A DNA stretch of 64,000 bases from an uncultured Chloroflexia bacterium (GCA_963739265.1 CAVTZR010000005.1:507588-571587); one strand, 5' to 3'; positions 1 to 64,000 are shown, numbered from the stretch's first letter. The notes: generated by a model from the letters alone, not told the origin. Program-made: numbers and translations.

Positions 1-1
1 G

Positions 2-1162
2 GCGCGGATCACGCCGCCGCAGATCACAGGGAATCAAAATGACTACGGGCCCGCAGGCCTGATGACGGCCAGCGCGCTGCGCTTGTCGACGGATGCGAGC
101 CGGGACATCACAGGCCTGATCGGCGGGATCAAGGACCGCATGCTGGGGATCGTCAACATCGGATCGAACAATCTCGTCCTGAAGAATGAGGACGCCGGCT
201 CGGCGGCGGCGAACCAATTCGGCTTCGACGCGAATCTGACGCTGGCCGCCAAGCAGGCCTGCATCATCTGGTATGACTACGATGCAAGCCGCTGGAGATG
301 CATAGCAAAAACGCCTGCCATAGCGCCTGGAGCGAGCACGGGGATGCCAGGTGGTCGTCTCACGCTCACGAGCGGCGCGCCAGTGACCACGGCAGACATC
401 GCGGCATCTACGAACGTCTACTACACGCCGCACATCCATGATCAGATCACGCTGTGGACTGGGGCTGCATGGCAGACGATCGAGTTCACGGAGAAGACGC
501 TGGCCCTCGGAGCGGTCACGGCTGCGCTGCCGTACGATGTATTCGGCTATCTGGCTGCCGGCGAGCTGGTTCTGGAGAAACTGGCGTGGGCGAGCGCAAC
601 TGCCAGGGCGACGGCCATCACCTTGCAGAATGGACGCTACTGCAAGACGGGCGACAAGACGCGCCTGTACCTCGGCACGTTCTACACGACGAGCACGACC
701 ACCACGGAGGATAGCGTCAGCAAGCGCTTCCTGTGGAATATGTATAACCGGCAACTCCGGCTTTTACACTACTCGACTGTAGAAAATTACTGGACCTACG
801 CGACCGCAACATGGCGGCAAGCGAACGCGAATGCTGCCAACAAAGTCCAGGTAGTGGTCGGGCTGCTGGAGGATGAGATTTCTTTGTCTCTCGTCTGTTC
901 ATGCGTCCCGTCCGGAGCGGTGGAGGGATTCGCTGCAATTAGTGAAGACGTGACCAACGCTCCGCATGCCAATGGACAGTATCAGGGTGGCGGAGATGTT
1001 GCCAACGCATGGATTCCATTCACTTCCACGCTAGACACATTCCCGAATTCTATCGGGTATCACTACTATGCGTGGGTAGAAAAAGCCTCGGGCGCGACGA
1101 TCACCTTTTACGGCTCAGGAACGAACATAGCCGGTGGCCTGAACGGTAGAGTTCTGGCGTGA
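2..1162 (+). CDS. Phage tail-fibre-like protein, 5' end cut by the window edge
   Basis: The frame is open from nt 2 (no stop before the ATG at 62) to the stop at 1160-1162. The N-terminal stretch QITGNQNDYGPAGL..LRLSTDASRDITGL..VLKNEDAGSAAANQF..WYDYDASRWR resembles the conserved N-terminus of prophage tail-fibre-like proteins. This is recalled from memory and has not been searched. Confidence 0.5.
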   Translation, partial: ARITPPQITGNQNDYGPAGLMTASALRLSTDASRDITGLIGGIKDRMLGIVNIGSNNLVLKNEDAGSAAANQFGFDANLTLAAKQACIIWYDYDASRWRCIAKTPAIAPGASTGMPGGRLTLTSGAPVTTADIAASTNVYYTPHIHDQITLWTGAAWQTIEFTEKTLALGAVTAALPYDVFGYLAAGELVLEKLAWASATARATAITLQNGRYCKTGDKTRLYLGTFYTTSTTTTEDSVSKRFLWNMYNRQLRLLHYSTVENYWTYATATWRQANANAANKVQVVVGLLEDEISLSLVCSCVPSGAVEGFAAISEDVTNAPHANGQYQGGGDVANAWIPFTSTLDTFPNSIGYHYYAWVEKASGATITFYGSGTNIAGGLNGRVLA

Positions 1163-1319
1163 AAAGGAGATGGGGGAGGCAAAGACGATGCCATGGAAAG
1201 CGCCGACCCCGCCGCCGCGGGGTCGAAGGTGCAGGGGCGGAGCGCTCGGGGCGATCCGTCTGCTAGGTCTGATCAGAGCCGGCCGCGTGCGCCGGCTCGC
1301 TTCTTATATCATAAAAGAA

Positions 1320-1346
1320 CGGCAGCCTGAGGGGGGCAGGCTGCCG
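1320..1346. terminator. 10-bp GC-rich hairpin downstream of the tail-fibre-like gene
   Basis: CGGCAGCCTG-AGGGGGG-CAGGCTGCCG. There is no U-tract on the + strand and the A/T-rich flank lies on the 5' side, so terminator function is uncertain. Confidence 0.25.
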
Positions 1347-1450
1347 CGGGCGAGCGTAAGAGCCCACCCGATCCGATTGTAGCATGGGGCATATTGATTT
1401 CAATTCCGGTTTGGCGCGATAATGAGATTGTCAAAGGAAGGGAGATTCTC

Positions 1451-1738
1451 ATGACGACGAGGGTTCAGATCGGTTGCATCAACAAGAGTGATCGCTACAA
1501 TGCACATGAACGTATCCTCAGCATTGGTGGAAAGAATGCCAATTCAACGCCGTGGAAACTCAGTCAAGCCGAGGCAATACGGGACATCGAGAACGGAAAA
1601 TTCTCGTTCTACGTGAGTCGAGCAGGTGGCGTCGTCGATGTGATTGTGGCCACCAGTCAATATGGCCACAAGTACATCAAGACCACGGCCGATGGCGAAC
1701 AACCAAACAACTTGCTCAGCCTACCTGAGTGCCCGTGA
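1451..1738 (+). CDS. DUF3892 domain protein
   Basis: ATG 1451 is preceded by AAGGAAGGGAG. The sequence IGCINKSDRYNAHERILSIGG..WKLSQAEAIRDIENGKFSFYV..KYIKTTADGEQPNNLLSLPEC matches the DUF3892 pattern as I remember it. Confidence 0.7.
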   Translation: MTTRVQIGCINKSDRYNAHERILSIGGKNANSTPWKLSQAEAIRDIENGKFSFYVSRAGGVVDVIVATSQYGHKYIKTTADGEQPNNLLSLPECP

Positions 1739-1762
1739 GATCCGCCAAAGAGGGAGGTCGAA

Positions 1763-1900
1763 ATGGCCAAAAAAAAGCCGAAGACCAGGAGAGTCTACCA
1801 GTCAGCCAAGACGGGACGCTTTGTGAGGAAATCCACGGTAAAGCGGAACCCGAGTACCACGATAACCCATGCAGTGAGAAAACGACGCCACAGCAGGTAA
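1763..1900 (+). CDS. 45-aa highly basic small protein (below the ORF-track cutoff)
   Basis: ATG 1763 sits 6 nt after AGGGAGG (1751-1757). Translation is MAKKKPKTRRVYQSAKTGRFVRKSTVKRNPSTTITHAVRKRRHSR, followed by TAA. Confidence 0.5.
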   Translation: MAKKKPKTRRVYQSAKTGRFVRKSTVKRNPSTTITHAVRKRRHSR

Positions 1901-2070
1901 GTAACTGCGTATAACCGTACCGGCTTCCATGCGCTCGATCTAAGGGTCTTCCCCTACCTGATCGTCATACAATTGCCACCCGGCTCGGTCCAGATGCTGG
2001 GTATAATAGGGTACGCTCTATAGCCGAGAATGCCAGCAGTACCATAGCCCGCGTTGGTAGAGGACAACGG

Positions 2071-2418
2071 GTGGAGAAATTCGAGAGATTCGCGGTCGAC
2101 CCAAGAGGCTACGTGGTGCTGTGCAATGACAACCAACTCAACAAGATCTACAGGAACCACCCCGAACTAACCAATTTCTGGGCCACCGTGAAAGACATGC
2201 GCGCGGCGATCGAGAACGCGTCCATGATCTTTCAGTCGACACATGGCGAACGGTTTCATGTCTACTACCTGAGCAGACCGGGACGGAATGCAGAGCTCAA
2301 AGTCGTCGTCTACTTCGACAGAGACAATGAAGGAATACTGTGCGCTGCGCAGCCTTCGGCAGCAGGACAACGAAAGCCAGGAGAGAAACTGATATGGCCA
2401 GCGACGAATACCGAATGA
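2071..2418 (+). CDS. Hypothetical 115-aa protein, upstream partner of an overlapping gene pair (possible toxin-like component)
   Basis: GTG start. Its 3' end overlaps the next ORF by 25 nt. I do not recognise a family. Confidence 0.4.
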   Translation: MEKFERFAVDPRGYVVLCNDNQLNKIYRNHPELTNFWATVKDMRAAIENASMIFQSTHGERFHVYYLSRPGRNAELKVVVYFDRDNEGILCAAQPSAAGQRKPGEKLIWPATNTE

Positions 2419-2816
2419 CACCGGACAATCTGAAGTCCAACATGTTCGATGCGGCATTCGGAAACAATCCGCACAAATTCTATGTGGTCTATGATGATCT
2501 GATGGACGAATTGGTCATCAAGGTGACCAGGCCCGACACACTCGTAGCGGAGTTCCCGATTTCCGACCGCTATTCTCTCCTTGTTGAGCCGACGACCTTC
2601 GAGGTGGTTGGACTGCAGTTGAGCGAATTCACAACTGAACACTTGCCGAAGCTAACTAGGTTGAGCCAGATCTGGACGACACGCAATCTGTCGCAATTCT
2701 TCGGCGAGTATAGGGAGATTGACTACAAGCCGCAGGAACCCAAGAGCCAACCGGCGGCAAATTCATACTTCTTTGTCAGACCAGCGAAGCTGGACAGCGT
2801 CTTAGCGGCTGCATGA
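2394..2816 (+). CDS. DUF2283-like small protein (possible antitoxin-like partner)
   Basis: ATG 2394 is preceded by AGGAGAG. The core FYVVYDDLMDELVIKVTRPDT..SLLVEPTTFEVVGLQLSEF resembles the DUF2283 'YDxExDxLxI...vvGieI' pattern. This was judged by eye. Confidence 0.4.
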   Translation: MASDEYRMTPDNLKSNMFDAAFGNNPHKFYVVYDDLMDELVIKVTRPDTLVAEFPISDRYSLLVEPTTFEVVGLQLSEFTTEHLPKLTRLSQIWTTRNLSQFFGEYREIDYKPQEPKSQPAANSYFFVRPAKLDSVLAAA

Positions 2817-2822
2817 GCGTTG

Positions 2823-3083
2823 ATGGCGGGCGTGACCGCCGACAACTGGGAGAAAATCATGGGTAGAGATATCTATTGCCTGTACAGTAGACCATCCTTC
2901 TTCGAAGGCGTGGCTAGACTTTTCGATTTCGGGAATTGGTTGAACAGATACAACTATTCGCGTTCCGAGGAAGAGGCGGACCTCAGGTCTATTGGTGCAG
3001 ACTGGCAGTTTACCGGTGAGGACCTTCAGCGGGCCTTAGAGAAGTTTGCCAAGGAATCCGTCATAGAAGACCTAGATGACTGA
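2823..3083 (+). CDS. Hypothetical 86-aa protein
   Basis: The ORF has a coding-like composition. Its stop overlaps the start of the following DUF2335 gene by 8 nt, which suggests translational coupling. Confidence 0.4.
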   Translation: MAGVTADNWEKIMGRDIYCLYSRPSFFEGVARLFDFGNWLNRYNYSRSEEEADLRSIGADWQFTGEDLQRALEKFAKESVIEDLDD

Positions 3084-3606
3084 CGAAAACTTGCCCGAGC
3101 CTGCTGAGAATACGGGGGATGACATCCAGTTGCCAAAGGAACTGGAGGACTTGGCAGAGAAGGTAGGGGGAAAGGAGATAGTATCAAGAGTACACGCGTA
3201 TTTCGAGAACTACTCGGGCCCTCTTCCCCATCCTAAAGCGTTCGCACAATATAGGGCTGTAATGCACGACGCCCCAGAACAAATCTTCGGCATGGCAGAA
3301 CGACAGCAGGAGCACCGGTTCGGTCTAGAGGATGCGGTCATAAACAGCGACATTCGTCGAGCCGATACGGGCTTGTGGCTCGGATTTGCCCTGTTTCTCA
3401 CATTTGGCATCGGCGCCATCATCCTGTTGGCAATGGGAAAAGACATACAAGGCTACTCCCTCCTCCTCACGAGCTTGGTTGGTGGCATAGGGAGCTTCCT
3501 GAGAGTGGGCCGCGAAAGGGCATCACAGCAGCCAGGGGGTCCAAAAAAGAGAGCCGGCAAGAAGAAACCAACGCTCACCAAATTGCCGAAGAAGACCCCT
3601 GACTAA
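3076..3606 (+). CDS. DUF2335 domain membrane protein
   Basis: YSGPLPHPKAFAQYRAVMHDAPEQIFGMAERQQEHRF, followed by two hydrophobic helices and a Lys-rich tail, fits the DUF2335 pattern. Confidence 0.65.
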   Translation: MTDENLPEPAENTGDDIQLPKELEDLAEKVGGKEIVSRVHAYFENYSGPLPHPKAFAQYRAVMHDAPEQIFGMAERQQEHRFGLEDAVINSDIRRADTGLWLGFALFLTFGIGAIILLAMGKDIQGYSLLLTSLVGGIGSFLRVGRERASQQPGGPKKRAGKKKPTLTKLPKKTPD

Positions 3607-3646
3607 CCAAATTAATATTCCAGGCCGAGATACCATAGAAAACCAG

Positions 3647-3670
3647 GGCGCCATCCAAATGGATGGCGCC
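3647..3670 (-). terminator. Perfect 10-bp hairpin, terminator-like on the minus strand
   Basis: GGCGCCATCC-AAAT-GGATGGCGCC. On the minus strand it is followed by CTGGTTTTCT. Confidence 0.4.
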
Positions 3671-3694
3671 TCGTGGTCGCTGCGGCTTCCTGAA

Positions 3695-3748
3695 TTACTC
3701 GAGGAGGGATGCCGCAGCGTGTGGTTTATGACTATCCATGTTGGACAT
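3695..3748 (-). CDS. 17-codon micro-ORF with a strong Shine-Dalgarno sequence
   Basis: The minus strand reads AAAGGAGGAGGTG-ATG, then MSNMDSHKPHAAASLLE and TAA. The hairpin at 3647-3670 follows it. Confidence 0.25.
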   Translation of the reverse strand: MSNMDSHKPHAAASLLE

Positions 3749-3939
3749 CACCTCCTCCTTTCATAGGATGGCGATTGGTTGTGATCCCCCCGAAGTGCCT
3801 GAAGTATGACATAGCTTGAATTGGATGTCAATGGGCGTATTTACGCCTCTAAGCTGGCGCTCACCCGGAAAGGTGATAGGCTTTGAGAGACTCCGCAAGC
3901 CTGCCGCTGCTATGCTGTGGGGAATCTCAAGGAGATGCA

Positions 3940-5522
3940 ATGAAACGACATCCGAACTTGCTTTGGCTGATTGTTCTCGTGCTTGGATGGCTGTTTGATT
4001 TCCTGTTCTGGAAGCAGGGGCCGGGGATCAACTTTGCCGTGTTTGCCTCACTCTGCCTGGCTGGTGGCTTTCTGCTCTTACACCTCGATCAGAAACGCGT
4101 CGCCTCCGGCAGCGCTGCCTCTCATCCTCCTCATCCTCTTTTTCGCGGTCATGACCTGCATCCGCCTGGAACCGTTGACCCTGGCGCTCTCGGGAGTGCT
4201 TACCCTGTTCCTCATGGCGGTGCTGGCTATAACATTCGCCGACGGCGATTGGCTGCGCTACACCCTGCCCGGATATATCGTCGGCTTGTCGAAGCTCGCT
4301 TGGAGCATGCTCATCCGGCCGTTGTTCTTCAACAGCGAAGTCCATAAAGAACAGCTCGAGGCCGGGCAGCCCGTCAGGCGCGTGAACGCCTGGCCCGTGC
4401 TGCGCGGCGTGGTGATCGCGATACCCGTCTTGCTGGTCTTCGGCGCCTTGTTGGCTTCGGCCGACATCGTGTTCGGCAGCCAGCTCCAGCAAATGATCCG
4501 GCTTCTCAGGCTCGAGAACCTGCCGCAATACGTCTTTCGCCTCGCCTACATCCTCGCCGCGGCGTACGCATTAGCGGGCGTCTACCTTCATGCGTCCGGC
4601 TACGGGCGGAGCGCGACGGCCGTGGACGACCAGGGACGGGCGCCATTCACATTTCTGGGCTTTGTAGAGGCCGCGATCGTGCTGGGTAGTGTGGTCATCC
4701 TGTTCGCCGCGTTCGTGGTCGTTCAGTTCCAGTATTTCTTCGGCGGGCAGGTCAATATTGGCGTGGAGGGTTATACCTATTCAGAGTATGCCCGGCGCGG
4801 CTTCGGTGAACTGCTGGTCGTGGCCTTCTTTAGTCTGCTTATGATCCTCGGCTTCGAGCGCGGTTACCCGCCGTGAGAATGAAACGCAGCGCAGGCTTTT
4901 CTCCGGTCTGGGCGTTTCCATCGTCGCGCTGGTCACTGTCATGTTGGTTTCTGCCTATCAGCGGCTGGCCCTCTATGAGGCCGCCTATGGCTTTTCCCGA
5001 CTGCGGACTTACACCAACGTCCTCCTGGTCTGGATCGGCATTCTGTTGGTGGCCGTCATCGTCCTGGAGATCCTGCGCCTGGAACGAAACTTTGCCACGG
5101 CCGCAGTGATCGCGGCGATTGGATTCGGCGTCACCCTCAGTCTGTTGAACGTGGATGCCTTCATCGTCCGCCGGAATGTCGATCGGGCCATGCGCGGCGA
5201 GGCCCTCGATACTGCCTATCTGGTCTCCCTCTCAACCAACTCGGTGCCCGCCATCGCCCAGATCTATCAGACCGAATCCTACCCGATCTCGATCCACGAG
5301 GCGATGGGTGCCGTGCTTGCCTGCCGCGTTGGCCTGTTTACTCAGCTTTCGAACGGCGATTGGCGGTCGTTCAATCTTTCCAGTGCCCAGGCTGCAAGCG
5401 CAATCGCCGGTGTGAAAGCCAGTCTGGCAGGGTATCAGTACGCGGGAGGCGATTGGCCGGCCCACGTAGTCGCGCCGGGCGGCACCGGCGTGTATGAGTG
5501 TCAGGGTTCAGGCTCGTACTAA
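3940..5522 (+). CDS. DUF4153-like polytopic membrane protein, frame broken twice in this assembly
   Basis: ATG 3940 follows AAGGAG. The protein continues through three frames (3940-~4090, ~4090-~4870, ~4870-5522) with continuous membrane-protein sequence, ..SAYQRLALYEAAYGFSRLRTY.. . Confidence 0.6.
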
Positions 5523-5527
5523 CAGCA

Positions 5528-5553
5528 AAAGGTGCGCCATGCGGCGCACCTTT
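5528..5553. terminator. Bidirectional hairpin between convergent genes
   Basis: AAAGGTGCGCC-ATGC-GGCGCACCTTT. The A/T flanks on both sides are typical of a bidirectional intrinsic terminator. Confidence 0.6.
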
Positions 5554-5585
5554 AATTCCTGTCGCACCTCCGCGGGCGTCCGGTC

Positions 5586-6347
5586 CTATCGAACGATCCG
5601 CACCACGGTTCCGATCTCTGCCCAATCGAAGAGCTGCTGGGCATCGTTCACGCCAAGCACGACGCACCCGTAGGAGACCGGCGTCCCCAGTGAGTTTTCC
5701 CAGAGCCGCCCGCCACCGGGCAGAACAGGCACGGCGTGGATCCCATTCTCCAGATTGCCGACCCAGTAAATGCCCATCCAATCCGGCATCCAGAAGTTCC
5801 AGTTATCCGCGTAGGCATTTGGGAGTTTATCCAGGATCGGGAACGTGCCCGTACGTGTGGAGTTGCCCGAGCCGGTCGAGACCACGAAGCTGAAGGCCAG
5901 TTGGCCGTTCTCGTAGGCATACATTTGCTGCTGGCTGATGCTTACCAGGATGTACTTGCCTGTCGCCGGGATGCTGCCCGGATCAGGCGGCGCGGCCGTA
6001 GGTGCAGGTGTCATCGTCGCGGTCGGCGGCGGCTGTGTCGGCGAGGGAGTGATGGTGTCAGTCGGTGAGGGGGTGCTGGTGTAGGTCGGCTCCGGTGTGA
6101 AGGTCGGCGTCGCCGTCGGACTCGAGGTGGGTACCAGCGTGGGGGTGTCTGTCGTCTTGGCGATCTGGACCACCGCCCAGGAGACCGGGCTAGCCGAGGT
6201 GGGGGACGGCACCACCGCGCTGACCAGTCCGGGCGTCAGCGCATAGGCTGTGAAAGCCACCAGGATCAGGATCAATCCGCTGGTGAAGAGTGCGAACAGG
6301 AGACCTGCGGCTCTGAGATCGGAGGAGTGGCCGCTGAGGGAGCGCAT
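5586..6347 (-). CDS. L,D-transpeptidase (YkuD domain) with an N-terminal TM anchor and a Pro/Thr-rich linker
   Basis: The C-terminal domain reads ..YILVSISQQQMYAYENG..STGSG..T..G.F.. ..GIHAVP..LGTPVSYGCVVL, which contains the His and Cys catalytic signature. Confidence 0.8.
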   Translation of the reverse strand: MRSLSGHSSDLRAAGLLFALFTSGLILILVAFTAYALTPGLVSAVVPSPTSASPVSWAVVQIAKTTDTPTLVPTSSPTATPTFTPEPTYTSTPSPTDTITPSPTQPPPTATMTPAPTAAPPDPGSIPATGKYILVSISQQQMYAYENGQLAFSFVVSTGSGNSTRTGTFPILDKLPNAYADNWNFWMPDWMGIYWVGNLENGIHAVPVLPGGGRLWENSLGTPVSYGCVVLGVNDAQQLFDWAEIGTVVRIVR

Positions 6348-6428
6348 GTCTGAATCCTGCCCAGGATTCTACGGGGGAAGCAGGCGCCGCAGGATGGCGG
6401 ATTCCTTGCAGCTTGGAACCGCCGGAGA

Positions 6429-7377
6429 TCAGGCCAGCCCGACCTCTGGTTCCCGCCCATTGCCGAGTCGCAGCAGGACCACGCTTGCCAGAACCATCAG
6501 GCTTCCGATCACCTGAATCCCGGTGAATCCCCTCCTGGAAGAGTAGGAAGGCCCAGGCGGCCGTGAAGGCCGGCTCGAGGGCTCCGATGAGGTTGGCGAC
6601 AGTTGCCGGCAGGTAGCCGAGGCTCACCAAGTAGAGTCCGTAGCCCCCGATCGTCGGCCCGACTCCGAGCAGCAGCAGGATCGCCCAGCCGCCGTACGCG
6701 CTTCCCAACCACAGGAAACTCGTCAAAGGCGCCTGGCCGCCCACGGCGTTGACCCCTACGTTGAAGAGGAAAAGGAACACGATCGCGCTGCAGAAGCCGT
6801 AGAACATTGTGGTCCACGGATCGATGGATTTGTTGGCCGAAGTCTTCCCGACCATGTTGTAGCACGCGAAGAAGAATCCGGTGAGGAGCCCCGTGATGAT
6901 CCCGGCCGCGTGCACCTGCCAGGCAGCCGGGTCGGCTGCGCCCGAAACGAGCAGCGTTCCCAGCAGGCTCAGGCCGATCGAGACCAGCTTGATGCCGTTG
7001 ATCTGTTCCTTGAGCAGGTAATGGGCCAGGACTGCGGTCATCGCTGGCGAGCTGAAGGCCAGCACGGTCGCGACCGCCGCCCCGTTGAACTCCACCGAGA
7101 ATGTCCACATCGTGTTGAACAGCGACAGGGTGAGACCGTACAGGATGAAGAAAGATCTGTGACCCGCATCCAGACTGAACCGCCCGCGGCTGAACAGCGC
7201 AAAGAATACTGCCAATCCGAGGACGACAAAGAGATCCCGCCAGAAGGCGAGCACCAACGAAGGCAGCTGATAGGTACGACTCAGATAGCTGATAAGGATC
7301 CCGGTGAAAGATAGGGCGAGCGTCGCGCTGAGTCCAATCAGGTATCCGGTTGATAAATTCTTGGATGGCGCCGCCAT
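6429..7377 (-). CDS. EamA/DMT family transporter, one frame break at a C4 run
   Basis: It has ten hydrophobic segments. After ..AFLLFQE the true C-terminus FTGIQVIGSLMVLASVVLLRLGNGREPEVGLA* continues in another frame. The break is at the homopolymer 6529-6532. Confidence 0.75.
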
Positions 7378-7425
7378 GCATTCTCCGGAAAGACAAAGCC
7401 CTGCTTTCGCAGGGCTCTGGGCCAG

Positions 7426-7498
7426 TGCCCCCATGGAGATTCGAACTCCAGTTTAAGCCTTGAGAGGGCTTCGTCCTGGGCCCCTAGACGATGGGGGC
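7426..7498 (-). tRNA. tRNA-Glu: tRNA-Glu (anticodon CUC)
   Basis: A manual fold of 73 nt gives an acceptor stem GCCCCCA/TGGGGGC, a D-arm GTCT..GGAC, an anticodon stem AAGCC/GGCTT with loop CTCTCAA, a T-arm TGGAG-TTCGAAT-CTCCA and discriminator A. No CCA is encoded. Confidence 0.9.
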
Positions 7499-7583
7499 TC
7501 GTACGTTGTGCCACGAGCGGGCGAGATTGTATCATCCCGCTGGGACGGCGTCAATTCAAACGTGACGAACTTCTGCCGCGGCG

Positions 7584-8118
7584 CTAATCCACGATGAAAA
7601 CAATCAATTCCTTCGGCCCGTGCACGCCGATTGTCAGCGTCATCTCGATGTCGGCCGTGCGCGATGGGCCAGTGATCAGGACCGTAGCCGAGGCCTCCCG
7701 AACCTCCCGCAGTTGCAGGGCTTCCTCCAGCGACCAGATGAGGTGCGCTCGGTACACGACCGCAATATGGATCTCCGGCAGCAATGACGCGCTGAGCGGC
7801 CGGCCCTGTCCTGCGGTCAGCACCAGTGAGCCGATCTGCGCGATGGCTGCCACCGCGCCTGTGAGGCCTGCGCGCACAGTTGGATCGGCGGCTCGCACCA
7901 AGCTCAAGCCGGCTGCCACCAAACGAGACTGATCCAGGCCCTCGACCTGGTCCCAGGCAAGAACCGAGTCTATTCCCGTGTTCGCGCAGTAGTGCGAGCA
8001 GAGTATCGGGCAGCGCAGCCCGCGTGACGCGCTGGGCCTTGCCGCCCAGCGTTTCCAGTTCCTGTTCGAATCGGTCGCTGAGGTCTGCCGGCGGCACTTC
8101 AGGCGCGGCGTTAGCCAC
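7584..8118 (-). CDS. lutC: Lactate utilisation protein C (LUD domain), frame broken near 7975; start uncertain
   Basis: GLTGAVAAIAQIGSLVL..SLLPEIHIAVV..VLITGPSRTADIEMTLTIGVHGPKEL is the LUD-domain signature. A candidate GTG start at 8118 follows GGAAG. No stop separates it from lutB in the sequence as given. Confidence 0.65.
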
Positions 8119-9596
8119 GTCTTTGCTTCCAGCTGAACGTGGGCCCGCATTTGCATCCTGTGCCTGTGAGACCTCGGGTCGAAACCTCGACCGGAAGGGT
8201 CTGACTGCCGGACGCGGGAAATCCTTGCTAAGGCCCCAGCCGGTAGCTGCCGGCAGCCTCATCCACTCTGCGAACGGCGAGATGATTCTGGCGCCGATGC
8301 CGGCCAGGCTTTGCGCGGCCTCGAACAGCCGCGGCGATGAGGCAATGACTCCGTAGGCTCGCAGCCCAATGGCCGAGGGGCTCGAGAGACCGATGGCCTC
8401 TTTGCTCGCCGTTGGCTTCTCTGGCCCTGCGCGCACATCGGTCAAGAGCCTAGGGAGGTCGATGTCCACCGGACAGGCATCCTTGCATGCTCCACAAAGT
8501 GACGAGGCTTGCGCCAGGTGTCCAAACCGCTCTAGCCCCAACAGTCCCGGTGAGACGACAGAGCCGATCGGACCCGGATAGGGTGCGATCTTTCCGTCCG
8601 CACCGATGTAGGCGTGACCGCCGATCTCACGGAAGACCGGGCAGGCGTTCAGGCAAGCTCCGCAGCGAATGCAGTACAGCGATTCCTGGAGCCGCGAGTT
8701 TCGGATCCGCGAACGGCCGTTGTCGACGATGATCAAGTGCCGCTGGAGCGCACCATCGACCTCGTCGGGCGGCGCGGCGAGTGGAGCAGCTGGGTGTAGA
8801 CCGTGAGCTTTTGTGCGGTCGCCGACCGAGGTAGCAGCGACAGCATGAGGGCCAGGTCATCCAGGGTTGGCACCAGGCGTTCCATGCCCATCAGAGCGAT
8901 ATGCACTGGCGGGACGGTGGTCACCATCCGCCCGTTGCCCTCATTGGTCACGATGCAGAGCGTGCCGGTCTCGGCGACTCCGAAGTTAACGCCGGAGATG
9001 CCCACGTCCGCGGTGAGGAACACCTCCCGCAGAAGTTTGCGGGCGGCCGAGGTCAACACGGAGATGTCGTCCGTGAATGGGATGCCCAGCTTTTCCTGGA
9101 AGAGTTGGCCGACCTCGTGCCGACGAAGATGTACGGCGGGCGTGATAATGTGGGCCGGCTTCTCGCCGCGCAGCTGCACAATGTATTCGCCGAGGTCGGT
9201 CTCGACCACGCGAGCTCCCTCGCGCTCGAGCGCGTGGTTCAGCTCGATCTCCTCCGAGACCATCGACTTGGATTTCGCGACGAGCTTGCCGGCCGCCGAT
9301 GTCCCCGCGATCTGCAGCACCAGATTCACCGCCTCATCTGCATCCGCGGCTCGATGAACGATCAGCCCGTTCTTCGCAGCCTTCGCGGAAAAGGTCTGCA
9401 GATACTCGTCCAGGCGGGCAATGACTTCTGCCCGCACCGCGTGCGCTCTCTGGCGCCTCGCGCGCCAATCGGGTAGGGAGGCGAGGGCGTTCAGACGGCC
9501 CTGTACTCGCCGCCTTGCGTTTCCATCCAATGCCGCCTGCAGGGCCTGGTCAGCGATGGATACGCGGATCCGTTCTCGGAATCGATTGAGGGCCAT
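8111..9596 (-). CDS. lutB: Lactate utilisation iron-sulfur protein LutB, frame broken near 8767; 3' end uncertain
   Basis: An N-terminal LUD domain (..GISGVNFGVAETGTLCIVTNEGNGR..) is followed by two ferredoxin motifs, CIRCGACLNACP and CGACKDACP. The DNGRS junction needs a 1-nt correction. Confidence 0.75.
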
Positions 9597-9643
9597 CTAT
9601 CGATTTTCCAATTGGGCTTGTGTGCTTGTTGCGCGGGGCCGCG

Positions 9644-10377
9644 TCACGTCGACTGACCCTGCGCAAGGACCTGCGCGATGTGAACGACCTTCTGCCGCAT
9701 CTTGTTGCGATGCAGCCCGCCCTGGATGTGCATCAGGCAGCCGGCGTCCGCCACGACCAATGTGGGCGACTCGGTTGTCTCGAAATTCGCCAGCTTGCGC
9801 TTCAGCATCTCCGCGGAAAGCTCCGGGTGCTCCACTGAGAAGATGCCGCCAAAGCCACAGCAGTCCTCTGCCTCCGGCAGGGGGTGGATTTCCGCGCCGT
9901 GCACGTGCGCGAGCAGTTCGCGCGGCTGCCGGTCGACGCCGAGTCCGCGGTGAAGGTGGCAGGTGGGATGATATGCGAGCGCACCGTCCCAGTGAGCCGC
10001 ACAATCGGTGATACCTAGGATGTCCACCAGGTACTCGGTGAATTCGAAAGTCCTGCCGGCCAGGCTGCGCGCCCGCGGAAGCCAGGTCGGATCGTCCGCG
10101 AACAGCTCGGAATAGTTGTGGCGGATCATGTGTGCGCAGGAACCCGATGGCATGACCACGTCGCCCGGTGCGGCCTCGAACACCTGGATCGTGTGTTCGG
10201 CGATCTGCCGCGCCGCGCTGCGCAGGCCCGCATTGAAGGGCGGCTGCCCGCAGCACGTTTCGCGCGCGGAAAATCCACTTGGACGCCCGCCTGCCTCAAC
10301 ACCTTCAACAGCGCCTCGCCCACCTCGGGGAAGAATGTGTCGACCAGGCAGGTGATGAACAGCTGCACCCTGGGCAT
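9644..10377 (-). CDS. lutA: Lactate utilisation Fe-S oxidoreductase LutA (CCG domains), frame broken near 10265
   Basis: MPRVQLFITCLVDTFFPEVG..VQVDFP / ..TCCGQPPFNAG.. ..DCCGFGG are the two CCG motifs. Confidence 0.8.
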
Positions 10378-10381
10378 GCAT

Positions 10382-10398
10382 CGATTGTATAACAATCG
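10382..10398. promoter_or_regulatory. Perfect 7-3-7 palindrome immediately upstream of lutA, GntR-type operator candidate
   Basis: CGATTGT-ATA-ACAATCG has a TGT-N3-ACA core. It lies 5-21 nt upstream of the lutA ATG. Confidence 0.4.
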
Positions 10399-10467
10399 CG
10401 TTCCACGTGCTCGCCGGCATGAAGCCGTGCTAACTCCTTCCGCACAGGTCTGCGTGAACGGCATGGT

Positions 10468-12627
10468 ATGATTTCCGCTGATATGGACATGTTTCGCAGC
10501 CAATTGCCCCGGCCCTTCACTCTCCCCGAACGGATCCAACGCCTTGGTGACTTAGCTTACAACTTGTGGTGGACCTGGTCTCCGGACAGCGGCTCGCGCG
10601 TTCGGGCGGCTCGACTACGATCTCTGGGAGTATCTCGGGCACAATCCGATCCGCTACCTCCGCGCCTTGGAGCCTACACGGCTCGAACAGGCCGCCGCCG
10701 ATCCCGATTACCTTGCCATCTACGACCGGGTCTTCGCCGCCTTTGATGCTTATGCCGAGAGGAATCAGCTGTGGGCTGAGCACGCCCACCCCGAGTTGAC
10801 CAACCGTCCCATCGCCTACTTCTCGATGGAGTACGGGCTGCATGAGACCCTGCCGATCTACTCGGGCGGCCTCGGCGTTCTCGCTGGCGATCACTTGAAG
10901 GAAGCCAGCGACCTGGGCCTGCCCCTGGTCGGTGTAGGCCTCATGTACGCGGAAGGGTATTTCTCGCAACGCATCAGCGAGGACGGCTGGCAGGAAGCCC
11001 TCAACCGACCGCTGAGTTTTGAGGACCTGCCCGTGTTGCCGGTGATGGGGGAGGATGGTCAACGGCTGACCATCGAGGTGGAGTTTCCCGACCGTGCTGT
11101 GCCGGTGCAGATCTGGGAGGTGCGCGTCGGACGCGTCCCGCTCTATTTGCTCAATTCGAACCTCGAGGCCAATTCGCCCGGCGACAGGAGCCTCACTGCC
11201 CGCCTGTATTGGGCGGACCTGGACCATCGCATCATGCAGGAGATGCTCCTGGGCATCGGCGGAGTCCGCGCCCTGCGCCAGCTCGGCTACAACCCCTCGG
11301 TCTGGCACATGAACGAAGGTCACGCCGCCTTCCTGACCTTGGAACGGGCCCGCGAACTGGTGCAGGCGGGACGCAGTTTCGAGGAAGCCATCGCCAGCAC
11401 GCGGCCGCACAACATCTTCACCACGCACACGCCCGTGCCGGCGGGCAATGACGAATTCCCGCTGTGGCTGATCGAAAAGCACCTGGCGGGCTTCTGGCCG
11501 CAGCTGAAGCTCGAGCCGCGAGATGTTCTTTGACGTAGCTCGCCACCGGACGGCCGCCGGCAAGACCTTCAGCATGGGTGTCCTGGCGCTGCGTAACTCG
11601 CAGGGTCGGAATGCGGTCTCCGAATTGCACGACCGCGTGGCCCGCAAGATGTGGAACTTCCTGTGGCCCGACTGTCCCGAGGACGAGGTGCCGATCACCC
11701 ATGTGACCAATGGCGTCCACACTGCCAACTGGATGGGCCGACGCGTGCGCTTGCTGCTGGACTTGTACCTGGGCGGCGACTGGTACGAGCGCCTGGACGA
11801 GACAGACCTCTGGTCCCAGCTTGATCGGGTACCCGATTCAGAGCTGTTGGCTGTGCGCTTTCATCTCAAACGCAAGCTCGCCTTGTATATGCGGGAACGG
11901 GTTCGTGAGCGCTGGATAGAGGGCGGTTATCACCCGGTTCAGGTTGTCGCCTCCGGTGTGCTCATCAACCCGTATGCGCTCACCATCGGCTTCGCCCGCC
12001 AATTCGCCTCCTACAAACGCGCTGCCCTGCTCCTCTCGGATGTGGACAGGCTGCAGCACATCCTCAAGTCTGCCCAACATGCCCGTCCAGATCATCTTCG
12101 CCGGCAAGGCCCATCCGGCTGATGAGGCAGGCAAGCGGATCATTCAACAGGTCTATCGCCAGGTCAAGCGCGCCGAACTCGGCGGCCGGCTGGTATTCCT
12201 GGAAGACTATGACATCAACCTGGCCCGCTACCTCGTCCAGGGCGTTGACGTCTGGTTGAACACGCCGCTCCGCCCGATGGAGGCCAGCGGGACCTCCGGC
12301 ATGAAAGCGGCCCTCAACGGCGGACTGAACTTCTCAGTGTTGGACGGTTGGTGGCGCGAAGCCTACAATGGCCGCAACGGCTGGGCCATCGGGAAGGATG
12401 CGGACGGAGATTCGCCGGAGCAGCAGGACCACGAGGACGCCGAAAGCCTGTACCGAATCCTGGAAGATGAAATCGTCCCGTTGTATTACGAGCGCGACCC
12501 GAAAGAGATATCACACGGTTGGCTGCAACGCGTCAAGGAATCGATGAAAACCATCATCCCGCGGTTCAGCACGCGGCGCATGGTCAAAGAATACGTGGAA
12601 CGGCTTTACGTGCCGGCCCTGAAGTAA
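10468..12627 (+). CDS. glgP: Alpha-glucan family phosphorylase, three frame breaks (~10600, ~11525, ~12078)
   Basis: LGDLAYNLWWTWSPD, YFSMEYGLHE..YSGGLGVLAGDHLK, TTHTPVPAGNDEF, FAGKAHPADEAGK and EASGTSGMKAALNG (PLP-lysine region) are distributed over four frames. Confidence 0.8.
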
Positions 12628-12629
12628 CC

Positions 12630-13160
12630 ATGTTCGAGTTCCTCACTTCCCCCTCGGCCTGGCTGGCCGCGCTGTTGATCTTCGGCCTGCGCATCACCGA
12701 TATGTCCCTGGACACTCTGCGAGTCCTGTTCGTGGTGCGCGGCCGCAAGCCGATCGCCTGGGTGCTGGGCTTCTTCCAGTCGGCCGTATACGTAATTGCC
12801 ATCACCAAGGTGCTCTCCGACTTGGCCAACCCGCTGACCGTTCTCGGCTACGCGGCCGGCTTCGCCACGGGCAACGTGGTCGGGATGCTGGTGGAGGAAC
12901 GCCTGGCGATCGGCCATATCCAGCTCCAGATCGTCAGCCGGCGGCGCGGCGTGGCCCTGGCCAAGGCTCTACGCGTCGGCGGTTTCGGTGTGACAGAGAT
13001 CGCCGCCCGCGGCCGCGATGGGACCGTGCGTCTTCTGAGCGCCAATGTTTTGCGCAAGGACCTGAACCATGCCAAACGAATCGTGCACGAGACCGATGCG
13101 GAGGCGTTCATCACCTCCGAAGACGTCCGGCCGGTCCGGCGGGGCGTCTGGCGCGCCTGA
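12630..13160 (+). CDS. UPF0316/DUF2179 family membrane protein
   Basis: ATG 12630 lies 2 nt after the glgP stop. The protein has three TM helices plus a C-terminal DUF2179-like domain, ..GFGVTEIAARGRDG.. . Confidence 0.6.
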   Translation: MFEFLTSPSAWLAALLIFGLRITDMSLDTLRVLFVVRGRKPIAWVLGFFQSAVYVIAITKVLSDLANPLTVLGYAAGFATGNVVGMLVEERLAIGHIQLQIVSRRRGVALAKALRVGGFGVTEIAARGRDGTVRLLSANVLRKDLNHAKRIVHETDAEAFITSEDVRPVRRGVWRA

Positions 13161-13169
13161 GGATCGAAT

Positions 13170-13526
13170 ATGGCGCGCGATGTCGTACCCGAGATCTCCG
13201 TCAGGCAATTTGCAGAGAAGCTCAAGACCTCCATCCCGTTCATTGTCCTGGACGTGCGTGAGCCGTGGGAGGTGGAGCGGGTCCACCTTAACGATCCGAG
13301 ACTCGCCTGCCGCCCGATGAGCCGAATTGCGAGCGAGGGGCTGAAGGCCCTACCCGACACTGCCCGCAGCCTCGAAGCAGAGATCTACGTCATTTGTCAT
13401 CAGGGCGTGCGCAGCGCCCAGGTTGCCATGTGGCTGGCTGCGCGCGGCTGGAAGCATGTCTTTAGTGTTGCAGGCGGGATCGATGAATACGCCCGCAAAA
13501 TCGATAAGCAGCTGGGGCGCTATTGA
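13170..13526 (+). CDS. Rhodanese-like domain protein
   Basis: It contains the active-site loop ICHQGVRS and the preceding motif VLDVREPWE. Confidence 0.8.
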   Translation: MARDVVPEISVRQFAEKLKTSIPFIVLDVREPWEVERVHLNDPRLACRPMSRIASEGLKALPDTARSLEAEIYVICHQGVRSAQVAMWLAARGWKHVFSVAGGIDEYARKIDKQLGRY

Positions 13527-13531
13527 ATGAA

Positions 13532-13558
13532 CCGGGCGGCAGACCAACTGCCGCCCGG
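13532..13558. terminator. 11-bp hairpin between convergent genes
   Basis: CCGGGCGGCAG-ACCAA-CTGCCGCCCGG. There is no clear U-tract. Confidence 0.4.
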
Positions 13559-13564
13559 GCTTGT

Positions 13565-14689
13565 TCACTTCTTGAAGGCGAACTTCCCGTTCTTGTAGAA
13601 GAGCTGACCGTCGGCCAGGATCTCCGAGTCCTGGTGCATGTCGCAGATCATGTCCCAGTGGATCGCCGACTTGTTGCGCGAGCCGGTCTCGGGGTAGCCT
13701 GCCCCGAGCGCCATGTGGAAGGATCCGCCGATCTTTTCGTCAAAAAGGATGTTGCCCGTGAAGCGGGTAATGTCCTTGTTCGTGCCGATGGCAAACTCGC
13801 CCAGGTAGCGCGACCCAGCATCCGTCTCCAGCATCTTCAGCAGGTACTCCTCGTTCTTGTCCGCCTTGGCGGTGGTTACCCGTCCCTTGTTGAAGGTGAG
13901 CTCGGCGTTCTCGACCGATACGCCCCCGTAGATCGCGGGATAGGTGAACTTGACCCAGCCATTGACTGAATCCTCGACCGGACCCGTGAATATTTCGCCA
14001 TCGGGCATGTTGTACATGCCGATCGAATTGTCGAACGTCCGACCTTTGATCGATAGGCTCAGGTCCACATTCGGTCCGCGCAGAACCACCTGGGACTTGT
14101 TCGATAGAAAGTCGATCGCGGCCTGCTGCTCGGTCGCGGTACTCTTCCAGTAGGCGACCGGGTCGTCTTCCTCGGCATGAACGGCCTTGAAGACGAAATC
14201 CTCATACTGCTTCAAGCTTAAGTCGGCGTCCTGGGCATAACCCTCGGTCGGATAGAGCGTGGTCACCCACTTGAACTTGCCCTCCGCAGCCCGTCGCATC
14301 TGCGCTTCGGTAATCGTTCCGAGTGCCTTGCCGCGCCGCTGCGATTTCACTGGGTCTACGTTGCTCGCCCCGTGCGGGTTGGTGGAGGAGTGCACGCGGA
14401 TCCGGCCCTCGAACTGGTCATAAGCCAGCTTGTAGAAGGTGGGCACGAAATCAAGCTGCGTGTCCTTGGCGTACGTGAGATAGAGTTCGTCCTGGCTGAA
14501 TGGCATCATGCCTGGGAACGCCAGCATGATATGCGGGAGGCCACCCCGTTCCAGGATCTGGATGAACAGCTCATGCACCAGGGGGCGGGCCGCAGTAGTC
14601 GCTTCAACCAGGATCCGGTCGCCCGGAGCCACCCGCGCCGAGTGCTCAACCAGTATTTTGGCGAACTTCTGGATACGGGGATCGGACAC
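13565..14689 (-). CDS. M29 family aminopeptidase (AmpS/PepS-like)
   Basis: GTG 14689 follows AGGAGG. Recognised motifs are ..RYLGEFAIGTN.. and ..IHWDMICDM.. . The upstream 184 codons of the 559-aa track ORF look non-coding. Confidence 0.8.
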   Translation of the reverse strand: MSDPRIQKFAKILVEHSARVAPGDRILVEATTAARPLVHELFIQILERGGLPHIMLAFPGMMPFSQDELYLTYAKDTQLDFVPTFYKLAYDQFEGRIRVHSSTNPHGASNVDPVKSQRRGKALGTITEAQMRRAAEGKFKWVTTLYPTEGYAQDADLSLKQYEDFVFKAVHAEEDDPVAYWKSTATEQQAAIDFLSNKSQVVLRGPNVDLSLSIKGRTFDNSIGMYNMPDGEIFTGPVEDSVNGWVKFTYPAIYGGVSVENAELTFNKGRVTTAKADKNEEYLLKMLETDAGSRYLGEFAIGTNKDITRFTGNILFDEKIGGSFHMALGAGYPETGSRNKSAIHWDMICDMHQDSEILADGQLFYKNGKFAFKK

Positions 14690-14863
14690 GCTTGCCTCCT
14701 GAAGACCAATCCGCGGGCGCTGCGGGCCCGCCGATGCACAAAATTGTAACATGGGCATTAGGGTATACTCTTTCACGCGAATCCCGAGGGGCATACCGCT
14801 GCCGCACAGGGACTGGGAATCACAAACTGCGACTTCAAGCTGACCGACCCGCTCGATCCGGCG

Positions 14864-16997
14864 ATGAAACAACTCCTGCAAAACATGAAGAACGGCAAGA
14901 CGACCGTGGAGGAGATCCCCGTGCCCTTGCCGCGTTCCGGCACGGCACTCGTGCGGACCGCCGCCAGCCTGGTCTCGACCGGGACCGAGCGCATGGTCGT
15001 CGAGTTTGCCCGGCAATCCCTGGCGGGCAAGGCGCGCTCGCGCCCCGATCTCGTCCGGCAAGTCCTCGATCGAGCCCGCCGCGAAGGCCTCCTTAGCACG
15101 GCGCAGGCTGCTCTCAAGCGGCTTGACCAGCCGATGGCGCTCGGTTATTCCTCGGCTGGGACCATTGTTGGCCTGGGGCAGGGGATGTCCGGTTTCAAGG
15201 TCGGTCAACGCGTGGCATGTGCCGGAGGCGGCTATGCAGTCCATGCAGAGTACGCCGTGGTGCCGCGCAACCTGCTCGTTTCACTCCCTAAGAACGTAGA
15301 CTTCGAATCGGCGGCCTTCGCCACCCTCGGCGCGATCGGAATGCACGGGTTTCGGCTTGCCGAACCGCAGGTGGGTGAACGCGTCGCGGTCATTGGGCTG
15401 GGCTTGCTTGGATTGCTGACCGCCCAGATCGCCTCGGCCGCAGGCTGCGCGGTCTTTGGCATCGACCTCGATCCGGCCCGGGTCCGTCTCGCCGTTTCTC
15501 TCGGCCTCAGCGCCTCGGCCCGGCCGCGGGCCGTGGACGCCGCCCAGGCTTTCACCTCCAATCGCGGTTTCGACGTCGTATTGATCTGCGCTGACACCCA
15601 GTCGAACGATCCAGTTGATCTGGCTGCCGTCATTGCCCGCGATCGCGCGCGTGGTTGCGACGGGTGCCGTCGGTCTTGACTTGCCGCGCCGCGGTTACTA
15701 CGAAAAGGAGCTGTCGTTCATCAACTCTCGTTCCTACGGGCCGGGACGCTATGATGCCGCGTACGAAGACAAGGGCGGCGACTATCCCATCGGTTACGTC
15801 CGCTGGACCGAGGGCCGCAATCTGGAGGCCCTCGTCGACTTGCTCGCCTCCGGAAGGCTCAAGGTCGCGCCCCTCATTACGCACCGTTTCCCGATCGCCA
15901 AGGCGGCCAAAGCCTACGACCTCATCACGGGCAAGGGCAAGGAACCCTTCCTCGGCGTTGTATTAACGTATCCTGACCGCGAGGAAGCACCGCGATCGAG
16001 GATTGAGTTCAAACCTGTTGGAAAGCCGCAGGCAGCGGTCAAACTCGGCGTGATCGGTGCCGGCACCTTCGCCAATGCAGTGCTCCTGCCTGCCATCCAG
16101 AAAGCCGGCGGCATCGACTTGGTCGGCGTGGCCTCTCCCGGTGGTTTGGACGCGCAGCATGCTGCCAAGGCATTCGGTTTCGCGTACGCGGCATCTGCTG
16201 TCGAGGAGGTCATCGGCGACGCGCACATCAACACGGTGGCCATCCTCACCCGGCATGACAGCCATGCCGAGCTGGTCCTCAAGGCGCTGAAGGCCGGCAA
16301 GAATGTTTTCGTTGAGAAGCCCCTGGCTATCTCCACCGGACAATTGTCGGCGCTCAGCAAACAGCTGCAGAAGACGGAAAGCGCCCTGCTCACTGTCGGC
16401 TTCAATCGACGCTTCGCGCCCCTGACTGCCGAGCTGTCAGCCTTCTACCGCGAGCGCCAGGAACCGATGCATCTCCATTATCGAGTCAACGCCGGCTACA
16501 TCGCGCTGAACCACTGGACCCAGGACCCTGCCTATGGCGGACGCATCCTTGGCGAAGCCTGTCACTTCGTCGACCTGCTCACTTTCCTGGTCGGTGCCTC
16601 GCCCGTTTCGGTAAGTGCGCACGCCCTGCCGGAGGTCGGCAAATACCGCGACGATAACGTCAGCATGACGTTCGCGTTCCCGGACGGTTCGCTCGGGGTT
16701 GTTGACTACCTTGCCAACGGCGACAAGTCATTCGCCAAGGAGCGCCTCGAGGTCTTCTGCGCGGGAAGGATTGCCATCCTGGACGACTTCCGCTCCCTCG
16801 AAATGGTCGCAGAGGGCAAGCGGCGACGCCTCAGCCGCACCCAGGACAAGGGCTGGGTCAACGAGTGGAAGGCGTTCGCAAGAACGATCCGTGAGGGTGG
16901 CGAACCGCCGATCCTCTATGACCAACTCATCGGCGTGACCAAGGCCACGCTGGCCGCGGTCGAGTCCATCCGCAGCCGGACCCAGGTCACCATATAG
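14864..16997 (+). CDS. Bi-domain oxidoreductase (Zn-ADH-like plus Gfo/Idh/MocA), frame broken near 15650
   Basis: The N-terminal half is MDR/alcohol-dehydrogenase-like (VAVIGLGLLG). The C-terminal half contains KLGVIGAGTFA.. and ..EKPLA.. Rossmann/GFO motifs. The two track ORFs join at ..AVIARDRAR|VVATGAVG.. . Confidence 0.75.
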
Positions 16998-17041
16998 CGA
17001 CCGGCTCAGCCGGCAGGCACAGGTCGGCTGCCCGATCCCCT

Positions 17042-19111
17042 TTGAAGATTCTGATGCCATCCCCGGGAATCTTGGTCACCTTAAAGGCCCTTTTTCAGCT
17101 CGGGCCCGGGCCGCTCAGCCTTTACGGCCTCTACCGGCTGGGACTCGCGACCGGGCATTACAAGCGCCTGGAACGGGCCGGGCTGACTAAAGCAGAAAGC
17201 TTCTCAGCGCTGCACCCCCTGTTCTCGCTTCCAACGCAGAAGGAGCTCTTGAAGATCCTGGGCAAGGACGGTCAAGCCGCGCTGCTGAAGGAGGCGGATG
17301 AGATCGTGAGCGGCAAGGTCCGGCTCTTCGGTGGGGAGCCTGTCCCACTGCAACTTGCCTTTGAGGGCCCGCTCCGGCATTGGACGGATTATGCGACCGG
17401 CACAGCCGCGCCGCCCTTGTCTCATGCAGCCAGGTCCCGCTCCGCTGGCTTGCCGCCTGCCGATGTCAAGTTCATCTGGGAACCCGCTCGATTCGGCTGG
17501 GCTTACACCCTCGCCCGGGCTTATTGGGCGACAAAACCTCCGAGCTCGGCCCAAGACGGACGCGGCAAGAGACCCAAGGGCCAAAGACCTCCGAGATCCA
17601 AGGCGGAGGTCTACGCCGAGGCCTTCTGGACGTACTTTGAGCAGTTTACCAAGGCGAATCCGCCTTGTTGCGGGCCGTATTGGATGAATGGACAGGAGGT
17701 CGCAATCCGACTCCTTGCCCTCGTGTGGTGCGGCCAGGTGTTTGACGAGGCAGCGGCTACCACGCCGGCTCGCCGCTCGGCGCTGGTGCGTTCGGTCGCG
17801 GAACACGCTGCACGAATCCCGCCCACTCTGGTCTACGCGCGCTCGCAGAACAACAATCACCTCCTGACCGAATCCGCCGCCCTCTATACCGTGGGCGCGG
17901 CACTGGACGATGCCTCCTGGCGTGAGCTTGGCTGGCGCTGGCTCAACCGCGGCCTCCGCAGCCAGGTCAGTTCCTACGGCGAATACATCCAGCACAGTAG
18001 TAACTACCACCGCCTTGTCTTGCAGACAGCTCTGTTGGTCGACGCCAACCTGCGCGGACGGGGCAGCCGCTGGCCCGCCTCGACACTTGCCTCGCTGGCG
18101 CGGGCTTCGCACTGGCTCTTCTCGATGCTCGATCCGGTTTCGGGCCGGGCGCCGAACCTGGGTCCCAACGACGGAGCGCTCATCCTGCCGCTCAGTTCGT
18201 CTGCGTACGATGATTACCGCCCGACGGTGCAAGCGGCGGCCCGCGCCTTCCTGCGGACCAGCCTGCCCGCGGGCCCCTGGGATGAGCTTTCCCTATGGCT
18301 CAGCTTGCCGGCCGGGAAACACACCGCCGGATCGCAGGCATACGTGGGCGATCAGCTGCGCGGCCGGGATTCTTGGGCCTATCTGCGGGCCACGCAATTC
18401 TGCTCGCGCCTCTCGCACATGGACCAGCTTCACTTCGACCTTTGGTGGCGAGGCTCCAACCTGGCGCAGGATGCCGGAACCTATCTCTACGATGCGCCTC
18501 GGCCCTGGGACAATCCGCTCGTCTCGACCCGGGTCCACAACACGGTCACCGTGGACGGCCGCGACCAGATGACCCGCGGCGGTCGCTTCCTGACCTTGGA
18601 TTGGTTCCCTGCTTACAGCAAGAGCGTCATCCCTGTCGACGATCAGGCCTTGGGGAGCATGCTGGCCTACCACAAGGGCTATCGACGGCTGGGTGTCCGC
18701 CATGAGCGTCTGGCCACCGTCTATCGCGATGAGTGCTGGGAAATCAGGGACAACCTGGTCTTCACCTGGCCCGGTGAACACCTTTTCCGGTTGCATTGGC
18801 TTCTGCCGGACTGGGGCTATCAGATCCGCGAATCTCCCTTCGAGCTGCTCTTGAGAGCGCCGCATGGCAAGGTCACGCTGCACATCGAATCCGAGCCGCC
18901 ACTGTCCCAGCTTGCGCCTCGCGTTTCGCTTGTTCGCGCCGGACAACTACTGTTTGGGGAGGGCAGGGCATTGCCGATTGACGGTTGGGTTTCCCCGACT
19001 TACGGAAAGAAACTCCCGGCATTGTCGCTGGCTGTCGAAGTGAGGTCTTCCAGGACTGTTTCGTTTGTGACCCAGTTCACCCTGCCAAAGGCCGCCGCCC
19101 GCAAGTCTTGA
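17042..19111 (+). CDS. Heparinase II/III family protein
   Basis: NNHLLTESAALYTVG and HMDQLHFDLWWRGSNLAQDAGTYLY are signatures of the family. The start may instead be the ATG at 17054. Confidence 0.75.
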   Translation: MKILMPSPGILVTLKALFQLGPGPLSLYGLYRLGLATGHYKRLERAGLTKAESFSALHPLFSLPTQKELLKILGKDGQAALLKEADEIVSGKVRLFGGEPVPLQLAFEGPLRHWTDYATGTAAPPLSHAARSRSAGLPPADVKFIWEPARFGWAYTLARAYWATKPPSSAQDGRGKRPKGQRPPRSKAEVYAEAFWTYFEQFTKANPPCCGPYWMNGQEVAIRLLALVWCGQVFDEAAATTPARRSALVRSVAEHAARIPPTLVYARSQNNNHLLTESAALYTVGAALDDASWRELGWRWLNRGLRSQVSSYGEYIQHSSNYHRLVLQTALLVDANLRGRGSRWPASTLASLARASHWLFSMLDPVSGRAPNLGPNDGALILPLSSSAYDDYRPTVQAAARAFLRTSLPAGPWDELSLWLSLPAGKHTAGSQAYVGDQLRGRDSWAYLRATQFCSRLSHMDQLHFDLWWRGSNLAQDAGTYLYDAPRPWDNPLVSTRVHNTVTVDGRDQMTRGGRFLTLDWFPAYSKSVIPVDDQALGSMLAYHKGYRRLGVRHERLATVYRDECWEIRDNLVFTWPGEHLFRLHWLLPDWGYQIRESPFELLLRAPHGKVTLHIESEPPLSQLAPRVSLVRAGQLLFGEGRALPIDGWVSPTYGKKLPALSLAVEVRSSRTVSFVTQFTLPKAAARKS

Positions 19112-19132
19112 CTCGTCCCCGACCTCGAGCTA

Positions 19133-20347
19133 ATGCACATCCTCATCATCCACCAGGCTTTTGCCTCACTCGACGAGCCCGGCGGCACGCGTCACTATGA
19201 GCTGGCCCACATGCTCGTCGCGCGTGGACAGAAGGTCACCGTCATCGCCAGCCCCGTGAGCTATATCACCGGCACGCCGACCGGAGTGGCGCCGCTCGTC
19301 CGGGACGCGGATGGGCAGCCTGGCTTGACGGTCCTGCGCGCCCGAGTCTATTCGGCGCACCATAAATCCTTTGTCCATCGCCTGCTGGCGTTCTTCTCGT
19401 TCATGCTCTCCTCGTTTTGGATCGGGCTTGGGGTTCGTGATGTAGACCTCGTCTGGGGCACGTCGCCACCGATTTTCCAGGGCGTGACCGCCTGGCTGGT
19501 TGCGCGGCTCAAGCGTGCCAAGTTCCTGTTCGAGGTACGTGACCTCTGGCCGCAATTCGCCATCGCGGTCGGCGTGTTGCGGAATCCAATCCTCATCTCG
19601 GCCTCCAAATGGCTGGAACGGTTCCTCTATCGGCGCGCCGATTGCATCATGGTCAACAGCCCGGGGTTTGTCGCGCACGTTGAATCGCTTGGCGCCCGGC
19701 GGGTTGAACTGGTGCCCAACGGCGCTGATCCGGCTATGTTCAACTCGGCCGAAGGTGCGACCCGGTTTCGAACTCGGTACTCCCTGGGTGACGACTTCGT
19801 CAGTTTGTATGCCGGCGCCCACGGCATGTCCAATGACTTGAATGTCGTCCTGGAGGCCGCCAAGCTGCTGAAGGGCACCCGGATGAGGATCGTGTTGGTC
19901 GGTGACGGGAAAGAGAAGCCGGCCCTCATGAGCCGTGCCAAAGAAATGGATCTGACCAATGTCAGCTTTGTGCCGTCTGTGCCCAAACGCGATATGCACA
20001 GTGCCCTGGCCGCGGCCGATGCCTGCATAGCCATACTGAAGCCGCTCGAGGAGTACAAGACCACATATCCCAATAAAGTGTTCGATTACATGGCAGCCGG
20101 GCGGCCGGTGATCCTCGCGATCGATGGGGTGATCCGGGAGGTGGTCGAGGCCGCCGACTGCGGCATCTTTGTTCGGCCGGGTGATGCCTCGGCTATGGCG
20201 GATGCCATTCGCTCCCTCGCAGCTGCCCCAGAGAAGGCCCGGGCGATGGGTCTCCGCGGGCAGCGTTACCTTGAGCAGCATTTCAACCGCGAGGCGATCG
20301 CCGAGACTCTGCTCGAAGTCTTGCGCAGCACGGCTCGATCAACCTAG
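19133..20347 (+). CDS. GT4 glycosyltransferase (WbuB-like)
   Basis: The N-terminus is MHILIIHQAFASLDEPGGTRHYELA.. and the C-terminal GT1/GT4 core contains ..E..PNK.FDYMAAGRPV.. . Confidence 0.8.
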   Translation: MHILIIHQAFASLDEPGGTRHYELAHMLVARGQKVTVIASPVSYITGTPTGVAPLVRDADGQPGLTVLRARVYSAHHKSFVHRLLAFFSFMLSSFWIGLGVRDVDLVWGTSPPIFQGVTAWLVARLKRAKFLFEVRDLWPQFAIAVGVLRNPILISASKWLERFLYRRADCIMVNSPGFVAHVESLGARRVELVPNGADPAMFNSAEGATRFRTRYSLGDDFVSLYAGAHGMSNDLNVVLEAAKLLKGTRMRIVLVGDGKEKPALMSRAKEMDLTNVSFVPSVPKRDMHSALAAADACIAILKPLEEYKTTYPNKVFDYMAAGRPVILAIDGVIREVVEAADCGIFVRPGDASAMADAIRSLAAAPEKARAMGLRGQRYLEQHFNREAIAETLLEVLRSTARST

Positions 20348-20388
20348 CGCCTGCAGTCCACCGCCCCCTCATTCCCCAATCGAATCTT

Positions 20389-20397
20389 TGCTACAAT
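20389..20397 (+). promoter_or_regulatory. Extended -10 element (TGcTACAAT) upstream of the M14 peptidase gene
   Basis: TG-C-TACAAT lies 87 nt before the ATG at 20484. No good -35 element is present. Confidence 0.3.
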
Positions 20398-20483
20398 CGG
20401 GCAGTCTGCTCTGAAGCCTGCCGGCGGCCAAGATCTCGTGCGTCGCTGCACGTGCTCGATCCAGTCTCATCCCGGGAGTCATC

Positions 20484-22163
20484 ATGCGCAAGCCTCGATT
20501 CGACAAGTACTATCGTTACCAGGAACTAACCCGCCTTCTCATGCAGTACGTCCGGGCCTACCCGCAGTTGCTGCGGCTGGAGAGCATCGGCAAGAGTCAC
20601 GAAGGCCGCGACGTGTGGCTGGTCACTGCCACGAACTTCAAAACCGGACCCGATGCCGAGAAGCCTGCCCTGTGGGTGGATGGCAATCTCCATGCCTCCG
20701 AGGTGGCTGCCTCGGCCGCCGCCCTCTATCACATCCATACTCTCGTCAGCAAGTACGGGGTGGACAAGCAGGTCACGCTGGCATTGGACACGCGCGCATT
20801 CTATATCGTCCCGCGCGTCAACCCCGATGGCGCCGAGTTGGCCCTGGCCGACCGGCCGAAGATAATCCGTTCGAGCACGCGGCCCTATCCGTACGATGAG
20901 GATCCGGTCGATGGCCTGATCGAGGAAGACATCGATGGCGACGGACGCATCCTCATGATGCGTATCCCCGATCCGAACGGAACCTGGAAACGGCATCCGA
21001 AGGAACCACGGTTGCTGATCCGCCGCGATCCGACCGAGACCGGCGGCAGGTACTACCGTGTACTGCCGGAGGGCCGGCTTCGGAACTACGACGGCGTCGA
21101 GATCAAGATCCGGGAGCACAAGGAAGGCCTGGACCTGAATCGCAACTTCCCGATCGCGTGGCGCACAGAGGCGGAGCAGCCCGGCGCCGGTCCCTATCCG
21201 GTCAGCGAACCCGAGGCCCGCAACTTGGTTGACTTCATTGTCCGGCACCCCAACATCACCGGCGTGGTCACCTTCCACACGTTCAGCGCGGTGCTCCTGC
21301 GGCCCTATGACGATCGTCCGGACGAATCCTTCCCTGCCGACGACTTGTGGACCTACCAGAAGATAGGCGAGCACGGCACCAAGCTGACCGGCTACGCCAA
21401 TGTCTCGGTCTTTACTGACTTCCGCTATCATCCCAAGACTGTGACGACGGGCGCCTTTGACACCTGGATGTACGACCATCTTGGAGTCTTTGCCTGGACC
21501 GTGGAACTATGGAGCCCCCTAAAGCAGGCAGGACTGAAAGGCTACAAGTACATGGATTGGTTCCGCGAGCATCCGGTCGCGGATGACCTCAAGCTGCTTC
21601 GCTGGAGCGACACCAAGCTCGCCAGGCGCAGCTACGTGGCCTGGTATCGATTCAACCATCCACAACTGGGCCAGGTAGAGCTCGGTGGCTGGGACTGGCT
21701 GCACACCTGGACCAATCCGCCCGGAAATTTGCTCGAGCGCGAAATCCGGCCGTTTCCGTCCTGGCTGGTCTGGCACGCCTTGATCTCACCCCGGCTGGAG
21801 CTGCGCCAGGCCGAGGCGATTCCCCTCGGTCGGGATACGTACCGCGTTCGGCTCGTTGTCGAGAACACTGGCTGGCTGCCCACCTACGTCACGAAGAAGG
21901 CGCTCGAGCGCAAATTGCGTGGTGTGGTCTGCGAGATCGAGCTGCCCGAAGGTGCCCGGCTAGAGACCGGCAAGCCACGCGAGGAGGGCGGTCAGCTCGA
22001 GGGCCGTGCCTACAAGGAAGCCATGCTGAATCCCGGGCTCGAGGGCACGCAGGAACGCCTCAAGGTGGAGTGGGTGGTCCACGCACCGCGCCGCGGAAAA
22101 GTGAAGCTGCTCGCGCGTCACGAGCGCGCCGGTACGGTGAGGACTACACTCGACCTGAAATAA
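20484..22163 (+). CDS. M14 family zinc carboxypeptidase
   Basis: YHRYQELTRLL..ESIGKSHEGRDVW..VDGNLHASE contains the HxxE zinc ligands, and later motifs are typical of M14. Confidence 0.8.
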   Translation: MRKPRFDKYYRYQELTRLLMQYVRAYPQLLRLESIGKSHEGRDVWLVTATNFKTGPDAEKPALWVDGNLHASEVAASAAALYHIHTLVSKYGVDKQVTLALDTRAFYIVPRVNPDGAELALADRPKIIRSSTRPYPYDEDPVDGLIEEDIDGDGRILMMRIPDPNGTWKRHPKEPRLLIRRDPTETGGRYYRVLPEGRLRNYDGVEIKIREHKEGLDLNRNFPIAWRTEAEQPGAGPYPVSEPEARNLVDFIVRHPNITGVVTFHTFSAVLLRPYDDRPDESFPADDLWTYQKIGEHGTKLTGYANVSVFTDFRYHPKTVTTGAFDTWMYDHLGVFAWTVELWSPLKQAGLKGYKYMDWFREHPVADDLKLLRWSDTKLARRSYVAWYRFNHPQLGQVELGGWDWLHTWTNPPGNLLEREIRPFPSWLVWHALISPRLELRQAEAIPLGRDTYRVRLVVENTGWLPTYVTKKALERKLRGVVCEIELPEGARLETGKPREEGGQLEGRAYKEAMLNPGLEGTQERLKVEWVVHAPRRGKVKLLARHERAGTVRTTLDLK

Positions 22164-22376
22164 CACCAGCCGGACACGCCGCCGATTCGCCCCGGCGCGC
22201 GTTTCGACTATAATATTCGTCGATCCCGTTGCCCGGTCGAGCAAGATCTTATTCGTGGACGGCCGTTCTTGCGCTCCGTATCCGAGCCGCAATCCTCAAG
22301 CCGGCGCACGTCGCGCCGTTTCGTACTCTGCCCGGTGGATCGGTGGGGCTTCAAATCCTGAACCGGAGTCGACTGA

Positions 22377-23165
22377 TTGCCTGCCAAGAAGCCATCCATG
22401 CCTCCTGCTACACCCCTTCAGCCCAAGCTCAGGGCGTTGATTATCGGCGCCTCGAGCGGAATGGGCGCCGCGTTGGCACGCCGCCTTGGTCGCGAAGGCT
22501 ACAGCCTCGCATTGGTGGCCCGCCGTCAGAGCCTGTTGAGCGCGTTGTGCGCCGAGATCGATCGGGCCGCCGGCGAGAAGCGTACCCTCGCCTACGTCCA
22601 CGATGTCCGCAAATATGAGACGGTCCCCGCCCTTCTGCGCCGGATCGTCGCCGATCTCGGCGGCTTGGACCTCGTCGTATACGCCGCGGGCGCTAACTAT
22701 CCTCCCGGCCTGACCTCCTACAACTTCGAGCACGATCGGGAGATGCTGGAGGTCAATCTGATCGGCGCGTTCGCTTGGTTGAATCCAGTCGCGGCCATGT
22801 TCCGGTCCGCCAAGCGCGGGCAGATCGTGGGCATTTCGTCCGTCGCCGGCGATCGCGGCCGCGTGGGCAACCCCGGCTACAACACCTCCAAGGCGGGGCT
22901 CACCACCTACCTGGAGGCCTTGCGCAACCGGCTCACCCGCTACGGGGTCAATGTCCTCACTGTAAAACCGGGTTTCGTCCAGACCGAGATGCTCAAGGCA
23001 GCCCAGAAGGTGATGTTTCCGATCACGGCCGAGAAGGCCGCAGACGACATCTACAGCGCGATCCGTCATCGCAGACAGCAGATCTACACCCCCTGGTTCT
23101 GGACCTGGATCATGCTGGTTGTGCGGAATATCCCGTCGATCATCTTTCGGCGCATGTCGTTCTAG
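22377..23165 (+). CDS. SDR family oxidoreductase (DprE2-like by context)
   Basis: IIGASSGMGAALARRL is a TGxxxGxG-type motif and ..YNTSKAG.. is the YxxxK motif. The start is TTG 22377, or alternatively ATG 22398. Confidence 0.8.
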   Translation: MPAKKPSMPPATPLQPKLRALIIGASSGMGAALARRLGREGYSLALVARRQSLLSALCAEIDRAAGEKRTLAYVHDVRKYETVPALLRRIVADLGGLDLVVYAAGANYPPGLTSYNFEHDREMLEVNLIGAFAWLNPVAAMFRSAKRGQIVGISSVAGDRGRVGNPGYNTSKAGLTTYLEALRNRLTRYGVNVLTVKPGFVQTEMLKAAQKVMFPITAEKAADDIYSAIRHRRQQIYTPWFWTWIMLVVRNIPSIIFRRMSF

Positions 23166-23246
23166 TTCGCGGCGCGAGGCCCCAGGGCATGCCCGCCGCC
23201 TCGCCGCTGATACTCTGCAGCAACCGCTTTCATCAAGGATAGCCCA

Positions 23247-24656
23247 GTGACCATACCTGAACTCGAGCAGCACTTCGTTTCTCTCGAAAATTTCGGCCAT
23301 TCCCTGCGCGCACCGGCCTACCTCCTCAAGCCCGCCGGCGCCGAGGATATTTCGGAGGCGTTCCAGGCCGCCCTCCGCACGGGACTAAGCCTCAACGCCC
23401 GCGGCGCCGGTCGCAGCTACAACGACGCCGCCCTCAATGGCGGCGGCATCGTCATCGAACTGTGTGCAATGAACCGCATCCTCAAATGGAACGCGGAGAC
23501 TGGCGTTGTCGTTGCGGAACCAGGGGTCACGCTTCAGCAGCTCTGGCAGCAGGTCGAACCCGATGGCTGGTGGCCTCCCGTCGTATCCGGCACTATGTTC
23601 ACGACCCTGGGCGGCTGCCTGGCCGCCAACGTCCACGGCAAGAACAACTTCAAGGTGGGACCGATCGGCGAGCATGTCGTTCAATTCACTGCCATCCTGC
23701 CGACCGGGGCCGAGGTCACCTGCTCGCCGCGCAAGAATGCCGACCTGTTCTATGCGATGATCGGTGGCTTCGGGATGCTCGGCATCTTCATCTCGATCAC
23801 GCTGCAGATGAAGCGGGTGTACTCGGGTCTGCTGGAGGTCTCGGCCCGGCCCTCTCACAACCTACACGAGCACCTGGTGGATCTGCTCGAGAACGCCCCA
23901 GACTACGATTACATTGTTGGGTGGCTGGACGCAACCGTGGGCGGCCGCGCCCTGGGCCGCGGGCAGGTCCACGCCGCCAACTACCTGCGCGAGGGCGAAG
24001 ATCGCAACCCTGCCAAAACCATGCGCCTGAAGAACCAGGTGCTGCCGCCCCGCATCTTTGGCGTATTCCCCAAGTCGATTGTGCACTTCTTCATGACGCC
24101 CTTCATGACCGACCTCGGAACGTCGCTGATCAATACCGGGAAGTACCTGACCAGTCTGCCTCGCCACACTTTCAGGGAGTCGCACGCGGCCTTCCACTTC
24201 CTGCTGGACTATATCCCGAACTGGGAGATGGCCTACGGCCGCGACGGACTGATCGAGTACCAGTCCTTCCTGCCCAAGGAAACAGCCGAGACCGCCTGGA
24301 GGGAGATGCTTACTCTCTCGCACCGCCGCGGACTCCCTTCGTACCTCGGCGTGACCAAGCGCCATCGTCCCGACAAGTTCCTGCTGAGCCACGCAGTGGA
24401 TGGATTCTCGGCAGCCATGGACTTCAAGGTCACCAGCCGCAACCGCCGCGAGCTCAGCCGCATGCTGCAGGACTTCGATCGGGTCGTGGTCGAGGCTGGC
24501 GGGCGCTTCTACTTCGCCAAGAACAGCGAGACCCGGCCCGAGACCGCCGCCCGCTTCCTCGGCCCCAAGGCGATCGCCGAGTTCAAACGCCTCAAGAAGC
24601 GCTGTGACCCGAACGGGCTCCTGGCATCGGATCTTTATAGGCGTGTGTTCGCGTAG
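23247..24656 (+). CDS. FAD-binding (FAD_binding_4) oxidoreductase, DprE1-like
   Basis: ARGAGRSYNDAALNGGGIVI.., ..PGVTLQQL.., ..TLGGCLAANVHGKNNF.. and ..LFYAMIGGFGMLGI.. parallel the DprE1 family pattern. The GTG start follows AAGGA. Confidence 0.75.
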   Translation: MTIPELEQHFVSLENFGHSLRAPAYLLKPAGAEDISEAFQAALRTGLSLNARGAGRSYNDAALNGGGIVIELCAMNRILKWNAETGVVVAEPGVTLQQLWQQVEPDGWWPPVVSGTMFTTLGGCLAANVHGKNNFKVGPIGEHVVQFTAILPTGAEVTCSPRKNADLFYAMIGGFGMLGIFISITLQMKRVYSGLLEVSARPSHNLHEHLVDLLENAPDYDYIVGWLDATVGGRALGRGQVHAANYLREGEDRNPAKTMRLKNQVLPPRIFGVFPKSIVHFFMTPFMTDLGTSLINTGKYLTSLPRHTFRESHAAFHFLLDYIPNWEMAYGRDGLIEYQSFLPKETAETAWREMLTLSHRRGLPSYLGVTKRHRPDKFLLSHAVDGFSAAMDFKVTSRNRRELSRMLQDFDRVVVEAGGRFYFAKNSETRPETAARFLGPKAIAEFKRLKKRCDPNGLLASDLYRRVFA

Positions 24657-24671
24657 CTCGGAAGGCAGGCC

Positions 24672-26075
24672 ATGCAGCACTTTGACTTGGTGGTTATTGG
24701 CTCGGGACCGGCAGGTGAAAAGGGGGCGGAACAGGCAGCACAATTCGGAAAAGAAGTTGCCCTGATCGAGCGGGCTGAGCACCTGGGGGGCGCCGGCATC
24801 AACACGGGCACGGTGCCGTCCAAGACCCTGCGCGAGACGGCGCTCTATTTTTCCGGCCTTCACCAGCGCGGCCTCTACGGCATCGACTATTCGCTGCGCG
24901 AAGGCCTGTCCATCCGGGAGTTCATGCACCGCGAACACATCGTGGTGGGCAACGAGCGCCGGTTGGTGACGCGCAACGTCGATCGCTACAAGATCACGCG
25001 GATCCACGGCCCGGCTTCATTCAAGGACGCTCACACGCTGCATGTCGATGGGGCCAACGGTGGGCGTGACCTCAGCGGGGACATCATCCTGGTCGCCACG
25101 GGCTCGGCGCCATATCACCCGCCCGACATCCCCTTTGACCACACACTGGTCTGCGATTCCGACAGCCTGCTTGAAATCAAACGCATCCCCAGGAAGATGG
25201 GCGTCATGGGCGGCGGCGTGGTCGGCGTCGAGTATGCCTCCATCTTCGCCGCGTTGGGCGTGCAGGTCACCCTGATCGAAGCCCGCGAGCGCATCCTCCC
25301 GTTCGTCAACTCTGAGATCATCCATCGCCTGATGGACAGGCTCCAGGGCCTGGGTGTCACGTTCCTGCTCAACACTCACATCGCCAGCGTAAAGGCCGGC
25401 GCCAGTGAAGTCACCCTCACGCTGGCGGATGGGGGTTCCCGCCTGTTCGATATGGTTCTCATTGCGGCCGGCCGTCGGAGCATTGTCGAGGGCCTCGGCC
25501 TCGAGCAGGTCAGCGTAAAACTCGGCGAGCGCGGCCTGGTGCTGGTCAACGAGCACTTCCAGACCAGTGTGCCCCACATCTACGCCGCCGGCGATGTGAT
25601 CGGCTTCCCGGCCCTGGCCTCGACCTCCATGGAACAGGCCCGGGTGGCGATGACGCATGCCCTCGGCGAAGGGTACGAGCAGCGCGTCTCTCCCGTCCTG
25701 CCGCTGGCGGTCTATGCCATCCCGGAGATCTCGATGGTCGGCCTGACCGAGGACGAGTGCAAGGCGAAGAACGTGCCGTACCTGGTCGGCCGCGGCTCCT
25801 ACGAGGACAATGCCCGGGGCCAGATCATCGGTGATATGAGCGGGATGATCAAGCTGATCTTTTCACCCCCGGACAAGAAGCTGCTCGGAGCGCACCTCAT
25901 CGGTGAGCAGGCCTCCGAGCTGGTCCACCTTGCGGCTCACGTCATCACCGAGGCCGGCACGCTGGACGAGTTCATCCATGCCGTCTACAACTATCCGACC
26001 CTTGCCGAGTTGTACAAGTCGGCTGCTTACGACGAACTCGACCAGCTCGAGAAGTGGAACGCGGCCCGGAAGTGA
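24672..26075 (+). CDS. sthA: Soluble pyridine nucleotide transhydrogenase-like flavoprotein
   Basis: It has a GSGPAG FAD motif. The region GGAGINTGTVPSK lacks the CxxxxC redox disulfide of LpdA-type enzymes, as in SthA. A C-terminal dimerisation domain is present. Confidence 0.7.
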   Translation: MQHFDLVVIGSGPAGEKGAEQAAQFGKEVALIERAEHLGGAGINTGTVPSKTLRETALYFSGLHQRGLYGIDYSLREGLSIREFMHREHIVVGNERRLVTRNVDRYKITRIHGPASFKDAHTLHVDGANGGRDLSGDIILVATGSAPYHPPDIPFDHTLVCDSDSLLEIKRIPRKMGVMGGGVVGVEYASIFAALGVQVTLIEARERILPFVNSEIIHRLMDRLQGLGVTFLLNTHIASVKAGASEVTLTLADGGSRLFDMVLIAAGRRSIVEGLGLEQVSVKLGERGLVLVNEHFQTSVPHIYAAGDVIGFPALASTSMEQARVAMTHALGEGYEQRVSPVLPLAVYAIPEISMVGLTEDECKAKNVPYLVGRGSYEDNARGQIIGDMSGMIKLIFSPPDKKLLGAHLIGEQASELVHLAAHVITEAGTLDEFIHAVYNYPTLAELYKSAAYDELDQLEKWNAARK

Positions 26076-26084
26076 TCTGCCGCG

Positions 26085-26849
26085 ATGCGTTGTGAGCTGC
26101 ACGACCTCGGGCTGATCGACTACGAAGCGGCTTGGCGCTTGCAGGAACAATATGCTGAGGACATCGCTGCGGGCCGGCGGCCCCCAACCCTACTTCTCCT
26201 GGAACACCCTCACGTCTACACCTTCGGCCGCAAGGGTCACGCCGAGAACCTGCTGTGGGGGGAAGAGCAGCTGAAGCAGCGCGGCGTCAGTGTCTTGTGG
26301 GTGGACCGCGGCGGCGATGTGACCTATCACGGCCCCGGCCAACTGGTGGGCTATCCCCTCATCCCCCTGGGCAAGATCAGCGACGTGAAGGTCGAGCCGG
26401 CCTTAACGGACGCCTCCTCGCCTGGTTTCCCCTTGACCCGAATCCCCCAAGTTGACTATGTGGAGTATTTGCGCAAGCTCGAGCGGGTGCTGATCGTTGC
26501 CCTCGCCCGCCTCGGGCTGGCCGCGGGCCAGCAGCCGGGCCTCACCGGCGTTTGGGTGCAGGCCGATGTGTACTCTCGCTGTCCGCGCTGCAGGCCCGAG
26601 GATCGCCAGAAGCCCGCCAAGATCGCGGCCATCGGCGTCAAAGTGGACGCGCGCGGAATCTCGCGGCACGGCTTTGCACTGAATGTCGATCCCGATATGA
26701 CCTATTGGGACGGCATCATTGCCTGCGGCCTGGCGGATTACCCTGTCGTCAGTCTCGCCGACCCGCTCTCGCCGGTTCCCGATATGTCCCGGGTCAAGCG
26801 CGAGGTGGCTGGCGCGTTTGGAGAGGTCTTCGAGTGTGAGGTCTCCTAG
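26085..26849 (+). CDS. lipB: Lipoyl(octanoyl) transferase
   Basis: LLEHPHVYTFGR, RGGDVTYHGPGQLVGYP, KIAAIGVKV (catalytic Lys) and IIACGL (catalytic Cys) are present. Two insertions are visible relative to the classic LipB layout. Confidence 0.85.
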   Translation: MRCELHDLGLIDYEAAWRLQEQYAEDIAAGRRPPTLLLLEHPHVYTFGRKGHAENLLWGEEQLKQRGVSVLWVDRGGDVTYHGPGQLVGYPLIPLGKISDVKVEPALTDASSPGFPLTRIPQVDYVEYLRKLERVLIVALARLGLAAGQQPGLTGVWVQADVYSRCPRCRPEDRQKPAKIAAIGVKVDARGISRHGFALNVDPDMTYWDGIIACGLADYPVVSLADPLSPVPDMSRVKREVAGAFGEVFECEVS

Positions 26850-26904
26850 TCGGCTGCCGGCATCCTTGCCGCATGCCCGCGCGGTTCGTTTTTTCAGCAC
26901 TCAA

Positions 26905-26933
26905 TTGACTTTTTGACCTGAACCTTGTACACT
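26905..26933 (+). promoter_or_regulatory. Sigma-70-like promoter for the FHA gene
   Basis: TTGACT, a 17-nt spacer, then TACACT. GGAGGAG lies 6 nt before ATG 26971. Confidence 0.45.
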
Positions 26934-26970
26934 AGATGCTGGAATTCATCGTGTTTATGGAGGAGAAGAC

Positions 26971-27570
26971 ATGGCTGCACAGTTCCAGTTTGTAATGCGC
27001 TCCGGCCCGACGCCGGGCGCCACCTATTCGCTCGAAGGCGACCAGCTTGTCATCGGCCGCGACTCCTCAAACGGCATTGCCATCAATGACGCCGAAGTCT
27101 CCCGCAAGCATGCCCGGCTCAACTTCCAGGGCGGCAAGTACGTCATCGAGGACCTGGGCTCCACCAACGGGACCTTCGTCAACGGCCAGCGCTTGGCCAC
27201 TTCCGTAGTGCTGAAGTCGGGCGACGTGGTCTCACTGGGCGAGCAGATCGTCCTCCTGTATGAAGCCCTCTCGACGGATGCGGGCGCGACCATGATCTCG
27301 CGGAAGGCGCCCGCCCGGACGGCCGTAGGGGCGAAGCCGGTTTCGGCTCCCGCGCCCGCCCCGGCGCCTCAGCCGTATGCGGCACCCGCGGCACCTGCTG
27401 CCCCGGCCGCTCCGAGGGCTGGTAACAATATGCCCCTGTTCATCGCCGGAGGTGTTGTGGCTTTGATCTGCCTGTGCGTCGTCTTCTTCGTCGGCATCGA
27501 CCAGCTGAACCTGTGGTGCAAGTTCCCCATCAGCATTATCACGCCGATCTTCGGCGGCGTGTGCCCGTAA
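26971..27570 (+). CDS. FHA domain protein with a Pro/Ala linker and a C-terminal TM helix
   Basis: ..LVIGRDSSNGIAINDAEVSRKHARL..IEDLGSTNGTFVNG.. is the canonical FHA signature. Confidence 0.85.
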   Translation: MAAQFQFVMRSGPTPGATYSLEGDQLVIGRDSSNGIAINDAEVSRKHARLNFQGGKYVIEDLGSTNGTFVNGQRLATSVVLKSGDVVSLGEQIVLLYEALSTDAGATMISRKAPARTAVGAKPVSAPAPAPAPQPYAAPAAPAAPAAPRAGNNMPLFIAGGVVALICLCVVFFVGIDQLNLWCKFPISIITPIFGGVCP

Positions 27571-27590
27571 CCGGCCAAGGTCATACTTGA

Positions 27591-27625
27591 TGCCCCTGCA
27601 GCTTTGGCTGCAGGGGCATCTTCTT
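27591..27625 (+). terminator. Rho-independent terminator
   Basis: A 12-bp stem TGCCCCTGCAGC-TTTG-GCTGCAGGGGCA is followed by TCTTCTT. Confidence 0.75.
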
Positions 27626-27648
27626 AAGGGCCGCGGGCCTGTTGCCGG

Positions 27649-27677
27649 TTGTAAGTTTACTCTGCATTCGCTACAAT
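27649..27677 (+). promoter_or_regulatory. Sigma-70-like promoter for the AI-2E transporter gene
   Basis: TTGTAA, a 17-nt spacer, then TACAAT. The -10 element ends 24 nt before ATG 27701. Confidence 0.4.
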
Positions 27678-27700
27678 CAAGATAGCCTCGTGGAGCGCCT

Positions 27701-28903
27701 ATGAACCAGCGTCCAGCCAGCACCTCACCGCAGTGGGGACCCACCACCAAGCTGGTGGTTGCCCTGACCGTCGTCGCCATCGTCATCTGGCTCGTCATTC
27801 AGTTCCATACCATCATCGGGCCCCTACTGATGGCCTTTGTCGTTGCCTATCTCCTGCATCCGGTAGCTGGCCTGCTGCATAAAGGGCTTCATCTTTCGTG
27901 GGCCTTGGCAGTCAGCCTGCTGTACATCCTGATCCTGGTCATCATCCTTGGGGGCCTGACCCTCGGCGGACTCGGTCTGGTCGGGCAGATCCAGAGCTTG
28001 GTGACCGTCGTCCAAGCCAACCTAGCTTCGCTGCCCACGTTTGTCCAGGACCTATCAGGCCGGGTCTATCAGTTCGGTCCATTCCGCCTCGACTTTACAC
28101 GCCTTGACCTAAACGTATTGAGCAGCCAGCTGCTGGGCGTCGTTCAGCCGCTCCTGGGAAGCACCGGCACGTTATTGACCTCGATTGCCAGCAGCGCGGC
28201 CACTTTCCTCGGCTGGGCGCTCTTCATCTGGATCGTTTCTTACTTTGTGGTGCTGCAGGGGGGTGGGATTCGCAGCCGAATGCTTCAGCTGGATGTGCCC
28301 GGCTACTCGGATGACATCCGGCGCATGGGGACCGCGCTCGGTACAATCTGGAATGCGTTCCTCCGCGGCCAGATCATCATTTTCATTCTCGCCATCCTGG
28401 CATACACGATCGTGTTCAGCATTGTCGGCGTGCGCTACGCGCTGGGAATCGCCCTCATTGCGGGCATCTGCCGCTTTCTGCCTTATGTCGGCCCGTTCAT
28501 CACCTGGGGTACGCTGGCTCTCATCGCCTATTTCCAACCCGGCAACGTGCTGGGACTCGGCCCCACCACGTATGCCATCCTGTGCGTGGTCCTGGCCCTC
28601 GTGATCGATCAGACTTTTGACAATGTGATCTCACCGCGCATCATCGCCGGGGCGCTCAAGGTCCATCCGGCCGCGGTCCTGGTCGCGGCGATCATCGCTG
28701 CCAATCTCCTGGGGCTGCTGGGTGTCATCATTGCGGCTCCGATACTCGCCACGGTGGCTCTCTTCTGGCGCTACGTCATGCGCAAGATGCTTGACCTTGA
28801 TCCCTGGCCCGAGGAAGAGACTGTCCCACCCCCGCCGACCGGCTCGCAGTTCCTGACCCGAATCCGCCAGTTTCTGCATGACCGGCGCCCGCGTCCCAGT
28901 TGA
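27701..28903 (+). CDS. AI-2E family transporter (PerM/UPF0118)
   Basis: It has about 8 TM helices, and its length and layout are typical of the family, with ..R.LPYVGP.I.. . Confidence 0.75.
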   Translation: MNQRPASTSPQWGPTTKLVVALTVVAIVIWLVIQFHTIIGPLLMAFVVAYLLHPVAGLLHKGLHLSWALAVSLLYILILVIILGGLTLGGLGLVGQIQSLVTVVQANLASLPTFVQDLSGRVYQFGPFRLDFTRLDLNVLSSQLLGVVQPLLGSTGTLLTSIASSAATFLGWALFIWIVSYFVVLQGGGIRSRMLQLDVPGYSDDIRRMGTALGTIWNAFLRGQIIIFILAILAYTIVFSIVGVRYALGIALIAGICRFLPYVGPFITWGTLALIAYFQPGNVLGLGPTTYAILCVVLALVIDQTFDNVISPRIIAGALKVHPAAVLVAAIIAANLLGLLGVIIAAPILATVALFWRYVMRKMLDLDPWPEEETVPPPPTGSQFLTRIRQFLHDRRPRPS

Positions 28904-28956
28904 ACGGATCTCGACCCCGGCGCGGCCTGTTCGACAATTCCTGAAAGGAGAATGCG

Positions 28957-29139
28957 ATGCCCAATCATCGAAGTGAGCCTGATACCGAGACGATCGCCGA
29001 GACCGAAAACTATGTGGCCTGGAAGGCGGAAGAGCCGGACGGCGAAACCACCTATCACGTCGAGCTCAACAACATCACTGTCCACTTCTTCCAGGAGGAA
29101 TGGGACGAGTTTCTGGAGCTGGCCCGGATCCTCAAGTAG
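28957..29139 (+). CDS. 60-aa acidic hypothetical protein
   Basis: AAAGGAG lies upstream of the ATG. The stop abuts the next gene's ATG (TAGATG). Confidence 0.4.
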   Translation: MPNHRSEPDTETIAETENYVAWKAEEPDGETTYHVELNNITVHFFQEEWDEFLELARILK

Positions 29140-30153
29140 ATGAGCGCCGGGCCCTCCGCGGCCTCCGCCGCGGGCTCCATCGTCGATGTGCCGGGGATTG
29201 AGGTTGGCCACGCGCAAAATGCGGCTGCGCTGACGGGTTGCACCGTCGTCCTGTGCCGCCGGGGCGCGGTTGCGGGCGTGGACGTGCGCGGCAGCGCCCC
29301 CGGAACCCGCGAGACCGATCTGCTCAACCCGATCAATCTCGTGCAGCGGGTCCACGCTGTGATGCTGGCCGGCGGCTCGGCCTTTGGCCTGGACGCGGCC
29401 AGCGGCGCGATGCGCTATCTGGACGAAAGGAAGATCGGATTCCGCGCCGGCACCGTTAAGGTACCCATCGTGCCCGCCGCGATACTCTTTGACTTGGGCC
29501 TTGGTGACAGGATGGTGCGTCCCAATGCCGACATGGGATACGCAGCCTGCGCGGCCGCCTCGCGGTCGCGTTTCCCGGAAGGGAACGTCGGCGCGGGGAC
29601 GGGCGCGTCGGTCGGGAAGCTCCTGGGCCTTGCCCTCTCCATGAAATCCGGCCTTGGGACGGCGAGCTTGAAGGTCGGCGGGATCGTCGTGGGCGCCCTC
29701 GTTGCGGTCAACTCGTTCGGCGACGTGATCGATCCGGCCGATGGCGCGATCGTGGCCGGTCTCCGTTCAGGGCGGGTCGGACCGTTGCGAGTGGGGGGAG
29801 GGGAGTACTTCGCTGATACCCTGGCAATGATGAAGACGGCATTGGGACGCGGCGTGCTCAGTCTGGCCGCTCGGACAAACACACTGATCGGCGTAGTCGC
29901 CACCAATGCCACGCTGACCAAGACCGAGGCGACCAAGGTCGCCCAGATGGCCCAGGATGGACTTGCCCGGGCCATCCGGCCAGCGCACACCATGCTGGAT
30001 GGCGACACCCTCTTCGCCCTCTCGACTGGACGCAAGAAAGCCGATATCAGCCTGATCGGCGCGTTCGCGGCGGAGGTCGTGACCCTTGCCATCCTGCGCG
30101 CAGTCAAGTCAGCCGCCTCGGCCGGGGGCCTGCCCGGTCTCTACCAGGCCTGA
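29140..30153 (+). CDS. P1/S58 family peptidase (DmpA-like)
   Basis: ..DVPGIEVGHA..TGCTVVL..GVDVRGSAPGTRETDLL.. and ..NTLIGVVATNA.. are present. Confidence 0.8.
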   Translation: MSAGPSAASAAGSIVDVPGIEVGHAQNAAALTGCTVVLCRRGAVAGVDVRGSAPGTRETDLLNPINLVQRVHAVMLAGGSAFGLDAASGAMRYLDERKIGFRAGTVKVPIVPAAILFDLGLGDRMVRPNADMGYAACAAASRSRFPEGNVGAGTGASVGKLLGLALSMKSGLGTASLKVGGIVVGALVAVNSFGDVIDPADGAIVAGLRSGRVGPLRVGGGEYFADTLAMMKTALGRGVLSLAARTNTLIGVVATNATLTKTEATKVAQMAQDGLARAIRPAHTMLDGDTLFALSTGRKKADISLIGAFAAEVVTLAILRAVKSAASAGGLPGLYQA

Positions 30154-30240
30154 TCTTGTACTTGGGTTCCGAATTAAAGATGGCTTGCCAATCTGAACTG
30201 CACCCACTAGACAAGACACAATCAGAAAGACCCCAAGTGG

Positions 30241-31134
30241 CTAGTGAAACAGGCACCTTTGCTGGAAGGGTGTCTGTTTCGTTTTCAATTGTATGCGTTC
30301 GTAGTTGTAGAAGTCAACGTATTCCTCAATCGCTTGGCGAGCCTCTTCAAAGCTGGGGTTGTGCAGATGGCGCAGATACTCTTCTTTGAGATGGCTGAAG
30401 AAGTTTTCCATAGGCGCATTGTCCCAACAGTTGCCACGGCGCGACATGGAGGCAGTGATGTTGTACTGTTGAGTGAGGACGGCATACGCCTGCGAAGTGT
30501 ATTGCGTTCCTTGGTCACTGTGGAGGATCAGCCCATCAGTGACCTTTTCTTTTTGTCTGGCTTGTTGGAGCGTGTGGGTCACCAATCCAATGGAGTTCTC
30601 GGGTCCAAATTGATGAGCCACAATAAAGCCATCGAATAGGTCTTTGATGGTAGACAGGTACGCCCAGCCCTGTTGGGTTGAGACGAAGGTAATATCCGTG
30701 ACCCACTTCTGGTTGGGGCGAGTGGCAGCAAAGTCGCGGTTGAGCAGGTTGGGATAGCGGTGATAGATGCCCAGCTCTTCGAGTTTCCGGTACATTTTGC
30801 GTTTGCGGGCCCTGGAACGGATATTGAGCTTGTGCATCAGGCGCAAAACCGTCTTGGGATTGATCACCAGACCCTGTTGTTGCTTCAACCACAGGCTAAT
30901 CCGCCGGTAGCCATAGATCTGGTGCGAAGCCGTGTAAGCCCGCTGCACGAGTTCTAAACGCACCGCATCTGTGTCCGGCTGTTCCAGCTTCTTGCGCCAA
31001 GCGTAATAGGCTGCTCGCGAGACACCTAGGAAGGCACACATGGCCTTCATTTCGAACTCTTTTCGATGGTGATAAAGCACCCGATATTGCGCTGCGCGAG
31101 CCGCACTTCCCGCAATTCGGAATGGAATTTTTTT
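30241..31134 (-). CDS. IS3 transposase OrfB (DDE/rve), expressed as an OrfAB fusion by -1 frameshift
   Basis: PNQKWVTDITF.., ..LHSDQGTQYTS.. and ..GNCWDNAPMENFF.. form the DDE triad context. Confidence 0.85.
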   Translation of the reverse strand, partial: KKIPFRIAGSAARAAQYRVLYHHRKEFEMKAMCAFLGVSRAAYYAWRKKLEQPDTDAVRLELVQRAYTASHQIYGYRRISLWLKQQQGLVINPKTVLRLMHKLNIRSRARKRKMYRKLEELGIYHRYPNLLNRDFAATRPNQKWVTDITFVSTQQGWAYLSTIKDLFDGFIVAHQFGPENSIGLVTHTLQQARQKEKVTDGLILHSDQGTQYTSQAYAVLTQQYNITASMSRRGNCWDNAPMENFFSHLKEEYLRHLHNPSFEEARQAIEEYVDFYNYERIQLKTKQTPFQQRCLFH

Positions 31135-31415
31135 AGCAGGGCCACTTCCATCCGCAGCCGCTCCAGTTCGGCTTGCGCCCCGGCCCTTTTGCGAGGTCGA
31201 CCTCTCGGCTTGGCAAACGCGCTGGCGCCTTCGGCTCGATATTGCCTCAACCATTTCTGGATTCGTTGCGGATCCCGGATCCCGAGCGCCGCCGTGACCT
31301 CGGCGCGCGTTTGGCCCTCTTCATAAAACAGCCGCACCGCTTCCAGCTTCAGCTCCGGCGGATAATGCTGCATTCCTTTCTTACCTGCCATAGAAAAAAG
31401 CACCTCCTGTTCCAT
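31047..31415 (-). CDS. IS3 transposase OrfA (HTH)
   Basis: ..YPPELKLEAVRLFYEEGQTRAEV..GIRDPQRIQKWLRQY.. is followed by a leucine-zipper-like ELERLRMEVALLKKF. Confidence 0.85.
   Translation of the reverse strand: MEQEVLFSMAGKKGMQHYPPELKLEAVRLFYEEGQTRAEVTAALGIRDPQRIQKWLRQYRAEGASAFAKPRGRPRKRAGAQAELERLRMEVALLKKFHSELREVRLAQRNIGCFITIEKSSK
31128..31134 (-). promoter_or_regulatory. Programmed -1 ribosomal frameshift site (A7)
   Basis: The minus strand reads CTG CTA AAA AAA TTC. The -1 frame continues as KKIPFRIAG.. into OrfB. Confidence 0.7.
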
Positions 31416-31530
31416 TTTCTCACAGAGGGTGCTTTCTCTTCGTGTCTCGTTCTAGGGGTTCAGTTCAATCAGGCAAGCCATCTTTTCTTTCTGTGATTTC
31501 GTAATCGCAGATGGGTCTGGAAACCTCAGC

Positions 31531-31917
31531 CTAGTGGGCAGGATTGGGCCGCCCGTGCAGTTCCTCTTTCAAGATCAGCGATAGCACGATACTGACCACT
31601 GTCACCACGAGTCCGCCCAGGAAAGCCGGCAAGAAGCCGTCGATAGTGATCGGGATGCCGACCATGTTGCCGATCTGGCCCATCAGCCAGAACAGGAACG
31701 TGTTGATCAGCAGCGTGAAGAGCCCGAGGGTCAGGATGATGAGCGGGCATGTCAGCAGCTTGAGAAGCGGCCGCAGGAACGCATTGATCAGCCCCAGGAT
31801 GAGCGCCAGCCAGACGACGCCGATGAGGCTGCCGGCCAGTGTAATGCCCGGGACAAATCGGATGGCCAGGAAAATCGCGGCCGCGTTGATCGCCCAGCGC
31901 AGGATGAATTTCGTCAT
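31531..31917 (-). CDS. Phage holin family (DUF360/holin 4) membrane protein
   Basis: [47 protein letters not shown].. . The ATG overlaps the upstream gene's stop (TAATG). Confidence 0.7.
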   Translation of the reverse strand: MTKFILRWAINAAAIFLAIRFVPGITLAGSLIGVVWLALILGLINAFLRPLLKLLTCPLIILTLGLFTLLINTFLFWLMGQIGNMVGIPITIDGFLPAFLGGLVVTVVSIVLSLILKEELHGRPNPAH

Positions 31918-33027
31918 TAAGTCCTCTCCTTTCGAGAATCCATACGAGCGACGGGGCCCGAAGTTGCGCCGGCGTGCATCCACAGCAGGGTGCGCGAGAG
32001 GGCGAAGCCTGCGGCCTCGATTGCCTGCAGCATCTCACCGGCCGGGTATTCAAGGGCCAGCCTGCGATAGTGGGAGAGGTCGCGTCCGCGCGGCCTCCAG
32101 CGCCAGGCTGAGACCCACCCCGTCTCCGTCGACCGGCGCCGCCGGCCACAGGGCGTTCGACGAGCGCTGCAGGGGCATCCAATGCACAACGGCGAGCAGA
32201 TTGCCGTTGCGGATCGCGCCCCATTGCCGGCCTTCGGTGCCCTCCAAGATGCGCCGCAGCCAGTTGCCCAGGCCAGGCGCAAGCGTGTTCCATTCCCAGT
32301 GCGCGTACCAGCTCAACTCGGAGGGATGGGCCCGCTCGAGCCAGGCGTGCTGCTGGGGCCATTGGCGGTTCAGAGGCGCGGCAATGATGATTCCGGCCGC
32401 AGGATTCGCGGCGGCGGTTTCCAACTGGCTGTTTGGAACCTTCGGATCCAGCAGCGGTTTGGACTGCATTTGCGATCCGCCCGGCCTGGAGTAGTAGGTT
32501 GTGCGCCTTGCGCGTTCGCTGAAACCCAGGTCGGTGTAGATCTTGATGGCGGTCGGGTTATCGTCCCGCACCTGCAGCCACAGGTCGCGGGCGCCCTTCT
32601 GCCGCGCCGCGATCATCGCCTTTTCGGTCAAGGACTGGCTAATCCCGTGCCGGCGGTAATCGGGGTGTGTGGCTATGTTGGCGAGCATCGCCATCTTCTT
32701 CCCCGCGTAGGTCTGGTAGACCAGGCTCACATTGCCGATGATCTTGCCGTTTTCCTCCCATACAAAGCCGGCCAGCGGCATCGAGGTGCTGTCCACCATC
32801 TTACCCGCCCAGTTCAGGAAGCCCTGATCGTGGCCTGCCCGCCGCATCTGCTGCAGGTAGGACTGACCGTCGTCGTCCATGGTCGAGGCAAAACAGAGCT
32901 CGATCAGGTCGGCGACCTCCGGCAGGTCGTGGATGATGTTCAGGGGCCGCAGGTTTCCGGTCTGCGGCGCCTGGATCGGCACGGTGATCGAGGCCATTGC
33001 GTGTATTATAGCCGGTTCGTCCCACAT
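31917..33027 (-). CDS. GNAT N-acetyltransferase, two-domain, frame broken near 32100
   Basis: ..[43 protein letters not shown] is the acetyl-CoA motif. The C-terminus ..[30 protein letters not shown] lies in another frame. Confidence 0.7.
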
Positions 33028-33099
33028 TCCCGCTTCGCTGGGCCCGCCGCAGGGTTAATGGACCTCTTACACAGTGCAAATAATCCGCCAATCGGACTT

Positions 33100-33108
33100 T
33101 GTTATAAT
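33100..33108 (+). promoter_or_regulatory. Extended -10 promoter element upstream of clpC
   Basis: TG-T-TATAAT lies 53 nt before the ATG. GGAGGG lies 8 nt before the ATG. Confidence 0.4.
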
Positions 33109-33160
33109 CCTCGCAATGGGAGCCTGGGGTGTCAAAGACCCCAGCGGAGGGCCATAACCT

Positions 33161-35638
33161 ATGATGCGATTTGACCGATTTACCGAACGAGCACAGGAGG
33201 CCGCCCAGCGCGCAGCCGAGATCATCCAGCGCTACGGCCACAACCAGATTGATACCGAGCACATCCTGCTCGCCCTGATCGAGCAGCCGGGTGGCGTGAT
33301 CCCCCAGATCCTCGAGAAGATGAACGTCAGCCCCGATGCGCTGGTCGAGCGCATCGATGCAACTCTGCGCTCCAGCCCGAAGGCCAATATCTTTGGCGGC
33401 GGCGCAGGCCAGATCTTTATTACCCCGCGCGTCAAGCGGATCGTCGATCTCGCCAACGAGGAGGCCAACCGGCTGAAGGACGAGTACATTTCGACCGAGC
33501 ACATCTTCCTGGCGATACTGACCGAGCGTAACACTCCGGCCGCGCGCATCCTCGAGGCCGCCGGCCTGACCCGTGACCGCGTCTATGACGCCATCCAGGA
33601 CCTGCGCGGCGGCCAGCGCGTCACCGACCCCCAGGCCGAGACCCGCTACCGCACGCTGGAGAAGTACTCCCGCGACCTGACCCAATTTGCCCGCGAGGGC
33701 AAGCTCGATCCCGTGATCGGGCGTGACACCGAGATCATGCGCCTGATCCAGATCCTTTCGCGGCGCACGAAGAACAACCCGGTGCTGATCGGCGAGGCGG
33801 GTGTAGGCAAGACCGCCATCGTTGAAGGCCTGGCGCAAAAGATCGCCACGCAATGACGTCCCGGAGATCCTTTCGGGCAAGCGCGTCGTTGCGCTCGACC
33901 TGGGTGGAATGATCGCCGGCTCGCGCTTCCGCGGTGAGTTCGAGGAGCGCCTCAAGGCCGTCATCGAGGAAGTCCAGCGGTCGCAGGGCGAGATCATCAT
34001 GATGATCGACGAGCTGCATACCGTGGTGGGCGCCGGCGCTGCGCAGGGCGCGATGGACGCCAGCAACATGCTCAAGCCGGCCCTGGCGCGCGGCGAACTG
34101 CAGGCCATCGGCGCGACCACTCTGGATGAGTTCCACAAGTATATTGAGAAGGACGCTGCACTGGAGCGCCGTTTCGCCCCGATCTACGTGGAAGAGCCCA
34201 GCGTTGACGATACGATCAAGATGCTGTATGGCCTGCGCGACCGCTATGAGGCCCATCACAAGGTCCGCTTTGCAGATGAGGCCCTGATTTCTGCCGCGCG
34301 TCTCGCCGACCGCTATGTGACCGACCGCCACCTGCCCGACAAAGCCATCGACTTGATGGACGAGGCCGCCGCCAAACTGCGCGTGGCCCTGTACTCGATG
34401 CCGGCCGACCTGAAGGAGATGAAGGCCGAACTCGACCGGCTGCATGCCGAGGAGGATGCTGCCTCCAACTGCGCGCGACTATCAGCGCGCGGCCGAGATC
34501 AAGGTCGAGCGGCTGCGTCACGACCAGGAGTACGCCGAGAAGCGCGACAAGTGGGAAGCGGAACACCAGCTCGATGAGGTGGTGGACGTCAACGACATTG
34601 CCGAGGTGGTCCATCAGTGGACCGGCATCCCGGTGAGCCAGATGATGGAAACCGAGGCCACCAAGCTCCTGCACATGGAGGAGCGCCTGCACGAGCGCAT
34701 CATCGGGCAGGATGAGGCCATCCATGCGATCTCGGATGCCATCCGCCGCGCGCGCTCGGGCCTGAAGGATCCCTCCCGGCCGATCGGCTCGTTCATCTTC
34801 ATCGGCCCCTCGGGCGTCGGCAAGACCGAACTGGCCAAGGCGCTGGCCTGGTTCATGTTCGATGATGAGGATGCCGCTGGTGCGGGTCGACATGTCCGAA
34901 TACCGCGAACAGCACACGGTCAGCCGCCTGTTCGGCGCGCCTCCGGGTTATGTCGGCTACGAGGAGGGCGGTCAGCTCACGGAAGCCGTGCGTCGCCGTC
35001 CCTACCGGGTGGTCCTGTTCGATGAGATCGAGAAGGCGCATCCCGAGGTCTGGAACGCGCTGCTGCAGATCCTGGATGACGGTCGCATGACCGATGGTCA
35101 GGGTAATGTGGTGGATTTCCGCAACACGATCCTGATCATGACCTCGAACCTGGGCACCGAGTACGTCAAGACGAGCGGCACTCTCGGTTTCCTCCAGCAG
35201 AATTCGGACGACGAGGAGCGCGAGGCGCACGACAAGATCGAGAAGGCCCTCAAGGGCACATTCCGACCCGAGTTCCTCAACCGGGTGGATGAGATCATCA
35301 TGTTCTCGCCGCTCTCGCTCGAGGATATGGAGCGCATCGTCGACCTGCAGATGAAGGAAGTGCAGGATCGCCTGATCGAGTACAACATCCGGGTCGAGTT
35401 GAGCGAGGCCGCCCGCAAATGGCTTGCCAAGGAAGGCTATGATCCTGCATTTGGCGCCCGGCCACTGCGGCGCGCCATCCAGAAGCACGTCGAAAGCCCG
35501 CTTTCGGTCGAGCTGCTGGCGGGCAGCTACAAGGACGGCGCCACGGTCGTGGTGGACGTGGATCAGAAGAAGAATCAGATCAGTTTCCAGTCTGCCCAGC
35601 TGATCAAGAAGGCCAAGCAGCCAGCGCCGACCGCCTAG
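33161..35638 (+). CDS. clpC: ATP-dependent Clp protease ATP-binding subunit ClpC-type (about 826 aa), three frame breaks (~33850, ~34470, ~34880)
   Basis: It has Clp_N repeats, two Walker A motifs ([16 protein letters not shown]) and a short UVR-like middle region ([15 protein letters not shown]) rather than the long ClpB coiled coil. An LGF tripeptide loop points to ClpP docking. Confidence 0.8.
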
Positions 35639-35651
35639 CAAAGGCGTATAT

Positions 35652-35691
35652 GAACGGGACAGCACACCCAACGCTGTCCCGTTCTTTTTTT
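35652..35691 (+). terminator. Rho-independent terminator of clpC
   Basis: A 12-bp stem GAACGGGACAGC-(9 nt)-GCTGTCCCGTTC is followed by T7. Confidence 0.85.
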
Positions 35692-35793
35692 GCGGGAATT
35701 TGGCCGCATGCCCCTCGGACCTGTCGCCGAATTCCTAATCCTGGGTTCAAGGATTTCGGTTAGCATCATCGTATCGTTGGGACGGGATAGCTC

Positions 35794-37836
35794 ATGGATC
35801 AGTCGCCTCGGAGATCACGCAACTGGACGCTGATTGCGGTGATTGGCATTCTGTTGGTTTGCGTGTGTGCGATCGTGCTCGCGGGGGGTGCGTTCATCTT
35901 CTTCCGTTCCATGGATCTTGGACCCCTCGTTTCGACCGTGGTCTCTCCGGGATGTTTACCCTCCACGGAGCAGCCTGCGCCGACCCTCAGCCGCCCTCCG
36001 GCCGGCTCAGTTTCCACCGACACAGCCCAGATCCTCAGCCAGACGATCGTGCCCGATCGCGACCTATATGACCTGGCCTGCCGCCTAAGGAATATATGCA
36101 GCGTCTCGCACACGCTCCCCCCGCCGGCGACCCCGCCCCAGGTTGGTGACCGGCAGAAGTTCTGGGTGCTGAATTCCGATACCAGCGCTCACTTTCAAGT
36201 GAACGCGGTCCTGCGCTACATCACTCCCCATTCCTATTTCTGGGTCTCCGATGGGATCGACGCCTCGGACAAAGACATCGCCGCGTTGATGAACACCTTC
36301 GAGAGCAGGATCTACCCGACCGACCGGGAGTTCTTTGGCAGCGAATGGACGCCCGGCGTCGATAACGATCCGCATATCTACGTCGTCTACACGCACGGCC
36401 TCGGACAGTCGGTCGCTGGCTACTTCTCCGCCCCGGACGAGTACAACCCGCTGGTGTATCCTGACTCCAACGGCCACGAGATGTTCTTCTTCAGTGCCGA
36501 TGGCCAGGACCTGACCGACCAATACTCGTACAGCGTGCTGGCTCATGAATTCCAGCACATGATCCACTGGAACCTCGACCGCAATGAGAGCACCTGGATG
36601 AACGAGGGCTTCTCGGAGGTCGCCATGCTGCTGAACGGGTACTCGGTCGGCGGTGTGGATATCAGCTTTGCCCGCTGTCCCGACGTGTCGCTCACGGACT
36701 GGACCAGCCTGACCGACAACCCTGGAGTCACGTCCGCCCACTATGGCGAGTTGTTCCTCTTCCTGACCTACTTCCTGGATCGCTTCGGCGACCAGGTCAC
36801 CCGGGCAGTTGTGCAGGATCAGGAGAACAGCCTCACCAGCGTGGATGATGTCCTGCAGAAGCTGAACGTCGTCGACAAGCAGACCGGCCAGCCCATCACC
36901 GCCGACGATGTCGTCCTGGATTGGATGGCCGCCCTCTACCTGCACAACGCCTCGATCGCCGACGGCCGCTACGCGTATCACAATTACGCGAGCGCACCCA
37001 GGGTCTCAGCCACCGGGACAGTCAGCCATTGCCCGGCCTCCCGGGCGAGCACATCGGTCAGTCAGTACGGCGCGGACTATATCGCCATCACCTGCGCCGG
37101 CGATCACACCCTTTCCTTCGTGGGCTCCACCCAGGCCAGTCTTATCCCACCCCAGCCGCACTCCGGCAAGTATGCCTTCTGGTCCAACAAGGGCGATGAA
37201 TCGGACATGACCCTGACCCATGACTTCGATCTTTCCTCGGTCACCGGCCCGATCTCCTTCTCCTACTGGACCTGGTATGACCTCGAGAAGGGCTATGACT
37301 ATCTCTACCTGGAGGCCTCGAGCGACGGACAGCACTGGGACATCCTGAAGACGCCATCATGCTCTGCGAACGATCTCTCGGGCAATGCCTATGGCTGCGG
37401 CTACACCGGCCGCAGTGGCGGCGGCGATGAGACCTCGGCCTGGATCGACGAGACGGTCGACCTCTCGCAGTATGCCGGCAGGAAGATCCAGCTCCGCTTC
37501 GAGTACATCACGGACGAGGCCCTCAATGGCGAAGGCCTGCTCCTGGACGATGTATCCCTGCCCGCGGTCAATTACTCGTCCGACTTCGAAGCGGATGACG
37601 GCGGTTGGACTGCGGACGGCTTCGCCCGCATCCAGAACTCGCTTCCACAGACCTTCCGCCTATCGCTGATCCTAAAGTCGCAGAGCGGCACCGCGGTCCA
37701 GTACATACCGGTCACGGCGGACGAGACTGCCGACATCCCACTCTCGTTGAGGGAGGGCGACAGCGCCGTTCTGATCGTGACTGGCACTCAGCGCTTCACG
37801 CGTCTTGCCGCGGCCTATACGATCGAGATCAAGTAG
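35794..37836 (+). CDS. Membrane-anchored gluzincin-type metallopeptidase with a beta-rich C-terminal domain
   Basis: It has an N-terminal TM helix. HEFQHMIHWN..WMNEGFSE is an HExxH motif plus a downstream NEGF-type Glu, as in clan MA(E). Confidence 0.65.
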   Translation: MDQSPRRSRNWTLIAVIGILLVCVCAIVLAGGAFIFFRSMDLGPLVSTVVSPGCLPSTEQPAPTLSRPPAGSVSTDTAQILSQTIVPDRDLYDLACRLRNICSVSHTLPPPATPPQVGDRQKFWVLNSDTSAHFQVNAVLRYITPHSYFWVSDGIDASDKDIAALMNTFESRIYPTDREFFGSEWTPGVDNDPHIYVVYTHGLGQSVAGYFSAPDEYNPLVYPDSNGHEMFFFSADGQDLTDQYSYSVLAHEFQHMIHWNLDRNESTWMNEGFSEVAMLLNGYSVGGVDISFARCPDVSLTDWTSLTDNPGVTSAHYGELFLFLTYFLDRFGDQVTRAVVQDQENSLTSVDDVLQKLNVVDKQTGQPITADDVVLDWMAALYLHNASIADGRYAYHNYASAPRVSATGTVSHCPASRASTSVSQYGADYIAITCAGDHTLSFVGSTQASLIPPQPHSGKYAFWSNKGDESDMTLTHDFDLSSVTGPISFSYWTWYDLEKGYDYLYLEASSDGQHWDILKTPSCSANDLSGNAYGCGYTGRSGGGDETSAWIDETVDLSQYAGRKIQLRFEYITDEALNGEGLLLDDVSLPAVNYSSDFEADDGGWTADGFARIQNSLPQTFRLSLILKSQSGTAVQYIPVTADETADIPLSLREGDSAVLIVTGTQRFTRLAAAYTIEIK

Positions 37837-37838
37837 AT

Positions 37839-38168
37839 ATGTCAACCGCACCCAGATCCCAGGTTCTCCCGCTCGCGGAGATGGTCTCCTACCAGGAAGG
37901 CTCCATCGTCAGCCGGCAGATCACGAAGTCAGAGGCCGGCAATGTCACCTTGTTCGCGTTCGACGTCGGCCAGGAGCTGAGCGAGCACACCGCTCCCTAT
38001 GACGCCCTCGTCCACGTCCTGGAGGGCTCAGCGGAGATCCGCATCTCAGGCCGGCCCTATGACCTCGCGGCCGGCGAGGCCATCGTGATGCCGGCCGGTG
38101 AGCCGCATGCCTTGAAGGCCAACAAGCGCTTCAAGATGTTGTTGACGATGGTCCGCCCTTCGGGCTGA
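37839..38168 (+). CDS. Cupin domain protein
   Basis: ATG 37839 lies 2 nt after the upstream stop. The cupin motifs are ..G.ELSEHTAPYDALVHVLEG.. and ..GEAIVMPAGEPHAL.. . Confidence 0.75.
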   Translation: MSTAPRSQVLPLAEMVSYQEGSIVSRQITKSEAGNVTLFAFDVGQELSEHTAPYDALVHVLEGSAEIRISGRPYDLAAGEAIVMPAGEPHALKANKRFKMLLTMVRPSG

Positions 38169-38204
38169 TAACGCGCGGATATTTCCTACGATGGGGGAGA
38201 GGTA

Positions 38205-39215
38205 CTAGGTAGCAGCGACTGGTTTTGGCGGGCGATAGAGTCCCAGGAATCGACCGAGCAAGCCGTAGCCAACCAGAACGCCTGCGCTGGCGATGACAAT
38301 GAAAACCGCACCGACCAGGAGGAACCTGCCCGCCTGGGGCGACACACCCTCGCCGAGCGCTTCCGCGGCGGCCAGCGCAAGTCCCAAAGCCGCCCCGCCG
38401 AGCGCGGCTGCATGCCATGGATGCAGCCGCGGATTCAGCCAGCCTATCAGACCCTGCACGGCAGGCGCCTGGGTGATCCTTTCCATTCCATTGAAGACGC
38501 CGGCGGGAATGACCCGGCGTCCCTTCAACCAGCGATAGATCGCGGCGATATCGTCGATAGCGTCCTCACCTGCTGACCCCGGCGCCGGGAACATCATAGT
38601 GGGCAGCGCCCATACAGCCGCGAACAGGACTAGCATGCCCAGTAGCGCCGTCAGGATTCCACCGACGATGCTCGTGTCCCATGCCGGAGGGTACGCAGCC
38701 AGAATGATGGCGCTCACCAGGCAGATAAACGCCGGTCGCCTCCACGAACTATCGCCATTGGAGCGCGGTACGTCCTGCAGCCTGGCCCAAAGCCAGAGGC
38801 CCGCGCATACATCCATGATCGCCAGAGCTGCCATGAGTGAGATCAGCGTGCGGCCGCCCGGCGAGCCAAGCGGTCCGGAGGGTTGGCGCAGGACGGCGAT
38901 CGCATCCGCCGCAAGCGTCACGGCGATCGACAACAGCACCAGGGTCGCGCCGCGCAGGATCGATTCGAGTCCGTCTGGCGAGGTCTCCCCACCGGCATAC
39001 GGGCGGAAGGCGCGCAGCACTGTGAGGAGCGCGGTGAACAGTCCGAGCAGCACTCCGAACGATCCGACCGCATCATACGGATCCACGTTGAACGGATTGA
39101 CCGTCGCGAGCAGAGGTAGGTGCTTGCTGCGGTCGAAAAACACGAAGAAGAGCATTGCCAGTATCAGGATTCCGAGCGAGAACACCCTGAATTGGCGCGT
39201 AAGTCGCCTGTTCAT
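38205..39215 (-). CDS. Polytopic membrane protein, unknown family (last gene of the TPR operon direction)
   Basis: It has about 9 hydrophobic helices. The start was chosen at MNRRLTRQFRVF..; the track ORF begins 25 codons upstream. Confidence 0.5.
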   Translation of the reverse strand: MNRRLTRQFRVFSLGILILAMLFFVFFDRSKHLPLLATVNPFNVDPYDAVGSFGVLLGLFTALLTVLRAFRPYAGGETSPDGLESILRGATLVLLSIAVTLAADAIAVLRQPSGPLGSPGGRTLISLMAALAIMDVCAGLWLWARLQDVPRSNGDSSWRRPAFICLVSAIILAAYPPAWDTSIVGGILTALLGMLVLFAAVWALPTMMFPAPGSAGEDAIDDIAAIYRWLKGRRVIPAGVFNGMERITQAPAVQGLIGWLNPRLHPWHAAALGGAALGLALAAAEALGEGVSPQAGRFLLVGAVFIVIASAGVLVGYGLLGRFLGLYRPPKPVAAT

Positions 39216-39342
39216 TTGACTTTGGAGACTAAATGATAGCCGCGATCGCCGAAACTTGCTCTGGATCGTATGCCCCCGCCCGGGAATCACGGAGCGGAGG
39301 ACGAATCGTCATCCGCTCCATGACCTTGCCAACCCCCACGCT

Positions 39343-41049
39343 TTAGCGTGTGTAGTCAGAGATCAGCTGTCGAAAACGGGGATCCTGGCGGATAAAGTCC
39401 AGGTCCGGATCGCGCAGGATCCAGTCGACGTAGGTCTGCTTGTTCCTGAGGGCCACTCGCAGCAGCTCGAGGGCCTCGTCCGCGTTGCCGCAGATCGCCG
39501 CCAGGCACGCCCGGTTGTATTCGTTTTCGCTGTCGAATATGCTCTTCATAGCTTTGCCTATGTGTTTCTGGGCTAATTCCTCCAGCCCCATCTTCCTGTA
39601 ATACCCTCCCAAAGTTGCATGCGCCAGGCTGTGACCCGGATCGATCTCGATCACGCGCTGGAATGCGCAGATGGCATCTTCCGTGCGGCCCAGGCATGCG
39701 TAGAGCAGGCCCAGGTGGTGATGGTACAGGGCCCGCCCCGGATCGGTCGCAACCGCCTGCTGGTATGCCGTCAGCGATTCGGAATACTGTCCCGCCGATT
39801 TGTAAAGATTTCCGAGCGTGTCCCAGGCGTGGGCATTCCGGGGATTGACCTGCACGACCCTCCGGTACTTGGCGATGTCCGTCTGCATCTTGCGCATTTC
39901 TTCGGCCGTGCGCTCGATCTCGGCAGCAAGGTCCGGACTCACCGTTTCCTCGGCTGCATCGGCCGAGGCACCTGCCTCGCCAGCTGCTGCCGGCGCCTGC
40001 GCCATCGGGGGCTCATCCTTGGCCATTTGCATTTCTGTGACCGTCTCAACCGTCTGGCTGACGGCGTACACGAAATCCGGGGTTGGGCGCTCCTCGACCT
40101 CGACCGCGACCTGCGCCTCGACAGCTTGTTCGACGTGGTCCAGGCGGTCGGTGATCTCGCGCCGGAAGACGATGGAAGGAACGATCTCCGGCGTGGAGAC
40201 TGGTTCTGGCGTGGGCGCAGCCGGTCCGATGGTCTCAGTGGGCTCTTCGACTGGCAGTTCCGGCATGGGCATGTCCGCCTCTTCGACCGGTGCCTCCTCG
40301 ATCTCCTGGACCGCCTCCTCGAGATCCGGCCCTGCCTGGATCATGTCCTGCGGGGCCTCCTCAGGGATCGGCAACCACTTGGTCAGATCATCGCCGTCAA
40401 TGTCCGGCACCTCAACGTCCGCATCTGGATCGGGCGCTGCGAACGGATCGGCACCCTCTTCGAAGTTGGGCGCGCCCCACGTTGTCAGCGGATTGGTGTC
40501 GGGCGACGCAGAGACATTCTGCTGGTATGGGCTCAACTCTGTCAGCGCCCAGGAGGCGATAAAGTCTTCAGTTGTGACTGCACTCTGGTCCGTGGAGGGT
40601 ACCGTGTCCTCAGCCTGAAATGGTTGCGGCGGGGCCTCGGCCGGAAAGACAATGTCGACCTCCCGGTCGGGCTGCGCCTTGGCCGCGGTCTCTGAGACCC
40701 AGCCCGGCCGATCATCGCTCTCGCCGTTCTCCGGATCGAGCTCATCGGCCTTCTGGTACGCCATCAGCGCGCTTTGGTAATCCTTCAGGTAGCGGTACAC
40801 GTTACCCAGCCGGTTCCACGAGATCGCTTTCTCGTTGTTCTCGATGAGCAGCTCGATGCTCCTGCGGTATAGGTCGACAGCCTCGTCGAACTTGCCCTGC
40901 TGGACGTAGGTCAGGGCCAGGTTGCTGTAAGGGCGCCCGAAGGTGTCGTCGATCTGGATCGAGCGCCGATAGGCATGCACGGCCTGCCCGTACGATCCGG
41001 AGAGGAAGTACAGGTTGCCCAACTCGTTCCATAATTCGTGTTCGCTCAT
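39343..41049 (-). CDS. TPR protein: N-terminal 3-TPR cassette, acidic/Pro-rich disordered linker, C-terminal TPRs
   Basis: ATG 41049 sits 5 nt after GGAGG. MSEHELWNELGNLY.. ..NEKAISWNRLGNVYRYL.. is followed by a ~250-aa low-complexity region and then C-terminal TPRs. Confidence 0.75.
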   Translation of the reverse strand: MSEHELWNELGNLYFLSGSYGQAVHAYRRSIQIDDTFGRPYSNLALTYVQQGKFDEAVDLYRRSIELLIENNEKAISWNRLGNVYRYLKDYQSALMAYQKADELDPENGESDDRPGWVSETAAKAQPDREVDIVFPAEAPPQPFQAEDTVPSTDQSAVTTEDFIASWALTELSPYQQNVSASPDTNPLTTWGAPNFEEGADPFAAPDPDADVEVPDIDGDDLTKWLPIPEEAPQDMIQAGPDLEEAVQEIEEAPVEEADMPMPELPVEEPTETIGPAAPTPEPVSTPEIVPSIVFRREITDRLDHVEQAVEAQVAVEVEERPTPDFVYAVSQTVETVTEMQMAKDEPPMAQAPAAAGEAGASADAAEETVSPDLAAEIERTAEEMRKMQTDIAKYRRVVQVNPRNAHAWDTLGNLYKSAGQYSESLTAYQQAVATDPGRALYHHHLGLLYACLGRTEDAICAFQRVIEIDPGHSLAHATLGGYYRKMGLEELAQKHIGKAMKSIFDSENEYNRACLAAICGNADEALELLRVALRNKQTYVDWILRDPDLDFIRQDPRFRQLISDYTR

Positions 41050-41060
41050 TCCGTCCTCCA

Positions 41061-43289
41061 CTAGGAGACGTAACTGGGCTTCTGCTCCGCTGCAAAGCTC
41101 CCAAGCAGGCTGAAGCGGGATTGCAGTGAGAGCGTGGAGTTATCGGGGTCGAGGTCATCCGCCCGCTGGTAGGCTGAGATAGCGTTCTCGTAATCGTTCA
41201 GGCGGCGGTACACGTTCCCCAGCCTGTTCCAGGAGATGGCCTTGTCCTTCTCGGTGGTGAAGAGCTCGATGCTGCGCTGGTAGAGCAGGATGGCCTCAAC
41301 GAACCGCCGCTTCTGCACATAGGCCAGCGCCAGGTTGCTGTAGGGCCAGGCGAACCAGCGGTCGAGTTCAATCGCTTTGCTATAGGCGATGATCGCATCA
41401 TCGAAAGCCCCGGTGTTGTAGTAGACGTTGCCCAGTTCGTTCCAGACGTGGGCGTTCTTGGTGTCCATCTCGATCTGCAACTCGCCCGAGGCATCCAACT
41501 TCGTCACCGGCTCCTGTGGGGCCGAGGCCTTCTCTTCCTCAACGGGTGCTGCAGCAGCTTCGGGCTGATACAGGTTGATCGGATCGTTGTTGTCCTTCAG
41601 GAACTCTTCGTACGCGCCCTGGCCCTGGGCCACCTCGGCGGCCGGTGCGGGGACTTGCGTCACCTCGGAGACCTGCGTCACCTCCACGCTGGGGGCGGCC
41701 ACCACCTCGGCGGCCGTCGGCTCAGCCTCTGCGGTCGTCACTTCTGTTGGGGCCTCGGCGGCGGGAGCAGCCGCCTGCGCCTTGACTGCGGCGACCGGCT
41801 GAGTATCTTCCAGGGTCGGGTCCGCTTCCAGCTGCTTCTCTTCGACCGGGATTGTCTGCTCATCCACGAAGGCGGCGGTCGGCTCAGCTTCGGCGACGGC
41901 ATCTGTGGTTGCAACTGCCTCCTCAGCGGCTGGCGCTGCGGGATCGGCGGTCAAGGTGGCATCGGTTGTCTCCGTCGCCGTATTGACCACGGTCACGGTC
42001 TCGGTGAAGGTTTCGATGGTGCTCTGGACCACGACGGTCGTCACGGTCCCTTCGACGCTGGTGGTTTCGGCAACCTCGGCGGGCACCGCTTCAACAGGTG
42101 CTTCAACGGCAGGCGTCTCGGCAAGCGGTGCTTCAAGAACGGGGGTCTCAGCCGCTGGCGTTTCGGCGGCGGGTCCTTGGGCGACCGGCGGTTCGGCAAT
42201 GGGCGCCTCGGAAACAGGCGCTTCAACAGCAGGTGTTTCAGCGACTGGCGTTTCGGCAACAGGCGCTTCGGCGACGGCAATTTCGGGGATCGGTGCGTCG
42301 GCCGCGGGTGCTTCGGCTGTAGCCGTCCCAGCCGGGGCTGCCGCTTGTGGTTCAGCGGCCTGCTCTTCAACAGACAGGGGGGCCTCTGGAGCCGCAGCGA
42401 CCTCAGCGGCGTGGATGGCTTCGGCCTGCGTCGGCGCTTCGACAACCACGGCCTCAGTCGCTTCGAAGGAGACAGCCGTGTCCCCGGCCTCAGCCGCGGG
42501 CCCTGAGCTGGCTGCATCGATAGGCTGGGTGGCCACGTCGGGTGTCGCCTCGCTCGCTACCTCGGGCGCCTGCGCCTCCGGTGCCTCATCCGTTGCCTCG
42601 GCGGGAGTTGCTTCGGCTGCAACTGCTTCAGAAGCCGCTTCCTCCGCCTGGCTCTCGGCCACGATCAACTCGATCGGGCTGACCATGACGGCCGCAGGGG
42701 TCTCGTCGGTGCCCTCAGCGCCAGTCTCGACCACCGTCGGGCTCTGCGGCACCTCATCCAGGTTGTCGCGGAAGCCGGCGTTGTCCCGGTCGAGCTCGTC
42801 GGCCTGCTGAAACGCATCCACCGCCATGTCGTACTCGTTCATCTTGCGGTAGACGTTCCCCAGCCGGTTCCACGCCACGGCCTTGTCCTTGTCGTCCGTG
42901 AGCAGTTCGATCGCCTTGCGGTAGACAGGGATGGCCTGATCGTGCAGGCCCTTCGAGGCCATGGCAAGTGCCAGGTTGCTATAGGCGCTCCCGAAGTTCG
43001 GGTCAAGTTCGATCGCTTGGTTGAACGCGGCGATGGCCTCGTCGTAGCTTTCCATCTTGAACTGGATGTTGCCGAGCTCGAACCAGTTCTGCGCGTTCTG
43101 CGGGTCGATCTCGATGGCCTTCTGGTATGCGCTGATGGCTTCCTTGTTCCGATCCTGTTTGTCGAACACGTTGCCCAGCCGGATCCAGGGGTTAATGAAG
43201 CGCTTGTTGAACTCGATGCTCTTCTCCTGGTAAGCCACCACCGCACTGAAGATCTTTCCCAATTCGTCCCAGAACTCATAGCTGCTCAT
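41061..43289 (-). CDS. TPR protein: TPR cassette, ~430-aa Ala/Pro/Glu/Thr/Val-rich linker, TPR cassette
   Basis: ATG 43289 sits 5 nt after GGAGG. MSSYEFWDELG.. contains KDKAVAWNRLGNVYRKM and KDKAISWNRLGNVYRRL. The stop lies 12 nt before the next gene's ATG. Confidence 0.75.
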   Translation of the reverse strand: MSSYEFWDELGKIFSAVVAYQEKSIEFNKRFINPWIRLGNVFDKQDRNKEAISAYQKAIEIDPQNAQNWFELGNIQFKMESYDEAIAAFNQAIELDPNFGSAYSNLALAMASKGLHDQAIPVYRKAIELLTDDKDKAVAWNRLGNVYRKMNEYDMAVDAFQQADELDRDNAGFRDNLDEVPQSPTVVETGAEGTDETPAAVMVSPIELIVAESQAEEAASEAVAAEATPAEATDEAPEAQAPEVASEATPDVATQPIDAASSGPAAEAGDTAVSFEATEAVVVEAPTQAEAIHAAEVAAAPEAPLSVEEQAAEPQAAAPAGTATAEAPAADAPIPEIAVAEAPVAETPVAETPAVEAPVSEAPIAEPPVAQGPAAETPAAETPVLEAPLAETPAVEAPVEAVPAEVAETTSVEGTVTTVVVQSTIETFTETVTVVNTATETTDATLTADPAAPAAEEAVATTDAVAEAEPTAAFVDEQTIPVEEKQLEADPTLEDTQPVAAVKAQAAAPAAEAPTEVTTAEAEPTAAEVVAAPSVEVTQVSEVTQVPAPAAEVAQGQGAYEEFLKDNNDPINLYQPEAAAAPVEEEKASAPQEPVTKLDASGELQIEMDTKNAHVWNELGNVYYNTGAFDDAIIAYSKAIELDRWFAWPYSNLALAYVQKRRFVEAILLYQRSIELFTTEKDKAISWNRLGNVYRRLNDYENAISAYQRADDLDPDNSTLSLQSRFSLLGSFAAEQKPSYVS
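42060..42321 (-). repeat. In-frame 15-nt periodic repeat (about 17 units) encoding (A/P)-(V/A)-(A/S)-E-(T/A)-type pentapeptides
   Basis: On the + strand the units read GGCGTTTCGGCNNNN / GGTGCTTCAACNNNN. The translation is ..APVAETPVAETPAVEAPVSEAPIAEPPVAQGPAAETPAAETPVLEAPLAETPAVEAPVE.. . Confidence 0.8.
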
Positions 43290-43320
43290 GTCCACCTCCG
43301 TCTTAATGGAACCGGATGTC

Positions 43321-45968
43321 CTATTGTTCGACGCTGCAATTGCTCAAGAGGCTGAAACGGGCCCGGGTGACCAGGCTCACGCCCTCATCGGCCAGGACTA
43401 CCGCCTTCTGATAGGCCTCAATGGCGCTGTTGTAGTCGTTCAGCTTGCGGTATACGTTGCCGAGGCGGTTCCAGGCCGCGGCCTTGTCCTTGTCGTCCTT
43501 GAGCAGATCGATGCTTTTCTGATAGAGCAGCGCGGCCTCCTGATACATGCCCTGCGCTGCAAGTGTCCCGGCCAGATTGCCGTAGAGAAGCCCGGATTCT
43601 GGTTCGAGTTCGATCGCCTTGTTAAAGGCCTCGCTGGCCTTCTCGAACGATCCGACCTTAAAGAAGACCTCGCCGCGCTCGTTCCAGGCCTGCGCGTTCT
43701 GGGGCTGCGCCTCCGTCTGGAAGTCGTCGGCCTGGTCGCGTATGCCGCCGGTCTCCGGGTCGAGCTCCGCCGCCCGTTGATAGGCCGCGACCGCGTTGGT
43801 GTAATCGTTGATGCACCGGTAGGCGTTGCCCAGTCCGTTCCAGGCGATCGCCCTGTCCTGGTCCGAGCTCAGCAACTCGATGCTCTTCTGATAGAGCAGG
43901 ATGGCTTCGGCGAATTGACCACGGGTCAGATAGGTCAGGGCCAGGTTGCTGTAGGGCACGCCGAAGGTAGCGTCCTTCAGGATGGCCTGGTTGTAGGCCT
44001 CGATCGCGCCCTCGAAGTTGCCTGCGTTGAAGCAGGCGTTGCCCTGCTCGGTCAGCTTGGCTGCGTCCGATGCCTCAAGCGCTGCGGCCGTCGTTGGGGT
44101 CGCTGCGCCCGCCGGCGTCGCCACGCCCGCCCCCGGCGTTGAGACCGGAGTGACCTTGCGGGTCTCTTCGCCTTGTGAGACGTTCTGCCCGCTGCCCTCT
44201 TCCTTGAATAGCCAGGCCGGCGGCTCAGTGATCCTGGATTCGGTTGAAGTTTCTTCCGGTTCGACCTCGGGTTGAGCAGCCGCTGCCTCTACGTTCGCGT
44301 CCGCTGCCGGCTCGACCGCATCGGTCGTTATCTCCGCGTCTTCGGGCTGCACCGGGGTCTCGTTCTTCAAGTCCTCGGCCTTGATGCCCGTGATCCCGGG
44401 ATCAAGCTTGTCCGCAGTCTGATAAGCGGCCAACGCATTGTCGTAATCGTTCAGGCAGCGGTAGACGGTCGCCAGGCGATTCCAGGAGATGGCCTTGTCG
44501 CCATCCTTCTCCAGCAGATCGATGCTGCGGAGGAGCAGCGAGACCGTCTTCTTGTACTCGCCACGCTGCATGTAGGTGAAGGCCAGGTTGCTGTAAGCCC
44601 AGCCGTATCCGCGATCGAGCTCGATCGCCTTGGAGAAGGCGGCTTCGGCCTCGGCCAGCGACTCCGCCTTGACGTGGGTCATGCCGAGCTCGTTCCAGAT
44701 CGCGCTGCTCTTTGGATCGATCGCCAGAGCCCGCTGATAGGCCTTGATGGCCTCGCGGTGCCGTTCCTGCTTGTTGAACAGGACGCCCAGCCGGATCCAC
44801 GGGGTGACGTACTGCTTGTTGAGGTCGATGGCCTTGTGGTAAGCCTTCATGGCCTCGTCGGCCCGACCGATGCTGGCGTACACATCGCCAAGTCCGCACC
44901 AGGGCTGTGCGAAGCTGGGCATGTACTGGATCGCCTTGCGATAGGCTGCGATCGCATCGTCCACGTAGCCGATCTTGAAATGCACGTTGGCCAGCCCGGT
45001 CCAGGCGATCGCGTCCTTTTGGTTGCCCTCCAGCGCCTTGCGGAAAGCGACCATCGCCTCGTCGTTGCGACCGATCTTGGCGCACAGGTTGCCCAGGTTG
45101 TTCCAGGCAAAGATCTGGTCCGGAGCGAGATGGATGGCCTGCTTGTAAGCGTCGATGGCCTCGTCGTAGCGCTCGGTGCTGCTCTTGATCAGGGCCAGGG
45201 CGTTGAAGCACTCGGCCTCGAACCAGGCATCCTGCACCTTGTTCGCGATCTGGAGCGCTTCCTGCGATCTGGGCGTCGGCCTTCTCGAAGTCGCCCTTGC
45301 GCCAGTTCAGGACGCCCAGGGTGAGTAGCAGATTGGCCCGTATGGAGCTGGCCTCCTCGCCGCTGGGCAGGTCGGTCAGCAGTGACTCGCGCAGCGAGAT
45401 CTTGGCATCCGTGTCCTCAGTTGCATCGCCGTATTCGCCAGGTCCCTGCCAGGCCGATTCCAGCGTCTGCTTGATCAGCTGCTCAGCCTTCGGGGAGTCG
45501 ACGAATTCGATCACACGATGCCGGTAGGCCCAGAAATCCGGCGCGGCATGCGCCAGCTCGACGATCTCGTTCTCGGTCAGCCAGAAGATGGTGCGGATCT
45601 GGCGCTCGACAAAGAACTCGCGCTGCAGGTTCAGGTTGGAGTACACGCCGGCTGCATCGCTCTTGCCCCAGCGGAAACCGTCGATGAAGAACACCGCGTT
45701 GGCCGGGTTCTTGAATTCCTGCAGGAAGGGGATGATCTGGCCCGTCTTGCGGTCCTTGATGCGCAGATGCACGGTCCGTTGGCCCAGGTCATACAGGAAG
45801 TTGCCCAGGGCGGCCTCGACGTCCTCGCGCACATACTCCGAGCTGTAGACGACGAGCAGGATGCAGGGTCGCTGCCATTTGACGGCCAGCTCCAGCTCCT
45901 TGGCGAGGATTTCGACCCGCTCGTCGAAGGAGCTGCGGTTCTGCGGGGACTGTCGCCTGGCTACTCAT
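43321..45968 (-). CDS. Novel N-domain plus multi-TPR protein (about 880 aa), two frame breaks (45945-45948 G4 run; ~45268)
   Basis: ATG 45968 overlaps the ATPase stop (ATGAGTAG). The N-domain reads ..FDERVEILAKELELAVKWQRPCILLVVY..AVFFIDGFRWG..NLQREFFVERQIRTIFWLTENE..APDFWAYRHRVIEF. It is followed by about 12 TPRs that include three copies of the cassette. Confidence 0.7.
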
Positions 45969-47226
45969 TGAGCAGCTTCCTCAATACCGGGTGGACATCG
46001 CACCAGTTCTCGCCGTCCCGGTATTCCAGCAGGGCCAGCAGCTGCAGCAGGGGGCGCAGGCGATCGTTGTATTCCAGGCGGTTGTTCTCGGCCACTTTCT
46101 GCAGCAGCTTCAGATCCTCCCTGTCCAGGATGCGCCGGTATTCGTTGCGGATTTCGGTGGCGGCCCATTCCACGTCCGCGCATTCCATCCGCGAGGCCCG
46201 CCGCCTGCGTGCCCGGCCGATGGCCGTGCGCATGATGCGCGCCATCTCGCGGAATACGCCGCCGCTGTAGGTGATGGCCGCTTCCAGCGCGGCTTCCTCG
46301 GCCAGCCGGGGTGCCATGCGGACGTGCACGAACTTCGCCAGCGTGTCGTACCCCTCCTGGTAGATGCGCGTCGGGTTCCATCGGCGGGTGCAGGTAGATG
46401 TTCTGCAGGAAGACGGCCTGGTCGCGGATCGAATCGAATTCCTTGCTGTAGAAGAGCGCGCTCGAGACCGTATAGACGATGGCGCAATTGGGCTGCATCA
46501 TGATCTCGCGGCGGTCATGGAAGATGGCGCGGGCCTTCTCCAGGTCCGGCTTGTCCATATCGTCGATCAGGATCAATGGGATGCGGTGCTCCTTGCTGTA
46601 GATGGCCGTGGCGATATGGTTGATGATGGAGATCAAGCCGGTGATGTCGGTCTCGACTACCTGCCGCAGCTCAACCCGCGTGGCCGGCTCGAGCTTCATC
46701 TTCATGCCGGCGTTGACGAAGAAGGCGTCCAGCGAGGCCCCCAGCTCCACGCCCGAGGTGCGGCCCTCCAGGATCGTGGAGATCTCCTTCTCAACCTTGC
46801 CCTTCCATCCGTTGAGTTCCTTGAGCAGCTGTTCGGGCAGCTCGCCGCCCCGCTTGCGATATTCCCGGAAGAGGCGGCCGCCGATCGCCAGCAGGACATC
46901 CCGAAAGTCCAGGTCGATGATGTCGGCTTCCTCGCGGATGCTGAAGTTAATCGGCCAGTACTTGCTGCGAGATCTCGGGGTTGCTCAGGAGGTGCAGCAG
47001 CTCGGTGGACTTGCCGCAGCCGCGGTGCCCGGAGAAGAAGAACTTGGGCGGCCGATAGAACGGCGCCAGGAGCGCATCGGTCAGCTCGGCGATGGGATTG
47101 CCAGGGCGGTTGATGTAGAACGGATTCGGCTGTCCATCCTTGCCGGGCTTGAGCGGAAGGTCGAGCTCGAAGTTGAGCCACGCCGCGATCGAAGTCATTT
47201 GCCACGATGTAATCGAAATTGTTCAT
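45961..47226 (-). CDS. P-loop NTPase (AAA/STAND-like core plus helical C-domain), at least 2 frame breaks
   Basis: Walker A is FFFSGHRGCGKST, Walker B is PLILIDDMDK and a sensor-like strand is NCAIVYTVS. ATG 47226 has an AGAGG Shine-Dalgarno sequence. The first ATG in the Walker-A frame is 47198. Frame breaks lie near 46955 and 46370. Confidence 0.7.
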
Positions 47227-47270
47227 GGATGCCTCTGCACTCAGTGGTCGGATGCCTGGGTCGGTCCCGG

Positions 47271-47926
47271 CTAGTCAGCCGCCGCGCCGGCAAGTCCCTC
47301 GCGGATCGCATACAGCGCGGCCTGCGTGCGGTTCGAAACGTGCAGCTTGTTGAGGATGCTGCTGACGTACTTGGCAATAGTCCGTTCGTGCACCACGAGC
47401 GTGGATGCGATCTCCTGGTTGCTCAGCCCGCGGGCGATCAGGCGCAGCGCCTCGAGCTCGCGCCGGGTCAAGGCCTGGTTGCCCAGTCCGTTCTCGGCCG
47501 GATGATCGAAGTCGTGTATCACTTTCATCGCAATCGAGGGATTGAGCGAGGCCTGGCCGGCGGCCACATCCCGGATCGACTGCAGCAGCTGTACGCGGGT
47601 CGTGTCCTTCAGCATGTAGCCGAGCGCCCCGGCGCTGGATGGCCTGGTAGACGCGCTCTCCCTCTGCAAAGCTCGAGAGGACCAGGATGCCGCGCATCGG
47701 GCACGAGGGCGCGCAGCTTGGGGATCGTGGCCAGACCGTCCTGCCGCGGCATGACCATGTCAAGCAGGATGACGTCGGGCCTGAGCTGGCGGGCAAGCTC
47801 CACCGCTTCGATTCCATCGTGCGCTTCCCCGACCACTTCCATGTCCTGTTGAAATGAAAGGATGGCAACGAACCCTTCCCGGACGACGTTCTGATCATCT
47901 ACAACGAGGACGCGTATCTTTTTCAT
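47271..47926 (-). CDS. NarL/FixJ-family response regulator (REC plus LuxR HTH), two frame breaks
   Basis: MKKIRVLVVDDQNVVREG..DVILLDMVMPRQDG.. is the REC domain and ..LTRRELEALRLIARGLSNQEIASTLVVHERTIAKYVSSILNKL.. is the HTH. Confidence 0.8.
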
Positions 47927-48002
47927 GGCTCCACCCCGGCTCGAGCATTGAAGGTTGATACTGGCATCGACGATGGACCGGTTGCCTGCGGTTGCGATCA
48001 CC

Positions 48003-48440
48003 CTAGCGGGTGGCAACGGTGAGGGCAGAGAACCGGCGTGCATTTGTTTCTGCATCTCTCAGCTCGGCTTCCTGGCTCGCCCAGAATTCGGGCGACCAGA
48101 TCTCGAAGTAATCGCCCTGGCCGACAAGCAGGACATCCTGCTGCAGGCGGGCGAACTCGCGCAGCTCATCGGGTATGCGAACGGTTTCGGGATCGTCGGT
48201 CTCCAGCTCGTGCGCCGTTCCCAGGATCAGGCGGAGCAGGAGCCGCGCCAGCGGGTCGGCGATGTTAAGCGACATGACTCGCCGGTAGATCTCTTTGAAG
48301 GCGCCGGCGCTCAGGACCTGCAGGTTGCGGTCGAACCCCTGGGTGATATAAGCACCGCCTGCCAGCTCCGGCCTGAACTGCGGCGGCACTGCGAAGCGGT
48401 TCTGCTTGTTCACCGTGCGAGAGAATTTTCCTAATAGCAC
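48003..48440 (-). CDS. mraZ: MraZ-like transcriptional regulator (two SpoVT/AbrB-type repeats)
   Basis: GTG 48440 sits 6 nt after GGGAG. It reads LLGKFSRTVNKQNRFAVPPQFR.. and ..ETVRIPDELREFARLQQDVLLVGQGDYFEIWSPEFW. No rsmH or fts genes follow it. Confidence 0.7.
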   Translation of the reverse strand: MLLGKFSRTVNKQNRFAVPPQFRPELAGGAYITQGFDRNLQVLSAGAFKEIYRRVMSLNIADPLARLLLRLILGTAHELETDDPETVRIPDELREFARLQQDVLLVGQGDYFEIWSPEFWASQEAELRDAETNARRFSALTVATR

Positions 48441-48484
48441 CTGCGGCTCCCGGCTGCGTCTTCTCGTTCCCACGTTACGGTTGC

Positions 48485-48513
48485 ATTATAGGGATTCGCA
48501 TATCCCGTGAAAA
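48485..48513 (-). promoter_or_regulatory. Sigma-70-like promoter for the MraZ-RR-ATPase-TPR unit
   Basis: The minus strand reads TTTTCA, a 17-nt spacer, then TATAAT. Confidence 0.45.
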
Positions 48514-48842
48514 CCGCATAAAGGGCCTTTGGACGCCATTCTTCGCGTTTTCCTGCGCCCGAAACGGGAAGCTTTCCTGGTCATTTATGACCGTCAGGAA
48601 TGGCGTCTCTCCAGTCCCTGGATTCTCGCGTTGCAAACGCCCCTACCGCCCCTGCGGGGCACGTCCCCCAGATGCCGCGACAGCGCTCCGGCTGAAAGAT
48701 CGCCACCGCCGCATTTGGGGGAGGATCGGAGGGGTGGCAATAAGGCACAATGCGCCCGTCCACGTCATTGTCGAAGAGCCTGCGCGCTGCAGGGCCAGCA
48801 GAACGAAGCCCGCTTGCCACCGCCGCCCGATGTAGTATGTCG

Positions 48843-48863
48843 GGGCGACCATGAAGGTCGCCC
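48843..48863. repeat. REP-like hairpin GGGCGACC-ATGAA-GGTCGCCC
   Basis: An 8-bp perfect stem. Its translations give the ..GDHEGRP.. / ..FMVAPT.. peptides that I associate with dispersed palindromic repeats in some high-GC genomes. Confidence 0.4.
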
Positions 48864-48970
48864 GAATCAGGGCAAGGATGTACCTCGCCCCTACGACTTT
48901 GCCAATGGCATCATTCCAAGTGCCCCTACCCGTTCTCCACCGTGATCGCCCGGAGCAATCAGGTCCCAGC

Positions 48971-49012
48971 AACAAAAAAGCCCGCTTGAGCAACGTGCGC
49001 TGCAAGCGGGCT
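48971..49012 (-). terminator. Rho-independent terminator after the HK-RR pair
   Basis: The minus strand reads AGCCCGCTTG-(14 nt)-CAAGCGGGCT followed by TTTTTTGTT. Confidence 0.8.
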
Positions 49013-49027
49013 GGGCCAAAGGGGCCG

Positions 49028-49699
49028 CTATTTCCTCGTGTCCCTGTCGCGAGGCTCCGTCAACCCCGTCCGGATTGCATACAGGGCAGCCTGCGTCCGG
49101 CTGGAGAGATGCAGTTTGTCGAGGATGCCGCTGACGTACTTGGCCACCGTCCGCACGTGGACGCCCATGTCGTGTGCGATCTCCTGGTTGCTCTTGCCCA
49201 ACGAGATCAAACGCAGCGTCTGCAACTCGCGGGCCGTCAACGCGTCGGGCGAGTAGGGACCGTGCGCCGGGTACTGGATCTCCTTGATCAGCTTGACCGC
49301 GATCGAAGGCTGGATCGTGGCGACGCCGTTGGCTACATCGCGGATGGCCTGCACCACCTGCAGCCGGGTCGCGTCCTTCAGCAAAAAGCCGAGGGCGCCG
49401 GACTTGACCGCTTCGTACACGCGGTCGTTCTGATCATAGCTGGTCAGGACCAGGATCTTGCATTCGGGCAGCATGCGCTGCAGCTTGGGGATGGTCGTCA
49501 GGCCATCCTGCCTGGGCATCTGCAGGTCCAGCAGCACGACGTCGGGCTTGGTCTTGCGCGCCACCTCGACGGCCTGCAGACCGTCGACCGCCTCACCGAC
49601 CACATGCAGGTCGGGCTGCAGTCTCAGGATGGCCACGAAGCCCTCCCGCACGACGTTCTCATCGTCCACGACCAGAACGCGAATCTTCTTGATCTTCAT
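49028..49699 (-). CDS. NarL/FixJ-family response regulator (paralogue of 47271-47926)
   Basis: MKIKKIRVLVVDDENVVREG..DVVLLDLQMPRQDG.. is the REC domain and ..LTARELQTLRLISLGKSNQEIAHDMGVHVRTVAKYVSGILDKL.. is the HTH. The ATG lies 5 nt after the HK stop. Confidence 0.85.
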   Translation of the reverse strand: MKIKKIRVLVVDDENVVREGFVAILRLQPDLHVVGEAVDGLQAVEVARKTKPDVVLLDLQMPRQDGLTTIPKLQRMLPECKILVLTSYDQNDRVYEAVKSGALGFLLKDATRLQVVQAIRDVANGVATIQPSIAVKLIKEIQYPAHGPYSPDALTARELQTLRLISLGKSNQEIAHDMGVHVRTVAKYVSGILDKLHLSSRTQAALYAIRTGLTEPRDRDTRK

Positions 49700-49704
49700 T
49701 ACGG

Positions 49705-51895
49705 TCACCCCGTTTTGACGGTGCCCATGACTGGATCTTTCTTCACGGTCACGACGATCTTGGTTCCCCGGTTGGGTCTGGATGTGATCTTCAACGTGCC
49801 ATTGATCTGGGCCGTCCGCTCGCGCGATGTTCTGCAGTCCGAGCCCCGACCGGTCGACTTTCTTCGGGTCGAAGCCGCAGCCGTCATCCTGGATCTCCAT
49901 AATGACGTTTCGCCTTCCCTGCTTGAGCGTCACCAGCACCGACTTGGCGTGGGCGTGGCGCAGGACGTTGTTCATCGCCTCCTGGGCGATGTAGTAGAGC
50001 GTCAGCTCCTTGTCCTTGGACAGCGAGATGCCCTCGTCCGCCAGCAGCCGGGCTTTGATGTCGGAGCGTCCCTCCACGGCCGAGATGCGGTGGTGCAGCA
50101 CCGAGATCAGCCCCTCCTTCTCGATATCGACCTGCTGCATCTGGTATAGGAACAGGCGCATCTCCCGAACCGCCTGACGGGCGTTCTCGCCGATGCGGGC
50201 AAACTCCTGCGCCGGGTCCACCGACCGTCCGGCCTCCAACGAAGCCTGGGCGACCTCGGTCGTAGTGACTACCCCATACAGCTTTTGGCTGACCGAGTTG
50301 TGCAGGTCACGCATCAGCTTCTGGCGCTCCTTGGTCGTGATGTCGCGCCGCCGGCGGCGGTCGCTGTCGATCAGATTGCCCATGTGCTCGGCGATGGCGG
50401 TCAGGCGGACGATCTCGTCCTGGCTGAACGCCGGCTTCTCCTTGCGGGCCAGGCACATGCAGCCCAGCAGCCGGCTCTCGCTGCCCTCCTGCACCGTCAG
50501 GGGCACGACCAGGAAGCAGGAGATGGATGTCTTGCGGATGGCGGATGGCACGCGCGCGTCGTCGGTGGCATCGTCCACCAGGAAGGGCTGGCGGTTCTTG
50601 ATCACCCAGTCGAAGAGCGGGGACGAGGCCGGCACGAAGGCCAGGTTCTCCGCGGCCGCGGCGGGCAGGCCCAGGTAGGATGCCAGGTACAGCCTCGGCT
50701 CCTCGTTCTCCTTGGCCCGATCATCCATGATGAAGATGCCCACGATCGGGCTGCGGAACGGAGAGACGATGTGATAGATCGATTCGAGCAGGAAGTCGTC
50801 CAGGCTGAGCGTATTGTTGGCCGCGCTGGAGATGGCGTTGATCAATGCGAACATCTCGTCGCGGGCGCGCTGGCGCGAATCATCCCGCAGCTTGCGCTCG
50901 GTCATGTCGCGCCAGACCGCCAGGCGGCCGTACGGCTTGTGGTTGTGGTCGGAGAGAGTTGAGATGCGGATGTTGATGTAGCGCCAGCCCTCCTCCGAAC
51001 GCATGCTCCGCTTCATCTCGAATTCCTGGCTGGCGTCGATCGCCTGGCCGAGGCTGGGCGAGTCGCCCAGCAGTGCCGAGATGTGCTGCCCCTGGATCTC
51101 GCGCAGCGTGGTGCCTGCCATCCGTTCCGCCGCCGCGTTCATGTCCAGGATCCGGTGGCGCAGGTCCAGGACCATCCAGCCCTCGTCCATGCCTTCGACC
51201 ACCGCGTCGCGATCGAACGGGATGTCGGTGCCTCGCGCCCGGAACAGCTCTTGCAGGTATCCCAGGGCGGCGATGCCGAACGCAAAGGGCAACAGCTCGA
51301 TGCCCGGAAGTGGAGACCAGCCGGCGAAATCGAGCGACAGCGCCGCGACCGGGAAAGTACAGCCGATCGCGGTGAAGAGGGCCGGGTCGAGCAACGACCG
51401 CCGATGGCGGAAGTACACATTGATGGAAAGGATCAGCGCGGCCGCGACCAGTCCATACACGTACACGGCCTGGATCCGGCCCCACGGGCCTGCCGTGAAC
51501 ACCGCCTCGACGGCGGGCATCGTGGTGAACTGGAAGAACTGGTTCCGCAGCGAGGGCACCCAGAACAGCACCTGGGTGGCGACCGGCATGATGGCGAGCA
51601 GGATCAGCCGGTGGAGGTGGACGGCTGCGCTGCGCAGCGACTGTTGCAGTGCGAGCACCAGCACCGCGCTCGCAGCCACCGCCGCGCTCAGGTAGATCAC
51701 GCCGGCCCAGAAGTCATCCTGTGAACCATAGACTGGCGAATGGTAGAGCAGGTAGCAGGCCGAGTTCACCGCGGCCGCCACCGCCAGCACGAACAAGCCG
51801 CCAGCCCCGGGCGCACTGGCCTTGCGCAGCGCGCCCACGCCCGCGATGCAGGCGATCACGATGTTGACGATCAGAGCCAGGGCCTCGAGGTTCAT
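49705..51895 (-). CDS. Sensor histidine kinase: 7TM N-domain, PAS, GAF, HisKA_3, HATPase; one frame break near 49826
   Basis: The H-box is RDLHNSVSQKL, the N-box is ..IAQEAMNNVLRHA.. and the G-box is DDGCGFD..GLGLQNI(RERTAQINGTLKITS..). The true C-terminus ends at TGA 49705-49707. Confidence 0.8.
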
Positions 51896-51958
51896 GGTCT
51901 TCTGTGTTTATATCACGTAATCTGTGACGGCCTTGGCGTGTGCCGCGCAGGCATCCGG

Positions 51959-53284
51959 CTACGACGCTGTGAGCGCCTCGATCTGCGCGGGATCGAGCAG
52001 CAAACTCAGGTTCGGGTCACGCCGGGCCTCGGGCCCGGTCATCCGTCCTTCGGAAAGCGCCGCCCGCAGCACCTGCTCCGCCTTGGCCGCATTCCCCATG
52101 ATGCCCTCTTCATAGATCTCCAGCCGCCTCGCGGATTGCTCCGGTTCAAGCTGGCGCGCGGCCTTCAGGTGGCGAATCGCCTCGTCCGGGCGTTCGATCA
52201 TGCAATATGCGATTGCCAGCGACTCGAGATAGGCCGGGTTGTGCGGGGCCAGCGCCACCGCCTCGGCGAAACTCGCCCGGGCGTCGTCGACCTTGCCCAT
52301 GGCTTCATATATGTATCCCAGACGGTTCCAGATCCGGGCGTCCCGCGGATCGACCCGCACGGCTCGCTTGCCGATCGTGATGGCCTCCTGGTTCCGTCCG
52401 AGCATGCAGCTGGCTGCGCTCAGGTTGATCAGCAGCGCGCTGCTTTCGGGTGCGGCCTCCAGCGCCTTCCGATACGTCTCCACGGCCTTCTCGTACTGTC
52501 CGACCTCATGCTGCAGTACGGCCACGCCGTTTAGCAGGTGCCAGGCCAGTTCGGCCAGCTGGTGACCCAGCGCCAGGTCGAGGCCCGACTGGAACGACGC
52601 ATCGGCTTTGACCGGGTCGCCGCGCAGCCAGTAGAGATGTCCGAGGACGTAGTAGAGGTCGACGCGGGTCGACAGCGCCTCGCTATTACGCGGCAGCTTC
52701 GACATGATGTCTTCGCGGGCGCGGATCTTGTCGTCCAGGTTGTCGAACGGGTCCACGGTATCGGGGATATCCCACACGAGCAAGCCCGCTGGCAGGCTGG
52801 CTTTGTGCGCGGCCCGCGCGCTGGCAAACTCGACTACACGGTGCCGAAAGGCCCAGAAGTCAGGTGCGTGGAGGGCCAGGTTGGTGGCTTCGTTGGAAGT
52901 CAGCGAGAAGACTGCCTTGATGCGGTTCTCGACGAAGAGCTCGCGATAGAGATTCAGGGCCCTGTAGGCTTCCTTGCCGTCCTCGGCGCCACCCCAATCG
53001 ATATTGGAAACGAAGAACACCGTCCGATCGGGCGTGGGCGTCGCCAGGATCAGATGGGCCACATCCGCCCGCTCCGGGTTGACCACGATGCGTGCCACGC
53101 TGTGGCCGTCCCGCGCCAGACGGGCTTCCAATTCCTTCTCTGCCTTTTCCTGGCTCAGTTTTGACTTATGGATTGCGAGCAGGATGCTGGGTCTTTCCCA
53201 CTTTGCCGCCAGGCTGAGCTCATCGTGCAGGACGCTGATATTCTCGTCGAAGGTCTTCCCGCCCTTTGGGCCCGTATTCGACAT
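51959..53284 (-). CDS. Novel N-domain plus TPR protein (441 aa), paralogue of 43321-45968
   Basis: ..FDENISVLHDELSLAAKWERPSILLAIH..TVFFVSNIDWG..NLYRELFVENRIKAVFSLTSNE..APDFWAFRHRVVEF is followed by about 6 TPRs. Confidence 0.75.
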   Translation of the reverse strand: MSNTGPKGGKTFDENISVLHDELSLAAKWERPSILLAIHKSKLSQEKAEKELEARLARDGHSVARIVVNPERADVAHLILATPTPDRTVFFVSNIDWGGAEDGKEAYRALNLYRELFVENRIKAVFSLTSNEATNLALHAPDFWAFRHRVVEFASARAAHKASLPAGLLVWDIPDTVDPFDNLDDKIRAREDIMSKLPRNSEALSTRVDLYYVLGHLYWLRGDPVKADASFQSGLDLALGHQLAELAWHLLNGVAVLQHEVGQYEKAVETYRKALEAAPESSALLINLSAASCMLGRNQEAITIGKRAVRVDPRDARIWNRLGYIYEAMGKVDDARASFAEAVALAPHNPAYLESLAIAYCMIERPDEAIRHLKAARQLEPEQSARRLEIYEEGIMGNAAKAEQVLRAALSEGRMTGPEARRDPNLSLLLDPAQIEALTAS

Positions 53285-53320
53285 GTCATTCCGGAACGCT
53301 GTGTGCGGGGCTGGCGGGCA

Positions 53321-54172
53321 TCACTGCATCCCGCTGAGGAAATAGATCTTGGTGAGCGGGAACCGGGTGCGGGCTTCCTCGCTCAACTGGTCGTAGTAGC
53401 GCACCCACAGGTCGAAGAAGTTCTCGAGGTCGAGCAGGGTCGTCTTCTTGAAGGTTTCCTTGCGTCGCGCCTCGGATACCTCGTAGGTGAAGCCGCCGGT
53501 TGAGATCAGCAGCCCGTAATCGCCATCGCTCATCACAGAGAGGAACGACTTCAGTCCCTCCATGGTGACGGGTTGGCCCTTGTGTTGGAGCTGCACGAGG
53601 ATGCGCGGGCCCTTGGCGCCGATCGGATCGGTGTAAGCCACCAGGTCGATGCGGCCGTGGTCTTTCTCAGGCGGGGCGATCCAGGCAACGTGATAGCCCA
53701 TGGCCTTCATCAGGTCGGCGGCCATGCCCTGGAACGCGACCCGCCGCGTGGACTGCAGGTATCTCTGGATCTGCTCCCAAGCTTTCTCTTCGGCCTCCTC
53801 GACTGTCATAGCGTAGGTCGGCGCGCCCTGCTTTACGATCTCCAGTCGGTCGAGGGCTTCCTTGTACAGCTCTTGGGGGCCGCGGAAGCGGCGGCAGGCC
53901 TGGCGTCCCTCCTCGGTGATAAACCAGCGACCCTTGTTGTTCTTGACGAGCCAGCCGGCCTGGACCATCGGGATGGTGGCCAGGCGAACGATCCGCTCGT
54001 AGCGCGGGATGTTCGTCGGGGGAGCGTAGCCCTTTTCGTACTCGGTCAGTTGTGTGATCTGCGGGATGTAGGAGAGGATCTCCTGGGCGGGTATCCCCTC
54101 GGGTTTGTTCCACAGCAGCTCCAGCACGCTGCGCAGCAGTTCACCGACCCTGGTTACCGTGACATCTGCCAT
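53321..54172 (-). CDS. Mrr-like restriction endonuclease (Mrr_N winged helix plus Mrr_cat)
   Basis: The N-terminal wHTH is ..RYERIVRLATIPMVQAGWLVKNNKGRWFITEEG.. . The C-terminal PD-(D/E)xK-like core is ..GRIDLVAY.. and ..ILVQLQHK.. . Confidence 0.7.
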   Translation of the reverse strand: MADVTVTRVGELLRSVLELLWNKPEGIPAQEILSYIPQITQLTEYEKGYAPPTNIPRYERIVRLATIPMVQAGWLVKNNKGRWFITEEGRQACRRFRGPQELYKEALDRLEIVKQGAPTYAMTVEEAEEKAWEQIQRYLQSTRRVAFQGMAADLMKAMGYHVAWIAPPEKDHGRIDLVAYTDPIGAKGPRILVQLQHKGQPVTMEGLKSFLSVMSDGDYGLLISTGGFTYEVSEARRKETFKKTTLLDLENFFDLWVRYYDQLSEEARTRFPLTKIYFLSGMQ

Positions 54173-54288
54173 CTGCTGTCTCTGCTATCCAGTATAGTAT
54201 CAACGCTCCGCGGTGGCAAGCAGCCACTGCGGCTGAAGGAATGACTCATCCACGGAGGCCTACGAAATGCAGCGCCTCCGCTGGTGGG

Positions 54289-55053
54289 TCACTGACCGCG
54301 ACGAGGCGGAAAGCCTTGCTCCTGTCGCGTCACACGGATGAATTCGATGATCGTTTCGGGAGTGTGAGGGCTCGATCCGACAAGCACGAGGTAGGGGGCA
54401 GCCCAGAAGTCGCTGCTGAGATTCTCCTCCCTGTAGTGCGGGTAATCCTCGAGGATCTTCTTCGAGGTCATCTCACGGATCAGGCGGATGCTTCGGGCGG
54501 GGGGCGTGGAGGCCGGGGCGCTGACGACGTACTGCAGGAACTCGGGGCGGATCATGATGAAGTCGAGCCGCCATCCGAACGAGACGCAGATCTGATACAT
54601 CGTCTCGCGCAGGAACGGGACCACGTCGCCACGCAGACGATGGGCCCCGAAGCGCGGGATCAACAGGCAGGCATAGGATAGATCATACGGCCGCCTGGTG
54701 AACAGCGGCTCGAATACGACCTTGCGTTCGACCACGGACGGTCCAACGCGACCAGCCTGCACCGGCCGCACTGGCGCGGGACGGAAACTGCCCGGAATCG
54801 GCGGCGCGGGGAGACGCGGGTCCGGGGGCGGACCCAGCACTGCCATCTGATCAACTGGTGAATTGGGAATCGCAAGGCGCGGCAGTTCGATCGTCTCCGA
54901 TGCAAACCGCTTCTTCTTGACGGACGCGTTCCGCGCTTTGGCCACTGGTTTCGTTATCCCTTGGGCGGCTCCCTGAGCCGCTGGCTGCGATGTGAATCTG
55001 TCCTGACGATTGCGACCTATGTCTTCGATCTGTTCGCGCGGCAGACAATGCAA
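54289..55053 (-). CDS. IS200/IS605-like Y1 transposase-fold protein lacking catalytic residues, with a Pro-rich N-terminal extension
   Basis: ..YDLSYACLLIPRFGAHRL..LRETMYQICVSFGWRLDFIMIRPEFLQYVV..SIRLIREMTSKKI..FWAAPYLVLVG.. follows the Y1_Tnp layout. However, the HUH position reads FLQ and the C-terminal Tyr position reads F (IIEFIRV). Confidence 0.55.
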   Translation of the reverse strand: MHCLPREQIEDIGRNRQDRFTSQPAAQGAAQGITKPVAKARNASVKKKRFASETIELPRLAIPNSPVDQMAVLGPPPDPRLPAPPIPGSFRPAPVRPVQAGRVGPSVVERKVVFEPLFTRRPYDLSYACLLIPRFGAHRLRGDVVPFLRETMYQICVSFGWRLDFIMIRPEFLQYVVSAPASTPPARSIRLIREMTSKKILEDYPHYREENLSSDFWAAPYLVLVGSSPHTPETIIEFIRVTRQEQGFPPRRGQ

Positions 55054-55192
55054 CGTGCGCTGTTCAGCTGGAAATGAACATCAGGCCCGGGCTGCGCACC
55101 ATGCAACTGAAAGATATGGAGCCCAAAAGAGAGCAGCGAGAGCAAAATGGCGATCCTCAAGCCCGCTGCCACTTGCCGGTGTTTCTAATCGC

Positions 55193-55220
55193 ATTATAAC
55201 GTGAATTGCGGAATTTGCAA
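55193..55220 (-). promoter_or_regulatory. Sigma-70-like promoter upstream of the Y1-like/Mrr/TPR/HK/RR unit
   Basis: The minus strand reads TTGCAA, a 16-nt spacer, then TATAAT. It is embedded in phased AATTGC repeats. Confidence 0.45.
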
Positions 55221-55269
55221 ATAATTGCACGAATTTCGGCGCGGCGATCGGGGTCTCAGAGGCTCAGCC

Positions 55270-55358
55270 GGTCGAGGAACGGCCAGCACAGGTTGGCATT
55301 GCGCGCGTTCATGCCCAATATCTGCTGGATGACCTCGGCGGTTTCTGGTTCCGACCGA
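55270..55358 (-). repeat. Degenerate tandem duplicate of the last ~30 codons of the upstream TPR gene
   Basis: A 47-nt core (55295-55341) matches 55398-55444 at 45/47 positions, offset by 103 nt, with weaker homology extending on both sides. Confidence 0.8.
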
Positions 55359-57667
55359 CTATTTTGACAACTGGCCGAGGAGCTGCCGGTACAGCTCGGC
55401 ATTGGGCGGGTTCATGCCCAATATCTGCTGGATGACCTCGGCGGCCTCCTTGTTCCGGCCACCCTGCAGGAGGGCCTCACCCAGATCGTCCAACTGGCTG
55501 ACCGCTTCCTGGGTCCGTCCTAGACGGTGCAGCTGCTGGGCCAGGGCCCGGCTGTAGAGCGGGTCCGCCGGGTTCTCCTTGACGAGTTCCTCGAGGAAGG
55601 GCAGCGAGTCCTCGGTCTGGTTGTGGCTCTCCAGGTAGTTGAGGAAATTCTCCAACTCGGCCGTGGCCTGCTGAGGCTGGCCGATGCGCGTGTAGAGGTC
55701 CATGAGCTGCTTGCGGGCGGACTGGTCGTCGGGGCGCAGGGTGCGGATCTGCTCGTAGACCCGCAGGGCCTGCTTCCAGTCGAGCCGCTGCATGTCGATG
55801 TCGGCCATGCGCTGCATGATCTGGACGTTCCAGGCGCGGTCGGCCTGCATTTCCTGGACGACGCGCAGCGCAGTGGTGTAGGTCTTGCGCGCCATGTCGA
55901 GATCGGCCAGGCGATAGTAGAGGTCGGCCAGATCGAGGTACTCGTTGATCGCGTCGTCGACCTGGCCCTGGGCAATGAGCTGATCGATGAGGCGCGTGCG
56001 CGCCGGGAAGTCCATCGGCGCCATCTGGATGATGCGCCGCCAGATTTTGATGGCCTGGTGTGTCTCGCCGCGCAGGCTGTACGCATGCGCCGCGACCGAG
56101 AACTTGGCGATCGCATCCGGCGTGCGCCCGTCCTGGATCAGCATGTCACCCATCAGGATGTGGAGCGGAAGATAACTGGGGTTGTGCTGGACCGCCTCGA
56201 AGGCCTCATCCATCGCCGAACGCAGCGCGCCAGCCCGTGCCAGCTTGTGGATCTGGTTGATCGAGTCGATGACGCCCGAGCTTTGCGCCTCGAGCATCAC
56301 TTCGGCCAGAGGGACGGGGACATCGTCTTCCTGAACCGGGGGGATTGCTCGCGGGTCGTGTTGATCTGCTCGCGCCAATCGTTGCGCATGAGCAGGCCGC
56401 GCACGTTCCGGCAGAGCTGCTCACAGGCATCGAGGTCCTTCTGTGACTGCTGGGCTTCGATCAGGGGCTCATACAGCTGGCGGATATCGTCCGCCTTGCC
56501 CTGGGGCGCGGTCGCTACATCGGCGATCCTCAATGCCTCGAGGTATTCGAGTGAGGCGTCCTTCCACTGTTCCTTCTTAAAGAGGATGTCGCCCAGCAGG
56601 AGGCGGGCGCCGAGCCCGTAGTCCGCATGTTGGACGGCGTGAGACAGGTTGCGGATGGCGCCCTCAACCCGTTCGCCCTTGAGCCGGAGGTAACCCAGGT
56701 CGTAGTTGAGGGCGGCGTGTTTGAAGCCGGCCTCCTGGGCATGCTCGAGCTCATCCGCCGCAGTCGAGTCCTGGCCGCGCGTCTGCGCATCGATGGCCTG
56801 TCCCAGATGCATCACGACCTGGCCCTGTTCGGCATGCTCCATCGACAGCGCGCCTGTGCCCTTGACGATGGCGTTCATGCCGCGACGTTCGACCGCCTCC
56901 GGGCTCTGGTCGCTGTAATCGAAGAGGATCTCTGCCAGCCTGGTGATGGCCTTTCGAGCGGCTTCCTCCACGGGGTCGAGAGAGGCAGCAGAAGGCGGCG
57001 GGGTGGTCAGCTGCTTGACCTTGGCCATGCGCAGCGGCGCGGTGCCGCCGCGCGATCGCATCGGCTGTGGCAGGAGCTGCCCGGTCTTCAGCAGCGACTG
57101 GGCCTGGCGCACCTCGGGGCTGGTCGGCATGAGCTGCACGGCGCGGTTGACGACTTCCTCGGCCCGGTCGTAGGAGCCGGAGCGCTGCAACAAGCTGGCG
57201 ACGGCCAGGTATTCGTTCACCGCCTGTTGCACGTGACCCAATCGTTCGTGCGCCATGGCGAGGCGACTGTGAGCCAGCGGCTCTTCAGGCTTGAGCGAGG
57301 TGATGCGGCTCCAATTCTCCATGGCCTTGTCGATGTCGTGCTGGCGCAGGTAGGCTTCAGCCGCCTTCATGGCCGAGTCGACTGCCAGCTGGATATCGCC
57401 GATGCGCTCGGAGATCTGGGCGACCTTCTCCAACGGCACGGGGTCGTCGGGTGTGAGCTTCGCCACCTGCTCGTACGTTTGCAGGGCTTCTTCGAATTCG
57501 CCGAGTTGGAAGAGGGCCAGGCCGAGGCTGTTGAGCGCCCGGGGCTGGCCGGGGGAATTTTCGAGTGCACGGCGGTAGGCGACCGCGGCTTTGTCCCACT
57601 CCTGGTCCCAGGCCGCAGAGTGGCCTTCGTTCATTGCCGCCGTGAATGTGTCTTGGTTAGCGGGCAT
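55359..57667 (-). CDS. Large TPR protein (about 770 aa), frame broken at a G6/C6 run (56338-56343)
   Basis: TPR-like repeats run throughout. The two track ORFs join as ..TTREQSP|PVQEDDVPVPL.. if the homopolymer is one base longer. Confidence 0.7.
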
Positions 57668-58048
57668 GGAGGATCTTGATTTCCCTGATCGAGGGAATCA
57701 TATCATGAGACGGGCATGAGAGTCGCGCAGCGGTGCGTGCCAAGATCATTGTGTTATGCCACCCCGACTGTACGCGCGCGCCCATGGTAGCGCAGCTGTC
57801 CACCTCCCCCAAATACGGCCGTCAAGGAAATTCGTCCATGAGCCGTTTATCGCCCTATTCGGGGAAGAACGGGTAGCGGTAGTGACACGGGTATGATCGG
57901 GCGGACGGCAATGGCGACCTTTCTGGACGTCCACATCCGGGCCGGGATGAACCTCGCCCCTTTGGAAGACAACGCGGACACCGTCAAAACATCGGCACCG
58001 CGGACCCCGTAAGAACACCGGGGCAAACGGCGGCACCGGAAGCACATG

Positions 58049-60847
58049 TTAGGTGAGCACCTGCATTTCGCCCCAGTTTGTGCCCCAGCGGGCCTCGGTT
58101 AACAGCGGGATGTCGAGGGCATAGGCCGAGGCCATAACGTCCTGCACCAGTGTGGCAGTCCTGGCCAACTCGACCTTCGGCACCTCGAGCACGAGCTCAT
58201 CGTGCACCTGCAGCAGCATCTGCGCGGCGAGACCTGCCTTCTGAAGCGCCGGGGGGATGCGCAGCATGGCGATCTTCATGATGTCGGCTGCGGTGCCCTG
58301 GATCGGGGCGTTGATGGCCTCGCGCTCCTCCCGGTTCTTCGCGGCCACGTTGATCTTGGACTGCAGGGCGGGGAAGTAGCGCCGCCGTCCGAGCAGGGTT
58401 TCGACGTAGCCATCCGGTCGCTGCCTGCTTGCGGATTCCATCCAGATACTTCTTCACACCGGGGAACGCGGGCAAAGTAGGCGTTGACGAAGTTCTCGGC
58501 CTCTGCCAGCGTCAGGTCGGTGACCGCGGGCGAGGCCGAAGGGGGACATGCCGTAGATCAGACCGAAGTTGATGGCCTTGGCGTGTCGGCGCATGCTCCT
58601 TGGTGACCTGGTCAAGCGGGACGTTGTAGATGGCGGCGGCGGTCGTGGCGTGAATGTCCTGGCCGGCGCGGAAGGCGGAGAGCATGCCCTCGTCCTGGGC
58701 CATGTGGGCGACGATGCGCAGCTCGATCTGGGAGTAGTCGACCGAGAGCAGCACGTTGCCCGGCGCAGCGATGAAACCGTTGCGGACGCGGCGTCCCTCC
58801 TCGGTGCGGATCGGGATGTTCTGCAGATTGGGGTTGGACGATGAGAGGCGGCCGGTGACCGCGCCGGTCTGGCTGTAGGAGGTGTGGACGCGGCCGGTCT
58901 TGGAGTCGACCGCGGCAGGCAGCGCCTCCACGTAGGTCGACTTGCAGCTTCGAGAGCTCGCGGTGTTCGATGACCATATCGACCACGGGGTGCTTGCCGC
59001 TCAGGGCATCCAGGACGTCCCCCGAAGTGGAGAAATGACCGCTGGCGGTCTTGCGGCCGCGATCCGGCGGCTCGAGTCGCAGCCGGTCGAAAGAGGATCT
59101 CGGAGAGCTGCTGGGTCGAGTTGAGGTTGAAGGTCTTTCCAACCTTCTCGTAAACCTGCTTCTCGATATCGGCCATGCGCTTCGCCAGTTCCGCGGAGAG
59201 CTTCTTGAAGAACGGCAGGTTGAGCAGCACGCCGCTCATCTCCATGTGGGCCAGGACCGAGATCAACGGTGTCTCCACCTCGTCCATGAGCTTGAGCCCG
59301 TGCACGCGCTCGAGTTCGGACTGCATGATGGGCAGCAGGCGCAGCGTGGTCTCGGCATCGGCGGCGGCGTACGCGGCCGCGGAGTCGAATGGCCACCTCG
59401 GCCATGCTGAGCTGATGCTTGCCGCGTTCCGATCAGGTCCTCGATGTGGGTCATCTCCTCGCCGAGGCGGGCGAAGGCCAGGTTCTTCAGGCCCAGGTTG
59501 CGCGAGGACGGATCGACCAGGAACTCGGCGATCATCGAGTCAAAGGCCAGCGGCTTGACCCAGAGTCCGTGGCGGGCCAGGACGATGTAATCGTACTTGG
59601 CGTTGTGGGCGATCTTGGGGACGCGGGCGTTCGTCATCGGGCCGCGCAGGACGCCCATCACCTGCTCGAGCGGAAGGTTGGTCCCGGCGAGGTGACCAAC
59701 GGGGATGTAGAGCCTTGGTCTTCTTTGACGGCGAGCGAGATGCCGACGAGGTCGGCCTGCATCTCATCGGTGGAGGTGGTCTCGGTGTCGAACGAGATGA
59801 CCTTGGCGTCTGCCAACGCGTGGCCGAGGTCTTCGAGCTTTTCGGGCGTGTCGACGATCTTCACCTCGATGGCCGACTTGGGTTCGGCAATCGCCGATGG
59901 CGATCGGCTCGTTGCGGAACATCGACATCTGGGTCGAGGCGGCCTGCCTGTCAGCGGTCGTCGGCGGCTTCGCGGCCGGTGAGCTTGTTCAGGGTCTTGA
60001 TCAACGTGCGGAACTCGAGCTATTCAAAGAAGGCCGCGATCCGGTCCGCGTCGAAGACGTGTGACTTGGCGTTCTCGAGGTCCAGTTTGAGCTTGAGGTC
60101 GGTGCGGATGCGGGCCAGGTCGTAACTCTTGTAGGCCATCTCCTTTCCCGCCTCCAGTTTGGTCTTCCAGCGCTTCTCAACCTCGTCGATGTGTCCGTAG
60201 ATGCCGTCGAGGCTGCCGTACTTTTCCAGCAATGCAATGGCGGTCTTTTCGCCGACGCCTGCCACGCCGGGTATGTTGTCGGACTTGTCTCCGACGATGG
60301 CTTTGTAGTCCACCACCTGGTCGGGGCGGACGCCCAGCTTGCGGACGACGTCCTGGTCAGTGACGTAGTTCTGGTCGTCTCCGGCGAGATAGACCGCGGT
60401 GCGCGCGTTGACCAGCTGCAGCAGGTCGCGGTCGCCCGTGACGATCTTGACGCCCATGCCTTGGTCGGCGCAGACGCGGGCGATGGACCCGAGGACATCA
60501 TCGGCCTCGTAGCCCTCCATCTCGAGCCGGGGGATGTTGAAGGCGTCGACCATTTCGCGGATGCGGCCGAGCTGTGCGCGCAGGTCGTCGGGCATTTTGG
60601 CGCGAGTGGCCTTGTACTCGGGGAAGATCTCGTGGCGGAAGGTCTTGCCGGTATCGAAGGCGACTGCCAGGTACTCAGGCTGTTCCTGCTCGAGGATGCG
60701 CAGGAGCTCGCGGGCGAAGCCGTAGATGCCGGCGGTGGGCTCGCCCTTCGAGGTCTGCCAGCGGGTGGAGGAGCCGCCGGCCGTGAGGGCGAAATACATG
60801 CGGTAGGCGAGGGCATGGCCATCAATGAGATAGAAAGTGGGAGGCAT
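58049..60847 (-). CDS. polA: DNA polymerase I, at least 8 frame breaks in this assembly
   Basis: The 5' nuclease domain ([14 protein letters not shown].., TGDRDLLQL) is intact. The 3'-5' exonuclease (ISFDTETTS) and polymerase motifs ([34 protein letters not shown]) are scattered over many frames. Confidence 0.85.
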
Positions 60848-60857
60848 GGCATTTTCC

Positions 60858-60885
60858 GATTTCGGATTTCAGATTGAGGATTGAA
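60858..60885. repeat. Four tandem heptamers GATTTCG GATTTCA GATTGAG GATTGAA directly upstream of the polA ATG
   Basis: Read directly from the sequence. The repeats occupy -11 to -38 relative to the polA start, where no Shine-Dalgarno sequence is visible. Confidence 0.7.
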
Positions 60886-61364
60886 GAGACAAGATATGCA
60901 CCACGAAGGGCACACGGGAGCACGAAGAGGAACGAAGGGGGACGAGGTAAGTATACATCGGGTAGCAGTGCCTCCGGCACGAGTAGGTTATGCGCTGAAA
61001 AGAGGATTCGCGTGACCGGTTCAATTGAGGTTCAACCCTCCCTCTCACGCAGCGGGGGGAAGCCAGGAAAGGCCTGTGCAAATTGGCCAGTGTGTTTGCC
61101 CGTGCGCCCTTCGGCGCACCGATAGGTGACGCTCGCTGGTCCTGCGGCCCTTTGGCCCCCGGATGGGCGATGGTCGCTTGGGGCTCCCTCGCCCGAAGGT
61201 TCAACCCTCCCCATCGCAGTTGGACCTGTCCAAACGCGCTTTCCGTCCTTCCGCCAGAGTTCGAACCTATGCGCACGGTGACGAGTGGGAATGCCGGTTT
61301 CAATGAATTTTTTTCTTGCCCCGCTGCTTGCGCCCCGCGCAGCGACCTGACGAATTGGACTGCC

Positions 61365-61724
61365 TCATTCATGACCACGCTCGCTTCTCCATTTCGCGAG
61401 GCGGCCTTGTACTGGCTCCGGCCCCTTGTCTTGGTGTTGTTGGGTAACGCTGTGTCTGTCGGAGCCGCCCTTCCAGCTCTCCTTGATGAATTCATTGAGA
61501 TCACGCGCACGGATGCGAAGTATGCGCCGGAAAGATACGCTGGGCAGCTCTCCGCTCCAAATCAGTCGATACACGAGGCCGCGGCTGACCTGCAGAATGC
61601 GCGCCACGTCCGCTGCGGTCAGCACTTGGTCCTTGCTCGCGGCGCGTGCAGTTGTAGTGGTCTGCTCGTAACGCCTTTCCTTGACAAGCCGTACTTTCTT
61701 CCGCAAGTTGTCCTCCCTACGCAC
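61365..61724 (-). CDS. Excisionase-type (HTH_17/MerR-like) DNA-binding protein
   Basis: The HTH is ..VLTAADVARILQVSRGLVYRLIWSGELPSVSFRRILRIRARDLNEFI.. . A more likely start is the TTG at 61706, 4 nt after AGGGAGGA. Confidence 0.6.
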   Translation of the reverse strand: MRREDNLRKKVRLVKERRYEQTTTTARAASKDQVLTAADVARILQVSRGLVYRLIWSGELPSVSFRRILRIRARDLNEFIKESWKGGSDRHSVTQQHQDKGPEPVQGRLAKWRSERGHE

Positions 61725-61778
61725 TCCGACGGCGCATGCCTCGGAGTGTGCAGGAGCGGCTCAAAGTCGCCCAACATC

Positions 61779-61807
61779 ATTGTATAGAACACTTGTTCTA
61801 ATGTCAA
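61779..61807 (-). promoter_or_regulatory. Near-consensus promoter with a GAAC-N4-GTTC (LexA/Cheo-type) box in the spacer
   Basis: The minus strand reads TTGACA, a 17-nt spacer, then TACAAT. The spacer contains the 16-nt palindrome TAGAACAAGTGTTCTA (61785-61800). Confidence 0.55.
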
Positions 61808-62062
61808 GGAAGGGAGTTGTTCACTGATGCGCACCGAGTATCACTGGTGTGCATGGAGTGCATAGATTTTGAAAAAGGGCCGGAGTTGCGGGTTGGAGGG
61901 TAGAGGAGGGTTGCAAAGACAGGAGGATGGCGGACCGGTTGCGGGCGATCTCAGGGACGCCGAATCGGCTGGACCCTGCGAAGGGCAGCAAATCGACGGA
62001 TCGACCCGTGTAGGGCGGGCCCATCCGAAGGTGATCAAGACCGGCTTGCAGGCGCCGGTCTT

Positions 62063-62920
62063 CTAGCCAGGCGGCACGACGACGTACCGTCCGCACACAG
62101 ATAGGGTAATGTCGCCGTAGACCTGCGTCCGCGGGCCCGGCTTGTTATCCGCGCCGGTCCCAATGAATTGATAGATCAACCAGTTCTCCCGGCCGGTCAT
62201 GCCGCTGAGGGCTGACCCCTTCAGCGTGAACGTGAATTTGCCGTTGCCCGCAGACTGCATGTCGGCGCTCTGCCATTCCGTGTATTTCTCCGTGTCCTTG
62301 TCCCACAATTTGAAGAAGAGCACCATGTGCGGGACTTGCAACGAATCGGAGGCCTGAGCCTCGAGCGTGACCGACATCGGTCCGCAGGTCTTGTCTGCCA
62401 CATAGAAGTGATCAGTCGAAGCCCCGATGAAAGTGACAGTTGCCTGGGCCGCCGGCAAGGGCTTGGCAGTCGGCGTGAGCGTGGGGGTGGGAGAGGCCGT
62501 CGGTGTGATGGTGGGAGATACGGTCACGGTGATGATCGGTGAGACTGTGATGGTCGGTCCACCAATGGTGACCACGTGCATGTCCGGTGGGCTCCACTTG
62601 CCCGCGGCGTCTTGCGTGCGTGCCGTGATGGTGTATTGGCCCGGCTCCTGCGGATCCCACGGGTAGCGAACGGTCACCAACGGCTGGCCAAGATTTGTGG
62701 AATCCAAAGCCACGGGCTGCTCGTTGATGGTCAGTTCGACCGCGGCAGGGTTGCCGGCTGCACCGGCGTGGAAGATGATCTCATATGGCGCGAGAGGGAG
62801 GTTGCTGCCGTCCAGCGGGGCGTCAATCCAGGCCTGCGTCGTTCCCGATTGAGCGTACTGCAGATGGCAGCCCGTCAATAGGAGGCAAGCGAGAAGGGGA
62901 AGAAGTTTTCGAGGGGTCAT
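62063..62920 (-). CDS. Lipoprotein with an Ig-like domain, a Pro/Thr linker and a C-terminal beta domain
   Basis: It has a signal peptide plus the lipobox LLLTGC, followed by the PT-rich linker ..TVSPTITPTASPTPTLTPT.. . Confidence 0.65.
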   Translation of the reverse strand: MTPRKLLPLLACLLLTGCHLQYAQSGTTQAWIDAPLDGSNLPLAPYEIIFHAGAAGNPAAVELTINEQPVALDSTNLGQPLVTVRYPWDPQEPGQYTITARTQDAAGKWSPPDMHVVTIGGPTITVSPIITVTVSPTITPTASPTPTLTPTAKPLPAAQATVTFIGASTDHFYVADKTCGPMSVTLEAQASDSLQVPHMVLFFKLWDKDTEKYTEWQSADMQSAGNGKFTFTLKGSALSGMTGRENWLIYQFIGTGADNKPGPRTQVYGDITLSVCGRYVVVPPG

Positions 62921-62940
62921 GGCTCACGCTCCTGTTGCGA

Positions 62941-64000
62941 TCAGGGCCTGTATTGCTGGGTGTCTTGCATGCTCCCATATTGGGAGGGTGGGCAGGGCGC
63001 GGTCTGCTTGGTGATCACATCAGTGCACATCAAAACAGCATTGACAGTGATGACATAGCCGGGGCTGGTCAGGAGCCGCGTACTGCAAATGGCAGGCTTA
63101 TCTTTGTACGGCGGGTACTGGTAAATGCTCTCCTGGGGCAGTTTCAAAATGATGGGCAGTGTCAGCGGTGTCCCCGCGGCGAGGTTGCCCGGCACTGGCA
63201 AGTCAACTGGCGGGTAGAGGGTGCCCTGGGCCGGTTCGGGGACAGGCAGATCCAGATACCCTTGCATAAACACGTGATTGGCATCGTAGCCGAACCCAAA
63301 GGGGCAGCGAAAGGTCTGACCCACCGAGGCGTCGTTGCTGATGGTGGATGTCACCAGCAGCCTGTATTCATACTGCCGAGCGGAGGTTACGATCGCCTGA
63401 CTATTGCGGGTGATCTGCACCTCTGCTACGGCGGGTTGATAGGAGGCGCCGTCTATGGGCTCCACCGTGATCCCGTCCGGGAAACACATCGGCGACTTGC
63501 CGTCAGCGCGCCGTATTCTCTCCGCCCGGGAAGCAGGCCGGTTGACTGCCTGCTTGCTTCAATGCATCCGCTGTGGCTTTGAGGCCCTGCTCGATATTCC
63601 ACTTGCAGAGACCCCCGCATTCAACACCGGATTCTTCGAGCGCCGCATTCACTGCATAGTTGAGACCATCGTCGATCAATTGATCGGTCGTCGGCAAATT
63701 CGGCGGGATGCCAGTGAAATAGGTGACGGCGAGATTGAGGCCGGTCATCAGTCGATCCTGGCAGGTCTGTTCACACGAACCCGTGAATGGTTCGACTACG
63801 AATTTCGCCATCAGGTATACGATCCCGCCCTTCAGTTGGTTGAACGTCTCGACGACGAGGTCCCAGGAGGACTTGATCGCCCCCCACAGGTCACCCCAGA
63901 AGCCTCCCTCTTCTGGGGCCGGGGCAGCCGAGGGACACTGGACGTAGCCCGAGGCAGCTTTTGCCTTGGCGTCCGCCACGGCCGCATCGATCGCCTGAGC
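62941..64000 (-). CDS. Cys-containing secreted/hypothetical protein, 5' end beyond the window, probable frame break near 63495
   Basis: The upstream frame (63503-64000) is open to the window edge. The downstream frame (62941-63489) is also open upstream of its first ATG. I do not recognise a family. Confidence 0.4.

Follow-up and report, generated by a model that had tools for sequence, protein, structure and literature searches.

STAND NTPases reportedly include proteins of the AP-ATPase, NACHT and MalT types. The locus studied here lies in a 64-kb stretch of DNA (the window, from whose first letter all coordinates are counted) and resembles them in several ways: its ATPase combines a P-loop domain and an hhhhDD-type Walker B with a helical lid and a winged helix, it is associated with repeat 'sensor' arrays (TPR, LRR, WD40), and its family gives sub-threshold profile matches to AAA_16 (56 of 64 members), NACHT, nSTAND5 and NB-ARC, besides KAP and ORC-CDC6-like. 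However, the repeats are found here on a separate polypeptide bearing a seemingly dead AAA+-like domain of its own. The ATPase has no N-terminal effector or adaptor domain, carries a helical insert of about 120 aa between Walker A and B, and falls under the threshold of every Pfam STAND model.

A two-gene 'active STAND + inactive STAND' operon was described by Kaur, Iyer, Burroughs and Aravind (2021, eLife 10:e70394; PMC8195603). There, an active NTPase module and an eroded one are encoded side by side and are predicted to form a hetero-multimer via an arginine finger; the family was placed near S29/Dap3, and the mobile operon has its inactive module fused to GT4 or HEPN effectors. Our locus likewise has adjacent genes for an active and an inactive NTPase, and 16 of the 64 ATPase-family members weakly match Pfam DAP3. 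It differs in carrying TPR, LRR or WD40 repeats on the inactive module; in Anaerolineales it is moreover chromosomal and highly conserved, and shares its surroundings with MraZ and a two-component system.

In structure, the ATPase comes closest to archaeal Orc1/Cdc6 proteins (PDB 2qby, 1fnn, 1w5s/t, 2v1u), sharing with them an AAA+ base, a lid and a C-terminal winged helix; the insert sits where these proteins have their initiator-specific motif. Active and inactive AAA+ subunits occur together in the ORC complex too, and the inactive domain here best matches ORC4. However, TM-scores to Orc1/Cdc6 are 0.40-0.51 at 11-15% identity, TIGR02928 and PF24389 score the ATPase family only below threshold, and the partner is a TPR protein. 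KAP/Sll1717-type P-loop NTPases have a comparably big insertion between Walker A and B, and 30 of 64 family members match Pfam KAP_NTPase (best 1.8e-12), 42 of 64 NCBIfam ATPase_Sll1717 (best 1.5e-9). The insert modelled here is nevertheless a soluble helical bundle, unlike the transmembrane helices of KAP, and the window ATPase itself has no KAP match at E <= 0.1 and lies far under the Sll1717 cutoff (E = 0.008, 15 bits against 75).

Layout and control of the operon

The window differs from a 98.4% identical metagenome contig (L003) by nine single-base insertions, one one-base gap and one 3-base deletion. Seven of the nine insertions disrupt genes discussed below (RR2, ATPase and N-domain gene). 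Since this close contig keeps the same genes intact, the frameshifts are sequencing artefacts, and the comparison restored intact frames.

Six co-directional, tightly coupled minus-strand genes are confirmed, at the sequence level, as a genuine operon behind one promoter. They encode an MraZ-like protein (48440-48003; 145 aa, GTG start, GGAG Shine-Dalgarno), the NarL/FixJ-type response regulator RR2 (47926-47271; 217 aa, corrected), the ATPase (47226-45961; 420 aa, corrected), an N-domain+TPR protein (45968-43321; 881 aa, corrected), TPR744 (43289-41061; 742 aa) and, in final position, TPR572 (41049-39343; 568 aa). The ATPase stop overlaps the start codon of the N-domain gene (ATGAGTAG), and in 82 of 84 loci these two codons are within about 0-45 nt of each other; in both following genes GGAGG stands 5 nt ahead of the ATG, and 11-12 nt separate the TPR744 stop from the next ATG.

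The sigma-70-type promoter TTTTCA-17-TATAAT (48485-48513, minus strand; 10 of 12 positions) is the top sigma-70-like match between 37.8 and 49.3 kb. Among 18 aligned relatives its -10 hexamer never varies, and GGTTT is conserved at the -35 position. Upstream of the promoter, an intrinsic terminator closes the upstream kinase/regulator unit (48971-49012, minus strand; 9-bp GC-rich stem, 14-nt loop, T6GTT tail). It lies 16 nt past the RR1 stop (49028) and reads GCCCGCTTG-N14-CAAGCGGGC, then TTTTTTGTT; our hairpin scanner, limited to 8-nt loops, missed it, and it was read directly. Promoter, strong terminator, coupled junctions and single unit had all been proposed in the initial annotation and hold up, the last through the conserved gene order and invariant -10 box. 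A downstream 361-aa membrane protein had been added to the unit as well. None of the related loci searched has a counterpart of it there, and we place its gene outside because of this and because a hairpin separates it from TPR572. That hairpin (39291-39319, minus strand; 13-bp stem, 3-nt loop, no U tract), 24 nt past the TPR572 stop, is a possible operon end.

The leading protein matches Pfam MraZ (1.5e-17) and scores 87.1 bits with TIGR00242, below the 98.35 cutoff. Its gene precedes that of the ATPase in 49 of 52 loci, and L003 has an intact 145-aa orthologue. The protein is divergent: besides this low score, the arginine equivalent to E. coli R15 is retained in only 36 of 61 sequences. As in the MraZ-led dcw (division and cell wall) operon, an MraZ-fold regulator comes first behind the promoter. 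However, it is followed here by the response regulator, a muramidase or the ATPase, never by rsmH (60 loci); it scores under the MraZ equivalog cutoff, and the DxxxR arginines are kept only in part.

RR2 has Response_reg (1.3e-24) and GerE (8.7e-17) Pfam domains; artefactual insertions at 47690 and 47636 break it in the window, and it is intact in L001 and L003. The initial annotation saw a regulator without a cognate kinase in its unit, contrary to our finding of a HisKA_3 kinase and a paralogous regulator directly upstream in 40 of 52 loci. In the window, an indel joins the two into one 955-aa ORF (49028-51895, minus strand), composed of a 7TM-PAS-GAF-HisKA_3 histidine kinase (51895-49705) and the NarL regulator RR1 (49699-49028), a paralogue of RR2. 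The kinase gene lies 2.4-5.5 kb upstream in these 40 loci, rearranged gene orders included, and is a candidate partner of RR2. Upstream of it is a 441-aa N-domain+TPR paralogue (51959-53284, minus strand; N-domain HMM E = 1.2e-50, TPR Pfam matches), and small or TPR-fused N-domain paralogues adjoin the kinase in rearranged loci.

The palindrome GGTCAT-TT-ATGACC (48579-48592), some 145 nt upstream of the MraZ start, occurs as a single perfect copy within the 64-kb window. Its position is fixed: 28 of 64 related loci have a matching box between -127 and -158 relative to that start, and the 18-sequence alignment shows conservation of 90% or more for the GGTCA core. The palindrome is a candidate operator for a dimeric HTH regulator.

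The ATPase and its TPR partners

Once three artefactual insertions (47183, 46966 and 46364) are removed, the ATPase yields a confident AF2 model (pLDDT 92, pTM 0.91) with an AAA+ core, the helical insert, a lid and a C-terminal winged helix. Foldseek ranks 2qby_A, 1fnn_A, 1w5t_A and 2v1u_A on top, archaeal Orc1/Cdc6 being closest, and also returns TnsC, RdrA and Apaf-1. The protein is an uncharacterised AAA+ ATPase of Orc1/Cdc6- or STAND-like type. Its Walker A, Walker B and sensor motifs are intact: GxxGxGK[ST]T is invariant, including G66, G71 and K72, [DE]DLDK is at least 90% conserved, and D222, D224, T252 and R302 are found in 59, 58, 60 and 63 of 64 sequences. The canonical finger position is Arg in only 20 of 64, and the ATPase has no conserved arginine finger of its own. 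The helical insert contains two near-invariant arginines, R183 and R187.

The N-domain of the 881-aa protein (45470-45968, minus strand) is a degenerate, catalytically dead AAA+-like domain: it has no P-loop, and 'FFIDG' replaces Walker B. Its model is of moderate confidence (pLDDT 74) and matches, at E around 1e-5, ORC4 (best), Yta7, TnsC, IstB, Rif2, RuvB and clamp-loader subunits; hhalign detects no sequence relationship with the ATPase. The arginine of 'APDFWxxR' occupies the arginine-finger position. Its conservation among Anaerolineales is 90% or more, and 13 of 15 diverse members have it; in the other two, both cyanobacterial, an Arg follows three residues later.

Neither the ATPase nor the N-domain reaches threshold for any family in Pfam, NCBIfam, PADLOC or PDB sequences. 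This agrees with the initial annotation, which had noted intact Walker A and B motifs and could match the architecture to no described pathway or defence system. Its analogy with a split STAND-like NTPase plus TPR sensor stands at the fold level (nucleotide-binding domain, lid, winged helix; TPR, LRR or WD40 partners) and needs amending for the N-domain, which itself looks like a dead AAA+ module, making an active/inactive ATPase pair.

The remainder of the N-domain protein (43321-45469, minus strand; one artefactual insertion at 45265) consists of TPR arrays (TPR_1 3.7e-98), an acidic linker of about 140 aa and a C-terminal tail, LVTRARFSLLSN, conserved in 32 loci. TPR744 has N- and C-terminal TPR cassettes on either side of an A/E/V/P/T-rich linker of about 450 aa (net charge -86) and ends in ...SRFSLLGS...; orthologues occupy the same position, their C-terminal probe being 66-91% identical in same-architecture loci. 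TPR572 joins an N-terminal TPR cassette, through an acidic linker of about 300 aa, to a C-terminal TPR + DPxLDxIRxDPRF module.

Could this ATPase act on DNA? As a DNA-directed regulator or nucleoid organiser, it would bind DNA via its insert and winged helix, like AAA+ proteins of the initiator clade, and recruit the TPR/disordered proteins as cofactors in chromosome organisation, segregation or transcription. The winged helix, R183 and R187, and best structural matches to DNA-bound Orc1/Cdc6, TnsC and IstB are in keeping with such a role, as is the position of the block, in four loci, between rnpA-yidC-jag and parA-parB, which are origin-proximal in many bacteria. We nevertheless judge it improbable: every STAND/Orc core has a winged helix, DNA binding not being required, TM-scores are only 0.4-0.5, the origin-proximal placement holds in only 4 of 88 loci, and such strongly polyanionic partners (net charge -86 and -59) are unlikely chromatin binders.

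Conservation and genomic context

The ATPase gene and an N-domain-repeat gene are paired in 82 of 84 Anaerolineales loci. An N-domain partner, with TPR, LRR or WD40 repeats, also adjoins the ATPase in all 10 distant relatives examined (24-39% identity). The pair is probably the ancestral unit, to which the MraZ-like gene, the NarL regulators and the 7TM-PAS-GAF kinase appear to be Anaerolineales-specific additions, and the operon is nearly unchanged across filamentous Anaerolineales. At least 464 species-level genomes have an ATPase relative, the best 80 being essentially all Anaerolineae. Given this conserved gene order, chance adjacency of unrelated genes in one lineage is very hard to sustain. 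TPR proteins are abundant in these genomes and the flanks beyond the block vary by lineage, but start and stop codons overlap, the ATPase/N-domain pair is kept down to 24% identity in other phyla, and the MraZ/kinase/regulator association persists through gene-order rearrangements; the synteny data already contradict chance adjacency.

Some neighbours are lineage-restricted. In the window, an Mrr_N + Mrr_cat restriction-endonuclease-fold protein (53321-54172, minus strand) is encoded 37 nt upstream of the N-domain paralogue, an accessory seen in 20 loci. A GH25 muramidase with SH3 domains and no visible signal peptide lies between MraZ and the ATPase in 16 of 88 loci. L001, L024 and L036 carry no effector-like gene.

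These variable neighbours, together with distant relatives on megaplasmids of the cyanobacteria Nostoc and Acaryochloris, fused there to NACHT-like/WD40 proteins, form the pattern expected of conflict systems, and weak matches of 5 of 64 family members to an NCBIfam anti-phage ATPase point the same way. The main rival to the model presented below is indeed that the locus serves a multicellular bacterium in conflict or programmed cell death. Its STAND-like pair, one active and one inactive, would detect a signal of invasion or damage via the TPR arrays, with the Mrr-fold nuclease as effector in the window lineage and a cytoplasmic GH25 muramidase plus a membrane protein in another. The ATPase fold and weak profiles in STAND/KAP/nSTAND space fit this reading, as does the TPR/LRR/WD40 variation, known from STAND sensors, and two-gene operons that pair an active with an inactive STAND protein are already on record as conflict systems (PMC8195603). 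We still consider it unlikely. There is no PADLOC match at E <= 1, and no relative was found in IMG/VR viral contigs. In the same four genomes the ATPase is 91-97% identical, against 78-90% for ParA and 81-88% for ParB; the TPR cassettes are conserved rather than diversifying, the chromosomal context is stable (PolA lies upstream of the block in two lineages), and many loci, such as the three named above, have no effector-like gene. The defence flavour of the initial annotation is weakened by this conservation beyond ParA and ParB and by the lack of PADLOC and viral-contig matches.

A possible switch for scaffold assembly

We tentatively prefer, with less than firm confidence, a heteromeric ATP switch under signal control, by which multivalent TPR/disordered scaffolds would be put together. 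Its core would be a two-protein switch in which the 420-aa ATPase and a dead AAA+-like N-domain, supplied here by the 881-aa protein of the operon and by its 441-aa paralogue upstream, meet at an AAA+-type interface; the near-invariant N-domain arginine would complete, in trans, the active site of the ATPase. A multivalent scaffold made of repeated, conserved 3-TPR cassettes with long polyanionic disordered linkers between them would form and come apart under the control of ATP binding and hydrolysis, and the conserved C-terminal 'RFSLL' tails may be TPR-docking or membrane-binding peptides. Expression would be driven by the one conserved promoter, with the MraZ-family regulator in the lead, and the 7TM-PAS-GAF kinase would signal via the two paralogous NarL regulators, probably through the GGTCAT-N2-ATGACC palindrome. 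Counting against this model are the moderate N-domain model, the absence of an hhalign relationship, the divergence of MraZ and the conflict-like pattern of variable neighbours, megaplasmid-borne relatives and weak anti-phage ATPase matches.

The likeliest process served by such a switch would be envelope, division or filament morphogenesis. The possible envelope link comes from the MraZ-family operon leader and from the GH25 muramidase; the small number of loci with the latter (16 of 88) and its lack of a visible signal peptide count against the link. Overall, the operon looks like a chromosomal, vertically inherited regulatory/scaffold module of Anaerolineales, housekeeping rather than defensive, that may be linked to the envelope or to division.

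Gene order and reading frames of the operon

The six genes lie co-directionally on the minus strand between 39.3 and 48.5 kb, as seen in the ORF listing and the three-frame translation. The signals that the initial annotation assigned to them are present: the proposed promoter (TTTTCA-17-TATAAT, 48513-48485) is the top sigma-70-like match within 37.8-49.3 kb, and the terminator preceding it (49012-48971) can be read directly in the sequence. Tight coupling at the junctions holds as well, with the ATPase stop overlapping the next ATG in ATGAGTAG, GGAGG standing 5 nt ahead of two ATGs, and 11-12 nt separating the TPR744 stop from the next ATG.

The same annotation made correction of indels a prerequisite, and we performed it against L003, a JGI metagenome contig that aligns with positions 57226-43424 of the window over 13.8 kb at 98.4% identity, with 11 gap openings. 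Relative to L003, the window carries nine insertions of one base, a gap of one base and a deletion of three bases (at 45265, 45952, 46364, 46966, 47183, 47636, 47690, 48918, 49826, 50037 and 56344). Seven of the insertions fall in three broken operon genes: the ATPase gene has three, and RR2 (the NarL-type regulator) and the N-domain gene have two each. Reading frames are unbroken in L003, in the related locus L001 and in other relatives, and most insertions adjoin GCGC/CGCG contexts, not homopolymers. Judged by this alignment, the frameshifts in the operon genes are artefacts. Indels break most genes of the region, in a pattern that resembles a systematic, motif-linked error of base calling or assembly. 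The corrected products measure 145 aa (MraZ-like), 217 aa (RR2), 420 aa (ATPase), 881 aa (N-domain+TPR), 742 aa (TPR744) and 568 aa (TPR572). The 955-aa ORF at 49028-51895 (-) is likewise an indel-made fusion. It joins a 7TM-PAS-GAF-HisKA_3 histidine kinase, which has 730 aa in L003, to a 223-aa NarL regulator paralogous to RR2.

Directly 3' of the TPR572 stop lies a strong hairpin (39291-39319, minus strand) with a 13-bp stem containing one mismatch, a 3-nt loop and no U tract; it abuts the GTG start of a 361-aa multi-pass membrane protein (38205-39290, minus strand). This protein had been listed as a downstream companion of the operon, a status we withdraw: it occurs at that position in none of the related loci searched and has no match in Pfam, NCBIfam or PADLOC. 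It may be a lineage-specific insertion. In the related locus L090, a cupin gene directly follows the TPR572 orthologue.

Conservation of the locus in Anaerolineales

The ATPase has 975 matches in a 90%-clustered database. The best 120 of these share 81-98% identity with it, measure about 420 aa and carry the label 'hypothetical'; the organism names among them are, with one exception, Anaerolineales or Chloroflexi. An exhaustive HMMER search extended the family to 2,182 clusters at 50% identity (E <= 1e-3), 173 of them at E <= 1e-30. Scanning GTDB species representatives with 12 closer sequences recovered relatives in at least 464 genomes; the best 80 of these loci belong essentially all to Anaerolineae MAGs, including Ca. 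Villigracilis and Ca. Desulfolinea.

The neighbourhood is conserved with the gene. The N-domain gene directly follows the ATPase in 82 of 84 loci, mostly with overlapping codons. Of the 52 loci whose upstream flank reaches 6 kb or more, 49 carry a MraZ-like gene within 2.1 kb upstream of the ATPase, and 40 carry a 7TM-PAS-GAF-HisKA_3 kinase with a NarL regulator upstream, so that the regulator, described earlier as lacking a cognate kinase in its own unit, has a candidate kinase next to it. Clustering all ORFs from 88 loci placed the ATPase in 85, N-domain/TPR proteins in 75 (198 proteins), MraZ-like proteins in 60, response regulators in 52 and the histidine kinase in 46. Less frequent are Mrr-like proteins (20 loci), a membrane protein other than that of the window (18), a GH25 + SH3 muramidase (16) and an IS200-like Y1 transposase (15). 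The MraZ and kinase associations outlast rearrangement, one example of gene order being regulator, small N-domain protein, kinase, MraZ, GH25 muramidase and ATPase. Four genomes also share parA and parB in the locus; identity among them is 91-97% for the ATPase, 78-90% for ParA and 81-88% for ParB.

Several features of the surroundings deserve mention. The GH25 muramidase has SH3 domains at its C-terminus and lacks an evident signal peptide. It sits between the MraZ-like gene and the ATPase in L030 (8826-9980), L035 (8615-9961), L042 (8850-9983) and 13 other loci, all of one sub-lineage, which also has a conserved membrane protein of about 450 aa after the TPR genes. In L054 (159-3445 and 17831-19486), and also in L026, L055 and L059, the complete block is flanked by rnpA-yidC-jag on one side and parA-parB on the other, genes that typically sit near the origin. 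Within the window, PolA is found upstream of the block, as in L090. The 441-aa TPR protein upstream of the kinase (51959-53284, minus strand) is a second N-domain paralogue (HMM E = 1e-50), and directly upstream of it are an IS200-like gene with the Y1 transposase fold and an Mrr_N+Mrr_cat gene (53321-54945, minus strand). Both genes keep their synteny in 15-20 related genomes. For a transposase-like gene such constancy is unusual, and it points to a domesticated copy. Elsewhere the window carries ordinary metabolic genes, and an IS3-family transposase (HTH_21 + rve; 30241-31254, minus strand) lies in a low-GC patch (GC 0.56 versus about 0.63).

The ATPase and the degenerate AAA+-like N-domain

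Modelling and structure comparison, as advised in the initial annotation, gave AAA+ folds for both the ATPase and the N-domain, and neither entered a well-characterised family at threshold. The AlphaFold2 model of the ATPase, built from 64 diverse homologues (pLDDT 92.3, pTM 0.91), has an AAA+ core, a helical insert of about 120 residues between Walker A and B (residues ~107-212), a lid and a C-terminal winged helix. The Walker motifs first described as intact are conserved across the family (G66-x2-G69-x-G71-K72-[ST]-T and [DE]221-D222-L-D224-K225), together with sensor-1 Thr252, Arg302, an SGG-x2-R sensor-2 region and two arginines in the insert.

According to Foldseek, the closest PDB structures are archaeal Orc1/Cdc6 proteins (2qby_A, 1fnn_A, 1w5t_A and 2v1u_A; for 2qby_A, E = 5e-7 and TM 0.45/0.51), followed by RuvBL, TnsC, RdrA and Apaf-1 with TM-scores of about 0.4-0.5. 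The model shares with Orc1/Cdc6 an insertion at the position of the initiator-specific motif and the C-terminal winged helix. At the sequence level, Orc1/Cdc6 profiles are reached by family members below threshold only (TIGR02928 in 15 of 64, PF24389 in 13 of 64), and the window ATPase matches neither. The Orc-like fold and the position of the block between rnpA-yidC-jag and parAB in four loci could also speak for a DNA-directed role, which we consider distinctly unlikely.

Is the ATPase then a STAND protein? In favour are its P-loop domain, which contains Walker A and a Walker B of the hhhhDD type, and the helical domain and winged helix that come after it. However, the chain ends at residue 420, past the winged helix, and the repeats belong to the next gene product, whereas a STAND NTPase has an effector or adaptor domain at its N-terminus and carries its sensor repeats (TPR, WD40 or LRR) C-terminally within one chain. 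No STAND profile (NACHT, NB-ARC, AAA_16 or nSTAND) reaches its gathering score. Sub-threshold matches in the family involve AAA_16 (56 of 64), AAA_22, KAP_NTPase, ATPase_2, nSTAND5, NACHT, DAP3 and ORC-CDC6-like in Pfam, and the Sll1717 type (42 of 64) in NCBIfam; the window protein has no match at threshold in Pfam (E <= 0.01), NCBIfam, PADLOC or PDB sequences. KAP NTPases have transmembrane helices inserted between Walker A and B, where the insert of the ATPase is modelled as soluble helices, and PF07693 does not match the window ATPase. Of the earlier comparison to a split STAND-like NTPase plus TPR sensor, the STAND/Orc-type fold and the placement of repeats on the next gene stand. The ATPase works like a STAND/Orc-clade switch, yet belongs to no curated family tested.

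The N-domain was modelled from a shallower alignment, which explains its lower confidence (pLDDT 74). It has a five-strand alpha/beta core, and its top structural matches are all AAA+ modules, including the degenerate ones of ORC4, Rif2 and clamp-loader delta. There is no P-loop, since strand 1 (ILLVVYSSE) passes directly into a helix; FFIDG takes the place of Walker B, and a conserved Arg directly ahead of strand 5 occupies the arginine-finger position. In the active ATPases, the canonical finger position is Arg in only 20 of 64 sequences. Hhalign gave a probability of 1.9% between the two proteins, which are thus not detectable paralogues by sequence and resemble each other at the fold level only. 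Searches of Pfam, NCBIfam, PADLOC and PDB sequences gave no match to the N-domain at threshold.

All three large proteins contain copies of one conserved 3-TPR cassette, spaced by linkers rich in A, E, P, V and T. The TPR744 linker spans about 450 aa with a net charge of -86, and TPR572 as a whole has a net charge of -59. The N-domain protein and TPR744 have a common C-terminal tail (LLTR[AT]RFSLL[SG]N and SRFSLLGS, respectively).

We propose that these proteins could form a heteromeric ATP switch, in which the Arg of the dead N-domain would complete the active ATPase in trans, by analogy with ORC and clamp-loader assemblies. The switch would control assembly of a multivalent scaffold of TPR and disordered segments, under MraZ-family and two-component control.

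The pairing extends beyond the order. In ten distant relatives (24-39% identity), from other lineages and cyanobacterial megaplasmids, the N-domain gene adjoins the ATPase in every case, 3-210 nt downstream or overlapping its stop, which argues for an ATPase and N-domain-repeat pair as the ancestral unit. The Anaerolineales form is a derived, fixed version of this pair. Distant N-domain partners are fused to TPR or LRR, stand alone, or carry a NACHT-like P-loop with WD40; small stand-alone N-domain proteins are common in filamentous cyanobacteria. The repertoire of fusions is under-sampled, because searches with the N-domain protein returned only short proteins and fragments. In the Nostoc sp. 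ATCC 53789 plasmid pNsp_c (L095, 7493-13027), a 25%-identical ATPase relative is followed by the gene for a 1,844-aa protein annotated 'ribosome assembly protein 4', in which the N-domain comes first, then TPR-like helices, then another P-loop, this one intact (GQSGVGKSS), and WD40 repeats.

Among published concepts, the nearest is the mobile two-gene operon of an active and an inactive STAND protein, the latter carrying GT4/HEPN effectors, described by Kaur et al. 2021 (PMC8195603). That system has adjacent genes, one with eroded NTP-binding motifs, and a conserved arginine finger. Here the genes are adjacent and one lacks a proper P-loop; the Arg is conserved in the inactive partner and present in only 20 of 64 active ATPases. 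The N-domain fusions found here are TPR, LRR, WD40 or none; the families are compared by description only. That precedent, the STAND-like logic and the variable Mrr and GH25 neighbours would fit a conflict or cell-death system. We find this reading rather unlikely: the ATPase is extremely conserved, the TPR cassettes are conserved too, many loci lack an effector, PADLOC-DB 2.0 has no family at E <= 1 for the ATPase, the N-domain or the membrane protein, and a scan of viral contigs found no relatives. On plasmids, the only relatives are cyanobacterial (24-29% identity).

Regulatory genes and possible functions

The MraZ-like protein matches PF02381 (1.5e-17, 63.8 bits against a cutoff of 23) in two stretches, corresponding to two SpoVT/AbrB-like repeats, and falls below the TIGR00242 equivalog cutoff (87.1 versus 98.35 bits). 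Whereas MraZ leads dcw clusters, the MraZ-like gene here does not stand upstream of rsmH and the fts/mur genes: in all 60 loci it is followed by a response regulator, a GH25 muramidase or the ATPase, and the window contains no dcw genes. With E. coli MraZ as the reference, only 36 of 61 sequences keep an Arg equivalent to its R15, and 9 of 61 the Arg of the second repeat; DNA binding in this subfamily may therefore be non-canonical. Canonical direct repeats of the GTGGG type were not evident by eye near the promoter.

RR2 is a NarL/FixJ-type regulator, with a receiver (PF00072, 1.3e-24) and a GerE/LuxR helix-turn-helix (PF00196, 8.7e-17). Across 18 aligned sequences upstream of MraZ, TATAAT is invariant and GGTTT at -35 is conserved, with a Shine-Dalgarno of the form GGAG and a start codon that is TTG or GTG. 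With a spacer of 2-5 nt allowed, 28 of 64 loci have a palindrome (GGTCAT-N2-ATGACC in the window) between -127 and -158 relative to the start; apart from the copy at 48579-48592, the 64 kb contain no perfect one. Obvious candidates for binding the palindrome are the two GerE-type regulators. From the upstream terminator to the MraZ start (48441-48970) the spacer is unusually long, about 530 nt compared with 315-590 nt in relatives, and has no Rfam match and no conserved ORF. In the closest relatives a further box, GCAAAGAAT, is conserved some 95 nt ahead of the MraZ start. Scanning the region and the whole window with Rfam yielded only a tRNA-Glu elsewhere, which speaks against a riboswitch or leader RNA within the 590 nt of upstream spacer.

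The MraZ leader and the muramidase inserted in one lineage faintly suggest a cell-envelope or division role. A bolder and, in our estimate, unlikely version is an unrecognised machine of filamentous Chloroflexota. Its polyanionic TPR scaffold, gated by ATP and taking the form of a condensate or of a polymer formed through tail-to-TPR contacts, would answer to MraZ and a two-component system and would serve to organise septation, cell-cell junctions or the fragmentation of filaments. It would be a lineage-specific equivalent of the organisers of the divisome or polar hub, with its origin in a STAND-like active/inactive pair that is a conflict module elsewhere. A MraZ-led replacement of FtsZ was also considered and dropped, since the notion that Anaerolineae might lack FtsZ found no support in the literature.

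In the literature we found no description of an order-wide locus that places an active/inactive AAA+ pair and polyanionic TPR scaffolds behind a MraZ-like leader, together with NarL regulators and a kinase. Sludge, sediments and soils abound in Anaerolineales, filamentous bacteria whose cell biology is, to our knowledge, almost entirely uncharted. Here is a gene block conserved above ParA and ParB that has no annotated function. It offers a testable entry point, with an active/inactive AAA+ pair, a predicted trans arginine finger, multivalent TPR/disordered scaffolds and a MraZ-family regulator outside the dcw cluster. It also defines a broad, unmodelled two-gene family of the ATPase and an N-domain-repeat protein, which bridges housekeeping-like and conflict-like contexts in multicellular bacteria.
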